Made by a program: the position numbers and the translations under genes
NCBI GenBank assembly: GCA_963823915.1
Contig: CAWGNJ010000002.1
Location: forward strand, 79,192-143,191
Direction: 5' to 3'
DNA length: 64,000 nucleotides
Source: an uncultured Actinomycetota bacterium
GTDB lineage: Bacteria; Actinomycetota; Acidimicrobiia; Spongiisociales; UBA4744
The notes under the pieces: generated by a model
What the model saw: the letters and a program-made list of their open reading frames with translations, nothing else
What the model was told of the DNA's origin: nothing
Databases searched by the model: none
Part shown: positions 1 through 64,000 of the stretch, in pieces
Numbering within the stretch: position 1 is the first letter of the stretch
Layout of the letters: each line of letters begins with the position of its first letter

Positions 1-232
1 CTGCGGCATAGAGCGGCACCCACAGATCTACGGACGGGCGGGCAATCAGCGACAACCCGTACTGGACTACCAGGACCACCGTCGCCCACCCGATAACCCA
101 GGGAACACCTACCGTCATCGCCGCGACCATGAGGGCCACGCCGGCAATGCCGACGAGACGCACGAGCTGGCTGATGTTTGCCAGTTCGGCCACGGGGTAC
201 GACGACAATCCAACGGCCAACCCGACCGCCAC
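1..232 (-). CDS. membrane protein, N-terminal part only (gene runs off the window)
   Basis: Minus-strand frame stays open to base 1 and reads hydrophobic helices (ALAVVAVGLAVGL, GIAGVALMVAAM, VVLVVQYGLSL). Co-directional with, and directly after, the DUF58 gene. Start codon not fixed (GTG near 232). Confidence 0.35.
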   Translation of the reverse strand, partial: MAVGLAVGLSSYPVAELANISQLVRLVGIAGVALMVAAMTVGVPWVIGWATVVLVVQYGLSLIARPSVDLWVPLYAA

Positions 233-243
233 AACTGCCAGTG

Positions 244-1560
244 CTATACCAGCGCGCGCATCGCGTTTCGTCGAAATGCTTCCACCTCCGCCAATGCTCG
301 TTGGAACGGTTCTTCCGGATCCCACCGCACCGTGGCTATGCCATGTCGCACAAACCGGTTGCGAGTGGCATCGCGCTGCACTTCCCAGATTCGACGGGCC
401 AGATGTTCCTCCTCGGTGGTCGGTTCATCGACAAACGGTTCGGCCGGAATCTCGACTACGACCAGGTCAAAGCCCCGTCCTCGCAGGTCGGCGAAGGCAT
501 TGATCGCCCGCTCATCCAGCAATGGGCTCAAACCGACGATCAAAGCCTTGGCCGGGAGGGCGCGGCGCGGAACTGCGCTAACTCCCGCGCCAGTACATCT
601 GCCTTCTGGATCGGCTTTCCATCAGCGTGTCCAGGATCCGATAACGCTGGACGTCGCCCATGGCGGGTTGCAGCCATCGGAGAGGCTCCCCAAACGAGAT
701 GAGCCCGACCCGATCGTTGCGGCGCAGGTGACCGGCGGCCAACCCGGCGGCTGCTCGGACAGCCAGATCGAGCGTGACGGCGACGCCGCGCCTTGGTTCG
801 GAGAGGGTGTCGACCAGCAGCACCACATCACTGTTGCGCTCGGGATGTCGATCGTTCACCCACACGTCCCGACCCCGGGCGGTGACTCGCCAGTTGATCT
901 GCCGCGGGTCGTCTCCGACGGCCATCGGCCGCAGATCCGCGAACTCCAGACCCTCGCCCTTCTGTCGGGACACCAGATCTCCAAAACCCAATCTGGTCTC
1001 GATCGGTCGCAGCAATCGCCGCAGCGACGCTGTTTCCGGGAACACTTTGAAGCTGAGATCGAGCGGGAGCTTCGAGGTAGTAGTTGAACAAGCCCCAGGC
1101 GTCCCGGCTTCTGATGCGCAGAAACCCAATGCGATGGGCACCCCAGCGTCTGCAGAACAACTGGAGGTTCAACACCTTGGAAGTGGCACCGCCCGGTTTG
1201 AATCCCATGGCTGTGCGCTCGGAGAATCTCAACCGCCGGCCCATCCCCGTGCCCGTCTCGAGAGATCTCGACGCCGGCGTGGCAAGATCAACCTCAAAAT
1301 CAAGACGAGATCCAGGCGGATCGGTTCCCACGGAGATTTCGAGGGGCACATGCTCTCCTTCGATCGCCCGGTCCCTGTCCAGGCGCACGTCGATGGTCAC
1401 GTCCAGATCATGCGAAACGGCCAGGCCGATTCCCAGCAGAACCGCGAATGGTGCGGCGACCGCCGCCAGCTCGGGACGCCCGGCAGCCAGATCCCCCCGC
1501 CAACCCAAGCACTGCCAGAACGGCGAAGGTACGGAGCCGGGGAGTCGTGGCTCGGATCAC
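244..1560 (-). CDS. DUF58 (vWA-like) protein, frame-interrupted
   Basis: Minus ORF pieces 1408-1614, 828-1508, 578-1141 and 244-543 join into one DUF58-type text (LEFADLRPMAVGDDPRQINWRVTARG, NDRVGLISFG). GTG at 1560 overlaps the MoxR stop (GTGA). At least 3 frame breaks. Confidence 0.7.
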
Positions 1561-2499
1561 TCCGGAACCGACGGTGGAGTCGGGACCAGGTCCAACACTC
1601 GGCAACGATGTCATCGCCCTGGATGTCCTGGACCCAGAGCTCGGGGCGCAGGACCAGTCGATGCGCCAAAGCCGGGACGGCTACCGACTTCACATCATCG
1701 GGGGTTACGAAGTCCCGTCCCCGCAGAATCGCCCGCGCTCGAGCCACCTTCATGATCGCCAGAGACCCACGGGGGCTGGCCCCCACCAGCACTCGATTGC
1801 GATGCCGGGTCGCTCCAACCAGATCGACGATGTAGCGCCCGACCGACTCGGACACATGCACGCTTTCGACCGCCTTCTGCATTGCCCGCAGGGTCTCGGC
1901 GTCAACAATGACTTCCAGTTCGATGTCGTCAGTTTTCCGGGCTAGACGCTGCTCCAGAACCTGCCACTCGTCTGCCGGAGTTGGGTAACCCACTCCGATC
2001 CGAACTATGAAGCGGTCGAGTTGAGCTTCGGGAAGCGGATAGGTGCCCTCGTACTCGATCGGATTCTGGGTAGCGACCACCAGGAACGGGCGATCGAGAT
2101 GGTGGGTGATTCCATCGACGGTGACCTGCCTCTCCTGCATCGCCTCCAGGAGCGCCGCCTGCGTTTTGGCGGGCGCCCGGTTGATTTCGTCCGCCAAAAG
2201 CAGGTTGGCTGAAGATCGGGACCGGGACGGAAGAACAAGTCTGAGGTGGCTGGATTCAACACTGGGGAACCGGTGACATCCATCGGCATGAGATCGGGCG
2301 TGAACTGCACTCGGGTGAACTTCAGGTCTGTGACTTGCGCAAACGAGCGGGCCATGAGGGTCTTGGCCAATCCCGGGTAGTCCTCGATCAGTACGTGTCC
2401 ATCGGCCAGCAGCGCCATCAACATCAGCTCCAAAACAGCCCGCTTGCCGACTACTGCCTTCTCGACCTCATCGAGCAACCGGCGGCCCAGAGTTCGCAA
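1557..2499 (-). CDS. MoxR-family AAA+ ATPase, frame-interrupted
   Basis: Pieces 2005-2499 and 1397-2197 join (HVLIEDYPGLAKT, ADEINRAPAKTQAALLEAMQERQVTVDG, VATQNPIEYEGTYPLPEAQLDRF). Breaks near 2205 and 1600. A third frame gives a plausible C-terminus VLDLVPTPPSVPE-stop. Confidence 0.85.
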
Positions 2500-2522
2500 C
2501 TTCTTCGGTAGTCATCGAGCAT

Positions 2523-3025
2523 CTAGATCCCTTCGATGGCCGAAACGGCAGCGTCCAAATCAACGAGGCTGAGCCCGGGAGCCATGCGATCGACCGGTTG
2601 GGCCGGTCCGGATCCAGCAAATCCCAGCCGGTTTCCCCAAGCATCTGCCGGGCGAGATCGGGGCGAACGGCTAGGTCGATCCCATGTCTTGCCTCCAATT
2701 GCTCGGCCGCGATCGTTCGCAAGAAAGGAAGCAGGCGCCATTCGGCATCGAAGGCGGTCGTCTTGCCAAACACCACCAGCCGTTCGATCTTCTCGAGCTG
2801 AGGCGGAACCGTATGGTGGGGCCGCCCGATCGGCTTGATCCTCATGCGAAGAGGAGAATCATCTTCCTCCTCCACCTCCGCCGGTCGCAACCTGCGCACG
2901 GCCATCGCCGCCAGCGTCACCAGGAGCAATTGGTAACCGGTGAACTCAGCCGGACCATCGAACCACAGCAAAACAATGGCGACCAATGAGGCCACGAGGG
3001 CGGTTGTTCCCAGCACCAGCCTCAT
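2523..3025 (-). CDS. hypothetical membrane protein of the MoxR module, probably frame-interrupted near its 3' end
   Basis: ORF 2468-3025 has two N-terminal TM helices. Its tail looks out of frame, and frame 2523-2741 supplies a protein-like end (LSLVDLDAAVSAIEGI). Confidence 0.45.
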
Positions 3026-3891
3026 TTGGCAACCTCGCTCAGTTCATTGCGGATGTCGCTCAGCGCCGTGATGGCTTCGTTGCCCATTTCGCGATGGATG
3101 TCGTGCTCGCTGAAACGGGCCAGCTCGAACAGTGCGGTCAAACGGGTTACCGCCGGGCGGCTGACATTCAGACGCCGCAGCGACCTGGCCAGGTACTCCA
3201 ACGGCGCTTCGGAGACGCGGCGCGGCACACCGGCAATCGTGAGGGCCCGCTCCATCCGGGCATAGGCGCCGATCACCACCTTGCGCGGATCGGTCGACTC
3301 TTCAAGTTCAATCAACATTGCATCGATGACGCCGGTCAATCGCTCGGGGGCATCGTTTTCCATGACTTCCTCCGGTTCGGCGACGGGCCGGGTAGCAGCC
3401 GCCACGCCCAGAATGACCAGAAGCACGGCCCCACCGAGGATGATCAGACCCCAGCGCGATCCTGATTGCTGGACACCGGTTGAATCGACCTCGGGCGCCG
3501 TGTTGCCGGTGTTTTGCATCTCTGTTTCCTCCTCCGATTGGCCGACGAAGGATTGGAGGATCATCAGGATCGCAAACAACAGAACAATCCCGGCCAGAAG
3601 CTTGAAAGGTGAGGATTTCTTCCGCTCGGGAAGCTTGATAGGGGGCCCGCCGGGCAGCAGGAGCAGGATCAATACCAAAACAACCAGTCCGGCGAGGATG
3701 CCCATCGCCACGCGAAAGAGGACCAGCAAGTCGATGTCGATCAGGAAAGGAGGGGGGCGGGTCTCGCGGCCCGGCAGACCGCGGGCGCCCAGCGCGGCCA
3801 GGGCGACCAGTACCAAGACGGCGACGGCGAGCACTGTGGCAGCCCACTTCGGGGTAGGGACCAATCGGCGTCGCGCCTCAGGCTCTTCCAT
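3022..3891 (-). CDS. DUF4129 domain membrane protein
   Basis: Intact 289-aa ORF with several TM helices. C-terminal text is typical of DUF4129 (IGAYARMERALTIAGVPRRVSEAPLEYL..LFELARFSEH). 4-nt overlap with the next gene. Confidence 0.7.
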   Translation of the reverse strand: MEEPEARRRLVPTPKWAATVLAVAVLVLVALAALGARGLPGRETRPPPFLIDIDLLVLFRVAMGILAGLVVLVLILLLLPGGPPIKLPERKKSSPFKLLAGIVLLFAILMILQSFVGQSEEETEMQNTGNTAPEVDSTGVQQSGSRWGLIILGGAVLLVILGVAAATRPVAEPEEVMENDAPERLTGVIDAMLIELEESTDPRKVVIGAYARMERALTIAGVPRRVSEAPLEYLARSLRRLNVSRPAVTRLTALFELARFSEHDIHREMGNEAITALSDIRNELSEVAK

Positions 3892-3950
3892 TGCCCGAGC
3901 CTACCGGGAGAGGCGATATCGCGCCCACTGAGGCGCCCGGCGAAACGCTG

Positions 3951-4379
3951 CTACCAGGAGCGAGCCTTGGTGGGAGTGATCCTGATGGGAATCGGGTAGT
4001 CGACGGCGAAACTCTCCGGCGTCCAGCCATGTCCGGCGATCTTGGCACGGTACTTCGCCGCGTACGCCGCCACCTCCGTAGAAGGAGGCGCCTCAGGGTC
4101 CAGGCGCGCCCGGCCCTCGATCGAAACCACCGACCCGCCCTGGCCATCGCCATCGAGGTTGAGCGACACCCGCGGATTGGCCTCGATGTTCCGGGTGCGC
4201 GGGGTGCCGGCCAGGCTGTACATGAGGATTTCCTCACCGTCCCACAGGAACCACACAGCCGATGTCTGTGGTTGACCGGCCGGTGACACCGTTGTCAACC
4301 AGATGATCAGTTCGTCGTGCAATCGTTGTTCTGCCCGGGGGTTGAGTCCATCCATGAGCCGACGATACCTCGTTTCCAT
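3951..4379 (-). CDS. PPOX-class (pyridoxamine 5'-phosphate oxidase fold) F420-dependent enzyme family protein
   Basis: Intact 142-aa ORF. LIIWLTTVSPAGQPQTSAVWFLWDGEEILMYS..RNIEANPRVSLNLD resembles the Rv3369-type PPOX family. Confidence 0.7.
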   Translation of the reverse strand: METRYRRLMDGLNPRAEQRLHDELIIWLTTVSPAGQPQTSAVWFLWDGEEILMYSLAGTPRTRNIEANPRVSLNLDGDGQGGSVVSIEGRARLDPEAPPSTEVAAYAAKYRAKIAGHGWTPESFAVDYPIPIRITPTKARSW

Positions 4380-4428
4380 TGGTTGGTTCGGTCAGACCTC
4401 TTGACCTCATCCGTCATCCTTGGTATCG

Positions 4429-4444
4429 TTCGATGGATATCGAA
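4429..4444. promoter_or_regulatory. inverted repeat TTCGAT-ggat-ATCGAA in the PPOX/ArsR divergent region (candidate ArsR operator)
   Basis: Read directly, 47 nt before ATG 4491. Confidence 0.35.
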
Positions 4445-4490
4445 TGGCATCATAACTGTCGTTCCTATTCATCTTAGTTGGAAGGTTCCC

Positions 4491-5486
4491 ATGACTCTGC
4501 TTCTCGATCACCTCAGCGATCCGGCCCCGGTAGCTATTCGAGTGCTCGCGTCACCCGTCTTTGAAGCTTTGGTTGCCCACTGGGCAGTTGTGGCCGAAGT
4601 CGATGACCTCGACTCCTTCCTGGAAAAGGACCGCATAGAGCGAATAGTCACTCGCTCCGCCCTATCCCAGGAGGAAACCACCTGGATGGCCCAGCAGCAT
4701 GGCACTGCGTGGACCTTCCTTATCCCCCACGTCGACAACTCCGGCGCCTCAACGATGGGCGAGTTCGTTGACTACCTCGAAGGTATCGACCCCGGACTCC
4801 TGGGACGAGAGTACGAGGCTCAGTCCGAGTGTGCCGGCCAGTGCGAACACGGCGAACGGCTCGGTATCGAGGACCCGATCGAGTTTCGCGATCGGGTCCT
4901 CGAGGTGCTCCGCAAGATCGACCGCGGGGCAGGAACCACGCTCGACAAATACACAGCCACCCTCGGTCACGAGGTACAGCTGACCAAGTTCCTGAAACGG
5001 CGCATGCCTCTGGACCGCCTGATCGAAACAGTCACCAACGGCATCGCTTACACGACCGAAGCAGGAGTCGAAGAGGTGGTATTGGTCCCGAGCGTCACGA
5101 TTCGACCGTGGAACCTCATGTTCCGGTTCGGGGGCTCTCGATATTTCGTGTATCCGGCCTCGGACGAAGCCGTTCAGGCGGACGCGGATACGCCACCGTC
5201 CTGGATGATTCAACTCTTCAAAGCGATCGGCGACGACAAGCGTCTGCGAGTGTTGCGGCGCCTGGGAGAAGGCCCCCAGAGCTTGGTGGAACTCACCGAC
5301 TTTCTCGGTCTCGCCAAATCGACCACTCACCACCACCTTCGCTCCTTGCGGGCGGCCGGGCTGGTTCGCCAGGACGTGCGGGGAGAGAAGGAAGAAAGCC
5401 GATACGAACTCCGTCAGGACATGCTCCCCGAGGCCATGCGACTCGTGGGCCAATACCTGGCTCCGAACAGCAAGGATGAAACATGA
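4491..5486 (+). CDS. ArsR/SmtB-family transcriptional regulator with a long N-terminal domain
   Basis: C-terminal wHTH (DDKRLRVLRRLGEGPQSLVELTDFLGLAKSTTHHHLRSLRAAGLV). Start set at ATG 4491 (GGAAGG 6 nt upstream), inside the longer ORF 4317-5486. Confidence 0.75.
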   Translation: MTLLLDHLSDPAPVAIRVLASPVFEALVAHWAVVAEVDDLDSFLEKDRIERIVTRSALSQEETTWMAQQHGTAWTFLIPHVDNSGASTMGEFVDYLEGIDPGLLGREYEAQSECAGQCEHGERLGIEDPIEFRDRVLEVLRKIDRGAGTTLDKYTATLGHEVQLTKFLKRRMPLDRLIETVTNGIAYTTEAGVEEVVLVPSVTIRPWNLMFRFGGSRYFVYPASDEAVQADADTPPSWMIQLFKAIGDDKRLRVLRRLGEGPQSLVELTDFLGLAKSTTHHHLRSLRAAGLVRQDVRGEKEESRYELRQDMLPEAMRLVGQYLAPNSKDET

Positions 5487-5701
5487 ACCACTCCCTGAAC
5501 ACCCATTTTGCCCAAGCCCGCCAGCGCGAAATCGCGCGCTTGGTCTCCGGTCGCCGGATTGCCGACCAATGGCAGCCTGCTCCCCCGGGCCGCCTGGTCG
5601 ATCGCATGGGCAAGAGCCTGGTCCACTTAGGTGCCCGGCTCATCAGCGACCGCCACGCCGCCCAGCGCATCGAGAACGAGCTTCATTCAAAGGCCGCGTA
5701 G
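5483..5701 (+). CDS. small hypothetical protein
   Basis: 72-aa ORF whose ATG overlaps the ArsR stop (ATGA). Basic helical text. No family recognised. Confidence 0.35.
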   Translation: MNHSLNTHFAQARQREIARLVSGRRIADQWQPAPPGRLVDRMGKSLVHLGARLISDRHAAQRIENELHSKAA

Positions 5702-5746
5702 GAACCTCCAAGCAGGAAGCATCAAGATGAACCTGTCCCGAGGAAG

Positions 5747-5781
5747 CTGACTGACGGCTGATGACTGACGACTGACGACTC
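5747..5781. repeat. 7-bp tandem-repeat block, 5 units (ctgactg acggctg atgactg acgactg acgactc)
   Basis: Read directly. Intergenic, after ORF 5483-5701. Confidence 0.9.
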
Positions 5782-5784
5782 TGT

Positions 5785-5801
5785 TTCTCACCTGATTCTG
5801 C
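5785..5801 (+). promoter_or_regulatory. TTCTCA-N5-TTCTGC direct repeat (weak copy of the GATTCTCAT box)
   Basis: 11-bp phasing. Proximal end lies 73 nt before ATG 5875. Confidence 0.35.
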
Positions 5802-5874
5802 GATGCCCTTCATGGGCGGCTTAGGTCGCTGAACGACAGTTGCTCCAGTAACGGAAATCGAAAGGAGCACTCAC

Positions 5875-6498
5875 ATGCGCAAAGCCATCGCAGCCATTGC
5901 GACTGCGGCGATCGTTCTCGGCGGATTCTCCGTCGCCCTGGTCGTCCAGTCGCCGGACGTGGCCTCCGCTCAGGAGGTCGAGACGGAGGACACCCGCACA
6001 ACCGTTCCAGAAAGCGTCGAAGACATCCTGGCCGATCTGGTCGAGGACGGCGTGATCACCGAGGGGCAATCCACCCAGATCTCCGAAGCCCTGCGGCAAC
6101 GAGTCGGGCCTCTTCGGGAACACCGCGGCGGGTTCGCTCGTGGAGCCCAACTGGAGACGATCGCAGGGGTGATCGACATCGAGGTTGAAGACCTCGCCGC
6201 AGCTCTTCGAGACGGACAGACGATTGCCGAGGTAGCCGAGGCCAACGGATCTTCGGCCCAGGCCGTGATCGACACCCTCGTCGCAGAGATGAACACCAAT
6301 CTCGATCAAGCGATTGAGGACGGAAAGCTGACCACCGAGAAAGCTGACGAGATCAGGACCGACGCACCTGAGCGGATCCGGTCGATGGTCAACGGAGAGT
6401 TCGAAGGCCGCAAGGGTTTCGACGGACATCGGCGCATGGGCCCCGGACCGGGACTCAGTTTCGATGACGCACCTAACGCCGCGGAGACCAGCGCCTAG
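5875..6498 (+). CDS. secreted helical-repeat protein with (I/L)(T/S)xxQ motifs (paralog 1)
   Basis: Signal peptide ending ASA-QE, AGGAG 7 nt before the ATG, and motifs VITEGQSTQI and KLTTEKADEI. Clear paralog of 7235-8287 (shared AQAVIDTLVAE / TQAVIDALVAE, ..MVNGE). Confidence 0.7.
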   Translation: MRKAIAAIATAAIVLGGFSVALVVQSPDVASAQEVETEDTRTTVPESVEDILADLVEDGVITEGQSTQISEALRQRVGPLREHRGGFARGAQLETIAGVIDIEVEDLAAALRDGQTIAEVAEANGSSAQAVIDTLVAEMNTNLDQAIEDGKLTTEKADEIRTDAPERIRSMVNGEFEGRKGFDGHRRMGPGPGLSFDDAPNAAETSA

Positions 6499-6517
6499 CC
6501 CAAGCGGAGACCATCTT

Positions 6518-6551
6518 CCCTTCCCCCTCCCGCCGGCGGGAGGGGGAAGGG
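6518..6551 (+). terminator. 17-bp perfect palindrome after CDS 5875-6498 (also a G/C-tract hairpin family member)
   Basis: cccttccccctcccgcc|ggcgggagggggaaggg. No U-tract. Confidence 0.6.
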
Positions 6552-6634
6552 GGAGGGTGGGAAGATAGTTGTCAGTAGTGAATCATCGCTTGTCAGTTCC
6601 GCCTTCCCGGCGTTGCCGCCTTCGGCAGCTCCGC

Positions 6635-6664
6635 GTCTCTCCCGCCAGCGAGAGAGACCTTTTT
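6635..6664 (+). terminator. intrinsic terminator-like hairpin plus T5, 17 nt before the DUF1801 start codon
   Basis: gtctctc-N10-gagagac followed by cttttt. Confidence 0.55.
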
Positions 6665-6680
6665 GTTAGTCTCTCGAGTC

Positions 6681-7136
6681 ATGCAATCTGAAGCCACCAC
6701 CGTCGACCAGTACCTCGCCGAACTCCCGGACGACCGGCGAGCCGCCATCGAAGAAGTGCGAGAGGTCATCCTCGCCAATTTGCCCGAGGGTTACCAGGAG
6801 TCCATGAACTGGGGCATGATCTCCTACGAGATCCCGCTCGAGACCTACCCGGATACCTACAACAAGAAGCCGTTGGGATATGCCGCCTTGGCGTCCCAGA
6901 AGAACCATATGGCGGTCTACCTCTCGACGATATATTCGTCCGAAGAGTCCGCGACTGCGTTTGAGCAGGAGTATCGGGCGACCGGCAAGCGGTATGACGT
7001 CGGCAAGTCCTGCGTGCGGTTTCGCAAGATGGATGACCTGCCTCTAGACCTCATCGGTCGGACGATTGCGGCGACGCCACCCAAGGCCTTTGTCGCCATG
7101 TATGAAGAGGCTCGGGCTTCCCGACGGCGCGACTAG
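6681..7136 (+). CDS. DUF1801 (YdhG-like) domain protein
   Basis: TVDQYLAELPDDRRAAIEEVREVILANLPEGYQESMNWGMISYE is typical of DUF1801. ATG 6681 preferred over TTG 6663. Confidence 0.7.
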   Translation: MQSEATTVDQYLAELPDDRRAAIEEVREVILANLPEGYQESMNWGMISYEIPLETYPDTYNKKPLGYAALASQKNHMAVYLSTIYSSEESATAFEQEYRATGKRYDVGKSCVRFRKMDDLPLDLIGRTIAATPPKAFVAMYEEARASRRRD

Positions 7137-7152
7137 CAATCAACCGGGCCCA

Positions 7153-7172
7153 GATTCTCATGTTGTTTTCAT
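7153..7172 (+). promoter_or_regulatory. GATTCTCAT-gttg-TTTTCAT box upstream of secreted paralog 2
   Basis: 17 of 20 bases identical to 14162-14181. Proximal end lies 62 nt before ATG 7235. Confidence 0.55.
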
Positions 7173-7234
7173 CCTCTTCTTAGGTGGCCGCCATATCGTA
7201 TTTGTGAAGGTCAGATTCTCTGGAGGTAAGACCC

Positions 7235-8287
7235 ATGCGCAAAGCGATGACCGCCCTGGCAGTTGTTGCCCTGGTGGCCGGAGTGGCCCTGGTAGCCGTC
7301 TCCTTGAGCCAGTCACCGTCCGCGCTTGCTCAGGAAACTGAACGAGAAGTCTTCTTCGAGCCGCTCGACGACGTACTCAACGATCTGGTCGACGACCAGG
7401 TGATAACCGAAGACCAGCGCGAGAAGATCGCTACTGCCTTTGAGGAACGGATCGTCCGATTCGGTAAGGAACATCGCGAAACGCCCCACCTGGAAACCGT
7501 TGCCGACACGCTCGACATGGCTGTTGACGAACTCGTTCAGCAGATGCGAGACGGGGCAACCATTGCCGACATCGCCGGAGACCAGACCCAGGCAGTGATC
7601 GACGCCCTGGTGGCGGAGCAGACCACCCGCCTCGAAGAAGCGGTCTCCCAAGAGCGCATTAGCGAGGAGCAGGCCGACGAGATCCGGTCCGCCATGGTCA
7701 AAAAGGTCGAAGCGATGGTCAACGGTGAGCAGTGGATGACGACCCATCCCTTCGACATCGACCGATTCCACGGTCCACGGGGCCATGGCTTCTTTGGTGG
7801 ACCACGCGGTTTCGATTTCTTCGACAAGATGCCCAAGTTCGGCCGGTTTGGGTTCGGAGGCGGCTTCGGTCTCGATCCGATCGCTGAGGCGCTCGGGTTG
7901 GAAACTGATGAACTCATCGACCGCCTTTCCGACGGATCATCACTGGCCGACATCGCTGAGGAACTGGGTGTCGAAATCGAGGAGATCGTCAATGCAGCGC
8001 TGGCCGACCTCGACGAGAAGCTGCAAGACCTGATCGCCGACGAACGGTTGACCCAAGAACATGCCGACGGAATCCGCGCCGGTCTGGCGGAAGCCATCGA
8101 ATCGATGATCAACGGCGAGATGCCGGGTTTCGACGGATTTCACTTCGAGTTCAAATTCGACGGTGAAGCCCCCCACTTCGGGGATTTCCCGTTCCACAAG
8201 TTCTTTGGGGACCCCGATGGGGATTTCCCGTTCCACAAGTTCTTTGGGGACCCCGATGATGTCGACGGGACCGGCACCGCGGCCTAA
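7235..8287 (+). CDS. secreted helical-repeat protein with (I/L)(T/S)xxQ motifs (paralog 2, duplicated module, F/G-rich linker)
   Basis: Signal peptide ending ALA-QE, GGAGG before the ATG. Two copies of the module (VITEDQREKI, RISEEQADEI, RLTQEHADGI). Linker FHGPRGHGFFGGPRGFDFF..FGRFGFGGGFG. C-terminal GDFPFHKFFGDPD x2. Confidence 0.75.
   Translation: MRKAMTALAVVALVAGVALVAVSLSQSPSALAQETEREVFFEPLDDVLNDLVDDQVITEDQREKIATAFEERIVRFGKEHRETPHLETVADTLDMAVDELVQQMRDGATIADIAGDQTQAVIDALVAEQTTRLEEAVSQERISEEQADEIRSAMVKKVEAMVNGEQWMTTHPFDIDRFHGPRGHGFFGGPRGFDFFDKMPKFGRFGFGGGFGLDPIAEALGLETDELIDRLSDGSSLADIAEELGVEIEEIVNAALADLDEKLQDLIADERLTQEHADGIRAGLAEAIESMINGEMPGFDGFHFEFKFDGEAPHFGDFPFHKFFGDPDGDFPFHKFFGDPDDVDGTGTAA
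8180..8257 (+). repeat. perfect 39-bp tandem duplication inside CDS 7235-8287
   Basis: ggggatttcccgttccacaagttctttggggaccccgat x2, encoding GDFPFHKFFGDPD x2. Confidence 0.95.
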
Positions 8288-8295
8288 GCGGTTGT

Positions 8296-8456
8296 GAGTT
8301 CGAAGTTCGAAGCAGGTAGTTGCTTCTTTGCGGCTCGCGACTTCTCACCTGAGACCTGAAACTTGAAACCTGGAACCTGCAGGCTTGATGCTTGATCCCT
8401 CTGTTCTCGTAGCTCGCAGCTCGTAGCTCGTGACCTGCAACCCGAAACCCGTCGAG
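8296..8456. repeat. mosaic of 7-bp repeat blocks, 23 heptads
   Basis: gagttcg aagttcg / tcacctg agacctg aaacttg aaacctg gaacctg / caggctt gatgctt / cgtagct cgcagct cgtagct cgtgacc / tgcaacc cgaaacc. Confidence 0.9.
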
Positions 8457-8481
8457 CCCTTTCTTCTGCTACCAATAGACC

Positions 8482-8949
8482 ATGCAGTATTGGCTGATGA
8501 AATCTGAACCCGGCGACTATTCGATCGATGACTTGCAGCGAGACGGCACCGAGCACTGGGACGGCATTCGCAACTACCAGGCCCGCAACCTGATGCGGGA
8601 TCAAATGGAGATCGGTGATCGTGTGCTGTTCTATCACTCCAACGCCAAGCCGCCCGGCGTGATCGGAATCGCGGAGATCGCCAGTGGTCCTTACCCGGAC
8701 TACTCACAATTCGATCCCAGCGAGAAGTACCACGACCCCAAATCGGACCCGGACAATCCCCGGTGGATCATGGTGGATGTGAAGTTCGTGGAGAAGCTGC
8801 CCAGGTTGGTCTCGCTCCCTGAACTACGGGAATACCAGGAACTGGCTGACATGGTGCTGCTCAATCGGTCCCGATTGTCGGTTCAGCCGGTGACAAAAGG
8901 CCAGTTCGAGTTCATCGTGGATCGGGCGCAGGAACCAGCTCCGGAGTAG
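8482..8949 (+). CDS. EVE domain protein
   Basis: MQYWLMKSEPGDYSIDDL..HWDGIRNYQARNLMRD..GDRVLFYHSN is characteristic of the EVE/PUA-like fold. Confidence 0.85.
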   Translation: MQYWLMKSEPGDYSIDDLQRDGTEHWDGIRNYQARNLMRDQMEIGDRVLFYHSNAKPPGVIGIAEIASGPYPDYSQFDPSEKYHDPKSDPDNPRWIMVDVKFVEKLPRLVSLPELREYQELADMVLLNRSRLSVQPVTKGQFEFIVDRAQEPAPE

Positions 8950-8955
8950 CTGCGG

Positions 8956-9192
8956 TCAGGCGCCGCCACCGAACAGCTGGGACTTGAGTTCTTTGCAGGT
9001 TGGACAGACCGGGTAGCGATCCGGGTCCCGGTTGGGAACCCACTTCTTGCCGCATAGCGCCACGACCGGCACGCCTTCGACATTGCTGAGGACGATGTCC
9101 GACTTTCGCACGTAGTGAGCGAACCGATCATGGCTCCCGTCACCCTCCGCCAGGCGAGGTTCGTGCTTCGTTTCCGGGGCAGTACCACTCAT
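8956..9192 (-). CDS. DUF3039 domain protein
   Basis: DRFAHYVRKSDIVLSNVEGVPVVALCGKKWVPNRDPDRYPVCPTCKEL matches the conserved actinobacterial DUF3039 pattern. Start set at ATG 9192. Confidence 0.75.
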   Translation of the reverse strand: MSGTAPETKHEPRLAEGDGSHDRFAHYVRKSDIVLSNVEGVPVVALCGKKWVPNRDPDRYPVCPTCKELKSQLFGGGA

Positions 9193-9218
9193 GTCCCCAT
9201 TCTCGCAGGAGAACCCCG

Positions 9219-9267
9219 GTTTTGGCGTCGCAGGACCACGCCACGCGTGTTTCCACGACGCCAAAAC
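9219..9267. repeat. nested-hairpin repeat, copy 1 (GTTTTGGCGTCG-25 nt-CGACGCCAAAAC)
   Basis: 12-bp outer stem. Inner stem CACGC/GCGTG (9237-9249). In a divergent intergenic region. Confidence 0.85.
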
Positions 9268-9323
9268 GGAGCGTAGTGTTGGATTTGAAGGGCAACAGCG
9301 TGGATCGACTCACTGTGCTCGCC

Positions 9324-9779
9324 ATGTTCAGCTGGCAGTACCTGCTGATGGCGTTCTTCGCCTGCTTGGGAATCGTGCAGTTGGCAGCGGCCCGGTCGGG
9401 AAGACGTCACCTCTGGTTGCTGGGCAATCGCCGGTGGACGGCCTTGGCAGGCGTCGTCCTGCTCATCGCCGGTGTGGTGCTCTTCTACCTGATGCCGCTC
9501 TTCGTGACCGGACCGTGGGGACCGCCCGACCCGATCGATGGCACGGCCACCCGAGCCCGGGCATCCCTCGACACGCTTCCCGAAGCCCGCAACCTCAACG
9601 ACACCGACGGTGGCCTATCGGGTCATTGGCAAGCCTTGTGGTTTGCGATCGCTTGGATATCGGCAGTGTTCTTTGCCAGGGCCGTGGGTCGTTGGCGGCC
9701 TCCACTCCAAGCGCAAGAGACAGCGGATAGTCAAGACGAGCGAGTCCTGATCGGTGTGACGTCGGGAGACCGCCGATGA
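9324..9779 (+). CDS. hypothetical membrane protein
   Basis: In-frame ATG 9324 inside ORF 9222-9779. Four predicted TM helices. Stop overlaps the next start (ATGA). Confidence 0.5.
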   Translation: MFSWQYLLMAFFACLGIVQLAAARSGRRHLWLLGNRRWTALAGVVLLIAGVVLFYLMPLFVTGPWGPPDPIDGTATRARASLDTLPEARNLNDTDGGLSGHWQALWFAIAWISAVFFARAVGRWRPPLQAQETADSQDERVLIGVTSGDRR

Positions 9780-10360
9780 TCTTCCTAGACGACACGGTGT
9801 TCCGTTGGCTCAACGAACTGGCCGGCCGGTCGGAGGTCATCGACGGGTTCGTCCGCTTCGCCATCGGCGACTATTTGATCCCGTTCGTCGCCACCCTGGC
9901 CATCGCCTGGTTGTGGTTTGCCGGGCGAGGAGATCGGGAGACCGGTCTTTTTCAGCATGCCGCGCTCCACGCATTGGTGGCCCTCGGCATCTGTCAGCTG
10001 GTGGTGGCCCTTATCAACATCGCCGTCGGGCGTCCCCGTCCTTTTGAGCAGCTTCCCGATGTGATCGTGTTGTTCTACGAGCCCATCAACTCGTCTTTTC
10101 CTGCCCACCCGGTGGCCACCGTCGTGGCACTGGGCCTGGTGCTCTGGACGGTCAAACCCCGGGCGGGAGGGTTGATCCTCCTGCTCGGGCTCCTGCTTGG
10201 GGTCGGGCGAATCATCGCCGGATTGTGGTTCCCCACCGACGTCCTCGGAGGCATCGCGGTCGGCGGTTTGTCGGCGCTGACGGGAGCGTGGACGCTCGGC
10301 CCGCTCCGCCGCGCCGAAGAGTTCATCCGAGCGAAAACCGCGCAGCTGGGGGTGGGCTAG
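9776..10360 (+). CDS. PAP2-family phosphatase-like membrane protein (divergent motifs)
   Basis: GRPRPF, SFPAHP and GRIIAGLWFPTDVLGG sit at PAP2 motif positions. The usual His of the third motif is absent. Confidence 0.65.
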   Translation: MIFLDDTVFRWLNELAGRSEVIDGFVRFAIGDYLIPFVATLAIAWLWFAGRGDRETGLFQHAALHALVALGICQLVVALINIAVGRPRPFEQLPDVIVLFYEPINSSFPAHPVATVVALGLVLWTVKPRAGGLILLLGLLLGVGRIIAGLWFPTDVLGGIAVGGLSALTGAWTLGPLRRAEEFIRAKTAQLGVG

Positions 10361-10370
10361 AAGCAACGGC

Positions 10371-10454
10371 GGGAAGTGGGAAGTCCGGACCCCGGTGACC
10401 CCTCCGGCATCAGGAGTTCGGACTCCAAACTTCGAACTCTGAACCTCGAACTCT
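10371..10454. repeat. mosaic of 7-bp repeat blocks, 12 heptads
   Basis: gggaagt gggaagt ccggacc ccggtga .. ggagttc ggactcc aaacttc gaactct gaacctc gaactct. Lies between convergent stops 10360 and 10456. Confidence 0.85.
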
Positions 10455-10455
10455 T

Positions 10456-11919
10456 CTACCCCTCGCCCAGCACAACGTCGACCGTCTCCACTGCGCCATC
10501 CCGATCGACGCTCAACTGCACGGTGTTGCCCACATGCGAACGACGCAGGAGGACGATCAGGTCCTGCATGATCTCGACCTCTTCGCCCTCGAAAGAGACG
10601 ATGAGATCACCGGCCAGCAGACCGGCTGCAGCCGCGCCGCCCACCGGATCGACTGATCCGATTTCAACCCCGGCAGGAACCTGGGCGCCATCGGCGGCCG
10701 TGTCGAAGCTCGTTCCGCCGGTGATCCCCAGGAATGCAGTTCCGGCCCGACCGTTCGCAATCAACTCCTCAACAACTCGTTCGACGATCTCGACGGGCGT
10801 GGCAAAACCGATCCCTTCTACGCCTATCTCCGATACCCCGACGGCGGTCGTGATCCCGATCAATCGACCCGTCTCGTCGACCAGCGCTCCTCCACTAGAT
10901 CCTTGAGTAATCGGAGCGTCAGTCTGCAACATTCCATAGAGGGGGTCGCTGCCGCCGGTTTGCACCAACCGGTCGAAGGCGGAAAGCACGCCCACGGTTA
11001 GCGACGGGCCTCCGTCAAGTCCAAGCGGGTTCCCAACCGCCACCGCGGGGTCTCCCACGGACAGGTCGTCGGACGATCCCAATTCGATCGGGACTAGGTT
11101 GTCGGCATCGATCTTGAGGACCGCTAGATCAGTAACCGGATCGGTACCTACCAGGGAGGCTTCGTAGACCCGCCCATCGGCGAACACCACCCGGTAGGCC
11201 GGACTGCCGGAAGCGACATGATCGTTGGTGATGATGTGGCCTTCCGTGTCAAACACGACACCTGATCCGGATCCACGCCGGCTGAAGCCGGTGGGGCCTT
11301 CCTGTCCGACCTGCACGCTGACGGTGGAAGGGATCACGACTTCGCCCACCAGAACGGCATCGACATTGGCTTCGCGCAGTTGAAGCGTTGCTGATCCGGT
11401 CGACGGAGGGGTAGCGGTCTCAGCGACCTGGTCGACCACTGTCGTGGTGGTAGTGGTAACCGGATCTTCGGAGAAGTCGAGGGCACCGACCCCGGCCACT
11501 GCGGCCAGCGCCACCACGGCCCCCAAGAATCCAGACACCATGGGGATCAAAACCCGGCCCCGCGGCCGGTCGGCCGGTTTTGAAGTGTCGAGGGATCCTG
11601 TCACTCCCCCCACAATGGGGGCGGGGGGCGAAACGGGTCCGGCCGGCCACTCCACCGTCGGCGGAAGGGCCTGCCGTCCAGGAAGATCGAAGCGGGCTGG
11701 GTCAAGGCGATCCCGAGGGGGCGAATCGCTCCATGCGGGACGCATCGGCTCAAAGCGTCCGGAATCGGGTTCTTCGACCGTCGACTCATTGTCCCGGACG
11801 TTCGTATCCCGTCCGGCGGCATCGTGGTCGGCGTCGGGAGGCGTGGTCGCCTCTCCGTGAATGAGCGATGACGGCTGGTCATCGTCAGACCGTGGATCCT
11901 GGTTGGGGTACATATTCAT
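10456..11919 (-). CDS. HtrA/PepD-like S1C serine protease with PDZ domain
   Basis: HIITNDHV, DLAVLKI and TQGSSGGALVDE catalytic text followed by a PDZ domain. Pro-rich N-terminus plus one TM. Start set at ATG 11919 (MNMYPNQ, GGAG upstream). Confidence 0.85.
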   Translation of the reverse strand: MNMYPNQDPRSDDDQPSSLIHGEATTPPDADHDAAGRDTNVRDNESTVEEPDSGRFEPMRPAWSDSPPRDRLDPARFDLPGRQALPPTVEWPAGPVSPPAPIVGGVTGSLDTSKPADRPRGRVLIPMVSGFLGAVVALAAVAGVGALDFSEDPVTTTTTTVVDQVAETATPPSTGSATLQLREANVDAVLVGEVVIPSTVSVQVGQEGPTGFSRRGSGSGVVFDTEGHIITNDHVASGSPAYRVVFADGRVYEASLVGTDPVTDLAVLKIDADNLVPIELGSSDDLSVGDPAVAVGNPLGLDGGPSLTVGVLSAFDRLVQTGGSDPLYGMLQTDAPITQGSSGGALVDETGRLIGITTAVGVSEIGVEGIGFATPVEIVERVVEELIANGRAGTAFLGITGGTSFDTAADGAQVPAGVEIGSVDPVGGAAAAGLLAGDLIVSFEGEEVEIMQDLIVLLRRSHVGNTVQLSVDRDGAVETVDVVLGEG

Positions 11920-12013
11920 CTCCGTCTGCAACGTCTTCTCGTAGAAATTATTCGAATCCGATGTGAGTACCGGATGAACCGAAGCTAAGAAGCTGGTGAG
12001 AACTCTCTGTCGA

Positions 12014-13363
12014 TCACACCGTGGCGGGGATCTGGAATCCCACCCGGGCGCCACCGCCGGGTGTCTCGTCGGCCCATACCCGACCGCCGTGGAGGTCGAT
12101 CACCTGTTTGACGATCGCCAGGCCGAGGCCCGATCCAGGCATCGACCGGGCCGTCGCGGAACGGTAGAAACGATCGAACACGTATGAACGATCTTCCAGG
12201 CCAATGCCGGGGCCGTGATCGATCACTTCCACTGATCCACCCCGAACCGAAACCTCGATGGGGACATCGGGTGGACTCCACTTATGGGCGTTGTCGACCA
12301 GGTTGATTACCGCCCGCTCGAGCATCCCCGGCCGGCCTTCCACGGTTCCCCCGTCCCCTGTCACCACTACGGTCCGGCCCGTTCGCCGGCGGGCCCGCTC
12401 GGCCACCTGTTCGACAAGTTCGGCCAGATCGACTTGGGACACTGGCTCCTCGGCGATCCGGGCGTCGGTGGCCAGTTCAACCAGTTCCGACACCAACTCG
12501 GTCAGCTCCTCCAGTTCAAAGGTCACGTCGGCCAGCAGTTCCTGTTTCTCGGCACCTTCCATGTCGTCCGACTTGGCCAGTACCTCGATGTTCGTACGAA
12601 GCGAGGTGAGCGGGGTGCGCAACTCATGGCTGGCGTCGGCTACAAGTTGCTGCTGCTGTTGGCGGGAAGCACCCAGCGCTTTCAGCATGGTGTTGAAGCT
12701 GGAAGCCAGCCGCCCGATCTCATCGTTCCGATCGACGGCGATGGGAGCATCGAAATCCTGGGTAGTGGCCACATGTTCGGCAGTGGCGGTCAACTCACCG
12801 ACCGGCTTCAGCGCCCGGCCGGCGACCAACCAACCCATGAGGGCGGCGAGGAGAACACCCAAGCCGCCAATGCCAAACAGACGCAATCGGAGTCCATTGA
12901 CGATGGCATCGGTTTCGCTCATGTCGCGAGCGATCTGGATCGCGTAGCCGTCTCCCCAGGGAGCGGTGATCATCCGGTAGTGGGTCTCCTCCACGTACAC
13001 ATTGCGCGGTTCGACGTAGAGGCGCTCACCGACGACCTGTAGGTCGGTTTCCGAGATCGGCAGTGCCGGGCCGCCGCGCAAGAACGCGACCACCTCTCCC
13101 TCTTCGTTGAATGCCTGGAAGGCTGAGTCCGGTCCGAAGACGTCAAAGATCCCGAATCCACCCATCCCGAACTCACGCGAGGCAGGGAAGCGGCCTCCGC
13201 CCTCGGCGAGTGCTGTGAGAGCGGAAGCTCGCTGAACCAGGAACTGATCGATTTCGCCTCTTGCTTCGCGAGTGGCCGAGACGTAAGCCGCCCCGGCCAC
13301 CGCCGCTACCGCCATGGCCACCGCCAGGGCTACAAAAAGAGAGAGCCGGGCGCGCAGGGTCAC
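12014..13363 (-). CDS. sensor histidine kinase (MprB-like)
   Basis: Two TM helices, HAMP, H-box [35 protein letters not shown]. 4-nt overlap with the regulator upstream. Confidence 0.9.
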
Positions 13364-14052
13364 GATTCTCTCAGCGCGTAACCGACGCCGCGCACCGTAT
13401 GGATCAGGCGAGGTTCGTCCTCGGCCTCGGTCTTGCGGCGCAGGTATCCGATATAGACGTCCAGCGAATTTGAAGAGGTTCCGAAATCGTATCCCCAGAT
13501 TCGCTCGTAGATGACTTCCCGGGTGAGCACGATGCCGGAATTGAGCAACAGCAATTCGAGCAGATCGAACTCTGTTTTGGTCAGCTCTATCAATCGACCG
13601 GCGCGTTCCACCCGGCGAGTCTCCGGGTCGAGGGTGAGATCGGCAAACGTCATGGGACCGCCCAGATCTTCGGGAGCCGTTCGCCGCAAGAGAGCACGGA
13701 GGCGGGCCAGCAGCTCTTCGAGAGCAAACGGTTTGACGAGATAGTCGTCGGCTCCGGCGTCCAATCCGGCGACTCGATCGGAGATGTCGTGCTTGGCGGT
13801 GAGCATCAGGATCGGTAGGTCATCCCCCTTGGCGCGGATCCGCCTGCACACCGACAACCCGTCAACGTAGGGCATCATGATGTCCAGAATCAGGGCGTCG
13901 GGCCGGTCGTCCTTGATGGCCTCCAGTGCTTCTGCACCGTCCACGGCCAAGCTGATCTCGTAGCCCTCGAAACGGAGAGCCCGTTGCAACGACTGTCGCA
14001 CACTCCGATCATCCTCGGCGATCAGCACCCTGGCGCCGTTCGTTTCTGTCAT
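13360..14052 (-). CDS. OmpR/PhoB-family response regulator (MprA-like)
   Basis: REC domain ([18 protein letters not shown]) plus winged helix ([20 protein letters not shown]). Confidence 0.9.
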
Positions 14053-14109
14053 GGGGAATCCCTTGAGGTTTCTTTGCCGAAACTGTACAACGGCCTACCT
14101 ATGAGCACA

Positions 14110-14138
14110 CTGAGAGCTAGATGAGAATCGGGTGAGAA
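14110..14138 (-). promoter_or_regulatory. three phased hexamers TTCTCA-ccc-GATTCTCAT-ctag-CTCTCAG upstream of the MprA-like regulator
   Basis: On the plus strand, TGAGAG, TGAGAA and TGAGAA start at 14111, 14122 and 14133 (11-bp spacing). The array ends 57 nt before the start codon at 14052. Confidence 0.55.
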
Positions 14139-14161
14139 GCGCAACTATTCCTGGGCCGTGC

Positions 14162-14181
14162 GATTCTCATATGTTTTTCAT
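14162..14181 (+). promoter_or_regulatory. GATTCTCAT-atgt-TTTTCAT box upstream of the lipoprotein/HlyD-like/MacB-like operon
   Basis: Proximal end lies 65 nt before ATG 14247. Forms a 10-bp inverted repeat with 14121-14130. Confidence 0.55.
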
Positions 14182-14246
14182 GTGACTATCAGAATCCCCT
14201 TAGCGCCGGATACGAGAGTGAAAGAGTTCTCGAAAGGAATCCCTGA

Positions 14247-14870
14247 ATGAAACGAAGGCTCATCCTCCTGCTGACAGTCCTGGCCCTGGTGGCCGCGGCC
14301 TGCTCGAGCAACGACACCGGCGGTGAAGTCGCCACGCTCGAAGGATCTGTTACCACTCTGGCGGAGGTGGTGGACAACCCAACCGACGATGAGGTGGACA
14401 CCGAACAGGCGATGCTCAATTTCACTCAGTGCCTCCGTGACGAGGGCCTAGAAATCCCTGACCCGGAAATGGATGCGGATGGGAATCTCAACTTCCGCCA
14501 GCTCGCTGATGGAGCGGAAGATGTCGACCGCGAAGCCCTCCGAGCTGGATTTGAGGCTTGCCAATCTGAGCTGGAAGGCATCACTCTGCGGGGCGGAGGT
14601 ATTGACCGGACGGCGATCCAGGACACCCTCATCGAGTATGCCGCCTGCATGCGAGACAACGGCTACGACATGGAAGATCCCGACCTTTCGGACTTCGGAC
14701 CCGGGGCCGGCGATGGTGAAGGTCAACCCGGCGGGGGTGGCGGGCCATTCGGCGACATCGACCCTGAGGATCCGGCGTTCGTAGCCGCCAACGAGGTTTG
14801 CCAGGGGATCTTCGTCAGTGCGGTCCCCCGCTTCCTCGGCGGTGAAGGCCAAGGCTCGGGAGGCGAATGA
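14247..14870 (+). CDS. lipoprotein, function unknown
   Basis: Lipobox LVAAAC-S, acidic mature part with paired Cys. 4-nt overlap with the next gene. Confidence 0.65.
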   Translation: MKRRLILLLTVLALVAAACSSNDTGGEVATLEGSVTTLAEVVDNPTDDEVDTEQAMLNFTQCLRDEGLEIPDPEMDADGNLNFRQLADGAEDVDREALRAGFEACQSELEGITLRGGGIDRTAIQDTLIEYAACMRDNGYDMEDPDLSDFGPGAGDGEGQPGGGGGPFGDIDPEDPAFVAANEVCQGIFVSAVPRFLGGEGQGSGGE

Positions 14871-16453
14871 TGAGAACTGTTCCGAGCGAGGAGGACGCCC
14901 CGGTCCCGGCGGAGGACCGGGAGTCAGAGGAGGCAGTTTCGGTGGATGAACCGAAGAAACGAAGCAGCCGCGGATGGATAGTTGCGGTGATCGTTGCGGC
15001 TGCCCTGGCTGCGGCTGTGTGGTTCATAACCCAGAACGGGACAAACGAGACCGACTCTGCAGCCGCTATCCCGCTCAGTTTCTCTGAAGTGGTCATCCGC
15101 GATCTCGAGGAGATTGAGGAGTTGTCCGGCACGCTTGGTTTCGATGCCGGAGATCCGATTTCGTCACGGTTCGCGGGCACGCTGACTTCGTCGGTTGAGG
15201 CCGGCGATGTTGTCCACGAAGGCGACGCTCTCTTCGCGATCGACAATCAGCCGATTGTGCTTCTCTACGGAAGTGACCCGATTTATCGGAACCTGGCCAT
15301 CGGCGAGGACCAGGTCCAGGTCATGGGACGCTTGGCGGGGCCCATCACCGAGATCGTCGAACCGGGCACGATCATCGAACAAGGCGATGTGCTGTACCGG
15401 GCCGACGGTGAGCCGGTCGCGGTGTTGTACGGCGACACCCTCGCCTACCGCACCCTGCGGGACGCATCCACCAACCTGACCGGTGCCGACGTCGAGCAAC
15501 TCGAAACGGCATTGGTGGCCCTCGGCTACGACCCGAACGAAACCCTCACCGTGGATGATGAGTTCACCTACGCAACCGGGCAGGTGGTCGAGGATTGGCA
15601 ACGTGACATCGGCGCCAACGACGACGGCGTCCTCAATTTGGGCGAAGTCGTGTTCATCCCCGGACCGGCCCTTGTAGTCGACGCCGCCCAATCCGGCGAT
15701 ACGGCCGGTCCCAACGCCCCCGTCTTGATCCTCCTGACCGGCGATCCGATGACCGGCACCGATGTCTCACAACTCGAGAATTCTCTGTCGACGCAAGGAT
15801 TCGACCCCGGAACGGTTGACGGAGTATTCACCGTGGAGACTCAGGAAGCCTTGATCGATTGGCAACAGTCGGTCGGCATGGAACCCGACGGCGTGGTCGA
15901 CGTTGGGGAGGTGATCTTCCTTCCCGATTCGATACGCATCGCGGCCGCCAATGTGACTGTTGGCTCCTCAGTGAATCCTGGTGCTGCGGTACTGGCAACA
16001 TCCTCGAACCAGAGCATCGTCGCCGTAGCCCTCGCCGCCCGCGACCAGGGTCTCCTGGCCGAAGGCGATCAGGTCACCGTGGTGCTTCCGAACGATGTGG
16101 AAACACCTGCCACGGTCACCTTTGTGGCGGCCCTGGCAACCGTTTCCGGCGCCGGTCAAGAACAGCAGGCGACTTTCGAAGTCCTCATTGAGCTCGATGA
16201 TGACTCCGAAGCCGCCGGATTCGACGAAGCCCCCGTTGATGTCCTGGTCATCACCGATCAACGCCTGGGCGCATTGGCGGTGCCGGTTAGCTCCTTGCTG
16301 GCACTCGCCGAGGGCGGGTACGCGGTAGAAGTGGACCGGGGCAACGGGCAAACGGCCCTGGTGGCGGTGGACCCGGGCATGTACGCCGACGGGTATGTAG
16401 AGATCGAGGCGGAAGGCCTCCAGCCGGGCGACCGGGTGGTGATGGCCCGATGA
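14867..16453 (+). CDS. membrane-anchored HlyD-like adaptor with two peptidoglycan-binding (PG_binding_1-like) repeats
   Basis: One N-terminal TM. Repeats LTGADVEQLETALVALGYDP..WQRDIGANDDGVLNLGEVVF and MTGTDVSQLENSLSTQGFDPG..WQQSVGMEPDGVVDVGEVIF. Followed by a MacB-type ABC pair. Confidence 0.7.
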   Translation: MMRTVPSEEDAPVPAEDRESEEAVSVDEPKKRSSRGWIVAVIVAAALAAAVWFITQNGTNETDSAAAIPLSFSEVVIRDLEEIEELSGTLGFDAGDPISSRFAGTLTSSVEAGDVVHEGDALFAIDNQPIVLLYGSDPIYRNLAIGEDQVQVMGRLAGPITEIVEPGTIIEQGDVLYRADGEPVAVLYGDTLAYRTLRDASTNLTGADVEQLETALVALGYDPNETLTVDDEFTYATGQVVEDWQRDIGANDDGVLNLGEVVFIPGPALVVDAAQSGDTAGPNAPVLILLTGDPMTGTDVSQLENSLSTQGFDPGTVDGVFTVETQEALIDWQQSVGMEPDGVVDVGEVIFLPDSIRIAAANVTVGSSVNPGAAVLATSSNQSIVAVALAARDQGLLAEGDQVTVVLPNDVETPATVTFVAALATVSGAGQEQQATFEVLIELDDDSEAAGFDEAPVDVLVITDQRLGALAVPVSSLLALAEGGYAVEVDRGNGQTALVAVDPGMYADGYVEIEAEGLQPGDRVVMAR

Positions 16454-17200
16454 ACCTTCGCCGACGCAACGGCGGGCGCGGTCCCGGCGGAGAGCGTCTG
16501 ATGATCGACCCGGGCGTCGTGTTGTCACTCCGGGGGGTCACCAAGACCTATCCGGGCACCCCGCCGGTGCGGGCGCTGCGAGGTGTAGATCTGAAAATCC
16601 GACTGGGAGAGCTGGCCGGCATCGTCGGGCCGTCCGGGTCCGGAAAGTCGACCTTGCTCCACATCATGGGCACTCTTGATCTGCCCACGCGCGGAGAGGT
16701 TCACCTGGCCGGGCATCAGGTCTCCGCCTTGAACGACAAAGAACTGTCAGCGCTCGGTCGCGCCACATCGGTTTTGTCTTCCAGCAGTTCCATCTCCTCA
16801 ACAGCCAGTCGGCCTTGGACAACGTGGCGGACGGCCTGCTCTACACCGGTACGCCGATCGCAGAGCGCCGGGAGCTCGCCGGCGCTGCCCTGCAACGGGT
16901 CGGGTCTGGGCCATCGGCTCGATCACTCGCCAACAAATTGTCCGGCGGCGAACGGCAGCGGGTGGCGGTCGCCCGGGCCATCGTCGGCCGGCCGGCGATG
17001 GTGCTGGCAGACGAACCAACCGGCAATCTCGACAGCAAGTCCTCGGACGGCATCGTCGAGCTGATCGAAGAACTCAACGCCGAAGGCATAACCATGCTGG
17101 TCATCACCCACAACCAGGAGATTGCCGAGCGATTCCCCCGGCAAGTTGGCGCTTCTCGACGGGACGATCGAATACGATCGCGCATCGGCGGCGGCTGTGA
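16450..17200 (+). CDS. ABC transporter ATP-binding protein (MacB/LolD type), frame-interrupted
   Basis: [12 protein letters not shown] in 16450-17064 and LSGGERQRVAVARA..LADEPTGNLD in 16815-17465. Breaks near 16760 and 17150. 3' end approximate. Confidence 0.8.
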
Positions 17201-17201
17201 C

Positions 17202-18399
17202 ATGCCGCACCGAGCTGATCCCAGCAAACTCCACGCCGGCGACATCCTCCGCACCTCCGCTGTAGGACTGCGCACCAGAAAGATGCGGGCGGCCCTCTCG
17301 GCGCTTGGCATCATGATCGGCATCGCCTCAATGGTCGCCGTGCTCGGACTCTCCGAATCATCAAAGTCCGACCTGCTCGCCCAACTCGACCGGCTGGGCA
17401 CCAATCTGCTCACCGTCCAGGCCGGGGACCGGGATCGGTCGCGGCAACGGCGAATTGCCGGCTGAGGCGGCGGCGATGGTCGAACGTATCGGACCGGTCG
17501 ACGAGGTCTCGTCGGCAAGCGATATCGACGCCAACGTGTACCGCACCGACTACATCCCCTCCGGCCAATCCGGCGGCATCACCGTCAAGGCGGTGGACAT
17601 CGAACCTGTTGACACGCTGCAGGGAACCGTGGCCGACGGGCGTTTTCTCGACGAAGCCAGCGGCGCATACCCGACGGTGGTGCTCGGAGCGGTGGCTGCA
17701 GAACGGTTGGGCATCACCGACCTCGACGGCAACCCGCTCGTCTGGCTCGGCGACCAGTGGTTCGGCGTCATCGGCATTCTCGAACAGTTCGACCTGAGCG
17801 CCGATCTCGACCGGGCCGCGCTGGTCGGCTGGAGGCCGCTGCAGACGTACTTCGAGTCGAGAACATGCCCGACGTCATCTACGTTCGAACGGATCCCGAG
17901 CAAGTCGACAATGTGATGGGCGTGTTGGCCGCCACCGACCAATCCGGAGAACCCGGAGGAGGTCGAGGTGGCTCGACCGTCCGACGCTCTCGAAGCTCGG
18001 GATGCCGCCGAGATGCCTTCACCGCGCTGTTCCTCGGGCTGGGGGCGGTCGCGCTCTGGTCGGCGGGGTCGGCATCGCCAACGTGATGGTGATCTCGGTG
18101 CTGGAACGCCGGGCCGAGATCGGCCTGCGCCGCGCGCTCGGTGCGACCAAGCGCCACATGCCATCCAGTTCCTCGGGGAAGCGTTGTTGCTGGCCGTCAT
18201 CGGTGGCGTCGGCGGCGTGATCCTCGGATCGGCAGTAACCGCCGGGTACGCCTCCATCCGTGGTTGGGGGATTCTCATCCCGGAGATTGCCCTGATCGGT
18301 GGATTCGCAGCTGCAATCTTGATCGGCGCCATCGCCGGCCTCTACCCGGCCCTTCGAGCAGCTCGCCTCTCCCCCACCGAGGCCTTGAGAACCACCTAA
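17202..18399 (+). CDS. FtsX/MacB-type ABC permease, frame-interrupted
   Basis: N-terminus LRTRKMRAALSALGIMIGIASMV, periplasmic core in 17455-17916, FtsX C-terminus in 17968-18399 (GLYPALRAARLSPTEALR). At least 3 breaks. Confidence 0.75.
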
Positions 18400-18403
18400 A
18401 AGC

Positions 18404-18454
18404 GGTTTTGGCGTCGTTGATGCATGCTGTCCATGTCTGCACGACGCCAAAACC
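18404..18454. repeat. nested-hairpin repeat, copy 2 (inverted loop orientation)
   Basis: GGTTTTGGCGTCGT / ACGACGCCAAAACC, 14-bp stem. Inner stem CATG/CATG (18423-18435). Between convergent stops 18399 and 18461. Confidence 0.9.
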
Positions 18455-18460
18455 ATCTTT

Positions 18461-19528
18461 CTAGGTGGCGGTGGCGAGCTTGTTGCCCAACCTCCTGGTC
18501 ATGGCAACAACGGCAACTGCCAGCAGGGCGATCACGCCGAGGCCGATGAGGAGCTCGACCCAGACGTCGCCGAGGCCGGCGTTGTTCAACGACACCTCGA
18601 AGATCGGGTTGATCACCCAATACGTCGGGAACAACTTGGCGATCCATTGCGGCCAATCCGGCCAGATGTAGAACACCGTCGGCCCGATCAGCAGGATCCC
18701 GGTGCCTTTGATGAGCGCGAACACGGAGTTCACGTCCTTGGACGCTGCCCCAAAGATCAAGCCGATCTCCGCACATAACACGGCACCAACCAGCAGCACC
18801 ACGAGGAGCGCAAATGGTTCAGCTCCGAGCGCTCCGTTGAGGAACAGCGTGAACACCGTCATGGCCAGGGCCAGGATCACTCCCAGGATGCCCTTGGCCG
18901 TGATGATTTCACTGAGCTTGACCGGCGTCACGATGAGGGCATTGATAGTGCCCTTCTCGCGCTCGTCGGCGATGCTGAAGGCCGGGAGGAACACCGCCGC
19001 CACGACCAGGGCGTACATCATGATGAACGGCACCAGCCGCACATCGATGGGTAAACCTTCATCGCCCAGAGCAACAACTTCAACATTGACCGGGGGTGGG
19101 GTTCCTTCGATCTCGCGGACCAGATCGATAGTCGTGACTGCCAGGATGATCCGGTTGGAAGCGAGGCTCTCTCCACCCACGTAAAACTCCAGGGGCGGCC
19201 GAGCGCCGGACCGCACCTGGTCGTCGAAGCCGGTCGGCAAGACCAGCCCCGCGTCCAGGTCATTTCCCTCAACTCGAGTCTTCAAATCCTCGGCGTTGTC
19301 GAGCAAGGCCAGATCGATTCCCTCCATGCCCTGTACGGCGGTGGTGATCGTCGAGCTTCCCTGGTCGACGATCCCCAGACGCGGCTGCGGGTCGAACAAC
19401 GATCCGAATGTCACCTGCAGAACCAGCGTGAACATGACGGGGAGGAACAACACCCAAGCGAAGATCGGGGAGCGCGGACCCATGCGGAATTCCTTACCCA
19501 GCACCGTGAAGGTACGTGTCAGGCTCAT
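18461..19528 (-). CDS. ABC-2 type transporter permease
   Basis: Intact. Start set at MSLTRTF (19528), overlapping the upstream stop (ATGA). Large extracytoplasmic loop followed by 5 TM helices. Confidence 0.75.
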   Translation of the reverse strand: MSLTRTFTVLGKEFRMGPRSPIFAWVLFLPVMFTLVLQVTFGSLFDPQPRLGIVDQGSSTITTAVQGMEGIDLALLDNAEDLKTRVEGNDLDAGLVLPTGFDDQVRSGARPPLEFYVGGESLASNRIILAVTTIDLVREIEGTPPPVNVEVVALGDEGLPIDVRLVPFIMMYALVVAAVFLPAFSIADEREKGTINALIVTPVKLSEIITAKGILGVILALAMTVFTLFLNGALGAEPFALLVVLLVGAVLCAEIGLIFGAASKDVNSVFALIKGTGILLIGPTVFYIWPDWPQWIAKLFPTYWVINPIFEVSLNNAGLGDVWVELLIGLGVIALLAVAVVAMTRRLGNKLATAT

Positions 19529-20711
19529 AGCGTCTCCACCTTCCTCTTGAGGATCGTCCAACCAAGCGCAAAGAGAACCACACACCAAGCAAACAGAGCT
19601 CCAACGTCCGGCAAAGCCTCCGCCCACCCATCACCGTAGGTCGACACTTTGACGAGGCCTTGGACTAGCGGAAAAGAGGGGATGGCTCGAATCCACCCTG
19701 AAGCGGTGCCGGGGAACAACACGGTGAACGCCGGGATCATCAGTGGAACCATGAACAACATCCCGTAGAACAGATTGCTGAGGAAGTCCCGTCCGAGAGA
19801 GCCGGCAATCATGGCGGCCCCCGAAACCATGACGGCTCCCAGCAACATCAGGGTGATGATCAGGATCGGTTCGTTGCCCAGAACGTTGATTGCGGCCAGC
19901 AGTATCACCGCCTGGCCCAACCCGAGGACAACACCGCCGATCCCCTTGGCCGCCAACACATCCCCGATGGTCGCGGGGGTGGCCAGGATGGCCGACACCG
20001 TCCGTGACTGAACCTCGCGAGCGATCGAGAGAGGACATCCCGAACATCTCCATCAGCAGGATCAGGAAAACCAACATGGGGCGGAAGCTCTCCTGCGGGC
20101 TGACCTGATTGCCGACCCGATCCTCACCCAGCACCGTATAGATCTCGGTTGGGTTCGAGGTGCCGACCGGCAGAGGGCTCCCGGCAACGGCGAAGGCCAT
20201 CTCCTTGACCAGGCTGGACATTGATGACTTCAGTTCTGCCGGAACCTGTGCGTCGACGAAGATCTCCACGGAGGTCTCTTGGCCGGCGGCGGCGGCCGCC
20301 AGAAAGCCGTCGGGGAATGCCATCCCAATTCCGATGTTGACCTTCTCGGCTCCCGCCGGTTTCTCCTGGTCTGATTCGGGGTCAACAACGATCGTCATAC
20401 CGTCTTTTTGCCAGGCGTCGGCTTCTCTGGCCACCACCAAGCGCATCACATCGGCGGAGTCGAACGGCACCAACCGCAGGCCTTCTTCTTCAGTGGTTTC
20501 CAGACCCGTCAAGACCGCTGGGTCGCCTAATCCGGAGATCCCGACCGGGATCGATTCGTCCACCTGGTCGGGCAAGAACCCAGAAAATCACGATCATGAA
20601 GATGAGCACCAGGAGCGTGAGGAACATCCACAACCGATCGCGGCTGTATTCCTTCAGGTCCTTCTTGACGATCGACCCGATGATGGACGCGCGCGAGACG
20701 GGCCTGCTCAT
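19525..20711 (-). CDS. ABC-2 type transporter permease, frame-interrupted
   Basis: Pieces 20490-20711 (N-terminal TM), 19631-20575 (loop) and 19525-19998 (TM bundle) join. Paralog of the downstream permease. Confidence 0.65.
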
Positions 20712-21574
20712 CCCTCCAGCCCCCTCCCGGTCATCTGGATGAAGATGGCCTCGAGAGTGGCTTCTTCGGTATGGATCGTCATCAAGTCGGGCGAACCGAC
20801 CGCGGCCCGCAACACCTCGCCGGCCCCGGCTTCATCGAGCGAAACGAGTCTGCTCGTTGACACCGGCCTCCGCGCGGGTCCGCACCCGCACCGACCGCTT
20901 GCCGTGCTTGAGTTTCAGATCCTCCGGGGTGTCAACTGCATACAACTTGCCTTCATTGATGAAGGCCACCCGGTTGGAGAGCTCATCGGCTTCATTCATG
21001 TCGTGGGTGGTCAGCAACACGGCGGCGCCCCGGTCGGCCTCCTGTTGGATGAGTTTGCGGATGGCCTGCGAGGACACGGGGTCCAACCCATCGGTGGGCT
21101 CATCGAGAAACAGCACCTTGGGGGTGTTGACCAGGGTCCGGGCCATCATGAGCCGTTGCTTCATGCCCTTCGAGTATTTGGCCACACGATCCTTGGCCCG
21201 ATCGGCCAGACCAACCCGCCGCAGCAGTTCATCGGTGTCAACATCCTTGATCCCGAAGAGGCTGGCGTAGAACTTGAGGTTCTCGGCTCCGGACATGCTG
21301 TCGTAGAGGTTCTTCTCTTCGAAACACACTCCGATCTGGGCCTGCATCTCAGGATCGTCCTTGGTCACGTCGACACCCAGCACCTGGGCCTTGCCCGACT
21401 TGGGGGTCAGCTGGCCGGTGAGGATCTTGATGGTCGTGGACTTGCCCGCCCCGTTGGGTCCCAGAAAACCGAGGATCTCGCCGGGCGCCACCTCGAAGCT
21501 GATGCCGCCGGACCGCTTCGCAGATCGCCGTAGGCGAAGGTGATGTTGTCGACTTTGATGGCGGCTTCCGTCAT
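20708..21574 (-). CDS. ABC transporter ATP-binding protein, frame-interrupted
   Basis: MTEAAIKVDNITFAYG.., GPNGAGKSTTIKIL, YSKGMKQRLMMART, LFLDEPTDGLD. C-terminus TLEAIFIQMTG lies in a third frame. Stop overlaps the permease ATG. Confidence 0.8.
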
Positions 21575-22035
21575 GCTTTCGTTCCTCTCGTTCCAACGGT
21601 TCTTGACCGCTTCGAATTCTTTCTCAAAAAAGGAGTACACGTCGTGCATTTCTTCGAGCCGTTCACGAGCCTCATCACTGGGATCGAGAGACAAGGCTTC
21701 GTCGACAGTGCGGCGGATGTAGCCAATCGCGGCGAACTTCCTGGCCAGGATCGTTCCCCACGACTCCTTTGACGATCCGATAGTGAGCCTCGCGGGAACC
21801 GCGTACCCGGTAGCGCTCGACCAAATCGATGCCAATCAGGAACTGGGTGGCATTGCTCACTGAAGCCTTGCTGACCTCGAGTTCCTCGACCAGATTCGCT
21901 GGTCGAGAGTCCTTCGCCTTCGGCCAATGTGAGAGCGGTGTAAATCCGGGCGACGGTGTGCGGAAACCCCACCTCTTCCAGCATCCTGGTGAGCCGCTCG
22001 TCCATAGCCCGCCAGCGTTTGCCACGATCGTCCAC
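21575..22035 (-). CDS. GbsR/MarR-like winged-helix regulator, frame-interrupted
   Basis: Three frames join (MLEEVGFPHTVARIYTALTLAEGEGLS / LVEELEVSKASVSNATQFLIGIDLVERYRV / ARKFAAIGYIRRTVDEAL). 3' end not resolved. Confidence 0.5.
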
Positions 22036-22050
22036 TGCACTCCTTCCGTC

Positions 22051-22078
22051 ATAACATTCAGTTAGTTGTGAACGTTAT
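22051..22078. promoter_or_regulatory. imperfect inverted repeat ATAACATTCAG-N6-GTGAACGTTAT just upstream of the GbsR/MarR-like gene
   Basis: 9 of 11 arm positions pair. Confidence 0.35.
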
Positions 22079-22274
22079 AAACTATATCCGATCTGGGAAT
22101 GGAACGCTAGGGGATTTCGTCCCATCGTGAAGACCCCACTCGACCGGGATCATGGGCTGCGCTCTAATATGAGGAATGCCGGCGACGTTTGTCGGGATTC
22201 GAATCCGGTATGCACTCGTTTCACCGTCAAACAGCGGATCGCCATTGCTGCCCCTGTGGTCCTGATGGCGCACC

Positions 22275-22842
22275 ATGTACCCGGTATTCCGTATTCTCGA
22301 TTCGGCTTTCGGCGACCAGCTCGACGGGTACCTGGGCTGGTATCTCGGGTTGGTTACTTACTGGATCGTGTGGGGAGCCGGGTTCTCAATTTGGATGCTC
22401 GGTCTTCCGAGGATCCGCCAAATGCTTCGGCCCCGCCGGCCCACCATCCGGCTAATCCTGCTGATCGCCTTCCCGGTTCTCATGGCGGTGCGGTGCTGCT
22501 CCTCCCCGGCATGAGATACAGAAGCTGACCATCGGGGTGCTCCTGTTGCTGGTCTCCACAACGATCGGCAACGGGCTCTTCGAAGAGACCCTCTGGCGAG
22601 GCGTATACCTAGAGCTGTTTCGAGATCGCAGGTTCTGGCGGGTTGCGTGGGCAAGCGTCTGGTTCGGTCTGTGGCATGTGATCCCCGTGTCCATCAACGC
22701 CGAAACCGTCGTTGACGTCATCCCGATGGTCGTCGGATCGATGTTGTTCGGTTTCTACCTGGCCTTCTTGGCCAAGAAGACCGACTCGGTCTGGTGGCCG
22801 ATGATTGCCCACTTTCTTGGCGGGATCGTGATGATTTCGTGA
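22275..22842 (+). CDS. CPBP-family intramembrane metalloprotease, frame-interrupted
   Basis: GLFEETLWRG, FGLWH and IAHFLGG motifs in 22537-22842. TM N-terminus in 22275-22514. Confidence 0.75.
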
Positions 22843-22937
22843 GCAGCGACCGGCAACCAGTCACGAATCATCACTCAGCGGCTCACAAGAGCAAGGGCCC
22901 CCGTGCGGGGCCTCCCTGGAAGAACCCAACCAAGACA

Positions 22938-22961
22938 AGAGAAGGGCCCGGGCCCTTCTCT
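22938..22961. terminator. 12-bp perfect palindrome between convergent CPBP and PadR genes
   Basis: agagaagggccc|gggcccttctct. Confidence 0.55.
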
Positions 22962-23587
22962 CAAACGTCCGCTTTCTCTTCTTTGAATCGCTTGATTCGC
23001 TCAGCGACGTCCTCGACTTCTTGTTCGAGATCGCGCTGATACTCCTCGAGCATCGCCAGCCGGTCTTCTTCGGACCAGCCCGGCCGTCCGTGTCCCTCAC
23101 CGGGACCGCAGGGTCCGGCCACCGGCCCGTGACCCATCAGGTGATGGTGCATCATCATGCGATGGCGCATCATTCTCCGTCTACTCACTCTGTCTCCTTC
23201 TCGATACCGCTCCAAAAAGGCGGTGATCGTTTCGTTTGCTTCACCAAGGGCCTCGGCCCAGGTGTCGAGCAAGGACTCGCCTTGTTCGGTGAGCCGGTAG
23301 GTGCGCCGATTGCGGCCGGGGAGATCGTCGCGCCACTCGGATTCGACGATGCCTTCGGCCTTCCAGCGCCCGCAGCATGCGGTAGAGGTTTCCCATGTCG
23401 ATCCGCTCGGCGGGCAACATCTCGGCCAGGTTGTCGGCCAGCTCGTATCCGTGGGTCGACCCGTTCTGCAGGATCAGCAGCAGAGCCGGCTCAATGAACC
23501 GTTCGACCCGGGCATGGACTCGCCACTGGCCGGACCATGCTGCGTCTGCTCCGTGACCGGTGTCCTCGGTGATGTGGATGTGGCATG
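22961..23587 (-). CDS. PadR-family regulator with Met/His-rich insert, frame-interrupted
   Basis: Hand translation upstream of ORF 22961-23272 gives FIEPALLLILQNGSTHGYELADNL..NLYRMLRALE and AEGIVESEWRDD..RRTYRLTEQG, with one extra base near 23360. Start near 23587 is uncertain. Confidence 0.65.
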
Positions 23588-23597
23588 TGAGAATGGT

Positions 23598-23616
23598 ATA
23601 TGTGTTTCACATATAT
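23598..23616. promoter_or_regulatory. perfect inverted repeat TATATGTG-ttt-CACATATA upstream of the PadR gene
   Basis: Read directly, 11 nt beyond the putative start at 23587. Confidence 0.45.
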
Positions 23617-23656
23617 GTCAACAACATTGTTACTGACATATTCCATTACCGACTGT

Positions 23657-23704
23657 TTTAGCGTCAATCTTGCACCACCGGTGGAGTCAATTTGACGTCA
23701 AAAA
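23657..23704. repeat. nested-hairpin repeat, diverged copy
   Basis: TTTTAGCGTCAA..TTGACGTCAAAA (10 of 12 bases pair). Inner stem CCACC/GGTGG. Confidence 0.55.
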
Positions 23705-23779
23705 ACTCACGAAGCTGGGGCAATCTATCCGGACTACCGTTCTGATCATGGCTCCCCGCTAGGAATATCGGGTTTGGGC

Positions 23780-24325
23780 AGAGGACCTCAGCGAATTGCG
23801 ATGCCAGGTGGCCGCTCTTGCGAGCCCCTTGGTGTGCGGGTCAGCCAGGAGACGTATCTGGTCGGTTCCCCAGGACGACCAACGCCAAGATCCGAGCCGG
23901 GATCCTCGAAGTCAAGCGCCTCCTCAAGACCGACCGAGCCTTTCAACTCTGGACTCCGACGCTCAAGGAACCCTTTCCCCTGGCGGCTGCGACCGTCAGC
24001 GAGGTTCTGGCGATCGTATTGGGATCCGATTCGCCGCGGTCAGAAATGTCCTCCTTCGAGATGGCCAACTTCCTTGCCCAGGCAAAAAGGGCCGGGGTGA
24101 TCGTGGCCGAGGTGTCCAAGAGACCGCGACGGCTACTGGCACGAGGGTTGCCTCTTGGAATTTGCCGAGGTGACCATGGGTGGGTCTACCCTGCACACGG
24201 TGGCAATCGAGTCTGAAGACTTGGAAACCGCCGGCGACCTGGCGGCGCAGATTGGGCATCGCCACTCTCCCCAACCAGAGCTATCCGATGAGCGATCCGG
24301 CACACGCTGCACATATGAGAAGATG
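23780..24325 (+). pseudogene. possible disrupted CDS, unrecognised
   Basis: Protein-like text is split over three plus frames (IRAGILEVKRLLKTDRAFQLWT..EMSSFEMANFLAQAKRAGVIVAE, then LEFAEVTMGGSTLHTVAIESEDLETAGDLAAQIG). No family recognised. Confidence 0.2.
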
Positions 24326-24330
24326 ACGAC

Positions 24331-24800
24331 ATGGGCATCGAAATCGAGCGCAAATTCCTGATCGCCACCGAAGACTGGCGCGGCCTGGCGCAGGGTTTGG
24401 ACTACCGGCAGGGATACCTCTCTACGGCAAAGAGCGGACCGTGCGAGTACGAACGATCGGCGCCCAAGGCTATTTGACGATCAAGGGAATCTCGATCGGG
24501 GCCAGCCGAACGGAGTATGAATACGAGATCCCGGTCGATGACGCCCACGAGCTACTCGACGAGCTGTGCTTGCGGCCCCTCATCGAGAAGCGCCGGCACC
24601 GGGTCCCCTTCGGCGGGTTGATCTGGGAGATCGACGAGTTCTTCGGCGAGAATCACGGGTTGATCGTCGCCGAAGTCGAACTGACCTCCGAGGATCAAGA
24701 CGTCGAACTCCCACCGTGGATCGGTGAGGAGGTCACCGGCGATCCGCGCTACTTCAATTCCAGTCTCGTCGAACGCCCCTTCTCCACCTGGAACGACTGA
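24331..24800 (+). CDS. CYTH domain protein (triphosphatase / class IV cyclase fold), frame-interrupted
   Basis: MGIEIERKFLIA start. ORF 24441-24800 continues RVRTIGAQGYLTIKG..EYEYEI..WEIDEF..AEVEL. Break at the A-run 24429-24431. Confidence 0.8.
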
Positions 24801-24807
24801 CCAAGAC

Positions 24808-24858
24808 GGTTTTGGCGTCGCACAGACACGCACACCGTGCTTCCACGACGCCAAAACC
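24808..24858. repeat. nested-hairpin repeat, copy 3
   Basis: GGTTTTGGCGTCG / CGACGCCAAAACC. Inner stem CACG/CGTG (24827-24839). Between convergent stops 24800 and 24863. Confidence 0.9.
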
Positions 24859-24862
24859 TGAA

Positions 24863-26308
24863 TCAATCCTCCAGATTGACGTAGATGTGCTTGGTTTCGA
24901 GGAAAGACTCAAGACCGTGCTGGCCTAATTCTCGGCCGACACCGGATTGCTTGTAGCCGCCCCACATGGCTTCAGAGGGCGCCGGTTGGGTGTCGTTGAT
25001 CCACACGATCCCGGCCCGCAATGCTCGAGAAACCTTCAGCGCCTTGGTGATGTCATTGGTCCACACCGAAGCGGCCAGACCGTAGATCGAGTCGTTGGCG
25101 ATCCTGACGGCTTCATCGACATCGTCGAAGGGGATCACCGCCATCACGGGCCCGAAGATCTCCTCCCGGGCAATCGTCATCTGGTTGTCGACGTCCGCAA
25201 AGATCGTCGGGGGAACGCAAGTACCCGCCGGCCAACTTGGCATCCGATGGTCTCTCGCCTTCGAAAACCAATCGGGCACCTGACTCCTTGCCGATCTCGA
25301 TGTACTTCTCCACCCGTCGTGGTGCTCGGAGGTCACCATCGGACCCATCGTCGTATCCGGGTCCATACCGTCGCCCAACTTCAGGTCGGCGGCGTATTGG
25401 CTCATCGCCTCCAGCGCCTCGTCGTAGATCGACCTTTCGACCAGGACCCGCGAACCGGCCGAGCACACCTCGCCCTGGTTGTAAAAGACCCCGATGGCGC
25501 TTCCCTCATAGGCATCAGCAAGGGTGGCGTCGGAGAACACGAGATTCGGGGACTTCCCGCCCAGTTCCATCGTCACTCGCTTCATGGTTTCGGCCGCCAG
25601 CTTGGTGATCCGCTTCCCCACCTCATCCGACCCGGTGAAGGAGATCTTGTCGACTCCAGGGTGGGTTACGAGAGCATCACCGACGCTGGAGCCCGGTCCG
25701 TTCAGCACGTTGAACACCCCGGGAGGGAGGCCGGCTTCGTCGAGTATCCGGGCCAATTCCAGGGACGACAGCGGTGTCGGTGTGGCAGGCTTGAGGATGG
25801 CCGTACAACCCGCCGCCAGCGCTGGAGCCATCTTCTGACTGGCCATCAACACCGGGTAGTTCCACGGCGTTATCAACGCTGCTACTCCCACCGGTTCCTT
25901 GACGATCAGACTCATTGCATCCGGGCCGACCGGTGGAATGGACCCCATGACCTTGGTGGTCCATCCGGCGTAGTACTCGAACATGAAGGCCGACTCATCG
26001 AATCCTCCAAGGCGTCGGAATACAGCTTTCCGTTGTCTCTCGTCTCCAACTCGGCGAGCTTCTCGCGGTCACGACGCATGATCTCGGCCGCCCGGAAGAG
26101 GATGGTTGCCCGCTCGCGGGGAGAAGATCAGGCCCCCACGGGCCTTCGTCAAAAGCTCTTCGAGCCGCAGCGACTGCCTTGTCGACGTCGGCGGGCGATC
26201 CGGCGGCATACTCGGCAATCACCTCTCCAGTCGCCGGGTTTCGAGTTTGGCGGGATCGCCCTCGAGGGCGTCGGTCCACGTTCCATCGATATAGAGCTGC
26301 GCGGTCAT
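24863..26308 (-). CDS. NAD(P)-dependent aldehyde dehydrogenase, frame-interrupted
   Basis: ITPWNYP, FTGS, MELGGKSP, NQGEVCSAGSR, EEIFGPV. Start at MTAQLYIDG (ATG 26308, GGAGG upstream). At least 4 breaks. Confidence 0.85.
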
Positions 26309-26327
26309 GCTGCCTCCAGGCGGCCGG

Positions 26328-26956
26328 TTATGTCTGACGCTAGCGGTCCCGACTTCCACGAGTCCCGCGGCGGCCCTCAGGTGTTGGGACGCGGAAACTG
26401 CTGTGAGAACGAATCGGACGGTCGCCCCGGCCAGCCGGGCAATATCGGAGGTCTCCTCGGCGATCCGACCAGGATTAGCCCTTTCCCTGATGAAGGCCGC
26501 ATCGACCTCGGGGTCGAGATCCTGGCGGAAGACCCCTTCCGCGACACCTTCCTCGAGGATCTCCACGACGATTCCTTCGGTCCGGCTGCGGTGGGTCCGC
26601 AGTTCCTCCTGCGCCCGCGGAGACAGGCTTCCCTCCAGAGCGGTCAGAGCATGAGGCGTGGGCGCCCATCGTCACCGCGTGCCGGATGAGTTGCTCGAGT
26701 TTGGCGGCTGCTCCCTCGTGTCCCTCCAACAACTGGCGAACCTGGTCGAAACCCAATCGTTCGTGCTGCTCAATGACCGCGGTCACGATGCTTTCCACAT
26801 CCGGGATAGTGGTTGTAGAGAGTCTGGCGGGCCACGCCGGCCTGCCGGGCCACCGCGGACATGGTGACTCCCGCCAGGCCACGCTTCCGAGATCAACATC
26901 ATTGCCGCCTCGGCAATCCGCTCCTGGGCGGACGGCTTCGAGCCCGATCCCTCCAT
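26328..26956 (-). CDS. TetR-family regulator, frame-interrupted
   Basis: MEGSGSKPSAQERIAEAAM.. then VARQAGVARQTLYNHYPDVESIV (HTH) and EILEEGVAEGVFRQDLDPEV. 3' end uncertain (TAA 26328 in another frame). Confidence 0.6.
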
Positions 26957-26957
26957 G

Positions 26958-27809
26958 TCAGACCTTCCGGTAGAGGCGGGTCGTCAAGGGAATGAAGACG
27001 GCCAGGAGGCACGATGATCCAGATGACGGCATACAGCGAGTCCGATCCGGCCGGTCGGCCGTCGACCAGGGCCCGCACCGCATCCGAGGCCACCGAGATC
27101 GGCTGGTTGTCGGCGAACGCCTTGAGCCACTTGGGCATGGTGGCGGTGGGGGTGAACGGCGCTGCTGGCCATCATCAGCGGGAACAGCCAGAACATGCTC
27201 AACATCCCCACCATCTCCGGGTTGCGGAGCTTGGCGGCGATCGCGGCGCCCAGCCACGAAAGGCGTAGCCGATCCCGATCGTCAGGGCGATGGCAGCAAC
27301 GGCTCCCCCGAACGAAGGGAAGCGGAAGCCCATCAGGTACCCGACTCCGGCGACCAGCAACACGCCGATCACGTTGCGGACCGGCGTCGGCCACGGTCCG
27401 GCCGGCGATCACCGCTACCTGATTCATCGGCAGCGAGCGGAACCGGTTGATCACCCCTTCCGAAAGATCCTGGGCAAGCCCGGTACTGGTCTGCTGGGCA
27501 CCCTGCAGGGCGGTGATCACAAACACTCCGGGGACCAGGAACTGGATGTAGTCGACCCCGGTGCCGGCCGCCGATCGCACCACCAAACACGTAGTTGAAC
27601 AGCAGCAGGAAGAACATCCCCATGATCACCGCAAAGGCGAGCATCTCGGGTTGGCGGGCGGTGCGGACCATGTCCCGCCAGGTGATGGTGGCAGTGTCCT
27701 GAAATGCCCAGCGGATTTGTCTGAGGGTCGGAGCGGGGAATCTGAGATCAGTCACGAGAAGACCTCCAATCAGGCGTGGCGCCGTAGGTGTGGGTGAGGA
27801 AGACGTCAT
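26958..27809 (-). CDS. ABC-2 type (DrrB-like) permease, frame-interrupted
   Basis: TM text spread over 27369-27809, 26984-27586, 26958-27257 and 26899-27138 (ITWRDMVRTARQPEMLAFAVIMGMFF, INRFRSLPM). Confidence 0.6.
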
Positions 27810-28727
27810 CCAGGGTGGGCCGCCGATAGTGGAAGTCGACGACCGGGATTCCGGAATCCTCGATGCGGCGGAGCAGACCGAGGCTGCTCGCCGAACCCCC
27901 GGTGACCGGAATGGTTAGTTGCTTGGCAGCCGGGTCAGTGCCGAAATCATCCACGATTCCTCTCAGCGCCTCCACTGCCAGGTTGAGATCATCCTCCGAG
28001 GTGAAGTGCACGTCGAGGACGTCCCGCTTCAATTCGTCCTTGAGTTCCCGAGCGGTCCCGGTGGCGACGGCTCGCCCTTCGTCCATGATCAAGATGTAGT
28101 CGGCCAGCCGGTCTGCCTCTTCCAGGTATTGCGTCGTGAGCACGACGGCGGTTCCCGCGTCGGCCAATCCCCGGATCTCCTCCCACAGCTCGACCCGGCT
28201 GCGGGGATCGAGGCCGGTCGTTGGTTCATCCAGGAACAACGCCAGCGGGTTGGCAATCAAGCTGGCGACCACATCGAGCCTCCGGTGTTGTCCCCCGAGT
28301 AGGTCCCTACCGTCCGGTCGCGCATATTCGGACATCCGGAACCGTTCGATCAGCTCCTCAACCCGGGCACGGCGCTCGCGTCTTGGGAATCTTGTACAGA
28401 CGGCCGAACAGTCTGCAGGTTCTCACGCGCCGTGAGTTTCTCGTCGACCGCCGCGGCCTGTCCGGCCAATCCGATGACCTGGCGAACCGACCTCCGGCTC
28501 GTGGTCAGGTCGAATCCGGCTACCGACGCTTTGCCGCGGTCGATGGGAAGCAGGGTCGTCAGCATGTTGATGGTGGTGGTCTTGCCCGCTCCGTTGGGTC
28601 CCAGCAGGGCAAAGACGCTGCCGGCCCAAGCCTCAAAACTCAGATCCCGCACCGCCTCGGTGTCGCCGTAGGATTTGTGCAGGCCCTCGGCCACAATGAC
28701 CGGCGTGCCTTTCGAGATTGCTGTCAT
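27748..28727 (-). CDS. ABC transporter ATP-binding protein (DrrA-like), frame-interrupted
   Basis: Start at MTAISKG (AAGGAG upstream), GPNGAGKTTTINML, LFLDEPTTGLDP, VVLTTQYLEEAD. Break near 28340. 3' end overlaps the permease start. Confidence 0.8.
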
Positions 28728-28764
28728 TCGACAAGACTCCTTGAGGGATGTGAGCGACACCATA

Positions 28765-28799
28765 TAGACATTCTGTCTACATTGCAAGACAGTTCGTCT
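28765..28799. promoter_or_regulatory. two adjacent AGACA..GTCTA palindromes upstream of the DrrA/DrrB/TetR/ALDH operon
   Basis: TAGACA-ttc-TGTCTA (28765-28779) and AGACAgttcGTCT (28787-28799). Confidence 0.4.
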
Positions 28800-28915
28800 A
28801 GATAGGGTCGGGGCTACGGCAACCCTTCAACTTCGCCCACCACTAGAGACCGGCCAGGCGCCAGTCTCGGATAGAGCAACGCAACCTGAAAGCCTCGGTG
28901 TTTCTGCCGGCTCCG

Positions 28916-29641
28916 CTAGGCCGTGGCCCGGATGATGGCGCTGACTGCGTCGGGTGCCACCTGGTGGGTGACTTCCATCTCGACGTCGTGGAAGCCGGCT
29001 CCTTCGAGACCGGCCACAAAATCGTCCTTGAAGAGCGCGCCGGCCAGACATCCAGTCCAGGAGGCCAGATCCGATTGCTCTTCATCGGTGAAGTGGCGGG
29101 TGGTGACGATATCGGTCACTGCAAAACGGCCGCCCGGCTTGAGGACTCTATGGGCTTCCCGGAAGACTTCCGGCTTGTCGACAGACAGATTGATGACGCA
29201 GTTGGAGATGATCACGTCAACCGAGTCGTCCGGCAGCGGGATAGCTTCGATTTCGCCCTTGAGGAACTCAACGTTCTCGATGCCCGCCTCCGCCTGATTG
29301 CGGCGGGCCAGATCCAACATTTCGTCGGTCATGTCGAGCCCATAGACCTTCCCGGTTGACCCCACTCGGCGAGCCGACAGAAAGGCGTCAAGCCCGCCAC
29401 CGGATCCGAGGTCCAGCACGGCCTCACCCTCCTTGAGAGCAGCCACCGCAGTCGGATTGCCACAGCCCAGCGAGGCCAGGCGGGCGGTGTCGGGAATCCC
29501 TTCGGTCTCGAGAGCCTCATACAACTCGGCACCAAGACCATCGCTGGCGGCCGGATCGGGCCCACAACACGAACCGGTTTCCCGAACTTGCAGCGCCGCG
29601 GTTGCGTATCGCTTGCGAACGGCGTCCTTGATGTCGGCCAT
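28916..29641 (-). CDS. arsM: arsenite S-adenosylmethionine methyltransferase-like protein
   Basis: Intact 241 aa. [31 protein letters not shown] and WTGCLAGA match the ArsM Cys and SAM motifs. Confidence 0.75.
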
Positions 29642-29653
29642 GGCGACTCCTAT

Positions 29654-29663
29654 ATATCGATAT
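29654..29663. promoter_or_regulatory. 10-bp palindrome ATATCGATAT upstream of arsM
   Basis: Read directly, 13 nt beyond ATG 29641. Confidence 0.3.
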
Positions 29664-29748
29664 CTGTCTATGTATCGTACCGCATCAATCCGATCGGGTC
29701 AACCGTCGAAATATGGAAAGAATCCTCTTCGTGCAAGAAAAATGAAAT

Positions 29749-29777
29749 ATGACAATACCCCACTCAGGTTATACAAT
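29749..29777 (+). promoter_or_regulatory. candidate sigma-70-type promoter of dnaK (ATGACA-17-TACAAT)
   Basis: In an AT-rich island 51-79 nt before ATG 29828. Confidence 0.4.
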
Positions 29778-29827
29778 GTGGATACGCTAAATTTCGATTC
29801 AAACGAGTCGCAGAACGAGGTGCACAA

Positions 29828-31661
<1,834 letters not shown>

Positions 31662-31687
31662 ATGCCCTCATCACCCGGAGCCAGGCC

Positions 31688-32296
31688 ATGAACGAGAAGG
31701 ACAACGACATGACGGACGTCGAACCAGCGGGTGAGGCCGAGCTCCCAGTGGTCGAGATCGTTGTCGACGACCAAACGGGGCGCATCGATCCGCACAGTCT
31801 CGGGCTGGAGCTTCCCGATGACACTGAGGACGCCGTGCAAATCCTGCTGCACGAATTGATTGCGGCTCGCGAGGAGGCCGGTTCCTATCTGGCTGATCTG
31901 CAGCGGGTGGCCGCCGATTTCGACAACTTCCGCAAACGCATGCTCCGTGATCAAGCGGACAACGTCGAGCGGGCTTCGTCACGCGTGATGATGGGCTTGA
32001 TGCCGACCCTCGACACCCTCGAAGCCGCCCTGACAACCGAAGCAGAGACTCCCGCCGAGAAAAAGCTGCTCGACGGCGTCGTGGGGACATTTGAGGTACT
32101 GCTCGAAACGCTGGCCAAAGAGGGACTCGAGGTCGTTCCGGCGGTCGGTGCTGAATTCGATCCGGAAGTGCACGAGGCGGTCCTTGCTCCTCCCCCGGGA
32201 GACGGTCGCCTCATCGTCACCAGGGAGATGCGACGCGGTTACACCCTCAAGGGCCGGTTATTGCGGGCCGCGCTAGTCGCGGTGGATCATGAATAG
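31688..32296 (+). CDS. grpE: nucleotide exchange factor GrpE
   Basis: LQRVAADFDNFRKR..FDPEVHEAV. Position between dnaK and dnaJ. Confidence 0.9.
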   Translation: MNEKDNDMTDVEPAGEAELPVVEIVVDDQTGRIDPHSLGLELPDDTEDAVQILLHELIAAREEAGSYLADLQRVAADFDNFRKRMLRDQADNVERASSRVMMGLMPTLDTLEAALTTEAETPAEKKLLDGVVGTFEVLLETLAKEGLEVVPAVGAEFDPEVHEAVLAPPPGDGRLIVTREMRRGYTLKGRLLRAALVAVDHE

Positions 32297-33428
32297 GGAC
32301 TGGGTTGAGAAGGACTTCTACAAAGTCCTGGGGGTGGCCAAGACCTCGTCGGCCGACGAGATCAAGAAGGCCTACCGCAACCTTGCCCAGCAATACCACC
32401 CGGACGCCAACCCGGGCGATTCGAGCGCCGAGGAGAGATTCAAAGATATCTCCGAGGCTTACGCCACGCTGTCCCACCAAGAGCAACGAACCGAGTACGA
32501 CCAGGTTCGGCAGATGGTCGACTCAGGCAGCTTCCGTGGTTTTGGCGCCCAGGGAGGAGCGGGCGGCTTCGGGGGCGGAACCCAACAAGTGCGCATCGAA
32601 GACCTCAACGATCTTCTGGGCGGAATGGGCGGCGGTCTCGGGGATCTGTTCGGGTTCGGCGGTCGCTCCCAGAGCGGACCGCAACGGGGCGCCGACCTGG
32701 CCACCGAACTCCACCTCTCCTTCGAAGACTCAATCGCCGGAGTCACCACCTCGGTGTCCGTCCAGGGTGATGCATCGTGTCGCACCTGCCGCGGGTCCGG
32801 AGCCGAGCCCGGGACCTCAGTCGAGACATGCTCGGTTTGCGGCGGATCCGGGATGACGGCCCAAAGCCAGGGATTCTTCTCCACGACTCAACCGTGCCGG
32901 AATTGCTCAGGGTCGGGCCGCCTCGTCCAACAGCCCTGCCATACCTGCGGCGGCCGCGGCACCGAGAGGCGGTCACGGACGCTCAACGTGAAGATCCCAG
33001 CCGGCGTCCGCCAAGGAGCCACCATCCGGCTCAAGGGCAAGGGCTCACCGGGGCGCAATGGCGGTCCCGCCGGCGATTTGCTCGTCAAGACCCATGTTGC
33101 CTCCCATCCGATCTTCAAGCGAAAAGGTGATGACCTGACAGTGAAGATCCCCGTCACGTTCACCGAAGCGACCCTGGGGGCCGAGATCGCCGTGCCGACT
33201 CTCGGCGGCGAGGTACGTCTCAAGGTCCCGGCCGGAACCAAGAGCGGGAAGACGTTCCGAGTCCGCGGTCGCGGAGTCAACAGACCGCGGGGACGCAAGG
33301 GAGACTTACTTGCCACCGTTGAGGTAGTAGTACCGACCAAACTGTCCCGGGAGGCCAAGAAGGCGCTCAAGAGCTTCCAGGATCAGTTCGAGGCCGATGC
33401 GAATCCCCGAGCCCACCTGAAGGTGTGA
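32289..33428 (+). CDS. dnaJ: co-chaperone DnaJ
   Basis: J domain (DFYKVLGV..YHPD), G/F region, four CxxCxGxG zinc motifs. Confidence 0.95.
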   Translation: MNRDWVEKDFYKVLGVAKTSSADEIKKAYRNLAQQYHPDANPGDSSAEERFKDISEAYATLSHQEQRTEYDQVRQMVDSGSFRGFGAQGGAGGFGGGTQQVRIEDLNDLLGGMGGGLGDLFGFGGRSQSGPQRGADLATELHLSFEDSIAGVTTSVSVQGDASCRTCRGSGAEPGTSVETCSVCGGSGMTAQSQGFFSTTQPCRNCSGSGRLVQQPCHTCGGRGTERRSRTLNVKIPAGVRQGATIRLKGKGSPGRNGGPAGDLLVKTHVASHPIFKRKGDDLTVKIPVTFTEATLGAEIAVPTLGGEVRLKVPAGTKSGKTFRVRGRGVNRPRGRKGDLLATVEVVVPTKLSREAKKALKSFQDQFEADANPRAHLKV

Positions 33429-33429
33429 C

Positions 33430-33852
33430 ATGGCCCAACGCAAAACCAGCAGAGAGAACCAGGCGCTTTTTGTGATCTCGGTCGCCGCCGAACTGGCCGG
33501 CGTACATCCTCAGACTCTCCGAATCTACGAACGGCGCGGACTGATCATGCCGTATCGAACCCCGGGTGGGACCCGCCGCTACTCCCAGGAGGATCTCAAT
33601 CGATTGGCCCTCATCCAGGAGTTGACCGAGCAGGGGCTCAACCTCGAGGGAGTCAAGAAGGTGCTCGAGCTTCGCGAACGGGTCGTCAAGCTCGAGAGGG
33701 AGCTGACCGGGATCAAACGAGAGTTGTCGGCCGCCGAAGATCAAGTCAACCGGGAGATCGCCGCAGTCCACCGCAGCTACCGCCGTGACATCATCCTGCG
33801 CCGGCAACTCCACCCTGACGTTCGGAGACGGCTCAAGGATCTGTTTGAGTGA
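33430..33852 (+). CDS. hspR: MerR-family heat-shock repressor HspR
   Basis: ISVAAELAGVHPQTLRIYERRGL..RTPGGTRRYS. Last gene of the dnaK operon, as in other actinobacteria. Confidence 0.85.
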   Translation: MAQRKTSRENQALFVISVAAELAGVHPQTLRIYERRGLIMPYRTPGGTRRYSQEDLNRLALIQELTEQGLNLEGVKKVLELRERVVKLERELTGIKRELSAAEDQVNREIAAVHRSYRRDIILRRQLHPDVRRRLKDLFE

Positions 33853-33870
33853 ACGGGCTGCGCCCGTTCA
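33850..33870 (+). terminator. hairpin at the hspR stop codon
   Basis: tgaacgggc-tgc-gcccgttca. The TGA stop is part of the stem. Confidence 0.6.
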
Positions 33871-33877
33871 CAGTTCC

Positions 33878-33940
33878 GGGTTTCAGGATCCAGGTCACAA
33901 GTCGGCCGATAGGTGGAACCTGAAACTTGCGACCTGAAAC
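33878..33940. repeat. 7-bp repeat block (aggatcc aggtcac aagtcgg .. ctgaaac ttgcgac ctgaaac), weaker
   Basis: Read directly. Just downstream of the hspR terminator hairpin. Confidence 0.6.
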
Positions 33941-33970
33941 GACCGTCCTTGATCGTTCTACCATCGGTTC

Positions 33971-34762
33971 ATGGCCAATCGCCTCGCGGACCAGTATGCC
34001 GATGACACCTTGCTGCAAGCTCGCCAGGACATGCACGAGCGCTTCTCCGAGTTCCGCTCCGACGTTCGCTCCTGGGTGACGGACCGCATACCGTTCGCAG
34101 CTGGCGCCCGACTTCTCGATGTCGGTTGCGGGAACGGACGCTATTTCCCCTACTACGCGGCCCGCGGGGCCAGCGTGGTGGCGATGGATCCTTTTCCCGG
34201 GATGCTCAAGGCGGCGGCCCGGGCCGGCAATGCGGATCTGGTAGCAGCGGCGGCTGGTTCGCTGCCCTTTGCGGATGCTTCTTTCGGTGTTGTGTGCATC
34301 AACCACGTCTTGGGATTTGTCCCCGATCGGCCGCGGGCGCTGCGCGAAGCCCACCGAGTGCTCCGCCCGGGCGGAACGGTGGCCGTGACCCTCAACACCC
34401 GCGATCACAGCCGGGAGCTGTATGCCGTCTGGAACCAGGCCGTGGGCGAGACCGGCCGGCACCCGGTCGCCACCGCCACCACTGCCTCCTACCGGGCCGA
34501 GGATGCCGAGATCCAGGTGGCTGAGGTGTTTGGCAGCGCCGTCTCCGATCGACTCGAGAACGCCTTCGTTTTCGCCACTCCAGACGATCCGGTCGCCTAC
34601 CTGGCGACTACCCACTTCGCCGAGGAGGAAGACCCGCCCTTGGCACCCGACGAGGTAGTCGTTGTGAACGGCGCGGTCCGAGCTCATGCCACCAAAATGA
34701 TCTCCGCCCGCGGCGTCTGGCGGGTTCCCAAACCCGTGATGGTGATCACCGCCACCAAATAA
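33971..34762 (+). CDS. class I SAM-dependent methyltransferase
   Basis: LLDVGCGNG, VVAMDP, LRPGG motifs. Intact. Confidence 0.8.
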   Translation: MANRLADQYADDTLLQARQDMHERFSEFRSDVRSWVTDRIPFAAGARLLDVGCGNGRYFPYYAARGASVVAMDPFPGMLKAAARAGNADLVAAAAGSLPFADASFGVVCINHVLGFVPDRPRALREAHRVLRPGGTVAVTLNTRDHSRELYAVWNQAVGETGRHPVATATTASYRAEDAEIQVAEVFGSAVSDRLENAFVFATPDDPVAYLATTHFAEEEDPPLAPDEVVVVNGAVRAHATKMISARGVWRVPKPVMVITATK

Positions 34763-34765
34763 CCC

Positions 34766-34814
34766 GTTTTGGCGTCGTACAGACACGAGTGGCGTGTACG
34801 TGTGACGCCAAAAC
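34766..34814. repeat. nested-hairpin repeat, copy 4
   Basis: GTTTTGGCGTC / GACGCCAAAAC. Inner stem ACACG/CGTGT (34783-34797). Between convergent stops 34762 and 34825. Confidence 0.85.
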
Positions 34815-34824
34815 CGTAATTCTT

Positions 34825-36252
34825 CTATCCCTTGACGACTCCGAGGGGGCGTAGGCGAGCCACCTTGTTGGCCAGACCGGCCCGAGCGCAGGCGTCGACG
34901 ACCTCGTCGACATCCTTGTAGGCGTAGGGCGCTTCCTCCGAAAGCAGTTTGACCGAACCGGGCCGCACGGAGATGCCACCTGCCTCCAGGGCCCGCCGCA
35001 CTTCGTACCCGGTTTCCTCCTGCTTGGCCTTCTTGCGGCTCATCAAGCGGCCCGCGCCGTGGGCCGCGGTCGCAAAGGCCGGGTTGCCTTCGACACCGAC
35101 CAACACCCAGGATGCCGTTCCCATGCTGCCCGGAATCAGTACCGGTTGCCCGACTGGTCGCAGGTCTGCCGGAAGGTCGAGATGACCCGGACCAAAGGCA
35201 CGAGTGGCACCCTTGCGGTGCACACAAAGGCGCCGGTCTTGACCGTCGACTTCGTGGGTCTCGATCTTGGCCAGGTTGTGGGCGACGTCGTAGACGAGTT
35301 GCATTCCTGTCTGTTCGGGTGACATCCCAAAGGCCGCGGCGAATGCTTGACGAGCTTCGTGGGCCAGGACGTGGCGGTTGGCCCAGGCGAAGTTGGCCGC
35401 GGCGGCCATGGCTCCCAGGTAGCGCTGCCCCTCTGCCGACTCAACCGGAACCGAGGCAAGTTGTCTATCCGGCACTTCGATCCCGTACTTCTGCATGGCG
35501 GCCCCCATCAGCTTCAACTCGTCGGTGCAAGTCTGGTGACCAAGACCACGACTCCCGCAGTGAATCATCACGCACACCATCCCCTCAGCGAGACCGAAGG
35601 CGCGGGCGGATTCTTCGTCGTGAATGGAATCCACCACCTGGACCTCGAGAAAGTGGTTGCCGGCGCCCAAAGACCCCAACTGCCCGGCGCCTCTTTGCAG
35701 GGCTCGTGCCCCAATGTGGCCGGGTTGCGCTCCCGCAGAGGTCCCGTTCTCCTCGCACCGATCGAGATCCGACTCCCAGCCGTAACCGGCCGCCAGCACT
35801 GCCCGCGCACCGTCGCTGAGCACCTGACGCAAGAGACCCGCGTCGGCTATCGAACCCTTGCCCAGTCCGCGCGGGATGCGACCGTCGAGTTCGTTCATCA
35901 CCTCAGTGCGCCGGTTGTTGAAATCTCCCTCGTCAAAGCTGGATGCCAGCAACCGGACTCCGCAGCAGATATCGAATCCGACCCCGCCGGGTGAGACCAC
36001 TCCACCGGCATCAACGTCGGTAGCCGCTACCCCACCAATCGGGAATCCGTATCCCCAGTGGATGTCGGGCATGGCCATCGAAGCTTCGATGATCCCCGGC
36101 AGGTGGGCGACGTTTTCAACTTGCATCACCGCCCGGTCCTCTTCGGCCTTCAGCAGAAGCGGCTCGGAAGCGAATATGCGTCCGGGGACTCGCATGCCCT
36201 TGTGACGGGGGATCTCCCAGACGCATTCGGCAATCCGGTGCAGGTTCATCAA
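34825..36252 (-). CDS. rtcB: RNA-splicing ligase RtcB
   Basis: Intact 475 aa. [42 protein letters not shown]. Confidence 0.9.
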
Positions 36253-36274
36253 TCCAACTGTACGTCAGAGGTTG

Positions 36275-36414
36275 GCTTCAGGTTTCAGGTTTCAGGTTTC
36301 AGGTTGCAGGTTTCAAGTTGCACGCACGAGCAGCAAGCAACAAGAACCAGCAGGTTTCGGGTCTCAGGTTTCAGGTTTCAGGCAGGAGCACGAGGAACGA
36401 GGAACGAGATACTG
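36275..36414. repeat. mosaic of 7-bp repeat blocks, 20 heptads (GTTTCAG-type dominant)
   Basis: gcttcag gtttcag x3 gttgcag gtttcaa gttgcac / gcacgag cagcaag caacaag / aggtttc gggtctc aggtttc aggtttc / agcacga ggaacga ggaacga. Confidence 0.95.
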
Positions 36415-36425
36415 CTCCCCAACGC

Positions 36426-36455
36426 AAGAAGGCCGGCCCACGGGCCGGCCTTCTT
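36426..36455 (-). terminator. 13-bp stem hairpin downstream of mscL
   Basis: aagaaggccggcc-cacg-ggccggccttctt. Confidence 0.65.
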
Positions 36456-36474
36456 GTTGATCGACGAGGTTTGC

Positions 36475-36852
36475 CTAGCGCTTCAGGGAGTCGCGGATCT
36501 CGGTGAGGAGCACAATGTCCTCGGCCGGGGCCGGAGCCTCTTCCTCACCAGAAGCCTGACGAGCCTTGATAACCTCATAGGGCTTCACAACAAAGAAGAA
36601 CACCGCAAAGGCAATCATCAGGAATACCACAATGGCCTGGATGAACGCCCCGAACTTGATCTGCGAATCGTTGATCTCCAGGATCATCACCTGATTGAAG
36701 TTCGGCTCGCCGAAGATGATGCCCACGATCGGCATGAGAACCTCAGTAACTAATGCACCGATCACAGCCACAAATGCCAGAGCCATCACCAAACCGACGG
36801 CGATCTCGATCAGATTGCCCTTGAGGGCAAAGTCCTTAAATTCCTTGAGCAC
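36475..36852 (-). CDS. mscL: large-conductance mechanosensitive channel MscL
   Basis: LKEFKDFALKGNLIEIAVGLVMALAF. GTG 36852 with GGGAAGGGAGAG upstream is preferred over the longer ORF. Confidence 0.9.
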   Translation of the reverse strand: MLKEFKDFALKGNLIEIAVGLVMALAFVAVIGALVTEVLMPIVGIIFGEPNFNQVMILEINDSQIKFGAFIQAIVVFLMIAFAVFFFVVKPYEVIKARQASGEEEAPAPAEDIVLLTEIRDSLKR

Positions 36853-36975
36853 AAGCTCTCCCTTCCCATACCCGGATTTTCCAGGGACCAAAGTAACAGG
36901 TGTGGAAAGCCCACGATTCGAGCCCCTTCACCGGGGTTTTGACCCCACCGGTTGGCAGAAGTTCCGCGCCGACTC

Positions 36976-37392
36976 TCAAACGTCAAAAACCACCCGGGCC
37001 GACCATCCGTGCGGCGTCTCTTCGATCGAGAGTTGGTGATAGGTGACGGCCTTGATGGGAGGCCCGGATAGCTCCAACCCTGCCGACGCCAGACCACCAA
37101 CCGAGCCCAGCAACCGACAATCGTCGAGTACCTCGATTTCGAAGGAACAAAAGGCCAGGTCGCGGGTCTCCGCCTCAAACAGCAGCGTGCTCAACCAGTC
37201 GACCAGCAGGTCCTCGACGTTGGCCGCCTCAACCTCGATCCGGACCCGTTCACTCTCGACCAGATCGCCGATGCCAAACATCAGATCAACCATGGCGAAA
37301 GCGCCATTCTCGAAGACCTCCCTGAGGGTGGCACCGAACACGATGATTCCCGTGTCGGCGGTATGGGAGAGAACTTCGTACCGGGGCGCCAT
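36976..37392 (-). CDS. archease
   Basis: YEVLSHTADTGIIVFG..FENGAFAM..IKAVTYHQLSIE is the archease pattern. Start at MAPRYEV. Confidence 0.8.
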   Translation of the reverse strand: MAPRYEVLSHTADTGIIVFGATLREVFENGAFAMVDLMFGIGDLVESERVRIEVEAANVEDLLVDWLSTLLFEAETRDLAFCSFEIEVLDDCRLLGSVGGLASAGLELSGPPIKAVTYHQLSIEETPHGWSARVVFDV

Positions 37393-37517
37393 GGCGACAT
37401 TGTGCCATCCATCCAGTCCGGTTCCGGCGTGACTTGCCTGCCATATGGGCAGGTTTCTCACGCAAGTATGGGAAGACCGCTAAGTCGCTCGGCTTGGCGT
37501 TCCGATAATCAACTGCA

Positions 37518-38987
37518 ATGGACAACACCAACGATCTGGCGGTGCTGCTCGCCTCTCAGTACCCGCTCCTCCTCGTAGAAGCGCAGGAGGAAGAGCGCCT
37601 GCTCGGAATCATCCGCGAAGCAGCCCACCGGCTCGACCTGCCCGTGTGGACGTGGTCGGCCACCCGCGGTCTGGCCAAGGACGGTCATCATGCTCAGTAC
37701 CAAACCGTCGATCCGCATGTCGCCCTGGAATTCGTCGGAGAGCTGTCGGGCCCCGGCGTCTTCGTCTTCGCCGACGTCCATCCGCTCCTCAACGATGCCC
37801 TGGTCATCCGCCGGATCAAGGAAATCGCCCAGGGGGCTCGACGAGGTCAGACCCTGGTTCTCACCGGTCCTCGAAACGAAGTTCCGCCCGAGATCGAGAG
37901 CCTCGCCCATCAGTGGTCGCTCAAACCGCCCGATCGAGAAGAGTTGCACGCCCTGGTGAGCCGGACACTCGAAACCTTCGTTTCTCGCTCTTTCCCGGTG
38001 GTCGTAAATGCCACCGAGATTGAGCAGATAGTCGACGCCCTCCTCGGCCTCACCATCACCGAAGCCGAACGCCTCGTGCAGCGGGAGGCGTTACGTGATG
38101 GTCAGATATCTCCGGCCGATATCCCGGCACTTCGGACCGCCAAGGCGGAGCTGCTCAATTCCGACGGAATCCTCGAGCTGGTCGAAGCGGATGTCGGCAC
38201 CCTCGACACGATCGGTGGGCTCAACGGCCTCAAGTCGTGGTTGCGGCTGCGGCGACGGGTAATGATCTCCGACGATGCCATGCCCGGCCTCGACCCACCG
38301 AGAGGCGTCCTGCTCACCGGTGTGCCCGGTTGCGGCAAGTCGTTGATCGCCAAGACCCTGGCTCACACCTGGGGACTCCCCTTGGTGCTGCTGGATCCTT
38401 CCCGGCTCTACAGCAAGTACATCGGCGAATCCGAGCAACGACTGACCGCCGCGCTCGCCACGGTGGAAGCGATGGCCCCCGCCGTCCTGTGGATCGATGA
38501 GATCGAAAAGGGCCTGGCGTCATCTGGTGACGGCGACGGCGGAGTCAGCCGGCGAATTCTTGGCACCTTCCTGCGCTGGATGCAGGAGCGCAGCGGCGAT
38601 GTCTTCATGGTGGCGACCGCCAATGATGTCTCATCGCTCCCCCCCGAATTGCTCCGGCGGGGCCGATTCGACGAGATCTTCTTCGTGGACCTGCCCGGAA
38701 CCGACGAGCGAGCCGAAATCTTGGCCATCCATCTCGGCCAAACGAGGGTGGGATCCCGGCCAGTTTGCGATCTGCGGATCTGGTGGCCTCATCCGAGGGG
38801 TTCTCGGGAGCCGAACTGGAGACGGTGGTGGTCGGTGCGCTCTACCGGGCGCTCGCCGACGAGGACGACCTCAGCACCGACAGCCTCATGAAGGAACTGG
38901 CGGCAACCGTGCCACTCTCCGTGTCCCGTCGGGAAGACGTGGCCGTCGCTGCGAGCCTGGGCCGACGGTCGAGCAGTGTTCGCCTAA
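37518..38987 (+). CDS. single-domain AAA+ ATPase (Ycf46-like architecture), frame-interrupted
   Basis: About 230-aa N-domain, then GVLLTGVPGCGKS, VLWIDEIEK, RRGRFDEIFFVDLP. Breaks near 38745 and 38942. The repaired end reads REDVAALRAWADGRAVFA-stop (38985-38987). Confidence 0.8.
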
Positions 38988-39034
38988 CGGTCGGAAGCGC
39001 CGGAATCGGAATACGGGCGGCTATTCTCCCGAAC

Positions 39035-39419
39035 ATGACTGAACGACCAGCGATCATTCACATTTCTGAGGCGGTTGATGGCGACGATGCCCGGGTAATG
39101 ATCACCCTGGAGTGGGCCGACACCACCTTCCACGGGGAAGCGATCGGCTCGTCCGGAGTCGAGCATCGGGCCCGCCTGGTCGGCGAGGCAACACTGAACG
39201 CGGTCGAGAAGGTAACCGACGGCCGCATCCACCTCGACCTCGAAGCCGTTGCCACACAGGATCTCGGGAGTGGTGCAGGTTGCGCTTGCCCAGGTGAACC
39301 TCACCGAGACAGGTGAGTCGTTGGTGGGGAGCGCCCTGATCAGCGAACAGGACCCATCGGCCGCCACCGTCAAGGCCATCCTCGACGCCATCAACCGGAG
39401 ACTCACGACCGTTCTCTAG
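39035..39419 (+). CDS. small hypothetical protein (two beta-alpha-beta-like halves), one frame break
   Basis: MTERPAIIHISEAVDGDDARVMITLEWADTTFHGEAIGSSGVEHRARLVGEATLNAVEKV, then VQVALAQVNLTETGESLVGSALI..ATVKAILDAINRRL after a break near 39280. Confidence 0.45.
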
Positions 39420-40201
39420 GACTCCGCCCGGAAGTCCCAAAAGGACCAGGAATCCAGGACCACCGACTCGGCTACCTCCTGCAACGCTCGAGCGTCGTTC
39501 CGTGATAATCCGGCCCGATACGAAGCCCCTACCGGAGACTCCTGGTAGATCGAGGCGAATATCACACACGCTGCCAAGTAGGTTCCGGCAGCGGTCGGAT
39601 GGCTCCCATCAGGTTGCCAGAGATCCAATCCCGGGTCCCTGCCAATTGCTCGCTGCCAAGCCACCCCGGCCGGTAGCACCTGGGCGCCCAACTCTTCGCC
39701 CAGGGCGCGGTAGCCGATGGTGACTTGATCCTGCATGGCGGCCTAGGTTGCGAACCCCACATCGGCCATACCCGTTTCCCGGGCCCACGTCATCAACAGC
39801 AACGTCTCCGCCCCCGTTTCTGCGATGGCCCGATCAAGAACCCGAGCGGCCGGGATCATATATTCCTCCCGGTAGTCGGCCAATGACGGAATGACGCTTT
39901 GTTCCTGGAGAACCACGTAATCCCATTCCTCTGAGTCGATCATGTTCATTGTTTCCGTTGAGTTGGCATGGTCTCCCAAGCTCCAACCGCCGACCGCAAT
40001 CAATTCCGTTGTGAGGTTCTTTCCTTCGGAGGCCGCCAATTCCAGGATCATCCCTGGAAGGTCATTGGATGAGGAGTAGCTGTTTCCGATCATCAAGACA
40101 GACTGGGGCGGAAGTTCCGTCGTCGTGGACGAACAGGCCGTTAGGAGGATCGCCACGACTAGGCCCCCTACGCCGAAACGCTTCCGGAGGAGCGGTCTCA
40201 T
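39416..40201 (-). CDS. SGNH/GDSL-like hydrolase lipoprotein with an in-frame TAG
   Basis: Lipobox LLTAC-S, MIGNSYS, WDYVVLQEQS. ORFs 39743-40447 and 39416-39736 are in the same frame, separated only by TAG 39743-39745. Confidence 0.6.
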
Positions 40202-40641
40202 TCCTGCTCGAGATCCTGGCGCAGCCGAATCCTTGCCTGGCGGCGAGTCTCTGCTTCGCGCTGGCGGCGTTGTTCCTCCTCGCCTTCCGGGCTGACTGGC
40301 GGAACAGCTACCGGCCGGCCATGATCGTCGAGCGCCACCATGGTCAAATAGGCGGTCGTCGTATGGTCTTCGTCTCCGGTAACCGGATCCTCCCGGTAAA
40401 CGGTGACTTCCACCTCCATGGATGAGTTCCAAGCCTGGGTCACACAAGCGGTGAGGCTCAGCACATCGCCGATGTGGACCGGGGCGTGGAAACTGAGGGA
40501 ATCCACCTGAGCGGTCACCACCCGTCGCTGGGCATGCCGCATCGACGCCACCCCCGCAGCCGAGTCCACCAGTTTCATGATCGATCCACCATGCACAAAA
40601 CCGGCGTTATTGGCGTCGGTGATCTGCATCACCTGTGACAT
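40198..40641 (-). CDS. acyl-CoA thioesterase (hotdog fold)
   Basis: TDANNAGFVHGGSIMKLVDSAAG..VTAQVDSLSFHAPVHIGD. Confidence 0.8.
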   Translation of the reverse strand: MSQVMQITDANNAGFVHGGSIMKLVDSAAGVASMRHAQRRVVTAQVDSLSFHAPVHIGDVLSLTACVTQAWNSSMEVEVTVYREDPVTGDEDHTTTAYLTMVALDDHGRPVAVPPVSPEGEEEQRRQREAETRRQARIRLRQDLEQE

Positions 40642-40673
40642 GGTCGTCGTTGACTCGGACGGGGTTCTTGGCC

Positions 40674-40702
40674 TTCACGGTTCTCCCTAGATCTGATACA
40701 AT
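40674..40702 (+). promoter_or_regulatory. candidate sigma-70-type promoter of clpB (TTCACG-17-TACAAT)
   Basis: In an AT-rich island. Shares ATACAAT..GGA with the dnaK candidate. Confidence 0.35.
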
Positions 40703-40779
40703 AGGACTTAGATTTATTGAAACAATACGACTACGAAATAGGGTGTATGCAACAAGGCAACCCTACAGGAGAGTGAAGC

Positions 40780-43365
40780 ATGGCCGTCGATTTTGACAAA
40801 TTTACCCACCGCTCTCAGCAAGCGACCTTGCGCGCCCAGGAACTGGCCAAGGCTCACAACCACCAGTACGTGGAGCCCGCTCATCTGCTGTTGGGATTGT
40901 TGGATCAAGCGGACGGAATCGTCTATCCCCTCCTCAGCAAGCTCGACATTGCCGTGCCCACCTTGAGGGCCGCAAACCGAAGAGCAACTCGAGCGAATCC
41001 CCAAGGTGTATGGGGGTGAGGTTGCCATATCCCAGAACCTCCTCAACCTCTTCGAGGTGGCCGAAGTCGCGCCGGACGGAAATGCGCGACGATTATCTCT
41101 CCGTCGAGCACTTACTCCTTGCCCTGGCGGGCTCGGAAACACCTGCCGGAGAGGTACTACGAGAGCTCGGCGCCGACCGTCAGGCGATCCTCGAGGCATT
41201 GACGGAGATTCGGGGGAACCCAGCGAGTGACCAGCCAGGACCCCGAGGCCACTCTCAACGCCCTCGAACAGTACGGACGGGATCTGACCGAAATGGCCCG
41301 CCAGCAAAAGCTGGATCCGGTTATCGGTCGGGACGATGAGATCAGACGGGTCATCCAGGTGCTTTCTCGACGGACCAAGAACAACCCTGTTCTGATCGGC
41401 GAGCCGGGAGTCGGCAAAACCGCCATCGTCGAAGGACTTGCCCAGAGAATCGCCAATGGCGACATTCCCGAGGGTCTCAAGAGCAAACGCATCGTCGCCC
41501 TCGACCTGAGCGCCATGGTGGCCGGAGCCAAATACCGGGGAGAATTCGAAGAGCGCCTCAAGGCAGTGCTTGGTGAAATCAAGGCGTCGGAAGGCCAGAT
41601 CATCACCTTCCTCGATGAGATGCACACCATCGTCGGCGCCGGTGCCGCCGAAGGTGCGATGGACGCTTCCAACATGCTCAAGCCGATGTTGGCCCGCGGC
41701 GAATTGCGCATGATCGGCGCGACCACTCTCGACGAGTATCGAAAGCATGTCGAGAAGGACGCAGCCTTAGAGCGGCGCTTCCAGCCTGTGTACGTCGACG
41801 CCCCGAGCGTCGAGGACTCAATCGGCATCCTGCGCGGACTGAAGGAACGGTATGAGGTCCACCACGGAGTCCGTATCACCGACTCGGCCCTCGTCGCCGC
41901 AGCCGTGCTTTCGGACCGGTATATCACGGGCCGGTTCTTGCCGGACAAAGCGATAGACCTGATCGACGAGTCGGCCTCCCGGCTTCGCATTGAGATCGAT
42001 TCCATGCCGGAGGAGATCGACGAGCTGGAGCGGCGCGTCAAGCAATTGGAGATCGAGCGGGCCGCTCTGCAGAAAGAAACTGATGACGCATCCCAGCGAA
42101 CGGCTGGCGGCCCTCGAGCAGGAACTGGCGGACGTGCAGTGAGGAGTCCGAAGGGCTTCAGGCCCATTGGAACCTCGAGAAGGAAGAGATCGACCGGATC
42201 CGCAGCGTCAAGCAACAGACCGAGGAGGCCCGAGCCGAGGCCGAACGGGCGGAGCGCCACGGCGACCTGGAGCGGGCGGCCGAGATCAGGTACGGAACCC
42301 TCCCCAACCTGGAGCGGAGCCTCCTCGAATGGCAGCAGGACCTGGAGAAGCTTCAGGTGCAACAAGAAGATGCTGAAGGAAGAGGTCGACGAAGAGGACG
42401 TCGCCGAGGTGGTCAGCCGTTGGACAGGAGTCCCGGTGGCACGGTTGATGGAAGGCGAAGTCGAAAAGCTGATCCGGCTCGAAGACCACTTGCACCGGCG
42501 GGTCGATCGGCCAGAACGTGGCGGTTACGGCCGTGGCCAACGCCATCCGTCGCAGCCGCGCTGGCTTGTCGGACCCGCAACGACCCATCGGATCGTTTAT
42601 CTTCCTGGGACCCACCGGGGTCGGAAAGACAGAGCTGGCCCGGGCTCTGGCATGGTTCATGTTCGACGATGAGCGGGCCATGGTCCGCATCGACATGTCC
42701 GAGTACATGGAGAAACACAGCGTCTCCCGGCTCATCGGTGCTCCTCCCGGCTACGTCGGCTACGACGAGGGCGGGCAGCTCACCGAAGCTATCCGCCGGC
42801 GTCCCTACTCGGTGATCCTGCTGGATGAGATCGAGAAGGCCCATCCGACGTGTTCAACGTGTCTGCTGCAGGTCATGGACGATGGCCGCCTGACCGACGG
42901 TCAGGGACGCAGCGTCGATTTTTCCAACACCGTCCTGATCATGACCTCCAATCTGGGGTCGCAACATATCGAAGCCGACGAGCAGCGACGAAGCGGTCCG
43001 CGACGCAGGTGATGGCGGTGGTGCAATCACATTTCCGTCCCGAGTTCTTGAACCGGGTCGACGAAGTGATTGTGTTCCACCGATTGACCCGGGACGACCT
43101 GCGGGCCATCGTCGACATCCAACTCGAACATGTCAGGGGCCGTCTGGCCACCCGCCGGATCAGCCTCACCTTGACCGACGCCGCCAAGGACTGGCTGGCC
43201 GCAGAGGGATACGACCCGGCCTACGGTGCTCGTCCCCTCAAACGACTCATCCAGACTGAGATCGCCGACAAACTGGCGCTGCAGATCCTGGACGGAACCT
43301 TCCGCGAGGACGACGCGGTGGTGGCGGATGTTGGTGACGACGGGTTGGTGTTTCAAGCCGCATAG
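40780..43365 (+). CDS. clpB: chaperone disaggregase ClpB, heavily frame-interrupted
   Basis: Clp_N text, NBD1 ([18 protein letters not shown]), coiled coil, NBD2 ([29 protein letters not shown]) and C-terminus YGARPLKR, spread over at least 8 frame pieces. Confidence 0.95.
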
Positions 43366-43373
43366 CGGCTCGA

Positions 43374-43408
43374 GTCATCAGTCGTCAGTCATCAGTCATC
43401 AGTTGTCG
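43374..43408. repeat. 7-bp tandem-repeat block, 5 units (gtcatca gtcgtca gtcatca gtcatca gttgtcg)
   Basis: Reverse complement of the 5747 motif (TGAYGAC). Directly after the clpB stop. Confidence 0.9.
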
Positions 43409-43410
43409 GT

Positions 43411-43466
43411 TTCCCCCTCCGACCTCGCTCCGCTCGGCCACCTCCGCCGGCCGGCGCCGGTGGAGG
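43411..43466. repeat. C-tract/G-tract hairpin element (shares the CCCCCTC..TCGCTCCGCTCGG motif)
   Basis: CCCCCTCcgaccTCGCTCCGCTCGG, followed by the hairpin cctccgccgg..ccggtggagg. Confidence 0.6.
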
Positions 43467-43596
43467 ACATCCAAAGCCCCACTGATGCCTGAAAGGGCGG
43501 CCGCCAGGCCGACCGACGGACAACTGATAACTGCGACCGCAGGTCGCAATCCCAATTCCCGACGTACCGACGGTTCCATCTGCGATAATCAATGTC

Positions 43597-44043
43597 ATGG
43601 ATAACGAGATTTGGCGCTGGTTGTGGACAGGTCTGGCCGTCGTGCTCGCCGTGGGCGAGATCTTCACCGCAGGATTCTTCCTGCTGCCATTTGCCGTCGG
43701 CGGAGCTATTGCCGCCATCCTGGCTTGGGCAGGTGCGGCGGTCGCTTGGCAGTGGATTGTGTTCTTCGTCGTATCGGTGGGAACGCTCTTGTACCTGCAG
43801 CGATTCATCCGCAAGCAAGACATTGCGGACACCAAGAGCATCGGAGCCAACCGCTACCTGAGGATGCAGGCGATTGTGCTCGAGCAGGTCGATCCGACCT
43901 CCGGTACCGGCCGGGTCAGGGTCGAGTCGGAGGAGTGGAGAGCCACCAGCGACGGCGACATCATCGAGCCCGGAACGCCGGTAACCATCACCGAGGTACG
44001 CGGTACTCGCTTGGTGGTCCGCGCCTCAGCACAAGAGTCCTGA
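43597..44043 (+). CDS. NfeD-family membrane protein
   Basis: Two to three TM helices followed by an OB-like C-terminus (GTGRVRVESEEWRATSDGDIIEPGTPVTITEVRGTRLVV). Confidence 0.8.
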   Translation: MDNEIWRWLWTGLAVVLAVGEIFTAGFFLLPFAVGGAIAAILAWAGAAVAWQWIVFFVVSVGTLLYLQRFIRKQDIADTKSIGANRYLRMQAIVLEQVDPTSGTGRVRVESEEWRATSDGDIIEPGTPVTITEVRGTRLVVRASAQES

Positions 44044-44074
44044 TTCTGATTAGCGGCTTGAAAGAGAGGGCTTC

Positions 44075-45057
44075 ATGGAAGCAGTAATAATCCTATTCGT
44101 AGTTTTGGCGGTCCTTCTGATCGTGTTCGTGGGGGCCGGCCTCAGGATTGTCAGGCCGTTCGAGAAAGGCCTTATCGAATTCCTGGGCAGGTATCAGAAA
44201 ACCGTCGATCCAGGTCTTCGCTGGGTCATGCCGTTTGTCAAACGCCTGCTCAAAGTCGACATGCGTGAACAGGTGATCGACGTTCCTCCCCAGGAAGTAA
44301 TCACCAAGGACAACGTCGTCGTCACCGTCGACGCGGTCATCTACTTCGAAGCCACCGACCCGGTCAAACTGAAGTACAACATCTCCAATTTTGTGCTGGC
44401 AGTCACCAAGCTGGCTCAGACCAACCTCCGTAATGTGGTTGGTGATTTGCAGTTGGACGAAGCCCTCACCTCTCGTGAGTTGATCAACGCCAAGCTGCGG
44501 GAGATCCTCGACGACGCCACCGACAAGTGGGGTACCAGGGTGGTCCGGGTCGAAATCCAGAGGATCGAGCCGCCCCCGGACGTCACCGACGCCATGCACC
44601 GGCAGATGAAGGCCGAGCGTGACCGCCGGGCCGTCGTCACCGAGGCCGAGGGGCAGAAGCGGTCGGCGATCCTCAAGGCCGAAGGTGTCAAGGAAGCCCA
44701 GATTCTCGAGGCCGAAGGTCAGGCAGAAGCCATCAAGCGAGGTAGCCGACGCCGACAAGTACCAGAAGCTGACCGTTGCCGAGGGTGAGGGACAGGCCAT
44801 CGAGACGGGTGTTCGGCGCCATCCACATCGGCGACCCGACCCCCGATTTGATCGCTATCCGCTACCTGGAGGCATTGCAGGGCATCGCCGACGGCCAGGC
44901 CACCAAGGTGTTCTTGCCGGTGGAGATGAGTGGGATCATGTCCAGCATCGGCGCTATCGGCGAGCTGTTTGCCCCCGAAGGAGCGACAGGCGCCGGTCAG
45001 CCCGAGCGAACCGCCGTACGGAGACCAGTACCACCGTCAGAAGGAACGAAGTTCTAG
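44075..45057 (+). CDS. SPFH/band-7 (stomatin-like) protein, frame-interrupted
   Basis: [45 protein letters not shown]. Breaks near 44745 and 44810. Confidence 0.85.
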
Positions 45058-45074
45058 GAAGGTTCAGAGTGGGC

Positions 45075-45095
45075 AGTTTGAAGTTTGAAGTTGTT
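45075..45095. repeat. 7-bp repeat block (agtttga agtttga agttgtt)
   Basis: Left arm of the 45072-45162 palindromic arrangement. Confidence 0.8.
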
Positions 45096-45117
45096 GATCC
45101 CCTCTCCGGAGGGGATC
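45096..45117. terminator. hairpin between convergent SPFH and M20 genes
   Basis: gatcccctc-tccg-gaggggatc. A second hairpin, gcgaagc-aag-gcttcgc, lies at 45161-45177. Confidence 0.6.
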
Positions 45118-45130
45118 ACTCTTTGCTCCA

Positions 45131-45160
45131 CTTCCGACTTCCAACTTCCAACTTCCAACT
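45131..45160. repeat. 7-bp repeat block (cttccga cttccaa x3)
   Basis: Right arm. Its reverse complement (ttggaag) is one base different from the left-arm unit (tttgaag). Confidence 0.85.
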
Positions 45161-45176
45161 GCGAAGCAAGGCTTCG

Positions 45177-46321
45177 CTACAGCTCCGCCCACCGATTGTC
45201 GACGGCTAGATCGATGATCGTCCAGGCCATGGCCAGGGCACCATCACGGATAGCTTGGCGCCCATCGGCGGTCACGGTGTGGGCGGCGAACTCCGGCTGA
45301 TGGTTGACGGCTTCGCCGGGGTTTATGGTCAGGAACGGATGGATCGAGGGCACCACGTGGCTGACATTTCCCATGTCGGTTGATCCGGCGGCACCCGGCT
45401 CTTCATCGGCTCCTCTTCCCATGGGCCCTCCCAGCGTTGCCGAGTTCGCGGCAAACAGTTCGACCATGACCGGATTGTTGATCATGTCCTCAAAGGGGTG
45501 CCCCATCATGCTCGACATTCCATGTGCACCCGGTGGCGATAGCGGCAGCTTCGAAACAGGCCATCACCCGTTCATAAAGCTCCTCCATCCGATCCTGGGT
45601 GGCGGCCCGCACATACCAGGAGGATCGTGTGTAGCTGGGAACGATGTTGGGTGCGTCGCCGCCGTGGGTGATGATGCCGTGGATCTTGTCAGTAGGGTAG
45701 AGTGCTTGACGCAGGGTTGAGACGTTGACGTACGCCTGGACGAAGGCATCGAGGGCGTTGATGCCCAAGCTGCGGCGCGAAGGCGGCGTGGGAGTCCTTG
45801 CCGTGGAATTCCACGTCGATATGCCGAACCCCAAGGACGTTGGGATCGACAACATCGCTGTTGGACGGGTGCACCATCATCGAGGCCGCGGCCCCGGCGA
45901 AGGCGCCGGCATTGATCAGATCTACCTTGCCCCCCATCTTCTCTTCGGCCGGGGTGCCCAGCACCGTCACCCTGATACCCAGCTGATCGACCAGCGGAAC
46001 AAGAGCTACCCCGGCTCCCAGCAGCGGAAGTGGCAATGACGTTGTGTCCACAAGCATGGCCGACCGCGGGGAGGGCATCCATCTCGGCGCAGATGACCAC
46101 CTCGGGACCGTCTGAACCGGCCCGGGCCACGAACGCCGTCTCGAGACCGTAGGCCGGATACTCCACGAGAACCCGTGGTCGGTCAGGAACTCCGCCAACC
46201 GCGCCGAGGTGTCATACTCTTCGAATCCGATTTCCGGGTGGTCATACATCCACTGGTTGATCTCGCCCAGCTCCCCCTCCACCTCGGTGAAGGCATGTTC
46301 AGCGCGGGCTTTTGGATCCAT
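45177..46321 (-). CDS. M20-family amidohydrolase, frame-interrupted
   Basis: WMYDHPEIGFEE, HACGHN, GTPAEE, HGGDAPNIVP. Four or more pieces. Confidence 0.8.
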
Positions 46322-46399
46322 GATTTCCTCGTTCTCATAGTTCGGCCGTTAGGCCGGTTCACGGTACCAGGCAGTCGGGGGCCCGACTGCGTGGGCCGC

Positions 46400-46427
46400 G
46401 TATCTCGTACTTCGTATCTCGTGCTCC
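46400..46427. repeat. 7-bp repeat block (gtatctc gtacttc gtatctc gtgctcc)
   Basis: Read directly. Upstream of the M20 gene start. Confidence 0.75.
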
Positions 46428-46511
46428 GATCGCGGCTTGAATCCAATAGCCGGGCCGGGGCGGCGTATCGAGAAACGTGTCACGCAGTCACGAGCCGTTA
46501 CTCTCCCTCAC

Positions 46512-47045
46512 GTGACTCTGATCCGCAATTCTCTGATCGTTGCCGCGTTCCTCTTGTTGAGCGCTTGTACATCGGGAACTGAACCCGCACGACGTCACCA
46601 TCACCATTCCCGATGACCACCACGACCATTCCGACGACCACGGTCCCGACGGGGCCGGCACCGGAAACCTGCGACCCTCCCGGCTTCCTGCCGACCGTGC
46701 TTCCCGAGAGGGTGATCGACGATCAACCCGACGTTTCGGCGGTCCCCCTCGACGAACTCACCTTGCAGCCTGGCACGATCGTCACCGGCTGGACGGACGG
46801 CTCCGGCGAATCCGGTAGTCGCCTTCGTGCGCGGAGCTCTCCCTCCTAAGCGATGGATCGGGACACCCGAGGAGGTCGAAGTGCGTGGAGTCGAGGCGGC
46901 CCTGGGAGAACTCGGCGACGGCATCTGGGCAGTTGCCTGGTTCGAAGGTCCCGAACGCTGCGACGAGTACTACCTGGTGTTCTATCCCCCGACAGCCGCC
47001 GAGGAAGCCAGAATGGTGGCGGAAAGCCTGACCGGAAGCGGCTGA
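46512..47045 (+). CDS. lipoprotein, hypothetical, frame-interrupted
   Basis: GTG 46512, lipobox LLSAC-T, Thr/Pro-rich linker. Continues in 46613-46849 and 46827-47045. Confidence 0.4.
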
Positions 47046-47068
47046 CGCCGCTTCGTACGCCCGGAGGG

Positions 47069-47848
47069 CTACAAAATCTGGCTGAGGAACAGCTTGGTCC
47101 GGTCCTCGTCGGGATTCTCGAAGAAGTGCTGCGGCGTGCCCACTTCGACGACCTCCCCGTCGGCCATGAACAGGACCCGGTTGGCAACCGCTCGAGCAAA
47201 TCCCATCTCGTGGGTGACCACGATCATGGTCATCCCCGACTCGGCCAGTTCCTGCATGGCGTCGAGCACCTCTTTGATCATCTCCGGGTCGAGCGCAGAG
47301 GTCGGCTCATCGAACAGCATCACCTTGGGCTGCATGGCCAGCGACCGGGCGATCGCCACCCGCTGCTGCTGGCCACCGGACAGCTGGCCCGGATACTTGT
47401 GGGCCTGCTCGGGGATCTGCACCCGCTCGAGCATGCTCCATGGCCATTTCTTCGGCTTCGTTCTTGGGCATGTTCCGGACCTGCCGGGGAGCCAGGGTGA
47501 TGTTGTCCAGCACCGTCAGATGCGGGAAGAGGTTGAACTGCTGGAACACCATGCCCGTCTCACGGCGGATCTCCTGAATGTTGCGGATGTCGTCGGACAG
47601 CTCGATCCCGTCAACGATGATGCGGCCGGCGTCGTGTTTTTCGAGCCGGTTGATGCACCGGATGAGCGTCGACTTGCCCGGATCCGGACGGGCCGATGAC
47701 CACCACCACTTCCTGCCTGCCGACATTCAGGTTGATGTCCCTTGAGAGCCTGGAAGTCGCCGAAGTACTTGTCGACGCCTGATGACCTCGATAATCATGT
47801 CGCCCGCTCATCTTGGGTCGCGTCCGAAAACACGTTGTTCTGAGTCAT
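47069..47848 (-). CDS. amino-acid ABC transporter ATP-binding protein (AapP/GlnQ-like), frame-interrupted
   Basis: [15 protein letters not shown] (repaired reading), [33 protein letters not shown] 47848 overlaps the permease stop (ATGA). Confidence 0.85.
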
Positions 47849-49088
47849 CGTTCTCCTACTCCCAGTTTCTTCTCGAGTCGTCGGCTCTCCCGCGACATCG
47901 TGTACGAACCGACCCAATAGATCAGCGCAACAAATGGCAAGGTCACCTCTGCCAGACCTTTCCCGAGGAACTCCGCTTGAACAGTTGGCAACGGCCGACA
48001 CCTGCGAGAAGTTCAAAGACCCCGACAACGATGCCAGCAGGGACGTGTCCTTGAAAAGGGCTGATGAACTGGCCGACCATGGCCGGAATCACCGCTCGGA
48101 GAGCCTGGGGCAGCACGATGAGCCGCATGACCTTCCAGGCCGGGAGGCCCAGCGCCTGCCCTGCTTCGGTCTGGCCTTTGGGGACCGCCTGCAATCCGCC
48201 CCTGACATTCTCCGCCACATACGCCGCGGTAAAGAGCATGATCGCCACAATCAGCCGGGCTACTTGCCCGAGTTCGTGTGCCGGGGGGAAGCAGGAACTT
48301 GAGCGCAAAAGCACCCACAAAAGCAAAGCGTGATGAGCGGTACGCCGCGGATGAACTCGATATAGGTAACCGACAGGTACCTGACCAGCGGCAGGCTCGA
48401 GCGGCGGCCCAACGCCAACAGAAGACCCAGCGGAAATGCCAGCACGATTCCGGCGACGGTGACGAACAGAGTGAGATGCAGACCACCCCAATTGTCCAGC
48501 TCGACGCCATCAAATCCAGAAAGGGCTAGGTACGCACCAACCAACAAGACAGCAGCCAGCAACCAACCGCGTTTTCGGATCACGGCAGGTAGATAGAGGC
48601 CGACATACCGCGCTGCCACTCCGACGGCCAGCATTCCGATAGTCAAATAGGTCGGTGTCCAAGTGCGAGTGAACTGAAGCAGAAGAACAATCAGCAGCAA
48701 TATCGGCCAGAAGCGCTGGATCCACTCGCGCGGCTTCGATTTCACGTACGTCAGGCCCGCTTCCTTCGGCCGCGACCGCGGCCGAAGCCGCGGTTGCCCC
48801 GGCCATCAGCCCGATCGTGCCGGCCAGCAGGTAGTTGCTCACCCAGATCCGGGCCAACTCGTCGCGGGGGAACCGGCCCAACATGAAGAGAGCCAGGTTG
48901 GCCTCGACGATTCTCCACTCGGCCCGCCAGAAGACCCAGCGAATAAGCGTGAAGCCAGCCCAGACGAACAAGGCCCCGAAGAGGAGGGTAAAGAGGGTGT
49001 TATACCAATTGCTAAAAAGGTTCTCTTTGGCCCACCGGACGGCTGGGGACTCCCGGCGAACAGGCGCGACGTCGGTATGGGTAGCCAT
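47845..49088 (-). CDS. amino-acid ABC permease (AapM/BztC-like), frame-interrupted
   Basis: Long N-terminal TM extension (48510-49088), core with YIEFIRGVPLIT and GQTEAGQALGL, C-terminus [13 protein letters not shown]. Confidence 0.7.
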
Positions 49089-50275
49089 TAGTTGGTCACC
49101 AATTGCAGCCGGCGGTTCAAAAAGTTGATCAACAGCGAGATGGTCAGCGAGAAGATCAGGTAGGCGCCCATGAGAATGACGATCAACTGCGGTGCCGGGT
49201 TGGCGTTGCCGATCGCCTGGAAGACAATCAGGGTGATTTCCATATATCCGATGGCCACTGCCAAAGAAGTGTTCTTGGTGAAGTTGAGGAATTGGTTGAT
49301 CAACGGAGGGATGGCGATCCGGAAAGCCTGGGGAAGGATGACAAACCGAAGCCGTTGAAAACTGCTCAGCGCCAAAGCGTTGGCCGCCTCGGTCTGGCCC
49401 TTAGCGACTGCCTGAATGCTTCCCCTTACGATCTCTGACACGTGACTGGCGGTGTAGATGACCAAGGCCAGCAAGACCGCCATATAGGGTCCGACCGTCT
49501 GATAGCCGCCTTCGATGAAGCGACCATTAACCACCACCGGTTTCGACAGGGAGAACGGCTGGCCAAGAGCGAAGAAGCCGATGATCGCGAACAGCAGAAC
49601 GACGCCAGTCCCCCACGCGAATCGGTGATGAGGTTGGCCGGTGGCGTCAAAGCGTCTGGTGCGCCAGATCCAGACAGCAATTGAGGCCAGAATGCCTGCT
49701 CCCAGAACGGCCAGATAGATCCCCGAGTTGTCCTCGGGCGTCGCCCAGGGGATCGCCATGGGCAGATTGGAAATCACGAAGAGATCAAAAGGCGCGTACG
49801 CCTTGTCGATAGACGGCAGCGAGAGGATGACTGCCGCGTTCGTGAAGATGATCACCAGCAGAGGTGGGATGTTGCGAAGGGTCTCCACATAGACGGTGGC
49901 CGCCTTGCGAACCAGGTAGTTGCTGGACAGTCGACCGATGCCGATCAGGGTGCCCAAGATCGTCAACAGCGGGATTCCCACGATGGCCAGAGCGAAAGTG
50001 TTCTTGATGCCCACCATAAGAATGTCGGAGATCGGTTGCGACGGCCGGAAATCTGGATCACCGGTGACGTTGACCCCCGCAGGCCCTGAAAGGAATTCGA
50101 AATCGGTCGGGATGTTGGCGGCGGTGAGGTTGGTGGTGAGGTTGTTCCAGAGGTACAAGGCCAGCGCTACGGCACCGACCCCCGCCCCTACCTGGGCCAC
50201 CACGCGCAGCACTTTGATATCGCGCCAAAACGGAGGCCGAACAGACTGGACGGTCGAGTTTGTGGTTGCCGCCAC
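49088..50275 (-). CDS. amino-acid ABC permease (AapQ/BztB-like)
   Basis: Intact 395 aa. YVETLRNIPPLL, GQTEAANALAL. Confidence 0.85.
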   Translation of the reverse strand: MAATTNSTVQSVRPPFWRDIKVLRVVAQVGAGVGAVALALYLWNNLTTNLTAANIPTDFEFLSGPAGVNVTGDPDFRPSQPISDILMVGIKNTFALAIVGIPLLTILGTLIGIGRLSSNYLVRKAATVYVETLRNIPPLLVIIFTNAAVILSLPSIDKAYAPFDLFVISNLPMAIPWATPEDNSGIYLAVLGAGILASIAVWIWRTRRFDATGQPHHRFAWGTGVVLLFAIIGFFALGQPFSLSKPVVVNGRFIEGGYQTVGPYMAVLLALVIYTASHVSEIVRGSIQAVAKGQTEAANALALSSFQRLRFVILPQAFRIAIPPLINQFLNFTKNTSLAVAIGYMEITLIVFQAIGNANPAPQLIVILMGAYLIFSLTISLLINFLNRRLQLVTN

Positions 50276-50296
50276 CTCACCTCACCCAAGCTAGGA

Positions 50297-50322
50297 GGGG
50301 GACCGGCAACCGCCGGTCCCCC
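50297..50322 (-). terminator. intercistronic hairpin between the SBP and first permease gene
   Basis: gggggaccggc-aacc-gccggtccccc. Confidence 0.55.
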
Positions 50323-50337
50323 TGTTCGTTTCTGCGT

Positions 50338-51435
50338 CTACCGGTACGGCGGGGCGTAGAGCAGACCACCCCGGGTCCACAGGTCGTTGACGCCGCGCTC
50401 GAGGCCGAGCGGAGTGTCCGGACCCACATTCCGGTTGTAGATCTCCCCGTAGTTGCCTACCGCGCTGATCACCTTCACGGCGAAATCGGTTGGCAGCCCC
50501 AAGGCCGGATCAGTGATCGTGGGTGGGTCGCCGCTTTCCCGGCCGAGGAACTTGAGGACATTGGGATCGGTTCCCGAGTAACTGTTGATGTTGCTCGAAT
50601 CGAGGCCGAACTCCTCAGCCTGGATGGTCGCAAACACAACCCAGTTGACTACCTGGGCCCACTCGGAGTCTCCGTCCAACACCATCGGACCGAGCGGTTC
50701 CTTGGAGAACGTCTCTGCGAGAATCGTCCAGGCCTCGGGGCCACCCTGGTCTTCAGGGTTCTGGGCGCGGAAAGCAGCCAGCTGGGATTTGTCGGACGTC
50801 CAACCTTGGCACTGCCCGGCTACGAATGCAGGTCGAAGCTCGTCGTTCGAGTCGAAGGTCAACACTTCATAGGGGATACCACCGGCACCAAACCGGTCGG
50901 CCAGGTTCAACTCGGTAGTCGTCCCTGACTGTGTACAGACCGCCGTGTTGGCCATGTCTTCGATCGCGCTGATGCCGCTGTCGGACTTCACCATCATGCC
51001 CTGGCCGTCATAAAAGGTGGTGGTCAGGAAGGTTCCGCCTTCTTTTCCATCACGGCTCGCCGTCCAGGTGGTGTTCCGGATAAGCACGTCGATCTCACCG
51101 GACTGCAGCGCGGTGAACCGCTGCTGTGCGGTCAATGGCACATAGTTGACAGCATCCGCATCACCTAACACCGCCGCCGCCACTGCCTTGCAGTAGTCGA
51201 CGTCAAGACCGGTGAAGTTTCCGTCGGCGTCAAGGAAGCTGAACCCAAAGACTTCGCCGTTAACGCCACAGTTGAGTTCTCCGCGGCTTATGACCTGGGC
51301 AAGCACGCCGTCGCCTGTCGCCTGTCCACCATCTGCCGCGGTTGTTGTAGTTGTTTCTTCGTCGACGCTGTCCCCGCCGCAGGCTGCAACCACCATGGCC
51401 AGCACTACGACAAGCAGCAATAGTCGCTTGATCAT
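50338..51435 (-). CDS. amino-acid ABC substrate-binding lipoprotein (AapJ/BztA-like)
   Basis: Start at MIKRLLLL.., lipobox VAAC-G, family-3 SBP text. Confidence 0.85.
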   Translation of the reverse strand: MIKRLLLLVVVLAMVVAACGGDSVDEETTTTTAADGGQATGDGVLAQVISRGELNCGVNGEVFGFSFLDADGNFTGLDVDYCKAVAAAVLGDADAVNYVPLTAQQRFTALQSGEIDVLIRNTTWTASRDGKEGGTFLTTTFYDGQGMMVKSDSGISAIEDMANTAVCTQSGTTTELNLADRFGAGGIPYEVLTFDSNDELRPAFVAGQCQGWTSDKSQLAAFRAQNPEDQGGPEAWTILAETFSKEPLGPMVLDGDSEWAQVVNWVVFATIQAEEFGLDSSNINSYSGTDPNVLKFLGRESGDPPTITDPALGLPTDFAVKVISAVGNYGEIYNRNVGPDTPLGLERGVNDLWTRGGLLYAPPYR

Positions 51436-51520
51436 CCCTCTCCTCCCAAGCGTGGTCGGGTACCGAGAGAACTCCCGGCGTGTAGCGACCATAGCGACCA
51501 CAGCGTGGTGGGTTTCAACT

Positions 51521-51543
51521 AAAAATGCCGCGCCTTCGGCGCG
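51521..51543 (-). terminator. intrinsic terminator downstream of dxs
   Basis: On the minus strand, a GC stem (cgcgcc/ggcgcg) followed by ATTTTT. Confidence 0.55.
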
Positions 51544-51549
51544 ACAGTC

Positions 51550-51577
51550 GTCCGCGGTTCGCAGTCCGCAGTCCGAA
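51550..51577. repeat. 7-bp repeat block (gtccgcg gttcgca gtccgca gtccgaa)
   Basis: Lies between the dxs stop (51615) and the terminator hairpin at 51521-51543. Confidence 0.75.
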
Positions 51578-51614
51578 ATCTGGACCGCTCACCGACAACG
51601 CGACGACTACGCCG

Positions 51615-53490
51615 CTACGAGTTTTCCACAATGGCCGCGACCCGCTTGGCGATCGAGTCCGGGTCGAGTTCGACGTCTGTCTGGACATCGGCGGCAGAGC
51701 CGGAAGGCAAAAAACGATCAGGAAGACCGAGCAGCGACACATGGCCGGCCAGGCCATGGCGCGACAACTCTTCGAGCACGGCCGCCCCAAACCCACCGGC
51801 GACCACGTTGTCTTCCAGCGTGACAACTCGTGGATAACCCTCCGCCCATTCCGCCAGGCGGGCATCGAGCGGCTTGACCCAACGGGCATTGACGATTCCA
51901 CACGAGATGCCCTGTTGGGCAAGCATTCCGGCAGCCTTCACCGCGGGTTCGACCATGCTCCCGAGAGCCAGCAAAAGCACATCCTCGCCCTCCTGTACCA
52001 GATCGGCTACCCCCACCTCGAGGGGAGCCGCCGGCAAGTTCGGAACTGAGGCGGCGGCGCCTTTGGGGAAGCGGACGGCGATCGGGCCGGCGAAGTCCCA
52101 GGCGGTTTCGAGCATCCCGCACAACTCGTCGGCGTCGGCCGGGGCGCCGATCGTCAGATTGGGGATCATCCTCAGATAGGAGAGATCGAAGGCACCGTGG
52201 TGGGAAGCACCATCCGGCCCGGTGATGCCGGCCCGGTCGATCATGAACACCACCGGCAGGTCATGCATCGCGACATCGGTAACGATCTGATCGAAAGCCC
52301 GCTGCAAGAAACTCGAATAGATGGCTACCACGGGACGCATGCCGGCCATCGCCAGCCCGGCTCCCAGGGTGACCGCGTGCTGCTCGGCGATTCCGGTGTC
52401 GATCACCCGGTCGGGAAACTCCCGGGCCATCGCCGCCAAGACCGGTTGGAGAGACCATGGCGGCGCTGATCGCGATCAGATCCTCCCGGTCCCGAGCCGC
52501 ATGGACCAGCGCCTGACCGGCCACATTGGTGAGCTTCATCTCCGATTTGGCCGGCCGGCCCGACTCGATGTCGAAAGCACCGACGCCGTGCAGTTTGTCC
52601 TCTTCGTTGTTGATAGCCGGTTCATATCCGGAGCCCTTTTCGGTGACGGCGTGCACCACCGAGGGTTCGTCGAAAGACTTGGCGTGTTCCAAGGTCTCTT
52701 CGATCAGGTCGATGTTGTGACCGTCGATAACGCCTGAGTACTTCAGTCCCAGGGCATCGAACACGGTGCCGGGTTCGATCAGTTGTTTGACCGATTCTTT
52801 CAGCCGGTGAGCCAGCTCGTCGGCGCCCTCCCCGATGGCAGGGATGCTGCGCAGGATCCTTCCAATGGTCTTTTTGGTCCATTCATAGCGCGGGTCGAAT
52901 CGCAGGTGCCCGAGGGCTGCGATCCCGCCCACCGTCGGTCCGTAGGAACGCCCGTTGTCGTTGACCACCACGATCAATTTGGGTGGCTGCAAGACGGCGA
53001 TGTGGTTGAGGGCCTCGTAGGCCATGCCGCCGGTCAGGGCGCCGTCCCCGATGACGGCCACCGTGTAGCTGTCGTCTCCGGATCGTTGTTTGGCCAGAGC
53101 CATTCCCAGGGCATAGGAAAGAGAGGTCGAAGCGTGGCTGTTCTCGACAAAATCATGCTCGCTCTCGGCCCGATTCGGGTACCCGGTCAAACCCTCATAC
53201 TGCCGCAGGGTCTCAAACTCATCCTGGCGACCGGTGACCAGTTTGTGGACGTAGGCCTGATGTCCAACATCCCAGATGATGCGATCGGTTGGACTGTCGA
53301 ACACCCGGTGCAGAGCCAGAGTCAATTCAACGATTCCCAGATTGGGTGAGAGGTGGCCGCCCGTCCTCGAGATCACGTCGACCATAAAGGACCGGATTTC
53401 GTCGGTCAGTTGCGTCAGTTGGTCGTTATCGAGTTTGCGCAAATCGGCCGGGCCGTTCACACGAGCGAGCACACTGTCGGTTGCGGTCAC
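51615..53490 (-). CDS. dxs: 1-deoxy-D-xylulose-5-phosphate synthase, one frame break near 52440
   Basis: GGHLSPNLGIVELT, IWDVGHQAY, VIGDGALTGGMA. C-terminal transketolase text in 51615-52439. Confidence 0.95.
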
Positions 53491-53680
53491 TGGTCAACCC
53501 TCAGATCGATAAGGCGATAGCCCGCCGACCGGGCAACCGCTGCTGGTGAACAACCAGATTAGTGAACAGCGTGGATAGACCAACCTGGATAGGCAGGCTC
53601 TGGACGAACGGCCTAACATCTCCGAGGAGGGGAACACGGTCGCAGGGCCGCCCCTCGATCAAACATGAGGAGGAAGGGCC

Positions 53681-54450
53681 ATGAGAAGAAAGACCAAAGC
53701 CGCGCTGCTTCTGGTGCTGGCGTTTGCATTGATTGCAGGCGCATGTAGCGGAGGAACGTCTGGCGAGTACGACCTGATCGAAGCAGACAAGCTGATTGTG
53801 TGTTCGGACATCCCCTATGCACCTTTCGAGTTTGAAGAAGGCGGCGCCTACACCGGGTTTGATGTCGAGCTGATGGGAGCCATCGGAGACGGAACTCGGC
53901 CTGACTGTCGAGTTCATCGACTCCGGTTTCGACTCCATCACCAGCGGAACGGCCATGGTCGGCAACGAGTGCGACATCGCCGCTTCGGCTATCACCATCA
54001 GGCCCGACCGGGAAGAGAACATCGACTTCTCGGACGGCTACTTCGACGCCGACCAGTCCTTGATGGTCAAGACGGACTCCGGTTACACCAGCTACGACGA
54101 TCTCGTGGGATTGCGGCTTGGCGTCCAGGCGGGTACTACCGGCGAGGCCTATGCCAACGACAACAACCCCGGTGGCGTCGAGATTGTCAGCTTCGGTGAG
54201 AGCGCCGACCTGTTCGTGGCGATGGAAGCCGGCGATATCCAGGGCATCCTCCAGGACCTGCCGGTCAATGCCGAGCGCATGCTGGGCGATGACACCCTGA
54301 CCGTGGTCGCCACCTACCCGACCGGCGAGGTATACGGCTTTGCCGTCAAGGAAGAGGGCAAAGAAGCATTGCTCAAGCGGTCAACGAAGCTCTGGCCACC
54401 GTCAAGGGCGACGGCACCTACGACACCCTCTACGACAAGTACTTCAAGTA
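53681..54450 (+). CDS. polar amino-acid ABC substrate-binding lipoprotein, frame-interrupted
   Basis: Lipobox IAGAC-S, PYAPFEF, DIAASAITI. Breaks near 53890 and 54370. Confidence 0.8.
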
Positions 54451-54472
54451 AACCCAACCTGAAAGTCAGCCT

Positions 54473-54499
54473 AAGGGGGACCCGACTAGGGTCCCCCTT
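54473..54499 (+). terminator. intercistronic hairpin between the SBP and permease gene
   Basis: aagggggaccc-gacta-gggtccccctt, 23 nt after the TAA stop. Confidence 0.55.
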
Positions 54500-54524
54500 A
54501 TCGTTGGAGACTGGGGACGACGTC

Positions 54525-55315
54525 ATGAAGAAGTCGACCAAAGCAAAACTCCGTCGAGGGAGTCCTCTACGGCACGCTGATCGTGATATTCGCCGGCTGG
54601 TGGTCATCGCGGCCGACTGGCCCAACAATCCAGAAAGCGTTCTTCAATCCTGAAATCGCCGCGGAGATGTTTCCCGAAGTCATCACCATCGGGGCCAAGA
54701 ACACCATCATCTACACGGCTCTGGCTTTCACTTTCGGCTTGATCCTGGCCCTGATTCTGGCCTTGATGAAGCGATCCGATATCAAGCCCTACAAGTGGAT
54801 CGCCACCACCTACATCGAGTTGTTCCGCGGGCTTCCGGCCCTGGTGACCATCATCCTGGTGGGGTTCGGCCTACCGATCGCCATGGGCGTGCGGATTCCG
54901 GGGGGCACGCTCGGCAAAGGAACGGTCGGTTTGGGGATCGTCGTGGCTGCCTACATGGCGGAGACTATCCGGGCCGGAATCGAAGCGGTTCCGCGTGGTC
55001 AAATGGAAGCCGCTCGCTCGCTGGGTATGACCAAAGGAGCCGCGACCAGGTCCATTGTCTTGCCGCAAGCCTTCCGTATCATCATCCCGCCGCTCACCAA
55101 CGAGTTGGTGATCCTCATCAAGGACACCTCGCTGTTGTTCGTTCTTGGGTACCACAATCGCCACTAAGGAGCTAACCAAATTCGGGCGAGATTTCATGAA
55201 TGACACATTCAACGGCACGCCGCTGATCGTCATCGCGCTGATGTACTTGATCATCACGCTCCCGATGACGAGGTTTGTTGCGCAACTCGAGAAGCGTGCA
55301 GCGAGGGCGAGGTGA
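54525..55315 (+). CDS. polar amino-acid ABC permease, frame-interrupted
   Basis: YIELFRGLPALV, GQMEAARSLGM. Extra base near 54543 and a break near 55160. Confidence 0.8.
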
Positions 55316-55318
55316 ACC

Positions 55319-56065
55319 ATGGATAAGAACGTTCCTCCCATTCAAATCTTGGAGCTACACAAGTATTTCGGTGATCTCGAAGTGCTACGCGGCATCGATT
55401 TCCAGGTCAATGCCGGCGAGGTCGTCTGCGTCATCGGACCATCCGGGTCGGGCAAGTCGACCCTGCTGCGGTGCGTGAACCTCCTGGAAATCCCCACTTC
55501 GGGCAAGGTGCTGGTTGAGGGCATCGACCTCACCGATCCCGAAACCGACGTGGACGCAGTACGGGCCCGAATCGGCATGGTCTTTCAGCAGTTCAATCTC
55601 TTCCCGCATCTCACCGTCATGCGCAACCTGACCATTGCTCAGCGCCAGGTCTTGAATCGGTCGGAAGAAGAGGCCGATGAGACAGCCCGGAAGGTGTTGG
55701 AAAGAGTCGGCATGCTCGACAAGATCGACGAGTACCCGATCAATCTCTCCGGCGGTCAAATGCAGCGGGTGGCCATCGCCCGCTCACTGTCGATGGACCC
55801 GGACATGATGCTCTTCGATGAGCCGACCAGCGCGCTGGATCCAGAGCTGGTGGGAGAAGTCCTCGACGTCATGCGCCAACTGGCCGAGGAAGGCATGACC
55901 ATGATGGTGGTCACCCACGAAATGGGTTTTGCCCGGCAAGTCGGGGACCGGGTGGTGTTCATGGACGAAGGCGTGGTCGTCGAGGACGGTCCACCCGACG
56001 ACGTGTTGCTCCGTCCCCAACACGAGCGAACCAAGAAGTTCCTGGAAGCCGTGCTGCAACAGTAG
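55319..56065 (+). CDS. polar amino-acid ABC ATP-binding protein (GlnQ-like)
   Basis: Intact. [45 protein letters not shown]. Confidence 0.9.
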
Positions 56066-56073
56066 GAACTGCC

Positions 56074-56280
56074 ATGGAATGGTACGAATGGATCCTGGCC
56101 GTGGGGTTTGTTGGGATTCTGGGATGGTTCATCCGATACGCCCGCTCGGTGTGGCGCGGTGACTACGGGCACACCAAAGGCTCCAAGTCTGTTTGGTGGA
56201 CACCGGGCGGAGGCGGTCATGGCGGAGGCGGACAGGTCCCTCCCTTGATTGCCGACTCCGACGAGGACGAGATCAGGTGA
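56074..56280 (+). CDS. small single-TM protein with SKSVWWTPG motif (paralog A)
   Basis: 68 aa. TM helix WILAVGFVGILGWFI followed by RYARSVWRGDYGHTKGSKSVWWTPGG. Confidence 0.5.
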   Translation: MEWYEWILAVGFVGILGWFIRYARSVWRGDYGHTKGSKSVWWTPGGGGHGGGGQVPPLIADSDEDEIR

Positions 56281-56470
56281 CTCCCCTCCCTGCAAGGGAG
56301 GGGAAGGCTCGCCCGCCAGGGGCGAGACAGGGGAGGGTCAGGCGACAGCCAGACGGTCTCGCGGCGAGGCGTGACCCCCATCCCCCTCGCTTCGCTCGGG
56401 TACTTCCCCCTTTCAGGGAGAAGAGGACCCCGACAGGCGAGGAACCTTCGTTCGTGAGGCCGGGGATCGA
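56281..56470. repeat. cluster of G-tract/C-tract hairpins (REP-like)
   Basis: tcccctccct-gca-agggagggga, ctcgccc-gccag-gggcgag, ggggagggtca..tgaccccc, CCCCCTCGCTTCGCTCGG (56382-56399). Confidence 0.75.
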
Positions 56471-56587
56471 GTAGTATTTCCACTGAGGGCAGGGTCGTCG
56501 GAGACGGCCCGCTTTTTGACGTTGACTCACCCCAACACGACCGAGATCCACATTCCCGGCCGTGCTAAAACAGCAGGAGGAATCACT

Positions 56588-56773
56588 ATGGGATCGGCGA
56601 TCACCCTTATCGCAGGTGCCGCAATCTTCGCAGGAGCAAGCTGGCTCGGAAGATACGCCACATCAATCCGGCGGGGCTACCGCCACGACCCACAATCCAA
56701 ATCCGTGTGGTGGACCCCCGGACAACTCCCCACTCCATATGTCGACGGGAACGACCGGGTCGGTGCCAAGTAG
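56588..56773 (+). CDS. small single-TM protein with SKSVWWTPG motif (paralog B)
   Basis: 61 aa from ATG 56588 (AGGAGG 7 nt upstream). ITLIAGAAIFAGASWL followed by RYATSIRRGYRHDPQSKSVWWTPG. Confidence 0.5.
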   Translation: MGSAITLIAGAAIFAGASWLGRYATSIRRGYRHDPQSKSVWWTPGQLPTPYVDGNDRVGAK

Positions 56774-56847
56774 TTTCTAGTTTCTAGTTTCTGGTTGCTC
56801 GTTCCGACCTGGAACCTGAAACCTGAAACCGGGAACCTGCAACTGCG
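56771..56847. repeat. mosaic of 7-bp repeat blocks, 11 heptads
   Basis: tagtttc x3 tggttgc tcgttcc / gacctgg aacctga aacctga aaccggg aacctgc aactgcg. The first TAG is the stop codon of 56588-56773. Confidence 0.9.
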
Positions 56848-56860
56848 AGCGCTAGCTCGC
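56845..56860. terminator. short hairpin at the convergent junction
   Basis: gcgagc-gcta-gctcgc. Overlaps the hemD-like stop codon. Confidence 0.4.
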
Positions 56861-57547
56861 CAGTAGCGCACTCGCCAGTGTCTCGGCCAGCATCCCGAAG
56901 TGCGGTCGGCGCACCAGGATGTCGGGACTCCGCCCGTGACGGCGCAGGGCGGCCGCCGTGGCCGGACCGATCGCCGCCACGATCACGCCCGACAGATCCC
57001 GCGCCTCCATCCAACCCTCCACGGCCAGCGGCGATTCAAAGACAACCGCCTCGACGGTGGCTCGCGCGGGAGCCACCGGAATCCACCCATACACCGCCAC
57101 CGCTACCAGCTCTGCGGCGGCGTCTGCGAGGGAAACAACGATCCGGGGGTCAACGCCCTCCGCATGTGGGTAGGCAACGCGCTTGCCGGTTGCCGTGCGA
57201 ACCAGATAGGCGGTGAAGTCGGATGGATCGCCGGTGCCGGCATGCGCCACCCGTCCTCCGCGTTCCTCGATACGGGCGGCTCCGGCGGGTGTCAACATGG
57301 CGATCGGTGGAGTGGGAACAGGACCCTCCGGCCAGAGCACATCAAACGCCCGCGAGGACGTCAACACCACCAGATCAGCCTCTTCCACCGCGGCGCGAGC
57401 ACGGGCCAGGGCTACGTCATCAGCTTGCTGGATCCGGACACAGGGAAGGTTTACGGGGCGAAGACCGACCGCTACCAGCTCAGCGGCCATGCCCGCCGCG
57501 GCTTCAACGCTGGCCGTCACTGCTACCCGGGGAACCGTGTTCTCCAC
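56852..57547 (-). CDS. uroporphyrinogen-III synthase (HemD)-like protein
   Basis: Intact 231 aa with two-lobed HEM4-like text (RVAVTAS..LVVLTSSRAF..VAAIGPATA). Confidence 0.5.
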   Translation of the reverse strand: MENTVPRVAVTASVEAAAGMAAELVAVGLRPVNLPCVRIQQADDVALARARAAVEEADLVVLTSSRAFDVLWPEGPVPTPPIAMLTPAGAARIEERGGRVAHAGTGDPSDFTAYLVRTATGKRVAYPHAEGVDPRIVVSLADAAAELVAVAVYGWIPVAPARATVEAVVFESPLAVEGWMEARDLSGVIVAAIGPATAAALRRHGRSPDILVRRPHFGMLAETLASALLAS

Positions 57548-57647
57548 CCGTCCAAGCGTACGTACCTGACACGGACGGCGCCTCGCGCCAACGCTCTATG
57601 ATTCTTCCGGCGCCGGGACGGAGAGACCGGCAGGACTTGGGGTAGGC

Positions 57648-58790
57648 GTGACGGAAGACGTGAAACCCAAACGGATCATTCCCGTCAGAGTCCGCGTCGT
57701 GTTGGTGCTCTTCCTCCTCTATCTCTTCCTGGTCGGAGTCAAGGCACTGGAAACTGGAATCAAGGGGTTCGGGGCGGACTTCACCGACTCGCTCTTTGAG
57801 GGGGTTTCTAATCCGTTGGCAGGTCTCTTCGTCGGGGTCCTGGCCACGGTCCTCGTGCAATCCTCCTCCGTTTCAACTGCCACTATTGTCGGGCTGGTCG
57901 GTGCCGGCACCCTCACCGTGCCATTGGCCGTCCCGATGATCATGGGAGCCAATATCGGGACAACCGTCACAAACACGCTTGCTTCGCTTGGCTACCTGCG
58001 CCGTAGTACCGAATTCCGTCGGGCCTTCGCCGGAGCCACCATGCATGATTTCTTTAATCTGTTGGCGGTCGCGGTACTGCTACCCCTCGAACTCGCCACC
58101 AAGTTCTTGTCGAAATCGGCGGAGGCGTTGGCGGGACTCCTGGGGAGATCGACAAACATCGGATTCGAAACCCCGGATAGTCCCATCAAGGCGGCCGTGA
58201 AAGCGCCGGTCAAGTTGCTCGAAAAGATCTTGGAGGGCCTGGGTGCCGGTGACACGCTGATGGGGATCCTGTTGCTCATCGTGGGACTTGCCCTGATCTT
58301 CCTGGCGCTGGCCTACATCACCCACAACATGAAACTCGTCGTGGCCGGGCGCATCGAACGATCCATGAATGCCGTGCTCGCCAAAGGTGGCGGATTAGCG
58401 GCCATGGCGATCGGCATGGTCATGACGGTTTCTGTCCAATCATCGAGCATCACCACCTCGGTGCTGATTCCCATGATCGCAGCCGGCATCCTTACCCTCA
58501 GCAACGCCTTCCCGATCACTCTCGGAGCCAATGTTGGTACCACCGTCACCGCCTTGTTGGCCTCTCTCGCTACCGAAAGGCCTGAAGGTCTGGTAATTGC
58601 CTTGACGCATACCCTGTTCAATCTCAGCGGCATTCTGCTGTTTTATCCGATCCCCCAGCTCAGAAGAATCCCCCTGTTCCTGGCTCAGAAGTTGGCACAA
58701 GTCGCAGAAGTCAGGAAGTCCCTCGTGATTGTGTACGTGATTGGAGGCTTCGTTTTGGCCCCCATTGTTGGGATACTGATACTGCAATAG
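57648..58790 (+). CDS. Na/Pi cotransporter family protein
   Basis: Duplicated GANIGTTVT / GANVGTTVT motifs, about 8 TM helices. Confidence 0.85.
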   Translation: MTEDVKPKRIIPVRVRVVLVLFLLYLFLVGVKALETGIKGFGADFTDSLFEGVSNPLAGLFVGVLATVLVQSSSVSTATIVGLVGAGTLTVPLAVPMIMGANIGTTVTNTLASLGYLRRSTEFRRAFAGATMHDFFNLLAVAVLLPLELATKFLSKSAEALAGLLGRSTNIGFETPDSPIKAAVKAPVKLLEKILEGLGAGDTLMGILLLIVGLALIFLALAYITHNMKLVVAGRIERSMNAVLAKGGGLAAMAIGMVMTVSVQSSSITTSVLIPMIAAGILTLSNAFPITLGANVGTTVTALLASLATERPEGLVIALTHTLFNLSGILLFYPIPQLRRIPLFLAQKLAQVAEVRKSLVIVYVIGGFVLAPIVGILILQ

Positions 58791-58803
58791 ATCGGAGCAA
58801 AAC

Positions 58804-59478
58804 ATGGTATTCGATTTCTTCCGCGGCGGCGGAGACGCTCAACTCGAGCAGATCGAAGCGCAGATCCGTCAGATGCTCGTCGACGACCGGCACACCTTCG
58901 ACACTGCCATCAACGCCCTGATCGGCGGAACCGACCCGGCGCTGGTTCGCAAGGACATTCATAAGACGGACAAAGGTGTCAATAAGGCAGAACGTGCCGT
59001 ACGAAGAGAATTGGTCGTCCATGTGAGCGTACGCGGCACCTCCGCCGATATCCCCCTCGTGCTGGCCTCGATGAGCGTCGTCAAGGACGCTGAGCGGATC
59101 GGCGATCACTCGAAAGACATCTGGGACATCGCCAACAGCGGCATCGACCTGTCCAACGCCGAGGACGTCAATGCACTCATGAGATGTCGGGATCGCATCT
59201 CGCAACTGATCGGTGAGACCGCCAGGGTGTTCGGAGAGAGGGACCTCGAAGCGGCCCACGCTTTACTTCAGGGCGCCGACGACATGCAGGACGAGTACGA
59301 CGATCTGATCGCCGAACAACTCCACACCGACAAGCCGGCCATCGAGGCAGTGCCGCGAGCGTTGCTCTTCAGGTATTTCAAGCGAATCACCGCCCACCTG
59401 ATGAACATCCTCACCTCACTGGTCATGCCGATCGACCGTCTCGACTATTACGACGAGGCCAAGGCGGATCGCGAGTAG
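58804..59478 (+). CDS. PhoU-domain protein (partner of the Na/Pi transporter)
   Basis: Two PhoU repeats (KDAERIGDHSKDI, FKRITAHLMNI). Confidence 0.8.
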   Translation: MVFDFFRGGGDAQLEQIEAQIRQMLVDDRHTFDTAINALIGGTDPALVRKDIHKTDKGVNKAERAVRRELVVHVSVRGTSADIPLVLASMSVVKDAERIGDHSKDIWDIANSGIDLSNAEDVNALMRCRDRISQLIGETARVFGERDLEAAHALLQGADDMQDEYDDLIAEQLHTDKPAIEAVPRALLFRYFKRITAHLMNILTSLVMPIDRLDYYDEAKADRE

Positions 59479-59492
59479 CGAGCTGCGCTCGC
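59478..59492 (+). terminator. short hairpin at the PhoU-domain gene stop
   Basis: gcgagc-tgc-gctcgc. Confidence 0.4.
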
Positions 59493-59562
59493 GGTTTCAG
59501 GTTGCAGGTTTCAAGTTTCAGGTTTCAGGTCGATTTCTCGTTTCTCGTTTCTCGTTTCTGGT
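59493..59562. repeat. mosaic of 7-bp repeat blocks, 10 heptads
   Basis: ggtttca ggttgca ggtttca agtttca ggtttca ggtcgat / ttctcgt x3 ttctggt. Confidence 0.9.
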
Positions 59563-59565
59563 AGC

Positions 59566-59860
59566 CGGCGGTTGTGTCGGCCTCTCCCGCCGGCGGTGAT
59601 CTATCGCGACTTTGGTGCGACAGTTTTGGCGTCCTCTCCCACCGAAGCGAAGGTGGGGGAGGTGGCCGAGGCCACCAGGCCGAGGTCAGAGGGGGCATAA
59701 CGGCCTGGCAATCAAGGTCTTTGCCCCCTCAGTCTTCGCTTCGCTCAGACAGTTCCCCGCGTCCTCCCCCCCGGACGAGCAAAGCTCGTCGGACGGGGGT
59801 AGTGCCCGGGCAAAGTGAGGGCGAGGGGGGGGGGGGAGAGAGAGAGAGAGCACGTGTGAG
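59566..59860. repeat. cluster of G-tract/C-tract hairpins plus simple repeats (REP-like)
   Basis: cctctcccacc-gaagcgaa-ggtgggggagg, gagggggca..tgccccctc, CCCCCTCagtctTCGCTTCGCTCAG (59724-59748), gacgagc-aaa-gctcgtc. Confidence 0.75.
59825..59850. repeat. G12 homopolymer followed by (AG)7
   Basis: Read directly (gagggggggggggg agagagagagagag). Confidence 0.9.
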
Positions 59861-60040
59861 GAGAGAGGTCGATATGTCGCACCTGCTGTGCAATGCAACG
59901 CCGACGGCGGGAGAGGCGCGGCGCTGTCACTCGGCAGCGCCGCGGAGAAGGCGGTGGCGATCGTCGTCGCCTACGGTCTAGGAGGTCTCATCGGGTTGGG
60001 GGTCGCAGCCAGCAAACGCCGCGTGGGAACCGGAAGGTGA

Positions 60041-61771
60041 TCATTCCCCCGACCAAACCCCATCGTCGCCATCGATGAGCGGAAGCGATAGGCGGAACGT
60101 CGATCCGACCCCTAGTTGACTCTCTACCTCCACACGTCCGCCGTGCCGCTCCGCCACATGCTTGACGATGGCCAGACCCAGGCCGGTTCCTCCCGTGTGC
60201 CGAGAACGCGCCACATCAACCCGGTAGAACCGTTCGAATACCCGCGGCAGATCGCGGGTGGGTATCCCCACGCCGTTGTCGGCCACCTCGAGCACGGCTG
60301 CGTTACCAACGGGCCGGACCGCAATTCGCACCTCACCACCGGCCGCGTATCTCTGAGCGTTGTCGAGCAGATTCCGAACCGCCAGGCCCAAGTCAGATCG
60401 ACTTCCGTAGACGGCAACCGGCTCGGTTTGCACAATCAGCTCTACCGGAGCCTTTCCACTCGCATGCTCGAGTCGCGCTGCCTCGTCTCTCACCGTCTCG
60501 TCGAAACGCACTCTCTCGAATACCGGATCCTCGGTCTCGAGGCGCGAAAGGTCGAGAAGGTCGCCGACCACCCTTCCCAAACGGACCGTATTGAGGCGGA
60601 CCTGCTCGGCAAAGGTCCTGGCAGCCTCCGGATCCTCGTCGACGGCCCGCAGGATGGTTTCCGCGCCGGCCTGAATCGCTGAGATAGGTGTCTTCAACTC
60701 GTGTGAGGCATCGGCCACGAAGTCCCGCCGCATGGCCTCCACTCGAAGCGCCTCCGTGACGTCCTGCAAGACCAACAAGACGCTGCCCGGCTCATGGGGA
60801 ACCACCGCAGAGGCCAAGAGCCGGCGGGAAGGGACGCCGTATTCAAAATCTCCGTGCACCATCCCGGCCCCGGAACGAGCTCGACCGGACAATTCCTGAA
60901 GTGGACCGGGTAGTTCGGCCAACAGTGGGCGAACACCGATTGCGTTACGGGCCCAGGGATTGGCGTAGGCAACCGAATCGTCGGCTTCGATCAAGATCAC
61001 CCCTTCTTCGAGCGAATCCAGGATCCGGTCGCGCAGCAAGCGCTCGTCCTCACTCTGCTGCGCTTTGTGGCGAAGCTCAACCGCCATCCGGTTCACGGTA
61101 TCGGCCATGCGCCGGAGTTCAACAGTCGAGGTGACGCCCACCTCCGCCGTACGATCGCCGGCAGCAATGGCCATCGCCGACTCTGTGATTTGCTGAATGG
61201 GACGCACGATCCGGCGGGCGATCAGCCAGATGGCCCCAACTCCCAGAAGGGCGGCGGCCAGACCGGCGAAGGCGATGGCAGTCCGTAAGCGTCGGAGACG
61301 TTCCGCAATGACGTTGACCGGCTCGGCCACGCGCACTACCCGGCCATCGTCGGTCGGAGGTATTGCGACGTAGCGGTACTCCACGCCAACGCTGGCACTG
61401 ACCCTGGTAGCGATCCCGGTGCCCCCGGCCAGCGCCGTCTGTACTTCCGGCCGTTGCGCGTGGTTCTCCATGCCCGCCTCATCACGAGACGAATCAAAAA
61501 GGACCCCTCCACCAATATCGATGACCGTGACCCGCAAGCTCTCGTTGTTGGCCCACTCCAGAATGCCCTGCGTCAATTCGCCTTCGCCTGCCACGACAGC
61601 CCGCAACAGAAGCGCCTGCGATTCGAGTGAGTCGGTCAGATCATCGAGCAACTGATTCTCGAGAACCCGATTGAGTACCACCCCAAGGATCAGCAGGACC
61701 ACCAGCACCGCGAGCGTGTACCAGATCAGGAGCTGGTTAGCCAGGGTTCGGCGGCGGAGTTCAGACATCAA
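60041..61771 (-). CDS. sensor histidine kinase (PhoR/SenX3-like)
   Basis: Two TM helices, HAMP, PAS-like region, H-box ADASHELKTPISAI, DNAQRY, DNGVGI, GTGLGLAIV. Confidence 0.9.
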   Translation of the reverse strand: MMSELRRRTLANQLLIWYTLAVLVVLLILGVVLNRVLENQLLDDLTDSLESQALLLRAVVAGEGELTQGILEWANNESLRVTVIDIGGGVLFDSSRDEAGMENHAQRPEVQTALAGGTGIATRVSASVGVEYRYVAIPPTDDGRVVRVAEPVNVIAERLRRLRTAIAFAGLAAALLGVGAIWLIARRIVRPIQQITESAMAIAAGDRTAEVGVTSTVELRRMADTVNRMAVELRHKAQQSEDERLLRDRILDSLEEGVILIEADDSVAYANPWARNAIGVRPLLAELPGPLQELSGRARSGAGMVHGDFEYGVPSRRLLASAVVPHEPGSVLLVLQDVTEALRVEAMRRDFVADASHELKTPISAIQAGAETILRAVDEDPEAARTFAEQVRLNTVRLGRVVGDLLDLSRLETEDPVFERVRFDETVRDEAARLEHASGKAPVELIVQTEPVAVYGSRSDLGLAVRNLLDNAQRYAAGGEVRIAVRPVGNAAVLEVADNGVGIPTRDLPRVFERFYRVDVARSRHTGGTGLGLAIVKHVAERHGGRVEVESQLGVGSTFRLSLPLIDGDDGVWSGE

Positions 61772-62468
61772 CGTACTTGTAGCCGAGACCCCGAACCGTC
61801 ACGAGATGAACGGGCCGGTGGGGGTCTTCCTCGATCTTGTTTCTGATTCGACGGATATGAACGTCCAGGGTCTTCATATCACCGTAGTAGCCGGGTCCCC
61901 ACACTTCTTCGATGAGGTATTCGCGGGTAAGGAGCCGGCCCATTCGGCGGAGAAAGGTTGAGACGAGATCGTACTCCTTGGGGCGGAAATCGACCGGTTC
62001 GCCGCGCACGGTAGCTTCGTGCCTCGCAACGTCAAGACGAACAGGGCCTCCCTCCAGGATTTCTTCGGCAAGTTCCCGGGTGGGGACGGCCATAGCCACC
62101 CGGCGAAGATTGGCCCTCACCCGGGCTATCAACTCTCTCATCGAAAACGGTTTGGTGACATAGTCGTCTGCCCCGATTTCGAGCCCCGCTACTTTGTCCG
62201 CCTCAGCATCTTTGGCAGTGACGATGATGATCGGAACGTTGGACTCGGATCGCAGCGCCCGGCACACATCGAGCCCGGCCATTTCCGGGAGCATCAGATC
62301 GAGCAAGATCAGATCGGGTGGCTCCAATCGGGCGCGTCGGAGGGCATCACGCCCGTCGTAAGCCACGTCGACGTCGTAGCCCTCTCGTTCGAGGTTGTAG
62401 CGGATCGAGTCGGCCAAACTTGCCTCATCCTCAACGATCAACACCCGGCGAGCGCGGTCAGTGGCCAT
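61761..62468 (-). CDS. OmpR/PhoB-family response regulator (PhoP/RegX3-like)
   Basis: REC domain plus winged helix (VRGLGYKY). Overlaps both neighbouring genes. Confidence 0.9.
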   Translation of the reverse strand: MATDRARRVLIVEDEASLADSIRYNLEREGYDVDVAYDGRDALRRARLEPPDLILLDLMLPEMAGLDVCRALRSESNVPIIIVTAKDAEADKVAGLEIGADDYVTKPFSMRELIARVRANLRRVAMAVPTRELAEEILEGGPVRLDVARHEATVRGEPVDFRPKEYDLVSTFLRRMGRLLTREYLIEEVWGPGYYGDMKTLDVHIRRIRNKIEEDPHRPVHLVTVRGLGYKYVDV

Positions 62469-63144
62469 CTGGCTCTGTGTCCGGTCTGCCGAACTCCTGG
62501 AACTCGCCGGTGAGCAAGAACGCCACCTGTTCGGCGATGTCGACGGCCTGATCGCCCACTCGTTCCAAGGCTCGGGACACCATCAACATGGGCACGGCCC
62601 ACTCGAGTATCTCCTGGTCGGGAGCACACCGAGCAACCTCCGCGGTCATACTGCGGTTGAGCCGATTGACCGGTTCGTCCATCTCCGGAACCCGCAAAGC
62701 CAACCCAAGATCCCTTTGCACGAAGGCATCCATCGCCGTCCGTACCATCGGTTGCACCAGATCACCCATCTCCCGAAGGTGCTCGAGAATCATCGGTTCC
62801 CGGGAATGACCCTCGATCGACTTCACGATCTTGGCGATGTTGGCAGCCTGATCACCCATGCGTTCCAGGGTCACGAGGAGATGCAACACCGAAGACATCA
62901 AACGCAGGTCGATCGCCACAGGTGTCTGTAATGCCATCGTTTCCAGCCACCTCTCGTGAATGAGGAGGTACTTTTCGTCGATCAATTGGTCATCCTTGAC
63001 CACGTCGCCTGCCAGGACGCTGTCGTTTCTGAAGAGGGCATCGACCGCCCGCCCTACCGCCCGCTCGGCCATACCGGCCATCAAGACCAGTTCCTGTTCG
63101 ATCGCCTTCAACTCATCGTGGAAGTGCCGTCTTGGAACCGTCAT
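62458..63144 (-). CDS. phoU: phosphate signalling protein PhoU
   Basis: Two PhoU repeats ([24 protein letters not shown]). Follows pstB. Confidence 0.9.
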
Positions 63145-63977
63145 CCGAACCGCCCGGTAATGTAGTCCTCAGTCTCTTTCTTGACGGGCCTCGTGAAAAG
63201 CTCCGCCGTCGCTCCAAATTCAACCACCTGGCCGGCCCGGTCCTGGTCCATGTTGAGGAAAGCGGTGAAGTCGGAGGCGCGGGCAGCCTGCTGCATGTTG
63301 TGAGTCACAATGATGATCGTATAACGCTCCCTCAACTCCTGAATGAGCTCCTCGATGCGCAAGGTGGCGATCGGGTCGAGGGCCGAGGTCGGCTCGTCCA
63401 TGAGGATGATCTCCGGCTTGACGGCAATGGTGCGAGCGATGCACAACCGCTGCTGCTGGCCACCCGAAAGCGACAATCCGGATTGATCGAGCTTGTCGTT
63501 CACCTCGCCCCAGAGTGCCGCCTGGCGAAGCGACTGTTCGACAAGATCATCCATATTGCCCTTGTAACCGTTGACTTTGGCTCCCCAGGCGACGTTGTCG
63601 TAGATGCTCTTGGGGAACGGATTGGGTTTCTGGAATACCATTCCCACCCGGCGTCGAACCTCGACCGGATCGATAGATTCCTCGTAGATGTCATTTCCGT
63701 GGAAAAGGACCCGGCCCTCGACCCGCGAGGTTGGAATGAGGTCGTTCATGCGGTTGAAAGCCCTCAGCACGGTGCTCTTGCCACAACCCGAAGGGCCGAT
63801 CAGAGCAGTTATGTAGTTGTCCCGGAACTGGAGCGAGACGTTCTTGACGGCCCGGAATGATCCGTAGAAAACACTCATGTCGACGGTCTCCATGGCATGG
63901 GTCACCGGGGCATCGTCATCTGCCGGACTCGGCATGCCGGGGGTGAGAGTCTCGATCCCCTGATCATCGATCGACAT
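63141..63977 (-). CDS. pstB: phosphate ABC transporter ATP-binding protein PstB
   Basis: [53 protein letters not shown] end. Confidence 0.95.
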
Positions 63978-63978
63978 C

Positions 63979-64000
63979 TCAGATTCTCCTTGCGTACCGG
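63979..64000 (-). CDS. last codons of an upstream gene (expected pstA), partial
   Basis: A minus-strand TGA at 63979-63981 closes a frame open to the window edge. Only 7 codons are visible, so the call rests on position alone. Confidence 0.25.

Follow-up and report, generated by a model that had tools for sequence, protein, structure and literature searches.

Two exported acidic helical proteins, non-homologous to CpxP, Spy and ZraP, as putative members of an envelope-stress regulon in Acidimicrobiia

Two paralogous proteins and their immediate neighbours

The window analysed here is a stretch of 64,000 nucleotides from an uncultured actinobacterium of the class Acidimicrobiia. Two of its forward-strand genes encode the proteins that we refer to as P1 (5875..6498, 207 aa) and P2 (7235..8287, 350 aa). 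The original prediction, made from the sequence letters, described them as paralogous secreted helical-repeat proteins. Both coding sequences are real, and BLASTP supports the paralogy (41 % identity over 133 aa, E = 3e-24), with the second segment of P2 also matching P1 (34 % identity, E = 3e-15). The recurring motifs VITEGQ, VITEDQ, RISEEQADEI, RLTQEHADGI and KLTTEKADEI are all found in the translations. As had been proposed, each protein begins with a predicted Sec/signal peptidase I signal, made up of MRK, a hydrophobic core of ~20 residues and a cleavage site (ASA-QE or ALA-QE); a Cys lipobox and a twin-Arg motif are absent from both N-termini. The A-x-A-Q-E site is invariant or near-invariant in 40 P1 orthologues and 35 P2 orthologues and, judged by the signal-peptide rule together with this conservation, P1 and P2 are Sec-exported.

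P1 consists of the signal peptide (aa 1-32), a DUF2680-like hairpin (aa 44-78), a basic linker, a core module (aa 87-178, positions 6133-6408) and a Gly-rich tail ending in ...ETSA. P2 carries its signal peptide at aa 1-32, a hairpin at aa 40-74, two core modules (7472-7744 and 7853-8128), a disordered Gly/Phe-rich linker (aa 166-212) and an aromatic/acidic tail to ...GTGTAA. A shared acidic helical module of ~150 aa, present once in P1 and twice in P2, had been described; the copy numbers stand, but the module is ~85 aa long, and a separate 37-aa N-terminal hairpin is common to both proteins (E = 1e-6). AF2 predicts a compact five-helix module for P1 and P2, with pLDDT above 90 in the modules and below 50 in the linkers, and models the modules as separate, independent beads (low pTM). 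Each module carries a net charge of -13 to -19, and P1 and P2 have net charges of -21 and -49, respectively. The pI of the mature proteins is 4.2, and the linkers are weakly basic, Gly/His/Arg/Phe-rich and enriched in His. As modelled, P1 and P2 are thus strongly acidic all-alpha "beads-on-a-string", with disordered linkers between the beads. The FHKFFGDPD repeat reported in the tail of P2 corresponds to a perfect 39-bp tandem duplication (8180..8258, forward strand, 100 % identity) that codes for GDFPFHKFFGDPD twice. Given the identity of the copies the repeat is recent, and the tail differs from orthologue to orthologue. A T-(S/A)-A C-terminus is conserved in 76 of 193 close homologues and is absent from the wider family; it matches the pattern of class-I PDZ ligands and might be recognised by the PDZ domain of the HtrA protease described below.

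A DUF1801 gene (6663..7136, forward strand; Pfam 2e-15) lies between the paralogues, as originally noted, and keeps this place in the close clade. It lacks both a promoter box and a signal peptide and probably has no part in the P1/P2 system. The ArsR/HTH_20 gene upstream of P1 is likewise recovered by Pfam; together with a 72-aa ORF it occurs in the source genome only, being found in none of eight related species, so a linkage to ArsR is rejected and a role for this neighbour finds no support. The stop codon of P1 is followed by a perfect, GC-rich, terminator-like 17-bp palindrome (6518..6551, forward strand), suggesting that P1 is probably monocistronic.

Promoter boxes and the regulator, kinase and HtrA genes

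On the reverse strand of the window lie a response regulator assigned by its Pfam domains to the OmpR/PhoB family (13360..14052), a sensor histidine kinase (12014..13363) with two transmembrane segments, an extracytoplasmic loop of ~135 aa and HAMP, HisKA and HATPase domains, and an HtrA/PepD-like serine protease (10456..11919) with a trypsin-like domain and a PDZ domain. The protease likely starts at the ATG at 11919, the listed ORF, which extends to 12054, being too long. A predicted box-controlled operon of three genes is encoded divergently (14247..17064, forward strand); its first gene (14247-14870) codes for a Cys-containing acidic lipoprotein, its second (14867-16453) for an HlyD-like adaptor that binds PG and its third (16450-17064) for an ABC ATPase. 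Neither the regulator nor the kinase reaches an NCBIfam equivalog threshold. The top models for the regulator, all below cut-off, are RpaB, PhoB, heavy-metal, MtrA and CseB, and the kinase matches the heavy-metal sensor kinase subfamily best, again below cut-off. The extracytoplasmic loop of the kinase contains no His/Cys/Met cluster.

The claim that P2 shares an upstream box with the regulator is borne out. TTCTCAYNNNNTTYTCAT has exactly three perfect matches in the 64 kb, all intergenic, at 7155 (upstream of P2) and at 14121 and 14164 (in the divergent promoter region of the regulator), a count that none of 100 shuffles equalled. The box is made up of tandem TTCTCAY half-sites with 11-bp spacing, and precedes P2, P1 (in degenerate form), the regulator, HtrA and the divergent lipoprotein operon. 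Upstream of P2 there are three half-sites (7155..7183, forward strand; TTCTCAT gttg TTTTCAT cctc TTCTTAG), which are invariant in nine genomes while spacers and flanks drift. They are followed after 10-11 bp by a -10-like hexamer, TATCGT (7194..7199, forward strand), within a conserved CATATC block; on this inferred promoter assignment, the box overlaps the -35 position. The P1 box (5785..5824, forward strand; TTCTCAC ctga TTCTGCG atgc CCTTCAT gggc GGCTTAG) is degenerate, with four phased half-sites, and stands at -89/-90 in all P1 orthologues; TTCTCAC, ATTCTG, TCA and CTTA are invariant in nine genomes in which the flanking DNA is unconserved. The HtrA box (11959..12002, reverse strand; TTCTCAC cagc TTCTTAG cttc GGTTCAT ccgg TACTCAC) begins 12 bp past the kinase stop codon and has equivalents at five other loci (L001, L012, L016, L024 and L025). 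The box upstream of the regulator gene (14110..14138, reverse strand; TTCTCAC ccga TTCTCAT ctag CTCTCAG) predicts autoregulation, and that of the lipoprotein operon (14164..14192, forward strand) reads TTCTCAT atgt TTTTCAT gtga CTATCAG. In M. tuberculosis, the MprA box consists of two direct repeats of ~8 bp with 3 nt between them.

In eight further species the boxes stand out as conserved footprints. A strict scan of 723 kb gave 38 matches, 35 of which lie directly upstream of a module gene, regulator, lipoprotein or HtrA, and the box also precedes family members in unrelated contexts (L003, L004). In a relaxed scan of the DNA upstream of distant module genes, 12 of 32 regions scored at least 13/21, against 0.7 % of random windows, a significance that is optimistic given that the null set was mostly coding DNA and several loci are interrelated. 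The regulator promoter has its box in all seven close-clade genomes whose locus extends to the regulator, as well as in a single distant one (L038).

Gene neighbourhoods, in related loci that all come from uncultured MAGs, point the same way. The regulator-kinase-HtrA order is kept in close-clade genomes whose locus extends that far. At 12 of 28 distant Acidimicrobiia loci the regulator-kinase pair has a P1-type gene as its direct neighbour, in four different arrangements and with regulators up to 66 % identical to that of the window. Three loci (L021, L024 and L025) are laid out as regulator-kinase ... box-HtrA-module gene. The form conserved beside the pair is the single-module P1 type. Outside Acidimicrobiia, in Paenibacillus and Chloroflexota, no link of module genes to a two-component system was seen. 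The conserved boxes and the distant regulator-kinase neighbourhoods thus favour the earlier idea of a predicted stress regulon for these secreted helical proteins.

The module family and its relation to CpxP, Spy and ZraP

No named family had been recognised for P1 and P2, and the ~85-aa module indeed lacks any curated family model. A profile search with the module retrieved 10,954 cluster representatives, typically with two to four tandem copies and with up to nine, joined by flexible linkers. Among 18 large module proteins, four are fused to a secreted trypsin-family protease, with the modules placed after the catalytic domain. There is support for the pointer to a known family given at the outset, DUF2680 (PF10925), an uncharacterised secreted family whose prototype is B. 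subtilis YckD, a protein with a functional Sec signal peptide (PMC5142396). DUF2680 is matched by 23 of 40 P1 orthologues at E <= 0.01 (best 3.2e-6), and two multi-copy relatives exceed its gathering score of 25 bits (P0194 with 51.6 and P0246 with 37.3 bits), whereas P1 itself reaches 14.8 bits (E = 0.031) and P2 has no match. Both families share a helix-G-x-(I/L)-(T/S)-x-E-(Q/E)-A-helix hairpin; DUF2680 spans the ~35 hairpin residues, while the module extends over 85 aa including a three-helix, HTH-like half.

Structural searches were blank: the family profile found nothing in PDB sequences better than E = 0.056, and Foldseek comparison of the AF2 models with the PDB gave nothing below E = 0.5 (best 1.2 and 0.53). 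Existing database names were also discarded. P1 orthologues are named "polyhydroxyalkanoate synthesis regulator phasin" by JGI, but no phasin model of Pfam or NCBIfam matches and the proteins are exported; the "LysM domain" label of a Paenibacillus homologue in UniRef corresponds to no LysM domain detected by Pfam. Sub-threshold matches of module proteins to HTH_29, HTH_40, Sigma70_r4 and others are accounted for by the three short helices of the module, and an exported domain carrying a net charge of -13 to -19 is an implausible DNA binder. The module may represent an extracytoplasmic domain family that has gone unrecognised despite its size, with over 10,000 sequence clusters in Actinobacteria, Chloroflexota and Firmicutes, and in which the single-module P1 type would be, in Acidimicrobiia, the dedicated third component of MprAB-like envelope-stress systems, a composite proposal that as a whole must be considered doubtful.

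The original prediction placed P1 and P2 in the LTXXQ family of CpxP, Spy and ZraP, and this assignment fails. Neither protein matches Pfam LTXXQ (PF07813) or Metal_resist (PF13801) at E <= 1, and no match is found in 40 P1 orthologues at E <= 0.01, although the same search recovers E. coli CpxP (8e-22), Spy (2e-23) and ZraP (5e-23). Alignment with hhalign to CpxP/Spy/ZraP, using a three-sequence reference profile, gives probabilities of 0.5 % (P1 family) and 0.7 % (P2 family), with 17-20 alignable columns all located around the (I/L)TxxQ motif, and chains of Spy, CpxP and ZraP are absent from the Foldseek PDB matches listed for the P1 and P2 models. P1 and P2 are not homologues of CpxP, Spy or ZraP. 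That they might be genuine but highly divergent members is extremely improbable, even though they are secreted and helical, their genes are linked to a two-component system, with a module gene at L036 lying divergent from the regulator as cpxP does, and they keep a single (V/I)ITxxQ at a helix start (Q65 in 90 % or more of the P1 orthologues, Q61 invariant in those of P2). The motif Q is conserved only in the N-terminal hairpin, whereas in the module hairpins, which read (L/I)(T/S)xExAD, the fifth residue varies. Spy carries the opposite charge, and the five-helix module is not a long bent hairpin cradle.

Proposed role and comparison with known systems

P1 and P2 probably participate in the stress response of the nearby two-component system, as suggested by the promoter box that they share with the sensor system and HtrA. 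We propose that both genes belong to the regulon of the OmpR-family regulator and its kinase. The phosphorylated regulator would bind tandem TTCTCAY half-sites 11 bp apart and activate P2, P1, htrA, its own operon and the lipoprotein/PG-binding-adaptor/ABC operon. Activation is favoured because the half-sites overlap the -35 position, but the direction of control is uncertain, as MprA of C. glutamicum represses some genes for secreted proteins. Once exported, P1 and P2 would serve as stress-induced accessory factors of this pathway in the wall zone, most likely holding damaged exported proteins or handing them to HtrA, and/or binding the extracytoplasmic loop of the kinase as a feedback "third component". 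They would then be functional analogues of CpxP and Spy on an unrelated fold. Both proteins are extremely acidic, while the client-binding cradle of Spy is basic, which counts against this reading. The degenerate state of the P1 box, the sub-threshold NCBIfam scores of regulator and kinase and the missing two-component link outside Acidimicrobiia weigh against it as well. Overall, the description of P1 and P2 as non-homologous, envelope-stress-regulated extracytoplasmic accessory proteins, with the regulon drawn from comparative genomics and the role putative, has in our estimate somewhat less than an even chance of being correct.

Competing readings concern the regulator and the activity of the proteins. 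The box might be the site of another OmpR-family regulator, e.g. one of PhoP type with PHO-box-like 11-nt repeats, in which case the proximity of the two-component system would be coincidental and P1 and P2 would answer another signal. Several actinobacterial OmpR-family regulators have in common 11-nt direct repeats with TCA at their core, and NCBIfam does not discriminate the subfamily of this one; we nevertheless regard the reading as very unlikely, given the box in the regulator's own promoter in seven close-clade genomes and L038, the box on htrA just downstream of the kinase, and the module genes flanking this regulator type at 12 distant loci.

The module array could alternatively be a passive stalk, or a matrix or decoy at the wall, with the task of positioning or occupying proteases or other wall proteins and without chaperone or signalling activity. 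Such a role, which we judge unlikely, would agree with arrays of up to nine modules on flexible linkers, the position of the modules behind the catalytic domain in the trypsin fusions, the independent beads and low pTM of the AF2 models, and the rapid evolution of the P2 tail by tandem duplication; however, conservation of the single-module P1 type at the regulator-kinase pair is hard to explain for a mere spacer, and htrA and the regulator carry the same boxes as P1 and P2. It is improbable, too, that P1 and P2 are stress-induced secreted polyanions whose task in the wall zone, like that of ZraP, would be to bind or buffer metals or divalent cations, or else cationic antimicrobials, and not to act on proteins. 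Their net charges and linker His, the sub-cut-off heavy-metal matches of kinase and regulator, the ArsR-type neighbour of P1 in the source genome and the HlyD/ABC efflux-type operon under the box fit this explanation, but the kinase loop has no His/Cys/Met cluster, the ArsR neighbour is missing in eight of eight related species, P1 and P2 contain no metal-binding motifs or Pfam metal matches, and the predicted co-regulation with HtrA together with the protease fusions points towards protein quality control.

Under the composite proposal judged doubtful above, a secreted acidic P1-type protein would sit on the sensor loop of the kinase and/or deliver damaged exported proteins to HtrA and be consumed itself. 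Monoderm bacteria would then have arrived independently, with a new fold, at a circuit resembling that of CpxP. No dedicated secreted CpxP/Spy-equivalent chaperone or modulator is known from the envelope-stress circuits of Gram-positive Actinobacteria, and in M. tuberculosis a CpxP/Spy-like role is now ascribed to DnaK. A conserved, secreted, regulator-linked family would be a concrete candidate for the missing component, and would for the first time place a very large, uncharacterised domain family, the DUF2680-type hairpin included, in a functional context. With a predicted regulator box and five target promoters, the hypothesis is directly testable.

Among the closest known systems, the MprAB-PepD envelope-stress system of Actinobacteria (M. 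tuberculosis, C. glutamicum) resembles the locus in layout. The locus has the mprA-mprB-pepD order, in which a regulator is followed by a HAMP/HisKA kinase and an HtrA/PepD protease with PDZ domain; direct-repeat boxes with predicted binding occur in the promoters of the regulator and of htrA, in related genomes as well, and htrA has its own, here predicted, regulator-dependent promoter, as in MprAB-PepD. The likeness is named by gene order, whereas neither regulator nor kinase passes an NCBIfam equivalog, and the module family is unreported from any MprAB regulon. MprA of C. glutamicum autoregulates and controls htrA and secreted proteins of unknown function, with a loose motif whose reverse complement is KTTCTTAAMA (PMC12113857). 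MprB is restrained by a chaperone through its extracytoplasmic domain, an arrangement likened to CpxP-CpxA, in which unfolded exported proteins draw a chaperone-like factor off the sensor domain (PMC8561658). The logic proposed for P1 and the kinase would be that of the third components in CpxP-CpxA, DnaK-MprB and BiP-IRE1, and a linkage of P1-type genes to the kinase operon that is tight yet rearranging would fit such a partner. In comparison with CpxP, Spy and ZraP, periplasmic stress proteins of Proteobacteria with a bent hairpin cradle and no repeated modules, P1 and P2 belong to a monoderm actinobacterium, are built from repeated five-helix modules with disordered linkers, and have a mature pI of 4.2 (9.45 for Spy). 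In common with them, P1 and P2 are exported and all-helical, carry an (L/I)TxxQ-type motif at a helix start, and appear from sequence to be linked, often adjacently, to a two-component system and co-regulated with a DegP/HtrA protease.

Anatomy of the exported proteins

The two paralogous genes of the original prediction are both present, at 5875-6498 (P1, forward strand, 207 aa) and 7235-8287 (P2, forward strand, 350 aa), and every motif quoted for them is found in their translations. BLASTP bears out the paralogy (41 % identity over 133 residues, E = 3e-24), with a second segment of P2 also matching P1 (34 % identity, E = 3e-15). The repeated unit, proposed to be a module of ~150 aa, is smaller: tblastn finds exactly three copies in the window of a core module of ~85 aa (nt 6133-6408 in P1, 7472-7744 and 7853-8128 in P2), plus a 37-aa N-terminal hairpin common to both proteins (E = 1e-6). 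The ~150 aa are therefore the hairpin plus one module, and the duplication in P2 holds for the 85-aa module only.

In AlphaFold2 models made from family alignments, the helical modules have pLDDT values above 90, and the disordered segments between them values below 50. The P1 hairpin is formed by helices at residues 48-57 and 63-76, and its module by five helices (residues 87-100, 104-112, 117-123, 128-148 and 154-173); P2 is modelled as the hairpin and two modules of the P1 kind. The low pTM (0.44 for P1 and 0.34 for P2) suggests that the modules behave as independent beads. Each module has a net charge of -13 to -19, giving mature pI values of 4.27 (P1) and 4.21 (P2), while the linkers between modules are weakly basic; in the P2 linker (residues 166-212), Gly and aromatic residues each make up 26 %.

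Both N-termini carry the predicted Sec/SPase-I pattern (MRK, a hydrophobic core of ~20 residues, and AxA-QE), and neither a lipobox Cys nor a twin-Arg motif was found in them. Across 40 P1-type and 35 P2-type orthologues the residues at the cleavage site vary little or not at all, and we regard the export signals and module anatomy as established. The FHKFFGDPD tail of P2, which varies between orthologues, arose by a tandem duplication of 39 bp (8180-8258) whose two copies are identical and which is therefore recent. Of 193 close homologues, 76 keep a C-terminal end of the form (D/E)T(S/A)A-COOH (6487-6495 in P1, 8276-8284 in P2). This end matches the PDZ-ligand pattern S/T-x-hydrophobic, and could be readable by the PDZ domain of the co-regulated HtrA or by a tail-specific protease.

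Family relationships

Membership of the CpxP/Spy/ZraP family is rejected on five lines of evidence. P1, P2 and their orthologues have no match to LTXXQ or Metal_resist, which the E. coli controls CpxP, Spy and ZraP match at about 1e-22; hhalign against these proteins gives probabilities of 0.5 % and 0.7 %, aligning the motif alone; Foldseek of the P1 and P2 models against PDB gives nothing better than E = 0.5; the motif Q is conserved in the N-terminal hairpin only; and the charge is opposite (pI 4.2 versus 9.45 for Spy). We count the lack of CpxP homology as demonstrated at this level of comparison, with true but divergent homology a very unlikely alternative.

The suggested DUF2680 link fared better. 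A Pfam and NCBIfam scan of P1 and P2 returned no model at its threshold (P1 scores 14.8 bits against DUF2680, threshold 25 bits), but the hairpin is DUF2680-like, with matches in 23 of 40 orthologues at E <= 0.01 (best 3.2e-6), and multi-copy relatives exceed the threshold (51.6 and 37.3 bits). DUF2680 is essentially unstudied in the literature, where its prototype YckD is mentioned only in lists, one being a functional Sec signal-peptide library.

With an E-value cut-off of 1e-3, exhaustive profile searching with the three window modules identified 10,954 cluster representatives (4,670 with a cut-off of 1e-10), mostly with two to four tandem copies and in some cases up to nine. Acidimicrobiia, Chloroflexota and Paenibacillus all have homologues. 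Among 18 large module proteins scanned, just one kind of catalytic partner recurs, a secreted trypsin-family protease domain at the start of four (E = 1e-67 to 1e-73 in three complete domains, the fourth being partial). Two Chloroflexota fusions of this kind, P0194 and P0202, end in a conserved hydrophobic sequence (VYLPVVLK in P0194, VYLPMVMK in P0202), which may serve for sorting or anchoring in a lineage-specific way.

Conserved boxes and gene neighbourhood

The predicted sharing of an upstream box holds: within the 64 kb, TTCTCAYNNNNTTYTCAT is matched perfectly at three sites, each of them intergenic, upstream of P2 (box at 7155-7183), the response regulator (13360-14052, reverse strand) and the divergent lipoprotein gene (the last two boxes both within 14110-14192). 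Five matches occur at two mismatches or fewer, a number equalled in none of 100 shuffles. Box sites are runs of three to four half-sites spaced by 11 bp, the geometry expected of OmpR/PhoB-family regulators. P1 has a degenerate four-unit box (5785-5824), and that of htrA (10456-11919, reverse strand), also of four units and lying at 11959-12002, starts 12 bp past the stop codon of the kinase gene (12014-13363, reverse strand). A strict scan of the window and 43 related loci (723 kb) gave 38 matches, 35 of them directly upstream of a module gene, regulator, lipoprotein gene or htrA, and in alignments of nine genomes the half-sites are invariant amid otherwise unconserved DNA. A conserved -10-like CATATC lies 10-11 bp past the last half-site upstream of P2, placing the box over the presumed -35 position, which implies activation. 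Boxes also precede family members at two loci of unrelated genomic context (L003 and L004). For more distant module genes, a score of at least 13/21 was reached by 12 of the 32 upstream regions, versus 0.7 % of random windows. With a null set drawn mostly from coding DNA and with loci that are interdependent, this comparison is indicative only.

In the close clade (the window plus eight species-representative MAGs), wherever the contig reaches far enough, the order is PNPOx, P1, DUF1801, P2, EVE ... HtrA, kinase, regulator, divergent lipoprotein, PG-binding adaptor. Among 28 more distant Acidimicrobiia loci, 12 have a module gene immediately next to a related regulator-kinase pair (regulators up to 66 % identical to that of the window); the module gene lies upstream or downstream co-directionally, convergently, or divergently from the regulator. 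Three loci (L021, L024 and L025) have the order regulator-kinase ... box-HtrA-module gene; the L024 clade also has a gene for a 708-aa lipoprotein (L024 5677-7803, reverse strand) between the kinase and box-controlled HtrA genes. The neighbours of the pair mostly have the P1 architecture (signal peptide, acidic spacer, LVxDGT(I/L)TQxQAD hairpin, Gly/His/Arg linker and one module), and thus P1 is the conserved type and P2 a clade-specific derivative. We take it as firm that the boxes are conserved, and that the linkage with the regulator-kinase pair and with HtrA is too.

Both expected neighbours, the DUF1801 and ArsR/HTH_20-type genes, are present, the latter within the close clade only in the window. 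The stretch 4491-5701 (forward strand) takes in this gene, whose product has a ~300-aa N-terminal region with no assigned function, and after it an ORF of 72 aa that overlaps it through an ATGA stop/start; as neither is present in the eight related species, the two look like an insertion, specific to this lineage, that separates PNPOx from P1. A heptamer tandem repeat (GACTGAC x 4.6, 5749-5780), absent from all orthologous upstream regions, lies at the right-hand edge of this insertion, immediately upstream of the P1 box. Two more 7-bp tandem repeats (AGTTCGA x 2.3, 8297-8312; ACCTGAA x 4.7, 8347-8379) are found in the short gap that separates P2 from the EVE-domain gene. Past the end of P1 is a perfect GC-rich palindrome of 17+17 bp (CCCTTCCCCCTCCCGCC/GGCGGGAGGGGGAAGGG, 6518-6551), which is terminator-like, lacks a T-tract and is overlapped by G-rich repeats. 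Divergent from the response regulator, with its own box, is an operon (14247-17064, forward strand) encoding an acidic Cys lipoprotein (LVAAAC lipobox, no family match), an HlyD-like adaptor with two PG_binding_1 domains and an ABC ATPase. The operon may belong to the same regulon as a MacAB-like module for envelope efflux, with the boxes in common, and the lipoprotein could be a kinase accessory of the CseA/LpqB type.

A putative envelope-stress circuit

The observation is real and non-random. We propose that the adjacent regulator would bind the boxes and activate the genes bearing them under envelope stress, and that P1 and P2 would act with HtrA and/or on the sensor loop of the kinase (about aa 30-160), a circuit that is testable. 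Other, less probable readings remain alongside this one. The boxes might be sites of another regulator, and the module proteins a passive scaffold or spacer. P1 and P2 might also be polyanions that buffer cations or metals, although the kinase loop has no metal-ligand cluster.

For the regulator-driven circuit there are precedents in MprAB, by analogy, orthology of the window regulator and kinase not being established. MprA of C. glutamicum uses a loose motif (reverse complement KTTCTTAAMA) to control itself, htrA and functionally uncharacterised secreted proteins (PMC12113857). In M. tuberculosis, a chaperone keeps MprB off via its extracytoplasmic domain, explicitly likened to CpxP-CpxA (PMC8561658). 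Comparative genomics supports the functional analogy originally drawn with stress-regulated extracytoplasmic proteins, and on this sequence evidence P1 and P2 would represent a new, non-homologous form of a known kind of system, the stress-regulated extracytoplasmic accessory protein, here made up of an uncharacterised module that is very widespread.

Follow-up and report, generated by a model that had tools for sequence, protein, structure and literature searches.

Heptanucleotide tandem repeats in the intergenic DNA of an uncultured soil actinobacterium of the class Acidimicrobiia

Tandem repeats of heptamers have been known in cyanobacteria since 1990, and those of the heterocystous species (Calothrix PCC 7601, Nostoc/Anabaena), named short tandemly repeated repetitive (STRR) sequences, have the units CCCCAGT, TTGGTCA and CAACAGT. 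To our knowledge, neither a generating mechanism nor a function has been demonstrated for the 7-nt preference of bacterial intergenic tandem repeats since these first heptamers and the genome survey of 2007. As related in later papers, that survey (Mrazek 2007, via PMC4679880 and PMC4692102) found heptanucleotides to be the commonest long simple sequence repeats (LSSRs) of repeat-rich bacterial genomes, three Actinobacteria included, located them in intergenic DNA and proposed polymerase slippage as their cause. PMC4692102 refers to the heptamers of Calothrix and itself describes G-quadruplex-forming heptamer repeats, GGGAATC/GGGGAYT, in Xanthomonas and Nostoc (Rehm 2015), and TAACTGA direct repeats have been reported from marine Beggiatoaceae, Cyanobacteria and Bacteroidetes (MacGregor 2015, PMC4679880). 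We found no paper tying heptamer repeats to Acidimicrobiia or Pirellulales, and heptamers go unmentioned in a survey from 2025 that covers short tandem repeats across life.

The window analyzed here is a 64-kb stretch from the chromosome of an uncultured soil actinobacterium of the class Acidimicrobiia. It holds 19 arrays of period 7 by the calls of Tandem Repeats Finder (TRF). A sliding test that accepts 14-base windows with 12 or more matches picks out 142 of them for period 7, compared with a mean of 0.05 and a maximum of 3 in dinucleotide shuffles of the non-coding DNA; periods 5, 6, 8, 10 and 11 give 0–2 windows each, and those of periods 9 and 12 are confined to coding DNA. None of the 142 windows lies inside a called gene, the gene map being derived from a codon-bias model built here together with Pfam checks. 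The intergenic heptad repeats of the window are therefore confirmed as real, and the point of the initial annotation that period-7 blocks are restricted to non-coding DNA holds. Its statement that no described class of elements has this organization does not stand, heptanucleotide LSSRs having already been described (PMC4679880, PMC4692102). Indeed, the arrays consist of head-to-tail units of fixed length whose total exceeds random expectation, and their unit, not a multiple of three, is concentrated in non-coding DNA, so that they match the LSSR class and are related to the cyanobacterial STRRs.

With the LSSRs as portrayed in the papers that cite the survey (Mrazek, Guo & Shah 2007, via PMC4679880, PMC4692102 and PMC11868660), the arrays share over-represented tandem 7-nt units, an intergenic position and a scattered phylogenetic distribution; they differ in their uncultured Acidimicrobiia host, their shortness (2–6 units) and the many motifs that adjoin one another. 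The STRRs likewise are tandem heptamers at many intergenic loci with several motif families per genome, but the cyanobacterial arrays are often much longer and belong to another phylum with another GC content, and as none of the three STRR units occurs among the 19 arrays of this Acidimicrobiia host, membership is rejected. The TAACTGA system (PMC4679880) resembles the window in its intergenic direct repeats of 2–6 copies per set, patchy among close relatives, and related units are present: GACTGAY, CAACTGATAACTG near 43540, and AACTGAC in L004 and L059. However, one motif dominates in the Beggiatoaceae genome and similar heptamers are rare there, whereas at least 12 distinct heptamers occur in the 64 kb studied here. 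Moreover, the TAACTGA repeats lie a few nucleotides upstream of start codons, whereas the present arrays lie 3′ of stop codons and upstream of leaderless promoters, a conserved −10 element separating array from downstream start codon. Since the window holds no TAACTGA array, its nearest unit, GACTGAY, has 1–2 mismatches and many unrelated units coexist with it, membership in this system is rejected as well. The heptamers of Xanthomonas and Nostoc (PMC4692102) also occupy the same gene spacers in related species with much variation in length and sequence, and some form inverted pairs in convergent spacers; the run of 3–4 G per unit that characterizes them is absent from the present arrays, which are AT-richer spacer DNA of 49% GC with neither G-rich units nor G-runs and are incapable of forming G-quadruplexes. 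G-runs are present in an unrelated hairpin at 6520–6565. Phase-variable contingency loci (PMC11868660) are comparable in being short tandem repeats at or close to promoters, with a copy number that slippage could alter, but their units are mostly of 1–5 nt and belong to surface or restriction-modification genes, either in the promoter spacer or in the 5′ coding region, whereas the arrays described here lie outside the −35/−10 spacer, flank housekeeping genes (rtcB, clpB, mscL, phoU-like) and show no copy change between strains 0.1% apart. A CRISPR array (repeats of ~23–50 nt with unique spacers of similar length) is ruled out by the contiguous 7-nt units; the initial view that the blocks are neither CRISPR nor MIRU-type is correct.

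We give next to no credence to the idea that the arrays are an assembly or polishing artefact or due to chance. Indel errors are indeed suggested in the window by clpB, whose reading is split over five frame segments, and by overlaps among other ORFs, but contigs assembled from other samples, L001 (JGI) and L002 (Logan), are 99.9–100% identical and gap-free across 8288–8481 and 10361–10455. The focal spacer, present without change in these independently obtained short-read contigs, is therefore no artefact of assembly. A further short-read contig (L085) is identical over the array 59493–59530 as far as its end, orthologous arrays are present in other MAGs, and the shuffles given above argue against chance.

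The focal spacer, 8296–8456, has a lag-7 identity of 0.597, lags 14 and 21 both reaching 0.47 and all other lags 0.16–0.31; shuffles of this stretch give 0.249 on average at lag 7 (sd 0.034, maximum 0.377, n = 5000). The signal is thus real, but only 10 of the 22 neighbouring heptad pairs share at least five of seven bases and 8313–8345 is a hairpin without repeat, and therefore the 23 consecutive heptads of the initial annotation are partly an imposed reading frame. Three arrays are called by TRF: AGTTCGA ×2.3 (8297–8312, 100% matches), starting 9 nt past the stop codon of the gene 7235–8287; ACCTGAA, equivalent to CCTGAAA, ×4.7 (8347–8379), a motif common to four other arrays; and CTCGTAG ×3.7 (8406–8431). 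The non-repeat hairpin found by RNAfold on the forward strand at 8309–8330 (GAAGCA-ggtagt-TGCTTC followed by TTTG) is the putative terminator of the gene 7235–8287, although an E. coli-type terminator scan makes no call there. GCTTGAT ×2.4 (8382–8398) can be read from the sequence, and 8432–8456 holds degenerate heptads (GACCTGC AACCCGA AACCCGT) with a neighbour identity of 4–5 of 7. The identity of 0.47 at lags 14 and 21, across differing motifs, suggests that the focal spacer descends from one array. At 8468–8484 a promoter-like motif on the forward strand, GCTACCAATAGACC plus ATG, marks the start of an EVE-domain gene; it is the sole part of the focal spacer conserved in relatives, reading GTGCTACCAATGCACCCATG in L086, L087 and L089. 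A cupin gene takes the place of the focal spacer in L086 and L087, is decaying in L089 and is replaced by the spacer in the window.

Among the further loci listed initially, those at 5747, 36275, 43374, 45075, 45131, 56771 and 59493 are clear in TRF. The first holds GACTGAC/GACTGAT ×4.6 (5749–5780). Upstream of rtcB lie TTCAGGT ×6.1 (36277–36319), which ends ~20 nt upstream of the −10 element, and CAGGTTT ×4.6 (36351–36382), both CCTGAAA on the gene strand, followed by ACGAGGA ×2.7 (36390–36408; TCCTCGT on the gene strand), a motif also found at the orthologous site of L004. AGTCATC ×4.4 (43373–43403), the reverse complement of GACTGAT, starts 8 nt past the clpB stop. In one convergent spacer, AGTTTGA ×2.6 (45075–45092) forms the left arm beside a central terminator hairpin (45096–45117) and ACTTCCA ×4.4 (45130–45160), an inverted near-complement, the right arm; another is filled by TAGTTTC ×3.7 (56771–56796), whose first unit holds the TAG stop of the small ORF 56588–56773, and its inverted partner ACCTGAA ×5.3 (56807–56843). 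GGTTTCA ×5.4 (59493–59530) lies 3′ of the phoU-like gene and a small hairpin, next to TTTCTCG ×3.7 (59534–59559, 100% matches). The loci at 46400 and 51550 are weak, with CGTATCT ×3.4 (46399–46422) and GTCCGCA ×3.7 (51550–51575) scoring 34 and 38 in TRF. The array announced at 10371 exists, but TRF places it better at 10417–10454, where a period 7/14 array fills the convergent PAP2-HtrA spacer (flanking genes by Pfam). The locus given as 33878 falls below both detectors and actually consists of two inverted partial CCTGAAA arms, CCGGGTTTCAGGATCC ... GGAACCTGAAACTTG (33876–33929), in a hairpin 3′ of the terminator of a MerR gene.

The arrays sit 3′ of stop codons, as had been noted for most blocks; they adjoin terminator hairpins and precede conserved promoters of the leaderless type. 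The mscL-rtcB spacer, on the reverse strand, illustrates this arrangement: the arrays are downstream of the mscL terminator hairpin AAGAAGGCCGGCC-CGTG-GGCCGGCCTTCTT (36426–36455), conserved in L004, L005, L016, L083 and L084, and upstream of GTACAGT (TANNNT −10 element) plus 7 nt plus the rtcB ATG (36247–36263), a putative leaderless-type promoter whose counterparts TACAGT, TACGCT, TACGGT or TACCCT are conserved 5–8 nt before the rtcB start codon in 12 relatives. Scanning two spacers for promoters and terminators of the E. coli type found nothing, and the terminators and promoters that we infer here therefore rest on conservation in relatives. The role of spacing modules proposed initially would fit the position of arrays between terminator and promoter. 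Divergent spacers carry no array in the window (0 of ~11) and are also depleted among metagenome array loci (3 of 40 versus a background of 19.5%, p = 0.03, on crude gene maps); this avoidance and the frequent inverted pairs around hairpins could reflect a function at 3′ ends. Other ideas on position were rejected. A stop codon in all three frames is found on the sense strand in 5 spacers and on the antisense strand in 2, a by-eye count that is not significant; a Rho rut site would call for C-rich sense strands, and a hand count of units shows no consistent sense-strand C excess, AGTTTGA, AGTTGGA and GGTTTCA being G-rich; and there is no replication-strand bias, CCTGAAA occurring on both strands with a GC skew that is uniform across the window.

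Relatives, compared over ~20 kb each, differ sharply in array content. Density is ~0.3 per kb in the window and in L004, the closest syntenic relative, and 0–0.05 in L003, L005, L086, L087 and L089; relatives with 83–90% identical flanking proteins have almost no arrays. At the sites occupied in the window, L004 carries arrays too, though of altered motif. Downstream of clpB, the array has 5 units in the window (AGTCATC, AGTCGTC, AGTTGTC), is shorter by exactly 7 nt in L004 and is AGCTATC ×8 in L016. This 7-nt indel is the one clean change of a whole unit relative to L004 and comes from the clpB-nfeD spacer, the only one aligned well enough to measure indel lengths, the other spacers being too diverged. 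The mscL-rtcB spacer is 42–65 nt long in L003, L005 and L016, and heptads add 85 nt in L004 and 160 nt in the window between the mscL terminator and the rtcB −10 element. To judge from this comparison, the arrays are dispensable: L003, L005 and L016 keep terminator and −10 element without heptads. Mapped against conserved terminator hairpins and leaderless-type promoters, the arrays thus appear to occupy dispensable spacer.

We consider it probable, if by no means certain, that the arrays are tolerated spacer DNA built by slippage in 7-nt steps, a process specific to the lineage and biased in its motifs. Units of 7 nt would be duplicated or lost head-to-tail by local slipped-strand mispairing with a preferred 7-nt step, and point mutation followed by re-amplification of variant units would yield a mosaic of short blocks; variants inside one array differ by single substitutions. 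The process would be active in the lineage of the window and in L004, its nearest relative, and hardly in sister lineages. Its products would persist only where an indel of a length not divisible by three does no harm, namely between stop codon and terminator, on both flanks of bidirectional terminators, and between terminator and leaderless-type promoter, and the net effect would be AT-richer, unstructured spacer DNA and longer intergenic regions. Favoured units, chiefly CCTGAAA, may slip or spread more readily, or be mildly selected. The periodicity, location, turnover, lineage restriction and motif bias of the arrays are demonstrated here, as is the unstructured state of the direct ones; we infer slippage as the generating step, and likewise that the arrays have no sequence-specific function. 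Of the three roles suggested initially (binding arrays, slippage-prone VNTRs, spacing modules), slippage is the best supported, by the 7-nt indel and the motif turnover; the fast behaviour of a VNTR was not seen. Indeed, copy number does not change between strains 0.1% apart, and the sole homologous pair among the metagenome hits, L094 and L119, which come from two samples of one other organism, is identical; the slippage rate is therefore not high. Exact-protein look-ups for strain-level VNTRs returned no record for three proteins, and the metagenome hits included no match to the window.

Several observations run counter to slippage, among them the avoidance of divergent spacers and the inverted pairs around hairpins noted above. 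Motif use is far from random and motifs recur across taxa, neither of which is predicted by purely local neutral slippage; moreover, slippage alone explains neither the choice of period 7 over 5, 6 or 8 nor the array-poor close relatives. CCTGAAA forms five arrays in the window, giving 10 identical array pairs compared with 0.15 expected (maximum 3 in 2000 trials). As proposed initially, motifs recur between loci in both orientations: CCTGAAA/TTTCAGG at several loci, and the unit noted as TGAYGAC as GACTGAY at 5749, inverted at 43373. A dispersed element of the REP/BIME or MITE type is rejected, since the flanks of the five CCTGAAA arrays are unrelated, sharing only a short TCGTTCC junction at two loci, and their lengths and neighbours differ. 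CCTGAAA is found in unrelated taxa of other phyla and, together with NACTGAY, in genomes of 30–69% GC; in IMG/VR, (CCTGAAA)3 occurs on 32 contigs, compared with 4–18 (mean 11.5) for four permutations of the same composition. Some cross-taxon matches (L164, L159) are probably eukaryotic telomere-like DNA.

This motif choice, shared between phyla, and the patchy distribution of arrays among close relatives would be expected if the arrays were cis-acting binding sites for a lineage-restricted, trans-acting nucleic-acid-binding protein reading CCUGAAA/GACUGAY on RNA or DNA. A role of this kind has been proposed for TAACTGA in Beggiatoaceae (PMC4679880) and for heptamers upstream of recF and recO in Nostoc, and besides such proposals reporter effects have been published (PMC4679880; bioRxiv 10.1101/2022.06.06.494920). 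The depletion of divergent spacers is in line with such a candidate, as is a weak preference of CCTGAAA for the sense strand in co-directional spacers (19 versus 10); being unstructured and AT-richer, the arrays would also be accessible. However, this preference lacks significance (p = 0.14) and both orientations occur, the 12 or more heptamers in 64 kb cannot all be read by one binder, orthologous sites retain an array and not its sequence, and relatives manage without arrays. Furthermore, the largest arrays lie between terminator hairpin and leaderless −10 element, where they are probably poorly transcribed and outside the downstream mRNA. We therefore regard binding sites as unlikely, though the most plausible alternative to slippage, and the use that might be made of them, in post-transcriptional control, termination or insulation, as equally unlikely.

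Another explanation would be a dedicated, horizontally mobile enzyme that adds or copies heptamers, such as a telomerase-like reverse transcriptase, a primase-polymerase with a slipping primer, or faulty flap processing. The strict period of 7, the same units in genomes of such different GC content and the sharp differences between close relatives speak for it, and the specificity of an enzyme would account for both period and cross-phylum motifs; we hold even this twofold account to be highly improbable. Against it, no candidate gene was found within the ~20 kb available per relative, units of many kinds occur side by side, unique flanking sequence seems to have seeded arrays (convergent spacer, L004 versus window), the telomere-like matches weaken the cross-taxon argument, and in IMG/VR permuted heptamers are themselves found on up to 18 contigs. 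The broader proposition, that the arrays are the footprint of some trans-acting factor spread by horizontal transfer, be it a heptad-binding or heptad-selecting protein or an enzyme adding 7-nt units, is improbable. The specificity of such a factor would account at once for period 7, for CCTGAAA and NACTGAY/TAACTGA in Acidimicrobiia, Planctomycetes, Beggiatoaceae, Cyanobacteria and Bacteroidetes of 30–69% GC, and for the at least six-fold density gap between sister lineages, and the heptad-rich and heptad-poor Acidimicrobiia relatives compared here would then be a natural contrast for finding the factor.

At the level of RNA, the predicted folds of the direct arrays are no more stable than those of shuffled sequence (8346–8460, z = −0.3; 59490–59565, z = +1.5; 43366–43420, z = 0.05). 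Rfam, whose use had been recommended initially, gives no match at gathering scores over the 64-kb window, the one match near the focal spacer at E up to 1 being at chance level, to a viral snoRNA model (E = 0.43), and a structured-RNA identity is rejected for the direct arrays. A tRNA/tmRNA scan of the window found none. Three spacers do form long imperfect hairpins with inverted heptad arrays as arms: 33853–33970 (z = −1.7), 45058–45176 (z = −4.3) and 56774–56851 (z = −2.9). These raise the idea that inverted pairs provide material for long RNA or DNA hairpins, which would extend terminator stems and act as bidirectional terminators or 3′-end stabilizers in the manner of REP sequences. The association of arrays with 3′ ends agrees with it, and similar facing pairs exist in Xanthomonas (PMC4692102) and in a Pirellulales genome (L059), where AATGCAA ×4 faces ACATTTT ×5. 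Nevertheless, most arrays are direct, unstructured and have no inverted partner, each of the well-folding spacers has an ordinary GC-rich terminator hairpin that gives much of the energy, and the arms do not pair perfectly, each heptad at 45075/45130 having one mismatch. It is thus rather improbable that hairpin formation is what the arrays are for. In the same Pirellulales genome, repeats occur within a few nucleotides upstream of start codons, as in the TAACTGA system.

The window extends the described class of heptamer repeats to uncultured Acidimicrobiia and, as a side result, to Pirellulales, and does not solve the cause of period 7. A close phylogenetic contrast, between syntenic relatives that have arrays and others that lack them and between orthologous arrays of differing motif, makes the question testable. 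The arrays also have a practical consequence, as short-read assemblies break at them, which affects MAG contiguity in such lineages; look-ups of the mscL and phoU-like proteins returned short contigs ending at the terminator palindrome or inside an array.

Analysis of the window with Tandem Repeats Finder reveals 19 arrays of period 7, the runner-up periods in the same run being 12 (8 arrays) and 9 (5 arrays). A sliding test, requiring at least 12 of 14 positions to be identical to the base one period further on, yielded 142 period-7 windows over the whole 64 kb, 13 for period 12, 3 for period 9 and 0–2 for periods 5, 6, 8, 10 and 11. All 142 lie outside called genes; every period-9 and period-12 window lies inside genes. 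Dinucleotide-preserving shuffles of the non-coding DNA (n = 200) gave on average 0.05 period-7 windows (maximum 3), which bears out, for this window, the intergenic enrichment expected in the initial annotation. The period-7 arrays are real. They sum to approximately 540 nt, corresponding to 35% of the array-bearing spacers and 4% of all non-coding DNA, with a GC content of 49% vs. 60.5% for the other non-coding DNA. In the stretch 8296–8456, lag-7 identity reaches 0.597 compared with 0.249 ± 0.034 for shuffles, lags 14 and 21 give 0.47 and the remaining lags 0.16–0.31. This stretch had been described as 23 consecutive heptads: the periodicity stands, but the reading frame is partly imposed (at least 5 of 7 bases are shared by 10 of the 22 neighbouring units, and residues 8313–8345 form a hairpin). 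Two of the other loci originally listed are weak or mis-centred, 33878 consisting of two inverted partial arms and 10371 being better set at 10417–10454. Tandem Repeats Finder also scores as period 7 (AGGGGGA) a long, perfect hairpin rich in G/C (CTTCCCTTCCCCCTCCCGCC-GGCGGGAGGGGGAAGGGGGAGGG) at 6520–6565, 3' of the gene 5875–6498; it is of another sequence type than the AT-richer heptads and is probably a terminator.

The possibility of an assembly artefact was answered by short-read contigs from other samples, which confirm the arrays. Two of them (L001, JGI 3300045962, and L002, Logan ERR11523668) match the window without gaps over 3.7–3.8 kb at 99.9–100% identity, spanning the spacers 8288–8481 and 10361–10455; a third, Logan contig L085, carries the same PhoU-domain gene and matches the array 59493–59530 as far as its own end, inside the array. 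Two further Logan contigs, L083 and L084, end at the mscL terminator palindrome. Such arrays and this palindrome break de Bruijn assemblies of the lineage. Array lengths are unchanged between strains 0.1% apart (L001/L002 comparison), and the arrays are stable at this short range. Near the C-terminus of the gene of unknown function 7235–8287, a 39-bp sequence is perfectly duplicated in tandem and in frame (8180–8258; 13 amino acids, GDFPFHKFFGDPD); an independent Illumina contig, L001, has it too, so the duplication is real and recent. Elsewhere, clpB (40765–43365, +) aligns to its orthologue in the Acidimicrobiia relative L005 in five pieces, in frames 1/3/1/2/1, and the overlapping ORFs 51615–52439 (transketolase pyrimidine-binding and C-terminal domains) and 52261–53490 on the minus strand resemble one split gene; both cases suggest either indel errors remaining from the long reads or pseudogenes.

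The initial annotation knew of no described element class with this organization. One exists: as summarized in two later papers (PMC4679880, PMC4692102), a 2007 survey of prokaryotic genomes reported that intergenic heptanucleotide repeats are over-represented, counted three Actinobacteria among the ten most repeat-rich genomes and proposed polymerase slippage, 7 nt being the stretch that contacts the polymerase. The window arrays show the fixed unit length, the excess over random expectation and the non-coding location that define such heptanucleotide long simple sequence repeats (LSSRs). They fall outside the definitions of STRR, TAACTGA and G-quadruplex heptamer repeats, which are tied to particular motifs. 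The heptamers of Calothrix and Nostoc are one specific known system (Calothrix: PMC4692102), and heptamer repeats upstream of Nostoc recF and recO are reported to have modest reporter effects (preprint, bioRxiv 10.1101/2022.06.06.494920). In Beggiatoaceae, Cyanobacteria and Bacteroidetes the repeats are of a single motif, TAACTGA, placed immediately 5' of start codons; they are patchy between relatives, and lateral spread, or a mobile protein binding them, was suggested (PMC4679880). The G-quadruplex repeats GGGAATC/GGGGAYT of Xanthomonas and Nostoc sit in corresponding spacers of related species, vary extensively there and form inverted pairs in convergent spacers (PMC4692102). No paper in the literature searched links heptamer repeats to Acidimicrobiia or Planctomycetes. 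The arrays are a known kind of repeat in a new host lineage.

The surrounding genes are, by Pfam, ordinary chromosomal ones: an EVE-domain gene (8482–8949, +), an htrA-like gene (10456–12054, −), rtcB (34825–36252, −), mscL (36475–36891, −), the clpB C-terminus (ending at 43365, +), nfeD and SPFH genes, and a PhoU-domain gene (58804–59478). The top RtcB matches among GTDB species representatives are Acidimicrobiia MAGs (68–89% identity), and the region 28.9–47 kb is syntenic with the relatives L003, L004, L005 and L016, with L004 closest overall. The spacers that carry arrays are co-directional or convergent, and none of approximately 11 divergent spacers has one; among 76 unrelated metagenome loci, divergent spacers are 3 of 40 array-bearing ones vs. 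a background of 19.5% (p = 0.03), both counts relying on crude ORF-based gene maps.

Comparison with relatives gives insight into what flanks the arrays. In L003, L005 and L016 the mscL–rtcB spacer measures only 42–65 nt and has a TANNNT box (TACAGT) 5–8 nt 5' of the rtcB start, with a GGCCGGCC...GGCCGGCC hairpin in L005 and L016; in some 12 more distant Acidimicrobiia the box is kept as TACGCT, TACGGT, TACCCT and the like, a conservation that indicates a leaderless mRNA. The heptads are inserted exactly between hairpin and box, over 160 nt in the window and 85 nt in L004, with units TCCTCGT and AACCTGA in common. Conserved TANNNT-type boxes are found 5–8 nt 5' of the rtcB (TACAGT, 36247–36263, −) and nfeD (GATAAT, 43582–43599, +) start codons, and a conserved motif GCTACCAAT precedes the EVE-domain start (8468–8484, +); together with the lack of a Shine-Dalgarno sequence, they point to leaderless mRNAs for all three. 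These putative promoters and terminators are assigned from conservation in relatives; scans of two spacers for E. coli-type promoters and terminators gave no match. The spacer 8288–8481 follows the mscL–rtcB pattern, reading stop codon, AGTTCGA x2.3, small hairpin with a TTTG tail, approximately 110 nt of heptads, GCTACCAAT and ATG. In the relatives L086 and L087 this position, flanked by the orthologue of 7235–8287 and the EVE gene, is taken by a terminator hairpin and an oppositely oriented cupin-domain gene (9594–9923 and 9419–9745, respectively); in L089 the cupin gene has decayed to a remnant (approximately 9880–10000). The window lacks the cupin gene and has heptads in its place, and GCTACCAAT-ATG is the only part of the spacer shared with these three relatives. 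In one convergent spacer, inverted array arms (45075–45092 and 45130–45160) lie on either side of a central GC-rich hairpin; in another (56771–56843) arrays occupy the whole gap. An uncalled 61-codon ORF (56588–56773, +), preceded by a strong ribosome-binding site (AGGAGG) and encoding a hydrophobic N-terminus, has its TAG stop within the first unit of a (TAGTTTC)3 array; its product has no exact match in the gene collection.

Directly 3' of the clpB stop the window reads AGTCATC AGTCGTC AGTCATC AGTCATC AGTTGTC. L004 has this array minus one unit (7 nt) and with other substitutions, L016 has AGCTATC x8, and L003 and L005 retain degenerate traces only. In the convergent spacer with inverted arms around a hairpin (45075–45160), L004 keeps flanks and hairpin, with units AGGTTCC/AAGTTTC vs. 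AGTTTGA/ACTTCCA in the window. Together these comparisons suggest that an array stays at its site while unit and copy number turn over. The window and L004 have approximately 0.3 arrays per kb, L016 has 0.09, and L003, L005, L086, L087 and L089 have 0–0.05; the flanking proteins of these last five are 83–90% identical to those of the window.

Motif use is not random. As first noticed in the initial annotation, motifs recur between loci in both orientations: CCTGAAA/TTTCAGG is used by five arrays in four spacers, giving 10 identical array pairs vs. 0.15 expected (maximum 3 in 2000 simulations), and GACTGAY at 5749 returns inverted at 43373. Further related groups are AGTTCGA/AGTTTGA/ACTTCCA and CTCGTAG/TCCTCGT/TTTCTCG. 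The junction TCGTTCC to CCTGAAA, found at two unlinked loci (36351–36408, −; 56799–56830, +) and upstream of rtcB in L004 (9918–9961), hints at composite arrays copied between sites or arising repeatedly. The best-supported mechanism, which we hold to be reasonably probable, is motif-biased 7-nt slippage confined to some lineages, which would generate the arrays, its products being tolerated as spacer DNA around terminators and 5' of leaderless promoters. A factor binding the heptads, the main rival, would fit the bias in motif use, the patchy occurrence of arrays and their linkage to 3' ends, and we regard it as rather unlikely.

Other identities were rejected. Rfam, a search proposed at the outset, gives no match at gathering scores over the window and a single chance-level hit (E = 0.43) near the spacer 8288–8481. 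Structured RNA is rejected for the direct arrays, which are no more stably folded than their shuffles; only the spacers with inverted arms and a GC hairpin are (z = −2.9 and −4.3). Contiguous 7-mer units, on which the earlier exclusion of CRISPR holds, and unrelated flanks rule out CRISPR, REP and MITE elements. The window arrays have neither a consistent excess of C over G on the sense strand nor a replication-strand bias, and the sense-strand preference at metagenome loci is not significant (19 vs. 10, p = 0.14).

Period-7 arrays are found well beyond this lineage. A Pirellulales MAG (L059) carries (AACTGAC)15(AACCGAC)7 abutting the rtcB start codon (9806–9975) and inverted heptad pairs at 2008–2104 and 8050–8147 (AATGCAA x4 facing ACATTTT x5; TTTTNCA facing GNAAAAT), at approximately 12 period-7 windows per kb, five times the density of the window; a Planctomycetia MAG has GGTYTCA units. 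At least 120 metagenome contigs contain (CCTGAAA)3. Among the matches listed, 80 such loci range from 30 to 69% GC, most with further period-7 arrays of other units, and hold 252 period-7 arrays vs. no more than 60 arrays of any one other period. In IMG/VR, perfect arrays of three or more units are present in 107 viral contigs for TAACTGA, 32 for CCTGAAA and 3 for ACGACTG, and four same-composition permutations of CCTGAAA give 4–18; with the metagenome counts, these figures amount to a modest and no more than roughly controlled preference for CCTGAAA across taxa. A few of the listed metagenome loci probably represent telomere-like DNA of eukaryotes. Four metagenome matches (L164, L159, L136 and L167) have very long arrays (e.g. 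AAACCCT x67, AAAACCT x63, CCTGAAA x75 and x39, AAACTTG x39) that resemble telomeres or subtelomeres of eukaryotes and not spacers of bacteria, AAACCCT being the telomere unit of plant type.

Follow-up and report, generated by a model that had tools for sequence, protein, structure and literature searches.

Five promoters in the window, the whole 64-kb stretch of DNA that was analysed here, each carry an array of three or four TTCTCA-like hexamers that are repeated with an 11-bp phase. These arrays are most likely the sites at which the adjacent MprA-like response regulator acts as a PhoB-style class II activator, stimulating its own operon and a small, putative envelope-stress regulon. Judged by its gene order, domains, sequence similarity and box type, the system belongs to the MprAB-PepD type, and the mechanism is an ordinary one for regulators of the OmpR/PhoB family, without any new type of mechanism being involved.

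The genes and arrays are listed in Table 1. An earlier note on this DNA had described a response regulator, a kinase and an HtrA-like protease, with a divergent operon for a lipoprotein, an HlyD-like and a MacB-like protein, and this gene content could be confirmed, with an OmpR-type regulator, a HAMP-HisKA kinase and an ABC transporter among the products. Its analogy with the mprA-mprB-pepD locus of Mycobacterium tuberculosis is also supported, as the order of OmpR-type regulator, HAMP kinase and HtrA-like protease is the same, and the regulator is 66% identical (residues 6–230) to the regulator of an mprA-mprB-pepD locus from a Mycobacterium (locus L028). The recognition helix and the wing are nearly identical in these two proteins. 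A comparison with NCBIfam placed the regulator below the cut-offs for MtrA, CseB, PhoB and CpxR, and returned no MprA model. For the kinase, the hydropathy profile indicates two transmembrane segments, at residues ~5–28 and ~160–182, between which lies an extracytoplasmic domain (~30–158, about 130 residues).

Table 1. Genes, hexamer arrays and 9-mer copies in the 64-kb window. For each array, the hexamers are followed by the distance to the predicted -10 element, that element and, where given, the start codon.
Feature	Position	Strand	Description
Box P	5785..5823	+	TTCTCA/TTCTGC/CCTTCA/GGCTTA; 11 nt; -10-like GACAGT 5835-5840; ATG 5875
Secreted paralog 1, 207 aa	5875..6498	+	signal peptide, all-helical domain, Gly/His-rich tail
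Box S	7155..7182	+	TTCTCA/TTTTCA/TTCTTA (register of units 2-4); 11 nt; TATCGT 7194-7199; ATG 7235
Secreted paralog 2, 350 aa	7235..8287	+	tandem duplication of the paralog-1 domain
HtrA/PepD-like serine protease	10456..11919	-	Trypsin_2 and PDZ; 94 nt after kinase stop codon
Box H	11964..12002	-	TTCTCA/TTCTTA/GGTTCA/TACTCA; 11 nt; -10-like AATAAT 11952..11947; own htrA promoter
Sensor histidine kinase	12014..13363	-	HAMP, HisKA, HATPase_c (Pfam)
MprA-like response regulator, OmpR/PhoB family, 230 aa	13360..14052	-	Response_reg E = 5.5e-33, Trans_reg_C E = 4.5e-27
Box R	14100..14138	-	TTCTCA/TTCTCA/CTCTCA/CTCATA; 12 nt; -10 TACAGT 14087..14082; ATG 14052
Box M	14164..14202	+	TTCTCA/TTTTCA/CTATCA/CCCTTA; 11 nt; -10-like GAGAGT 14214-14219; ATG 14247
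Lipoprotein, 207 aa	14247..14870	+	lipobox AAAC; four further invariant Cys
HlyD-family membrane-fusion protein, 528 aa	14867..16453	+	two PG_binding_1 domains
MacB-type ABC ATPase and MacB_PCD/FtsX permease	16450..18399	+	ATPase about 16450-17199; permease about 17201-18399
Second OmpR-type regulator	61779-62468		part of a two-component system, about 60080-62468, 48 kb away
Copies of GATTCTCAT	7153-7161 (+), 14121-14129 (-), 14162-14170 (+), 18270-18278 (+)

All five arrays lie in an intergenic gap and are oriented toward the downstream gene, and they share a common layout. The three or four hexamers resemble TTCTCA and keep an 11-bp phase. After a further 11–12 nt comes a -10-like nAnnnT, which in turn lies 27–35 nt from the ATG, and a Shine-Dalgarno-like GGAG or AGGA precedes this ATG at all five promoters. 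Box S has just three clear units. Boxes R and M stand back to back at a distance of 25 bp, and thus form separate arrays for the two divergent promoters. All of the -10 elements are predictions, and the one assigned to box M (GAGAGT) is weak.

The arrays contain a 9-mer, GATTCTCAT, which the earlier note had counted three times, each time in a promoter gap. These three sites (the first three copies in Table 1) were all found where it had placed them, the 17/20 identity of the 20-mers at positions 7153 and 14162 was reproduced, and the three hexamers on the regulator side (TTCTCA, TTCTCA and CTCTCA, at 14138..14111) do follow each other with an 11-bp phase. The pair TTCTCA-N5-TTCTGC was likewise located 73 nt 5' of the ATG of paralog 1 at 5875. 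The proposed OmpR/PhoB-type geometry is borne out too, with direct repeats of 11-bp period standing ahead of the gene for an OmpR/PhoB-family regulator. The copies in promoters are most likely the best-matching units of larger phased TTCTCA arrays. The total, however, is four, and the fourth copy falls within the coding sequence for the C-terminus of the FtsX permease (WGILI, from tgg ggg att ctc atc); scoring of phased TTCTCA hexamers over the whole window revealed no phased partners around it. Four copies compare with 0.58 expected in the 64-kb window, a number that was reached in 0 of 100 shuffles. Three features had been overlooked: the boxes on the plus strand likewise consist of three or four hexamers in phase, a fifth array is present upstream of htrA, beyond the stop codon of the kinase gene at 12014, and the frames of the ABC ATPase and permease genes are broken by frameshifts.

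The whole 64 kb were scanned for the full layout, defined as four phased hexamers with at least 16 of 24 matches and an nAnnnT 11–12 nt downstream. This returned six hits, which correspond to the five promoters only (box S being found in two registers), against 0.13 expected from 300 dinucleotide shuffles; two phased hexamers with at least 11 of 12 matches were observed 5 times against 0.20 expected, and three with at least 15 of 18 matches 3 times against 0.017, in-window statistics that are only supportive and somewhat circular, since these very sites supplied the consensus. A search of the entire window against Rfam gave no match to a known RNA element.

A single promoter ahead of the regulator gene had been assumed to serve htrA as well. 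Box R does precede the regulator-kinase pair, but htrA has an additional box of its own, box H, which lies within the 94-nt gap that separates it from the kinase stop codon. The sequence indicates that htrA most likely starts at ATG 11919 or 11912 and not at GTG 12054, the start of the longest open reading frame, because the GTG start would place box H and its -10 inside the gene, and because GGAG-N7-ATG closes the alignments of the orthologous regions. Transcription of htrA could occur both by read-through from the regulator operon and from its own box H, as nothing resembling a terminator was detected in the gap behind the kinase gene. The gene moaB, which lies 3' of the protease gene in M. 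tuberculosis, is absent from this position and PAP2, DUF3039 and EVE genes are found there instead.

In the mechanism that we favour, the membrane kinase with its periplasm-like sensor domain would phosphorylate the regulator, and one or two head-to-tail regulator dimers would occupy each array and recruit RNA polymerase for class II activation of the PhoB type. Five units would come on together, namely the regulator-kinase operon, htrA, the two secreted paralogs and the lipoprotein/HlyD/MacB operon, and induction of the regulator-kinase operon would amount to positive autoregulation. We infer here the binding by the adjacent regulator, the activation as opposed to repression, the transcription starts and a signal that arises from envelope or secretion stress. 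In pho boxes, 11-bp direct repeats replace the -35 element and end about 10 bp before the -10, with at least one tandem dimer site per promoter. The window promoters, as measured here, resemble this arrangement. Their promoter-proximal hexamer ends 11–12 bp before the -10, so that an array would span roughly -62 to -24 with respect to the predicted start site and replace the -35, and a promoter scan of the region from 5.5 to 14.4 kb yielded no sigma-70-like -35/-10 pair. The combination that characterizes a PhoB-type class II promoter, 11-bp repeats near a predicted -10 without a -35, is seen at all five window promoters. The repeat of the E. coli pho box is CTGTCAT and its signal is phosphate, and the system described here therefore differs from E. 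coli PhoB in repeat sequence and signal, as well as in the regulator subfamily.

As both activation and repression are known for OmpR-family proteins, the regulator might instead repress by occluding the -35 region, or activate some promoters and repress others. The arrays do overlap the -35 position, and their occupancy could block RNA polymerase. We nevertheless regard this as quite unlikely. A recognisable -35 is missing from all five promoters, as is typical where transcription depends on an activator, and the distance of 11–12 bp between the proximal repeat and the -10 is the activation geometry of a pho box. Work on related bacteria also stands against repression: the mprA promoter of Corynebacterium glutamicum is subject to positive autoregulation (PMC12113857), and in M. 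tuberculosis pepD is under direct control of MprAB, which also upregulates mprA (PMC3062566, PMC3544749), MprA being reported to upregulate both mprA and pepD (PMC3544749). Activation by the MprA-like regulator was thus adopted on the basis of the array geometry, the absent -35 and the published work on MprA in relatives.

To follow the boxes beyond the window, the regulator protein was searched against one genome per species, which gave 80 loci, nearly all from Acidimicrobiia metagenome bins. Across many genomes the box accompanies the regulator gene and always lies upstream of it. The type of box also varies with the regulator itself. At least two copies of TCTCA are present within 150 nt upstream in 14 of the 19 loci in which the recognition helix begins with Asn; with Lys or Arg at this position, at least two upstream copies are found in 8 of 60 loci, and TCTTA dominates. 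The association over these 79 loci gives a Fisher p = 1.6e-6, a statistic that ignores shared ancestry, and the covariation is suggestive because it is not phylogeny-corrected and because three loci (L045, L061 and L065) are exceptions that combine Lys with TTCTCA boxes.

These observations bear on whether the boxes might be read by some other factor, be it an alternative sigma factor, the second OmpR-type regulator or a regulator encoded outside the window. The window makes 64 kb of the genome visible, and a second two-component system does lie within it. However, it is the MprA-like regulator gene that the box accompanies and precedes, and the recognition helix of that regulator with which the box type covaries. 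A series of four direct repeats spaced by 11 bp is, moreover, the signature of a winged-helix regulator and not of a sigma factor -35/-10 pair. The second regulator is 40% identical to the MprA-like protein, and window scans detected no TTCTCA-type box ahead of its gene. Recognition by another factor is therefore very unlikely, and we retain the adjacent MprA-like regulator as the protein that would bind the arrays.

The boxes pass an independent test, as they are conserved upstream of orthologous genes. When the regions upstream of the regulator gene were aligned for eight genomes (including L001–L003 with 89–93% regulator identity, and L004, L005, L007 and L018 with 71–74%), hexamers 1 and 2 were found to be fully invariant and hexamers 3 and 4 partly so, together with the -10 core, which most genomes have as GTACAGT; the spacers vary. 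A comparison of orthologous promoters had been proposed earlier as a check on the shared box, and it came out in its favour. Two loci that were found via homologues of paralog 1, L084 (ERZ25039508) and L086 (GCA_002403855.1), are syntenic gene for gene with the window between 5.8 and 16 kb. All five boxes are retained in both, with their order, orientation, phase and distance to the -10 unchanged. The unusual second hexamer of box P is retained in both, as TTCTGY. Subsets of the boxes are present in other Acidimicrobiia loci (L001–L007, L018, L052, L053, L056 and L063). Apart from its occurrence in L084 and L086, box S is conserved in L003, where it has the same DUF1801 neighbour, box H in L002, L003 and L063, and box M in L001 and L002.

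Genes of the same families are also boxed in more distant loci, in which the gene orders differ. The operons for lipoprotein, HlyD-PG, ABC and FtsX proteins carry the box in L053, L056 and L006, htrA carries it in L063, and genes of the paralog-1 family carry it in L018, L019 and L052, and twice in L063. We tabulated 27 boxes ahead of regulator, htrA, paralog-1-family and lipoprotein-operon genes, from the window and from loci down to 65% regulator identity, and in 22 of these an nAnnnT lies 11 or 12 nt past the fourth unit. It is scarcely credible that the boxes represent chance, or the leftover of a promoter duplication with no shared regulatory function: paralogs 1 and 2 are homologous, so that their promoters may share ancestry, and one of the four 9-mers falls by chance in a coding region, but three of the five boxed genes (those for the regulator, HtrA and the lipoprotein) are unrelated to one another and to the paralogs, the six full-layout hits contrast with the shuffled sequences, the hexamers are invariant where the spacers diverge, and the layout reappears before these gene families in distant loci whose genes are differently arranged.

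The two secreted paralogs belong to a large family. In blastp comparisons, paralog 1 matched the two repeats of paralog 2 with E = 2.5e-24 and 2.6e-15. A Pfam search with paralog 1 returned nothing above the cut-off and a weak match to DUF2680 only, and the family has 140 close homologues, mainly in Acidimicrobiia, some of which also show a weak DUF2680 match. A profile search with the helical domain identified 15,343 representatives in a library clustered at 50% identity. Many members contain two to seven copies in tandem, and some carry a trypsin-like protease at the N-terminus. The AF2 model of paralog 1 has a confident all-alpha core (residues 45–178, pLDDT of about 90), for which no match was obtained in the PDB, either by sequence with a profile search or by fold with Foldseek (best E = 2.5, unrelated proteins). 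The LTxxQ-like motifs ITEGQ and ISEEQ had prompted a possible identity with CpxP, Spy or ZraP, and no LTXXQ/CpxP Pfam match was present at E ≤ 10. An identity with CpxP or Spy is thus unsupported, since neither Pfam nor PDB sequences nor Foldseek provide a match.

In the envelope or secretion stress systems CpxAR-DegP-CpxP of E. coli and CssRS-HtrA/HtrB of B. subtilis, autoregulated two-component systems drive a protease of the HtrA family as well as small proteins that are secreted or periplasmic. They offer a functional analogy to the present system, from which they differ in the regulator and the box sequence, and the paralogs are not homologues of CpxP or Spy. The helical domain might represent a new class of extracytoplasmic stress protein that is co-induced with HtrA and serves as a chaperone or adaptor for the protease, or in feedback on the kinase sensor, which would amount to a CpxP/Spy-like function in an unrelated structure; together with the four-unit MprA-type array, it would then define an ancestral actinobacterial envelope-stress regulon. 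We consider this reading unlikely.

The operon behind box M begins with a lipoprotein whose family comprises 527 homologues with five invariant cysteines. No Pfam match was found for it, nor any fold match in the PDB with the AF2 model (pLDDT 69). Domain matches in the window include HlyD_3, Biotin_lipoyl_2 and ABC_tran and, on the basis of these sequence features, the ATPase, the MacB_PCD/FtsX permease and the PG-binding HlyD adaptor are assigned to a MacB-type exporter operon. In the window, the frames of the ATPase and permease genes are broken near 16755, 17420, 17832 and 18068. Both genes are intact (249 and 399 aa) in a JGI contig, L083, that is 98.4% identical over 8.4 kb and in which the permease matches MacB_PCD and FtsX, and they are also intact in L001. 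A 1.4-kb patch (16755–18159) holds 17 of the 18 indels and about 90 of the 116 mismatches between the window and the JGI contig, in contrast to 3 mismatches across 4.5 kb on the regulator/kinase side (12041–16500). A similar divergent patch is present at 1071–2603. The interpretation of the MacB genes as pseudogenes is weakened by the intact copies in the JGI contig and by the confinement of the differences to one patch, and neutral decay is unlikely because the contrast between the patch and the flanking 4.5 kb is too sharp. The frameshifted stretch is more likely to reflect a low-quality assembly or a recombined divergent allele. All of the boxes fall in clean parts of the window sequence. 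In L002, box M is followed by an apparent remnant of the permease C-terminus (tblastn E = 0.006, a weak match), for which reason this genome may have lost the operon behind the box.

Comparison with the known MprAB systems reveals both shared and distinct features. Direct TCTCA-core repeats of 11-bp period, placed before the regulator gene and separately before the protease gene, are a feature in common with the MprAB-PepD system, and at the Mycobacterium locus L028 TCTCTAAGGGGATTCTCAG stands ahead of pepD. The MprA box of M. tuberculosis reportedly consists of two 8-bp repeats, and the arrays of three to four units differ from it in this respect. Unlike in M. tuberculosis, no sigE, sigB or acr2 target lies within the 64-kb window, and the regulon includes a secreted helical family and the operon for a lipoprotein, a PG-binding adaptor and a MacB-type transporter. 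An Acidimicrobiia host is not expected to possess a mycolic-acid envelope, in contrast to M. tuberculosis. The promoters to which MprA~P binds in C. glutamicum are those of mprA, htrA, sigE and secreted proteins of unknown function, and its motif TKTTAAGAAM reads KTTCTTAAMA on the reverse strand and includes TTCTTA (PMC12113857), the hexamer variant that is used in boxes H and S. That motif is, however, a single loose 10-mer and not a phased array, and the targets there also comprise sigE, sigB, bla and csp.

For an MprA-type system in Acidimicrobiia, which lack experimental genetics and are known almost only from metagenomes, the arrays amount to a precise cis-regulatory code that can be tested, with four TTCTCA-like hexamers phased at 11 bp and ending 11–12 bp before the -10. 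They also place two large protein families, the secreted helical domain and the Cys-rich lipoprotein that heads a MacB operon, in a regulatory context in which co-induction with HtrA is predicted. The comparison suggests that the MprA recognition mode, with its TCTCA/TCTTA core, autoregulation and separate htrA promoter, is older than the split between Acidimicrobiia and Mycobacterium/Corynebacterium, and such an early origin would bear on the evolution of the persistence regulon of M. tuberculosis.

The core of the box, an array of TTCTCA-like hexamers phased at 11 bp upstream of the genes concerned, covaries with residue 1 of the recognition helix in the MprA-like regulator that is its putative reader. 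For loci L001–L080, all retrieved by the regulator search, we compared the region aligned to regulator residues 190–200 with the box core. Asn at this position is associated with TCTCA, whereas Lys or Arg mostly goes with TCTTA, with two or more upstream TCTCA copies at 14 of 19 loci in the Asn class vs 8 of 60 in the Lys/Arg class (Fisher p = 1.6e-6, uncorrected for phylogeny). Loci L045, L061 and L065 are exceptions.

Features discussed in this section (window coordinates unless a locus is named)
Feature	Coordinates	Strand
Indel-rich patch	1071-2603	
Paralog 1, secreted helical protein	5875-6498	+
Paralog 2, secreted helical protein	7235-8287	+
EVE-domain, DUF3039 and PAP2 genes	8482-10360	
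MprA-like regulator	13360-14052	-
Lipoprotein	14247-14870	
Indel-rich patch	16755-18159	
Fourth GATTCTCAT copy	18270-18278	
Second regulator/kinase pair	60080-62468	-
Box M and permease-like remnant in L002	5683-5891	-

The window encodes a second OmpR-type regulator (40% identical) with a histidine kinase whose catalytic part is 35% identical, and no TTCTCA array lies upstream of this pair. The earlier note had listed three GATTCTCAT sites and overlooked a fourth, which is located within the permease coding sequence, where it supplies the codons for GILI. No phased partner hexamers surround this copy, and it is a chance occurrence.

The lipoprotein is the first gene of the MacB-type operon headed by box M. 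Its family comprises 527 homologues, in which five cysteines are invariant, and has neither a Pfam model nor a PDB fold match; L006, L053 and L063 carry one to three tandem copies. Locus L003 has neither box M nor the lipoprotein/HlyD/ABC operon. In L002, box M is retained and is followed directly by a frameshifted remnant resembling the C-terminus of an FtsX permease, which suggests that the operon was deleted from this genome.

In two patches of the window, single-base indels and mismatches are dense compared with otherwise near-identical JGI contigs. The downstream patch holds 17 of 18 indels and ~90 of 116 mismatches relative to the JGI contig L083. The reading frames of the ABC ATPase and the FtsX permease, both intact in L083 and L001, are disrupted by this patch. 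The patches could reflect poor assembly quality or a degenerate allele brought in by recombination.

Between paralog 2 and htrA lie the EVE-domain, DUF3039 and PAP2 genes, all without a box, in an order shared with the syntenic loci L084 and L086. In M. tuberculosis, a moaB homologue is located downstream of the htrA-type gene; the window locus differs in having none there.

Paralogs 1 and 2 share a secreted helical domain that has no PDB fold match and is covered only partially by Pfam (DUF2680). Its family, considered here together with proteins P0241, P0247 and P0332, is very large (15,343 representatives at E <= 1e-3), with two to seven tandem copies common and, in some members, fusion to a trypsin-like protease.

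What the first reader, a model, noticed from the sequence alone, without database searches (positions are those of the whole stretch)
24808..24858. Five-member nested-hairpin repeat family with compensatory changes in an inner stem
Copies lie at 9219-9267, 18404-18454, 24808-24858 and 34766-34814, with a diverged copy at 23657-23704. All share an 11-14 bp outer stem, (G)GTTTTGGCGTCG / CGACGCCAAAAC(C), around a 23-27 nt loop. The loop carries a conserved CAGACAYG word and an inner 4-5 bp stem closing a 3-5 nt loop. The inner-stem sequence differs while pairing is kept: CACGC/GCGTG, CACG/CGTG, ACACG/CGTGT and CATG/CATG. The asymmetric loop shows that copy 18404 is inverted relative to the others. 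Three copies sit exactly between convergent stop codons, and two sit in divergent promoter gaps. This is compatible with a REP/MITE-like element, a bidirectional I-shaped terminator, or a protein recognition hairpin (for example for a REP-associated tyrosine transposase).
Basis: seen in the sequence. Interest (0 to 1): 0.65.

Follow-up and report, generated by a model that had tools for sequence, protein, structure and literature searches.

The report
Hairpin repeats tied to a nuclease gene
The repeated 50-base hairpins are real and belong to a large family in Acidimicrobiia soil bacteria. In other genomes, copies of this family always bracket the gene of a predicted DNA-cutting enzyme, which makes this a third, previously undescribed example of a "nuclease plus its own hairpin repeats" system.

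Summary
Four copies (9219-9267, 18404-18454, 24808-24858, 34766-34814) are confirmed. The fifth (23657-23704) is only marginal.

These copies share the arms TTTTGGCGTC/GACGCCAAAA and a nearly fixed length of 47-48 nt. Their inner 27 nt vary but stay paired (82.8% paired against about 40% in slid controls; covariation 0.347 against 0.129).

There is no Rfam match, no U-tract and no target-site duplication. G:T mismatches show no bias towards the transcribed strand.

The main result concerns a roughly 310-aa protein with an AbiEi DNA-binding module fused to a Vsr-like nuclease domain resembling I-Bth0305I. All 13 genes for it that I inspected by eye are flanked on both sides by the hairpin. Among 80 metagenome homologues, 83% have it upstream and 77% downstream, against 3.6% of control windows.

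Arm sequence tracks the protein clade. Two orthologous sites hold a solo hairpin in one genome and hairpin-gene-hairpin in others.

The window carries solo copies only. The best reading is a DNA-level, REP/RAYT-like or NTS/Ssn-like repeat family with a new, unrelated nuclease partner. The association is shown; recognition and spread are inferred. It is a new variant of a known kind, with interest about 0.7.

The parts
24808..24858 (.). Focal solo hairpin copy: 13-bp outer stem GGTTTTGGCGTCG/CGACGCCAAAACC and a 25-nt inner part with stem CACG/CGTG. It fills the gap between the CYTH (+) and ALDH (-) stop codons.
   Evidence: Covariance model 53.6 bits, E 1.7e-14. DNA fold -19 kcal/mol, z -5.6. 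Context.
9219..9267 (.). Solo hairpin copy, with inner stem CACGC/GCGTG. It lies between DUF3039 (-) and an unassigned ORF (+), a divergent gap.
   Evidence: Covariance model 55.7 bits. Fold z -5.9. Context.
18404..18454 (.). Solo hairpin copy whose inner part is inverted relative to the other three. It lies between convergent FtsX-like (+) and ABC-2 permease (-) genes. At the orthologous site, L049 carries hairpin + pfk gene + variant hairpin.
   Evidence: Covariance model 51.6 bits. Synteny.
34766..34814 (.). Solo hairpin copy, with inner stem ACACG/CGTGT and one G:T in the outer stem. It lies between convergent methyltransferase (+) and RtcB (-) genes.
   Evidence: Covariance model 54.5 bits. 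Fold z -5.0.
23657..23704 (.). Possible decayed copy. Arms are TTTTAGCGTCA/TGACGTCAAAA and the inner palindrome is CCACCGGTGG. Membership is uncertain.
   Evidence: Covariance model only 11.7 bits, E 0.33. Fold z -2.85. No clear counterpart in syntenic L049.
37419..37468 (.). Possible relic copy: GGTTCCGGCGTGA...TCACGC with a well-formed inner hairpin CCTGCC-ATATG-GGCAGG.
   Evidence: Covariance model 14.1 bits, E 0.058. Sequence and fold.
2161..2202 (.). Short look-alike hairpin with arms TTTTGGCGG/CCGCCAAAA. It could be a related variant or a chance match.
   Evidence: Covariance model 22 bits, E 1.9e-4. Fold -30 kcal/mol.

Best explanation
The window's repeats are solo copies of a DNA-level palindromic repeat family that is widespread in Acidimicrobiia. 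The family is the cognate site of a roughly 310-aa protein made of an AbiEi-type winged-helix DNA-binding module fused to a Vsr-like (EDxHD / PD-(D/E)xK) nuclease domain. The protein's own gene is always bracketed by two copies: hairpin, a 30-60 nt spacer, the ORF, then a hairpin at or over the stop codon.

Inferred mechanism:
- The element extrudes as a hairpin or cruciform.
- The protein reads the 11-13 bp at the foot of the stem. This consists of a near-universal GCGTC/GACGC core plus 6 outer, lineage-specific base pairs.
- The protein needs the rest of the element only to be paired.
- Nuclease-induced breaks, repaired from other copies, would spread and homogenise the hairpins within a genome.
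- The same process would interconvert solo hairpins and hairpin-gene-hairpin units.

Copies persist mainly just after stop codons, especially between convergent genes, where they do least harm. There they may secondarily act as 3'-end hairpins.

What is shown: the family, its structure and covariation, the gene association, the co-variation of arms with protein clade, and the solo/unit polymorphism.

What is inferred: binding, cleavage, the single-strand or cruciform substrate, and the copying mechanism.
For: Family and structure
- 126 copies were recovered from about 50 species-level MAGs, with length 47-48 nt in 109 of them.
- 82.8% of cells are paired, against 69.2% in shuffles (0/500) and about 40% when slid. 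The covariation score is 0.347, against 0.129 in shuffles and about 0.09 when slid. Each inner pair shows 10-36 double changes.

Evidence for a DNA-level role
- G:T and A:C mismatches number 87 and 86 overall. In 26 copies oriented with the upstream gene they number 13 and 17.
- No U-tract is present and no Rfam family matches.

Gene association
- All 7 family genes found in the 117 loci are flanked on both sides.
- So are all 6 further genes fetched by protein identity. That makes 13 of 13.
- Among 80 metagenome loci, 59/71 have the hairpin upstream, 56/73 downstream and 43/65 on both sides, against 9/247 control windows. A stricter finder gives 45/71 and 47/73 against 0/247.

Protein
- Pfam assigns AbiEi_4 and REase_MTES_1575. 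PADLOC assigns AbiEi at E 1e-30.
- The AF2 model has pLDDT 93.
- Foldseek matches AbiEi 6y8q for the N-terminal 200 aa and the homing endonuclease I-Bth0305I catalytic domain 3r3p (TM 0.72-0.74) for the C-terminal 100 aa.
- D238, S252 and H256 are invariant and E249 nearly so.

Co-variation of arm and protein
- The two copies around one gene share their arm type.
- GTTxxx-GCGTC and GAxxxx-GCGTC arms separate with the two main protein clades. Mean identity is 49.2% within clades and 44.9% between (0/2000 permutations). Spearman correlation is 0.37.
- Two paralogues in one MAG carry GGCGTC and GGCGCC arms.

Turnover
- L030 and L029 hold a solo hairpin exactly where L034/L118/L125 and L193 hold hairpin-gene-hairpin. 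Flanks are 79-89% identical right up to the hairpin.
- Orthologous sites keep a hairpin whose inner 27 nt are unrelated but match the type common in that genome.

Precedents for this architecture are REP/RAYT and NTS-ssnA-NTS (PMC11893778).
Against: - The window has no copy or remnant of the nuclease gene. I could not identify the source genome to check elsewhere.
- Nothing biochemical is known about this protein family.
- Hairpins also bracket unrelated genes: pfk in L049 and an acyltransferase-like ORF in L060. Flanking is therefore not exclusive to the nuclease.
- The position just after stop codons fits a 3'-end or terminator role equally well.
- The window's copy density (4-5 per 64 kb) is about ten times that inferred for other MAGs. 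Its inner stems are less perfect.
- Covariation among related copies can arise from copying palindromic masters as well as from selection.
- The arm-versus-clade statistics do not correct for phylogenetic non-independence.
Confidence: 0.65

Rival explanations
1. The hairpins are host transcript 3'-end elements: bidirectional U-tract-less terminators, roadblock sites or mRNA-stabilising 3' hairpins, selected at the RNA or transcription level. The nuclease gene is flanked only because any small inserted gene needs such elements.
For: - The median distance from the upstream stop codon is 14 nt. 41 of 83 classifiable copies lie between convergent genes, against 24% of background gaps. Many such gaps consist of the hairpin alone.
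- Three of the four window copies are convergent.
- Unrelated genes (pfk, an acyltransferase-like ORF) are also bracketed.
Against: - There is no T/U-tract after the stem on either strand, and no terminator-like site was found.
- A terminator does not need invariant 10-13 bp arms across about 50 species with GC 0.60-0.73.
- A terminator would not need arms that co-vary with a nuclease clade.
- G:U shows no excess over A:C on the sense strand.
- The inner part takes either orientation relative to the flanked gene.
- This reading could still hold as a secondary, co-opted role.
Confidence: 0.2
2. They are classical REP/REPIN elements mobilised by a RAYT (IS200-like Y1 HUH transposase) encoded elsewhere in the genome.
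For: The elements are short, extragenic, imperfect palindromes with genome-specific subfamilies and a preference for gene 3' ends.
Against: - The gene that the repeats bracket is not a Y1 transposase.
- There is no conserved GTAG-type tetranucleotide beside the hairpin.
- No RAYT turned up in the loci, but the search was not exhaustive and whole genomes could not be scanned.
Confidence: 0.05
3. The protein is only an AbiEi-like autoregulator or transcription factor. The arms are its operator half-sites, and the dispersed copies are regulon or decoy sites. The nuclease domain would be inactive or irrelevant, and no mobility would be involved.
For: - The N-terminal 180-200 aa is a clear AbiEi homologue. 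From general knowledge, not checked here, AbiEi proteins autoregulate by binding inverted repeats in their promoters.
- A hairpin sits 30-60 nt upstream of every start codon, followed by a conserved spacer motif TCGTTG.TGTC(A/C)CAG.
Against: - A duplex operator would not need the inner 27 nt to be self-complementary, yet they covary strongly.
- Most dispersed copies lie after stop codons, not in promoters.
- The putative catalytic residues are invariant across 70 diverse members.
- Solo/unit polymorphism at orthologous sites and within-genome homogenisation indicate DNA turnover.
Confidence: 0.07
4. They are MITEs: internally deleted derivatives of a conventional transposon, with the arms as terminal inverted repeats.
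For: The element has conserved inverted termini with a variable interior, is multicopy, and assemblies often break at the hairpins.
Against: - Direct-repeat flanks of 2-5 bp occur no more often than in permutations.
- No DDE or serine/tyrosine transposase is associated.
- The full unit carries complete hairpins at both ends, not single arms.
- The interior is constrained to pair.
Confidence: 0.03

Closest known systems
REP / REPIN elements with their RAYT (TnpA_REP, IS200/IS605-like Y1 HUH transposase)
   Same: Both are short extragenic hairpin repeats in tens to hundreds of copies, with genome-specific variants and a preference for gene 3' ends. In both, a low-copy and largely vertically inherited nuclease gene is bracketed by two copies of the repeat.
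   Different: The partner protein here is an unrelated fold: an AbiEi wHTH plus a Vsr-like PD-(D/E)xK domain, not HUH/Y1. There is no GTAG-like guide tetranucleotide. The element is one 47-nt symmetric hairpin whose stem foot is conserved across a whole bacterial class, while the top varies.
NTS/SRM hairpin repeats with Ssn GIY-YIG single-strand nucleases (NTS-ssnA-NTS; Nat Commun 2025, PMC11893778)
   Same: The architecture is the same: repeat, nuclease gene, repeat. Both have 20-50 nt hairpin-forming repeats dispersed in the genome, repeat variants that co-vary with nuclease homologues, and copy-number expansion in some lineages.
   Different: The nuclease superfamily differs (PD-(D/E)xK/Vsr-like with a large DNA-binding module, against a single-domain GIY-YIG). 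The host range differs (Acidimicrobiia against mainly Gram-negative bacteria). NTS has an asymmetric conserved 5' flank that gives it an orientation, whereas these arms are perfectly symmetric. Activity is untested here.
EDxHD / Vsr-like homing endonucleases (I-Bth0305I, PDB 3r3p; PMC3239194)
   Same: The predicted C-terminal catalytic domain superposes on 3r3p (TM 0.72-0.74). Both have an N-terminal DNA-binding region and a C-terminal Vsr-like nuclease. I-Bth0305I acts as a dimer on a pseudopalindromic site.
   Different: I-Bth0305I lives in a group I intron and homes into an intron-less allele. This gene is free-standing between two hairpins in intergenic DNA. Its DNA-binding part is AbiEi-like, not NUMOD/HTH.
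AbiEi antitoxins of type IV AbiE toxin-antitoxin / abortive-infection systems (PDB 6y8q)
   Same: The N-terminal roughly 200 aa match AbiEi in sequence (PADLOC E 1e-30) and fold. As with AbiEi (general knowledge), inverted repeats lie upstream of the gene.
   Different: No AbiEii nucleotidyltransferase toxin gene is adjacent. Instead a nuclease domain is fused, and the inverted repeats are dispersed genome-wide.
Integron attC sites
   Same: Both are imperfect palindromes recognised (by inference here) through structure plus short conserved ends, with a variable centre. Single genes can be bounded by two sites and be present or absent between relatives (pfk in L049).
   Different: The ends read GTTTTGG...CCAAAAC, not RYYYAAC...GTTRRRY. 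No integrase, attI or cassette arrays are present. Length is fixed at about 47 nt, and copies are scattered between housekeeping genes.

Membership tests
REP/RAYT | Short imperfect palindromes, extragenic, many copies per genome | tested here: met
   4-5 copies in 64 kb and 126 copies in about 50 MAGs, mostly intergenic after stop codons.
REP/RAYT | Cognate gene flanked by the repeats encodes a Y1 HUH transposase (RAYT, PF01797) | tested here: not met
   The flanked gene is AbiEi_4 + REase_MTES_1575 with a Vsr-like fold. No Y1 gene was seen, but whole genomes were not scanned.
REP/RAYT | Conserved tetranucleotide (GTAG-type) next to the hairpin | tested here: not met
   The flanks merely extend the palindrome (CCG|G...C|CGG). 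No asymmetric conserved word is present.
Ssn / NTS-SRM | Hairpin-forming 20-50 nt repeats on both sides of the nuclease gene | tested here: met
   13/13 genes inspected by eye. 43/65 metagenome loci are flanked on both sides, against 3.6% of control windows.
Ssn / NTS-SRM | Nuclease is a single-domain GIY-YIG protein (cd10448) | tested here: not met
   No GIY-YIG match. The fold is AbiEi plus Vsr-like.
Ssn / NTS-SRM | Site-specific cleavage of single-stranded DNA beside the repeat | not testable with these tools
   This needs purified protein and oligonucleotide substrates.
Intrinsic (Rho-independent) terminator | GC-rich hairpin followed by a U-tract | tested here: not met
   T4 is at the 5' foot and A4 at the 3' foot of the stem on both strands. 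The terminator scan found 0 sites at 24600-25100.
Intrinsic (Rho-independent) terminator | Transcript 3' ends map to the hairpin | not testable with these tools
   No transcriptome data are available. Only the position after stop codons is known.
MITE | Target-site duplication and a related autonomous transposon with the same single terminal repeats | tested here: not met
   There is no excess of 2-5 bp direct-repeat flanks. The full unit has whole hairpins at both ends and no transposase.
Integron attC | R''(RYYYAAC)...R'(GTTRRRY) boxes, IntI integrase, cassette arrays | tested here: not met
   The ends are in the opposite order and of different sequence. Copies are single and dispersed between housekeeping genes. 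No integrase was noted in the loci, though the search was not exhaustive.
EDxHD / Vsr-like homing endonuclease | Vsr-like catalytic fold with conserved acidic and His residues | tested here: met
   Foldseek matches 3r3p with TM 0.72-0.74 and rmsd 3.1. D238, S252 and H256 are invariant and E249 nearly so. The residue mapping is by sequence only.
EDxHD / Vsr-like homing endonuclease | Gene resides in a self-splicing intron or intein and cuts the empty allele | tested here: not met
   The gene is a free-standing intergenic ORF between convergent host genes.
AbiE type IV toxin-antitoxin | AbiEi antitoxin domain architecture | tested here: met
   PADLOC AbiEi models match at E 1e-27 to 1e-36 over residues about 7-180. 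Fold match to 6y8q.
AbiE type IV toxin-antitoxin | Adjacent AbiEii nucleotidyltransferase toxin gene | tested here: not met
   The neighbours are unrelated metabolic genes in all loci examined.

The most novel reading that the evidence does not exclude
The AbiEi-Vsr-like proteins are a large family: at least 7,000 clusters at 50% identity. They would be structure- and sequence-specific nucleases, each tuned to its own hairpin through about 6 variable base pairs at the stem foot. Together with their hairpins they would form a third, independently evolved nuclease-and-repeat system. This system would drive gene conversion among dispersed sites. It could also move or delete single genes bounded by two hairpins, a cassette-like and integron-independent route of gene gain and loss in Acidimicrobiia.
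Probability: 0.3. Interest if true: 0.85.

Novelty: new variant of a known kind. Interest (0 to 1): 0.7.

Why it matters
Dispersed hairpin repeats that travel with a cognate nuclease are known for two unrelated enzymes: RAYT (HUH) with REP, and Ssn (GIY-YIG) with NTS. A third enzyme class showing the same architecture would make this a convergent, general strategy of bacterial genomes rather than a curiosity.

It also gives an uncharacterised and very large protein family, annotated as "hypothetical", "AbiEi antitoxin domain" or "very-short-patch-repair endonuclease", a concrete and testable DNA target.

The naturally varied arm types (GTTTTG, GTTCTT, GAACCG, GAGGTT and others, each followed by GCGTC) amount to a ready-made specificity series. 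That could interest anyone seeking new site- or structure-specific nucleases.

For Acidimicrobiia, an abundant and mostly uncultured soil and water lineage, this identifies a source of assembly breaks, ectopic recombination and gene presence/absence variation.

Tried and rejected
- Rfam, at gathering thresholds over the whole window and at E-value thresholds over the focal copy: only meaningless sub-threshold miRNA hits.
- tRNA/tmRNA scan: none.
- Canonical terminator and promoter scan around the focal copy: none.
- RNA-strand test (G:U against A:C mismatches, oriented with the upstream gene): no bias.
- Target-site duplication test: negative.
- Literal sequence and keyword searches of the literature: only unrelated primer matches, such as luciferase. 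Nothing on Acidimicrobiia repeats or DUF559 palindromes.
- NCBIfam: no family for the protein.
- PDB by sequence: nothing.
- PLSDB plasmids by tblastn: no match.
- IMG/VR viral contigs: one weak partial hit, so the family is not phage-borne.
- Identifying the window's source genome through exact-protein look-ups: one look-up failed, and the other led only to an 11.5-kb JGI metagenome contig.
- HMM search of six-frame translations for nuclease remnants in the window and in loci with solo hairpins: none.
- Covariance-model search of 100 loci: essentially no additional diverged copies.
- My GC3-based gene caller is crude. 40 of 123 copies could not be classified, and the "in-gene" calls are mostly over-extended 5' ends.
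- One distant relative, L213, had flanks too short to judge.
Full report

Yes. The outer-arm 12-mer GTTTTGGCGTCG occurs exactly at 9219, 18405, 24809 and 34766. Its reverse complement lies 25 nt downstream in each case, with one mismatch at 34803-34814. With up to 2 mismatches there are 20 matches against 6.9 expected, and none of 100 shuffles reach that number.

Each copy folds into a 12-15 bp outer stem, a small internal loop, a 4-5 bp inner stem and a 3-5 nt loop. As DNA, the folds score z = -5.0 to -6.1. CAGACAYG is present in three of the four copies, and the asymmetry shows that copy 18404 is inverted.

The "diverged" fifth copy (23657-23704) has the same design but is statistically marginal. 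The covariance model gives 11.7 bits (E 0.33) and the fold z-score is -2.85. A syntenic relative has no clear copy at that place.

Pfam assignment of the neighbours confirms three convergent settings: FtsX-like/ABC-2, CYTH/ALDH and methyltransferase/RtcB. Copy 9219 lies in a divergent setting, DUF3039/unknown ORF.

**2. The family outside the window**

I scanned one genome per species (185,579 species) for TTTTGGCGTC-N22-30-GACGCCAAAA. They come from 53 assemblies, about 50 of which carry the family, with GC 0.60-0.73. Three to four loci from other phyla look like chance hits.

Length is tightly fixed. Of 126 copies, 75 are 47 nt and 34 are 48 nt.

The whole element is one long hairpin. Beyond the ten fixed arm positions, positions 11-21 pair with 37-27 in 55-93% of distinct copies, using many pair types. 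There is a weak zone at positions 12-14 and a loop of about 5 nt.

On a gapless alignment of 78 distinct copies:
- 82.8% of cells are paired, against 69.2% in column shuffles (0/500) and about 40% when the partner is slid.
- The covariation score is 0.347, against 0.129 in shuffles (0/500) and about 0.09 when slid.
- Each inner pair shows 10-36 double changes.

The inner 27 nt are genome-specific, with a few subfamilies per genome and some types shared among related MAGs.

No Rfam family matches. A covariance model (R1) recovers the four window copies at 50-56 bits. It also finds two weak extra look-alikes, 2161-2202 and 37419-37468. It finds hardly any further copies in 100 loci.

From extra copies in the loci, the typical density is roughly one per 140 kb. 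The window is therefore about ten-fold denser.

**3. Where the copies sit, and at which level they act**

- Of 83 copies that my crude gene caller could classify, 41 lie between convergent genes (49%, against 24% of all gaps), 32 in tandem gaps and 10 in divergent gaps.
- The median distance to the upstream stop codon is 14 nt. Often the hairpin is the entire intergenic gap.
- There is no T-tract after the stem. T4 and A4 are inside the stem foot on both strands, and no terminator-like site is found.
- G:T and A:C mismatches are equal overall (87 and 86). In 26 copies oriented with the upstream gene they number 13 and 17. Nothing therefore indicates selection on one transcribed strand.
- There is no target-site duplication.

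These points argue for a symmetric, DNA-level element rather than a canonical terminator, a structured RNA or a MITE.

**4. The associated gene**

Three loci had two copies about 1,000 bp apart. In each, the copies bracket a homologous ORF of about 310 aa.

A tblastn search and an HMM search of all loci found seven such genes, in seven different MAGs. Every one is flanked on both sides. Some flanking copies have one or two arm changes, including compensatory TTTCGGCGTC/GACGCCGAAA.

Six further homologues, fetched by exact protein identity, are all flanked as well. That makes 13 of 13.

The layout is constant:
- a hairpin;
- a 30-60 nt spacer with the motif TCGTTG.TGTC(A/C)CAG;
- the ORF;
- a hairpin abutting or overlapping the stop codon. 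In several cases the ORF ends inside it, reading ...GFGV... or ...VLAS....

The unit sits between convergent host genes at different chromosomal places. The inner parts of the two flanking copies are in direct orientation in some units and inverted in others.

A metagenome scan found at least 406 relatives. Results for the best 80:

| Finder | Upstream | Downstream | Both sides | Control windows |
|---|---|---|---|---|
| Lenient | 59/71 | 56/73 | 43/65 | 9/247 |
| Strict | 45/71 | 47/73 | 31/65 | 0/247 |

Many homologues sit on contigs of only 1.0-1.5 kb, which suggests that assemblies break at the repeats.

**5. What the protein is**

- Pfam gives AbiEi_4 (N-terminal wHTH) and REase_MTES_1575 (C-terminal, below the gathering score).
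- PADLOC AbiEi models match residues about 7-180 at E 1e-27 to 1e-36.
- NCBIfam has no family for it, and the PDB has no sequence relative.
- An AlphaFold2 model built from 70 homologues has mean pLDDT 93.
- Foldseek matches the N-terminal roughly 200 aa to the AbiEi antitoxin 6y8q. [quoted passage not shown]
- I-Bth0305I is the prototype of the Vsr-like "EDxHD" homing endonucleases, which combine an N-terminal DNA-binding region with a C-terminal nuclease (PMC3239194).
- D238, S252 and H256 are invariant, and E249 and Y250 nearly invariant, in the motif R.D.AYP...IEY(D/E)S...H. This suggests an intact active site. The residue mapping is inferred.
- No AbiEii toxin gene is adjacent.
- The family is very large: 7,248 cluster representatives (50% identity) at E <= 1e-30.
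- It is absent from PLSDB plasmids and almost absent from IMG/VR viral contigs.
- Two of three distant members examined also carry 5' and 3' hairpins that share an inner core but have other arms.

**6. Co-variation of protein and hairpin**

Across the roughly 90 loci, the GCGTC...GACGC core is almost universal. The outer six base pairs vary, with compensatory changes. The types seen are GTTTTG, GTTCTG, GTTCTT, GCTTTG, GAACTT, GAGGTT, GAAGTT, GAAATT, GAACCG and GTTCAT, with occasional GCGCC or GCGTG cores.

The two copies around one gene share their type. GTT-type and GA-type arms separate with the two main protein clades: mean identity is 49.2% within clades and 44.9% between (0/2000 permutations). 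Arm mismatches correlate with protein distance at Spearman 0.37. These statistics are not corrected for phylogenetic non-independence.

Two paralogues on one MAG contig carry different arms, GGCGTC and GGCGCC.

**7. Turnover**

- In L030, a solo hairpin lies between the His_Phos_1 and SDR genes. In L034, L118 and L125-130, the same site holds hairpin-gene-hairpin. Flanks are 79-85% identical right up to the hairpin edges.
- L029 (solo) and L193 (unit) are a second such case.
- The L030 solo carries its own genome's common inner type, not that of the orthologous units.
- The window itself is syntenic with L049 at 77-80% identity. Where the window has the single hairpin 18404-18454, L049 has a hairpin, a pfk gene and a variant hairpin, about 1.2 kb more DNA. 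The inner sequences of all three hairpins are unrelated.
- Many other orthologous pairs keep a hairpin at the same site but with a different interior.

This pattern means that copies are replaced or converted within genomes. Solo and gene-bearing states interconvert, either by hairpin x hairpin deletion or by homing-type insertion. The direction of change is not resolved.

**8. Interpretation**

The most economical reading is that the window's repeats are solo members of a nuclease-associated palindromic repeat family that acts at the DNA level.

The conserved part is the foot of the stem, which in an extruded cruciform lies at the junction. The rest of the element needs only to pair. This is what one would expect if the wHTH module reads 11-13 bp at the foot and the Vsr-like domain acts on an extruded hairpin or junction. 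That step is inference only.

Breaks repaired from other copies would explain three things: within-genome homogenisation, the solo/unit polymorphism, and the occasional hairpin-bounded host gene. The post-stop-codon location can result from tolerance or targeting. It leaves room for a secondary role as a 3'-end hairpin.

The main weaknesses are these:
- The window has no nuclease gene, and its genome could not be identified.
- There is no biochemistry for this family.
- Flanking is not exclusive to the nuclease gene.
- The position is what a terminator hypothesis also predicts.

**9. Comparison with what is known**

The architecture matches REP/RAYT and the recently described NTS-ssnA-NTS system of GIY-YIG single-strand nucleases (PMC11893778). 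Both membership tests fail on the defining protein and, for REP, on the guide tetranucleotide.

It is not an attC site, a MITE or a canonical terminator. I found no description of this family or of this association in the searchable literature.

I therefore class it as a new variant of a known kind: the same logic as REP/RAYT and NTS/Ssn, with a third, unrelated nuclease and a new host clade.

Noticed in passing
window 23590-23650: A roughly 60-nt block is 100% identical between the window and the syntenic MAG locus L049, while the surrounding DNA is about 77% identical. Read on the minus strand it is ACAATGTTGTTGACATATATGTGAAACACATATACCATTC. It contains a TTGACA box and short palindromes, so it looks like a conserved promoter or operator.
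   Followed up: no
window 16815-18399, 24441-24800, 24863-25984: Several genes next to hairpins look truncated or split. The ALDH ORF starts at Pfam profile position 96 and the CYTH ORF at position 54. The FtsX-like permease is split into three ORFs, whereas L049 has one 355-aa ORF. The cause could be frameshifts from long-read assembly errors or real pseudogenes.
   Followed up: partly
L049 5714-6927: In the closest relative found, a 360-aa ATP-phosphofructokinase gene is bounded by a canonical hairpin and a variant hairpin (arms TCTTGGCGCTC/GAGCGCCAAAAC). It is inserted where the window has only the single hairpin 18404-18454.
   Followed up: partly
L060 2719-4119; L006 7289-7795; L005 46-153: There are other hairpin pairs. 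In L060 an acyltransferase-like membrane ORF is bounded by two hairpins. In L006 two hairpins lie 413 bp apart. In L005 two hairpins lie in tandem, 14 nt apart.
   Followed up: no
window 6518-6551: A perfect 17+17 nt palindrome with no loop (CCCTTCCCCCTCCCGCC/GGCGGGAGGGGGAAGGG) lies just after the ORF ending at 6498. It is unrelated to the family.
   Followed up: no
L004, L015, L034, L118, L121 (spacer between the 5' hairpin and the ATG): A conserved motif TCGTTG.TGTC(A/C)CAG lies between the upstream hairpin and the nuclease start codon. It may be the gene's promoter or operator.
   Followed up: no
L021, L117 (contigs binned as Bifidobacterium breve MAG CAMDCC): Two canonical copies lie on contigs labelled Bifidobacterium breve, with GC 0.66. 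This is probably mis-binned Acidimicrobiia DNA.
   Followed up: no
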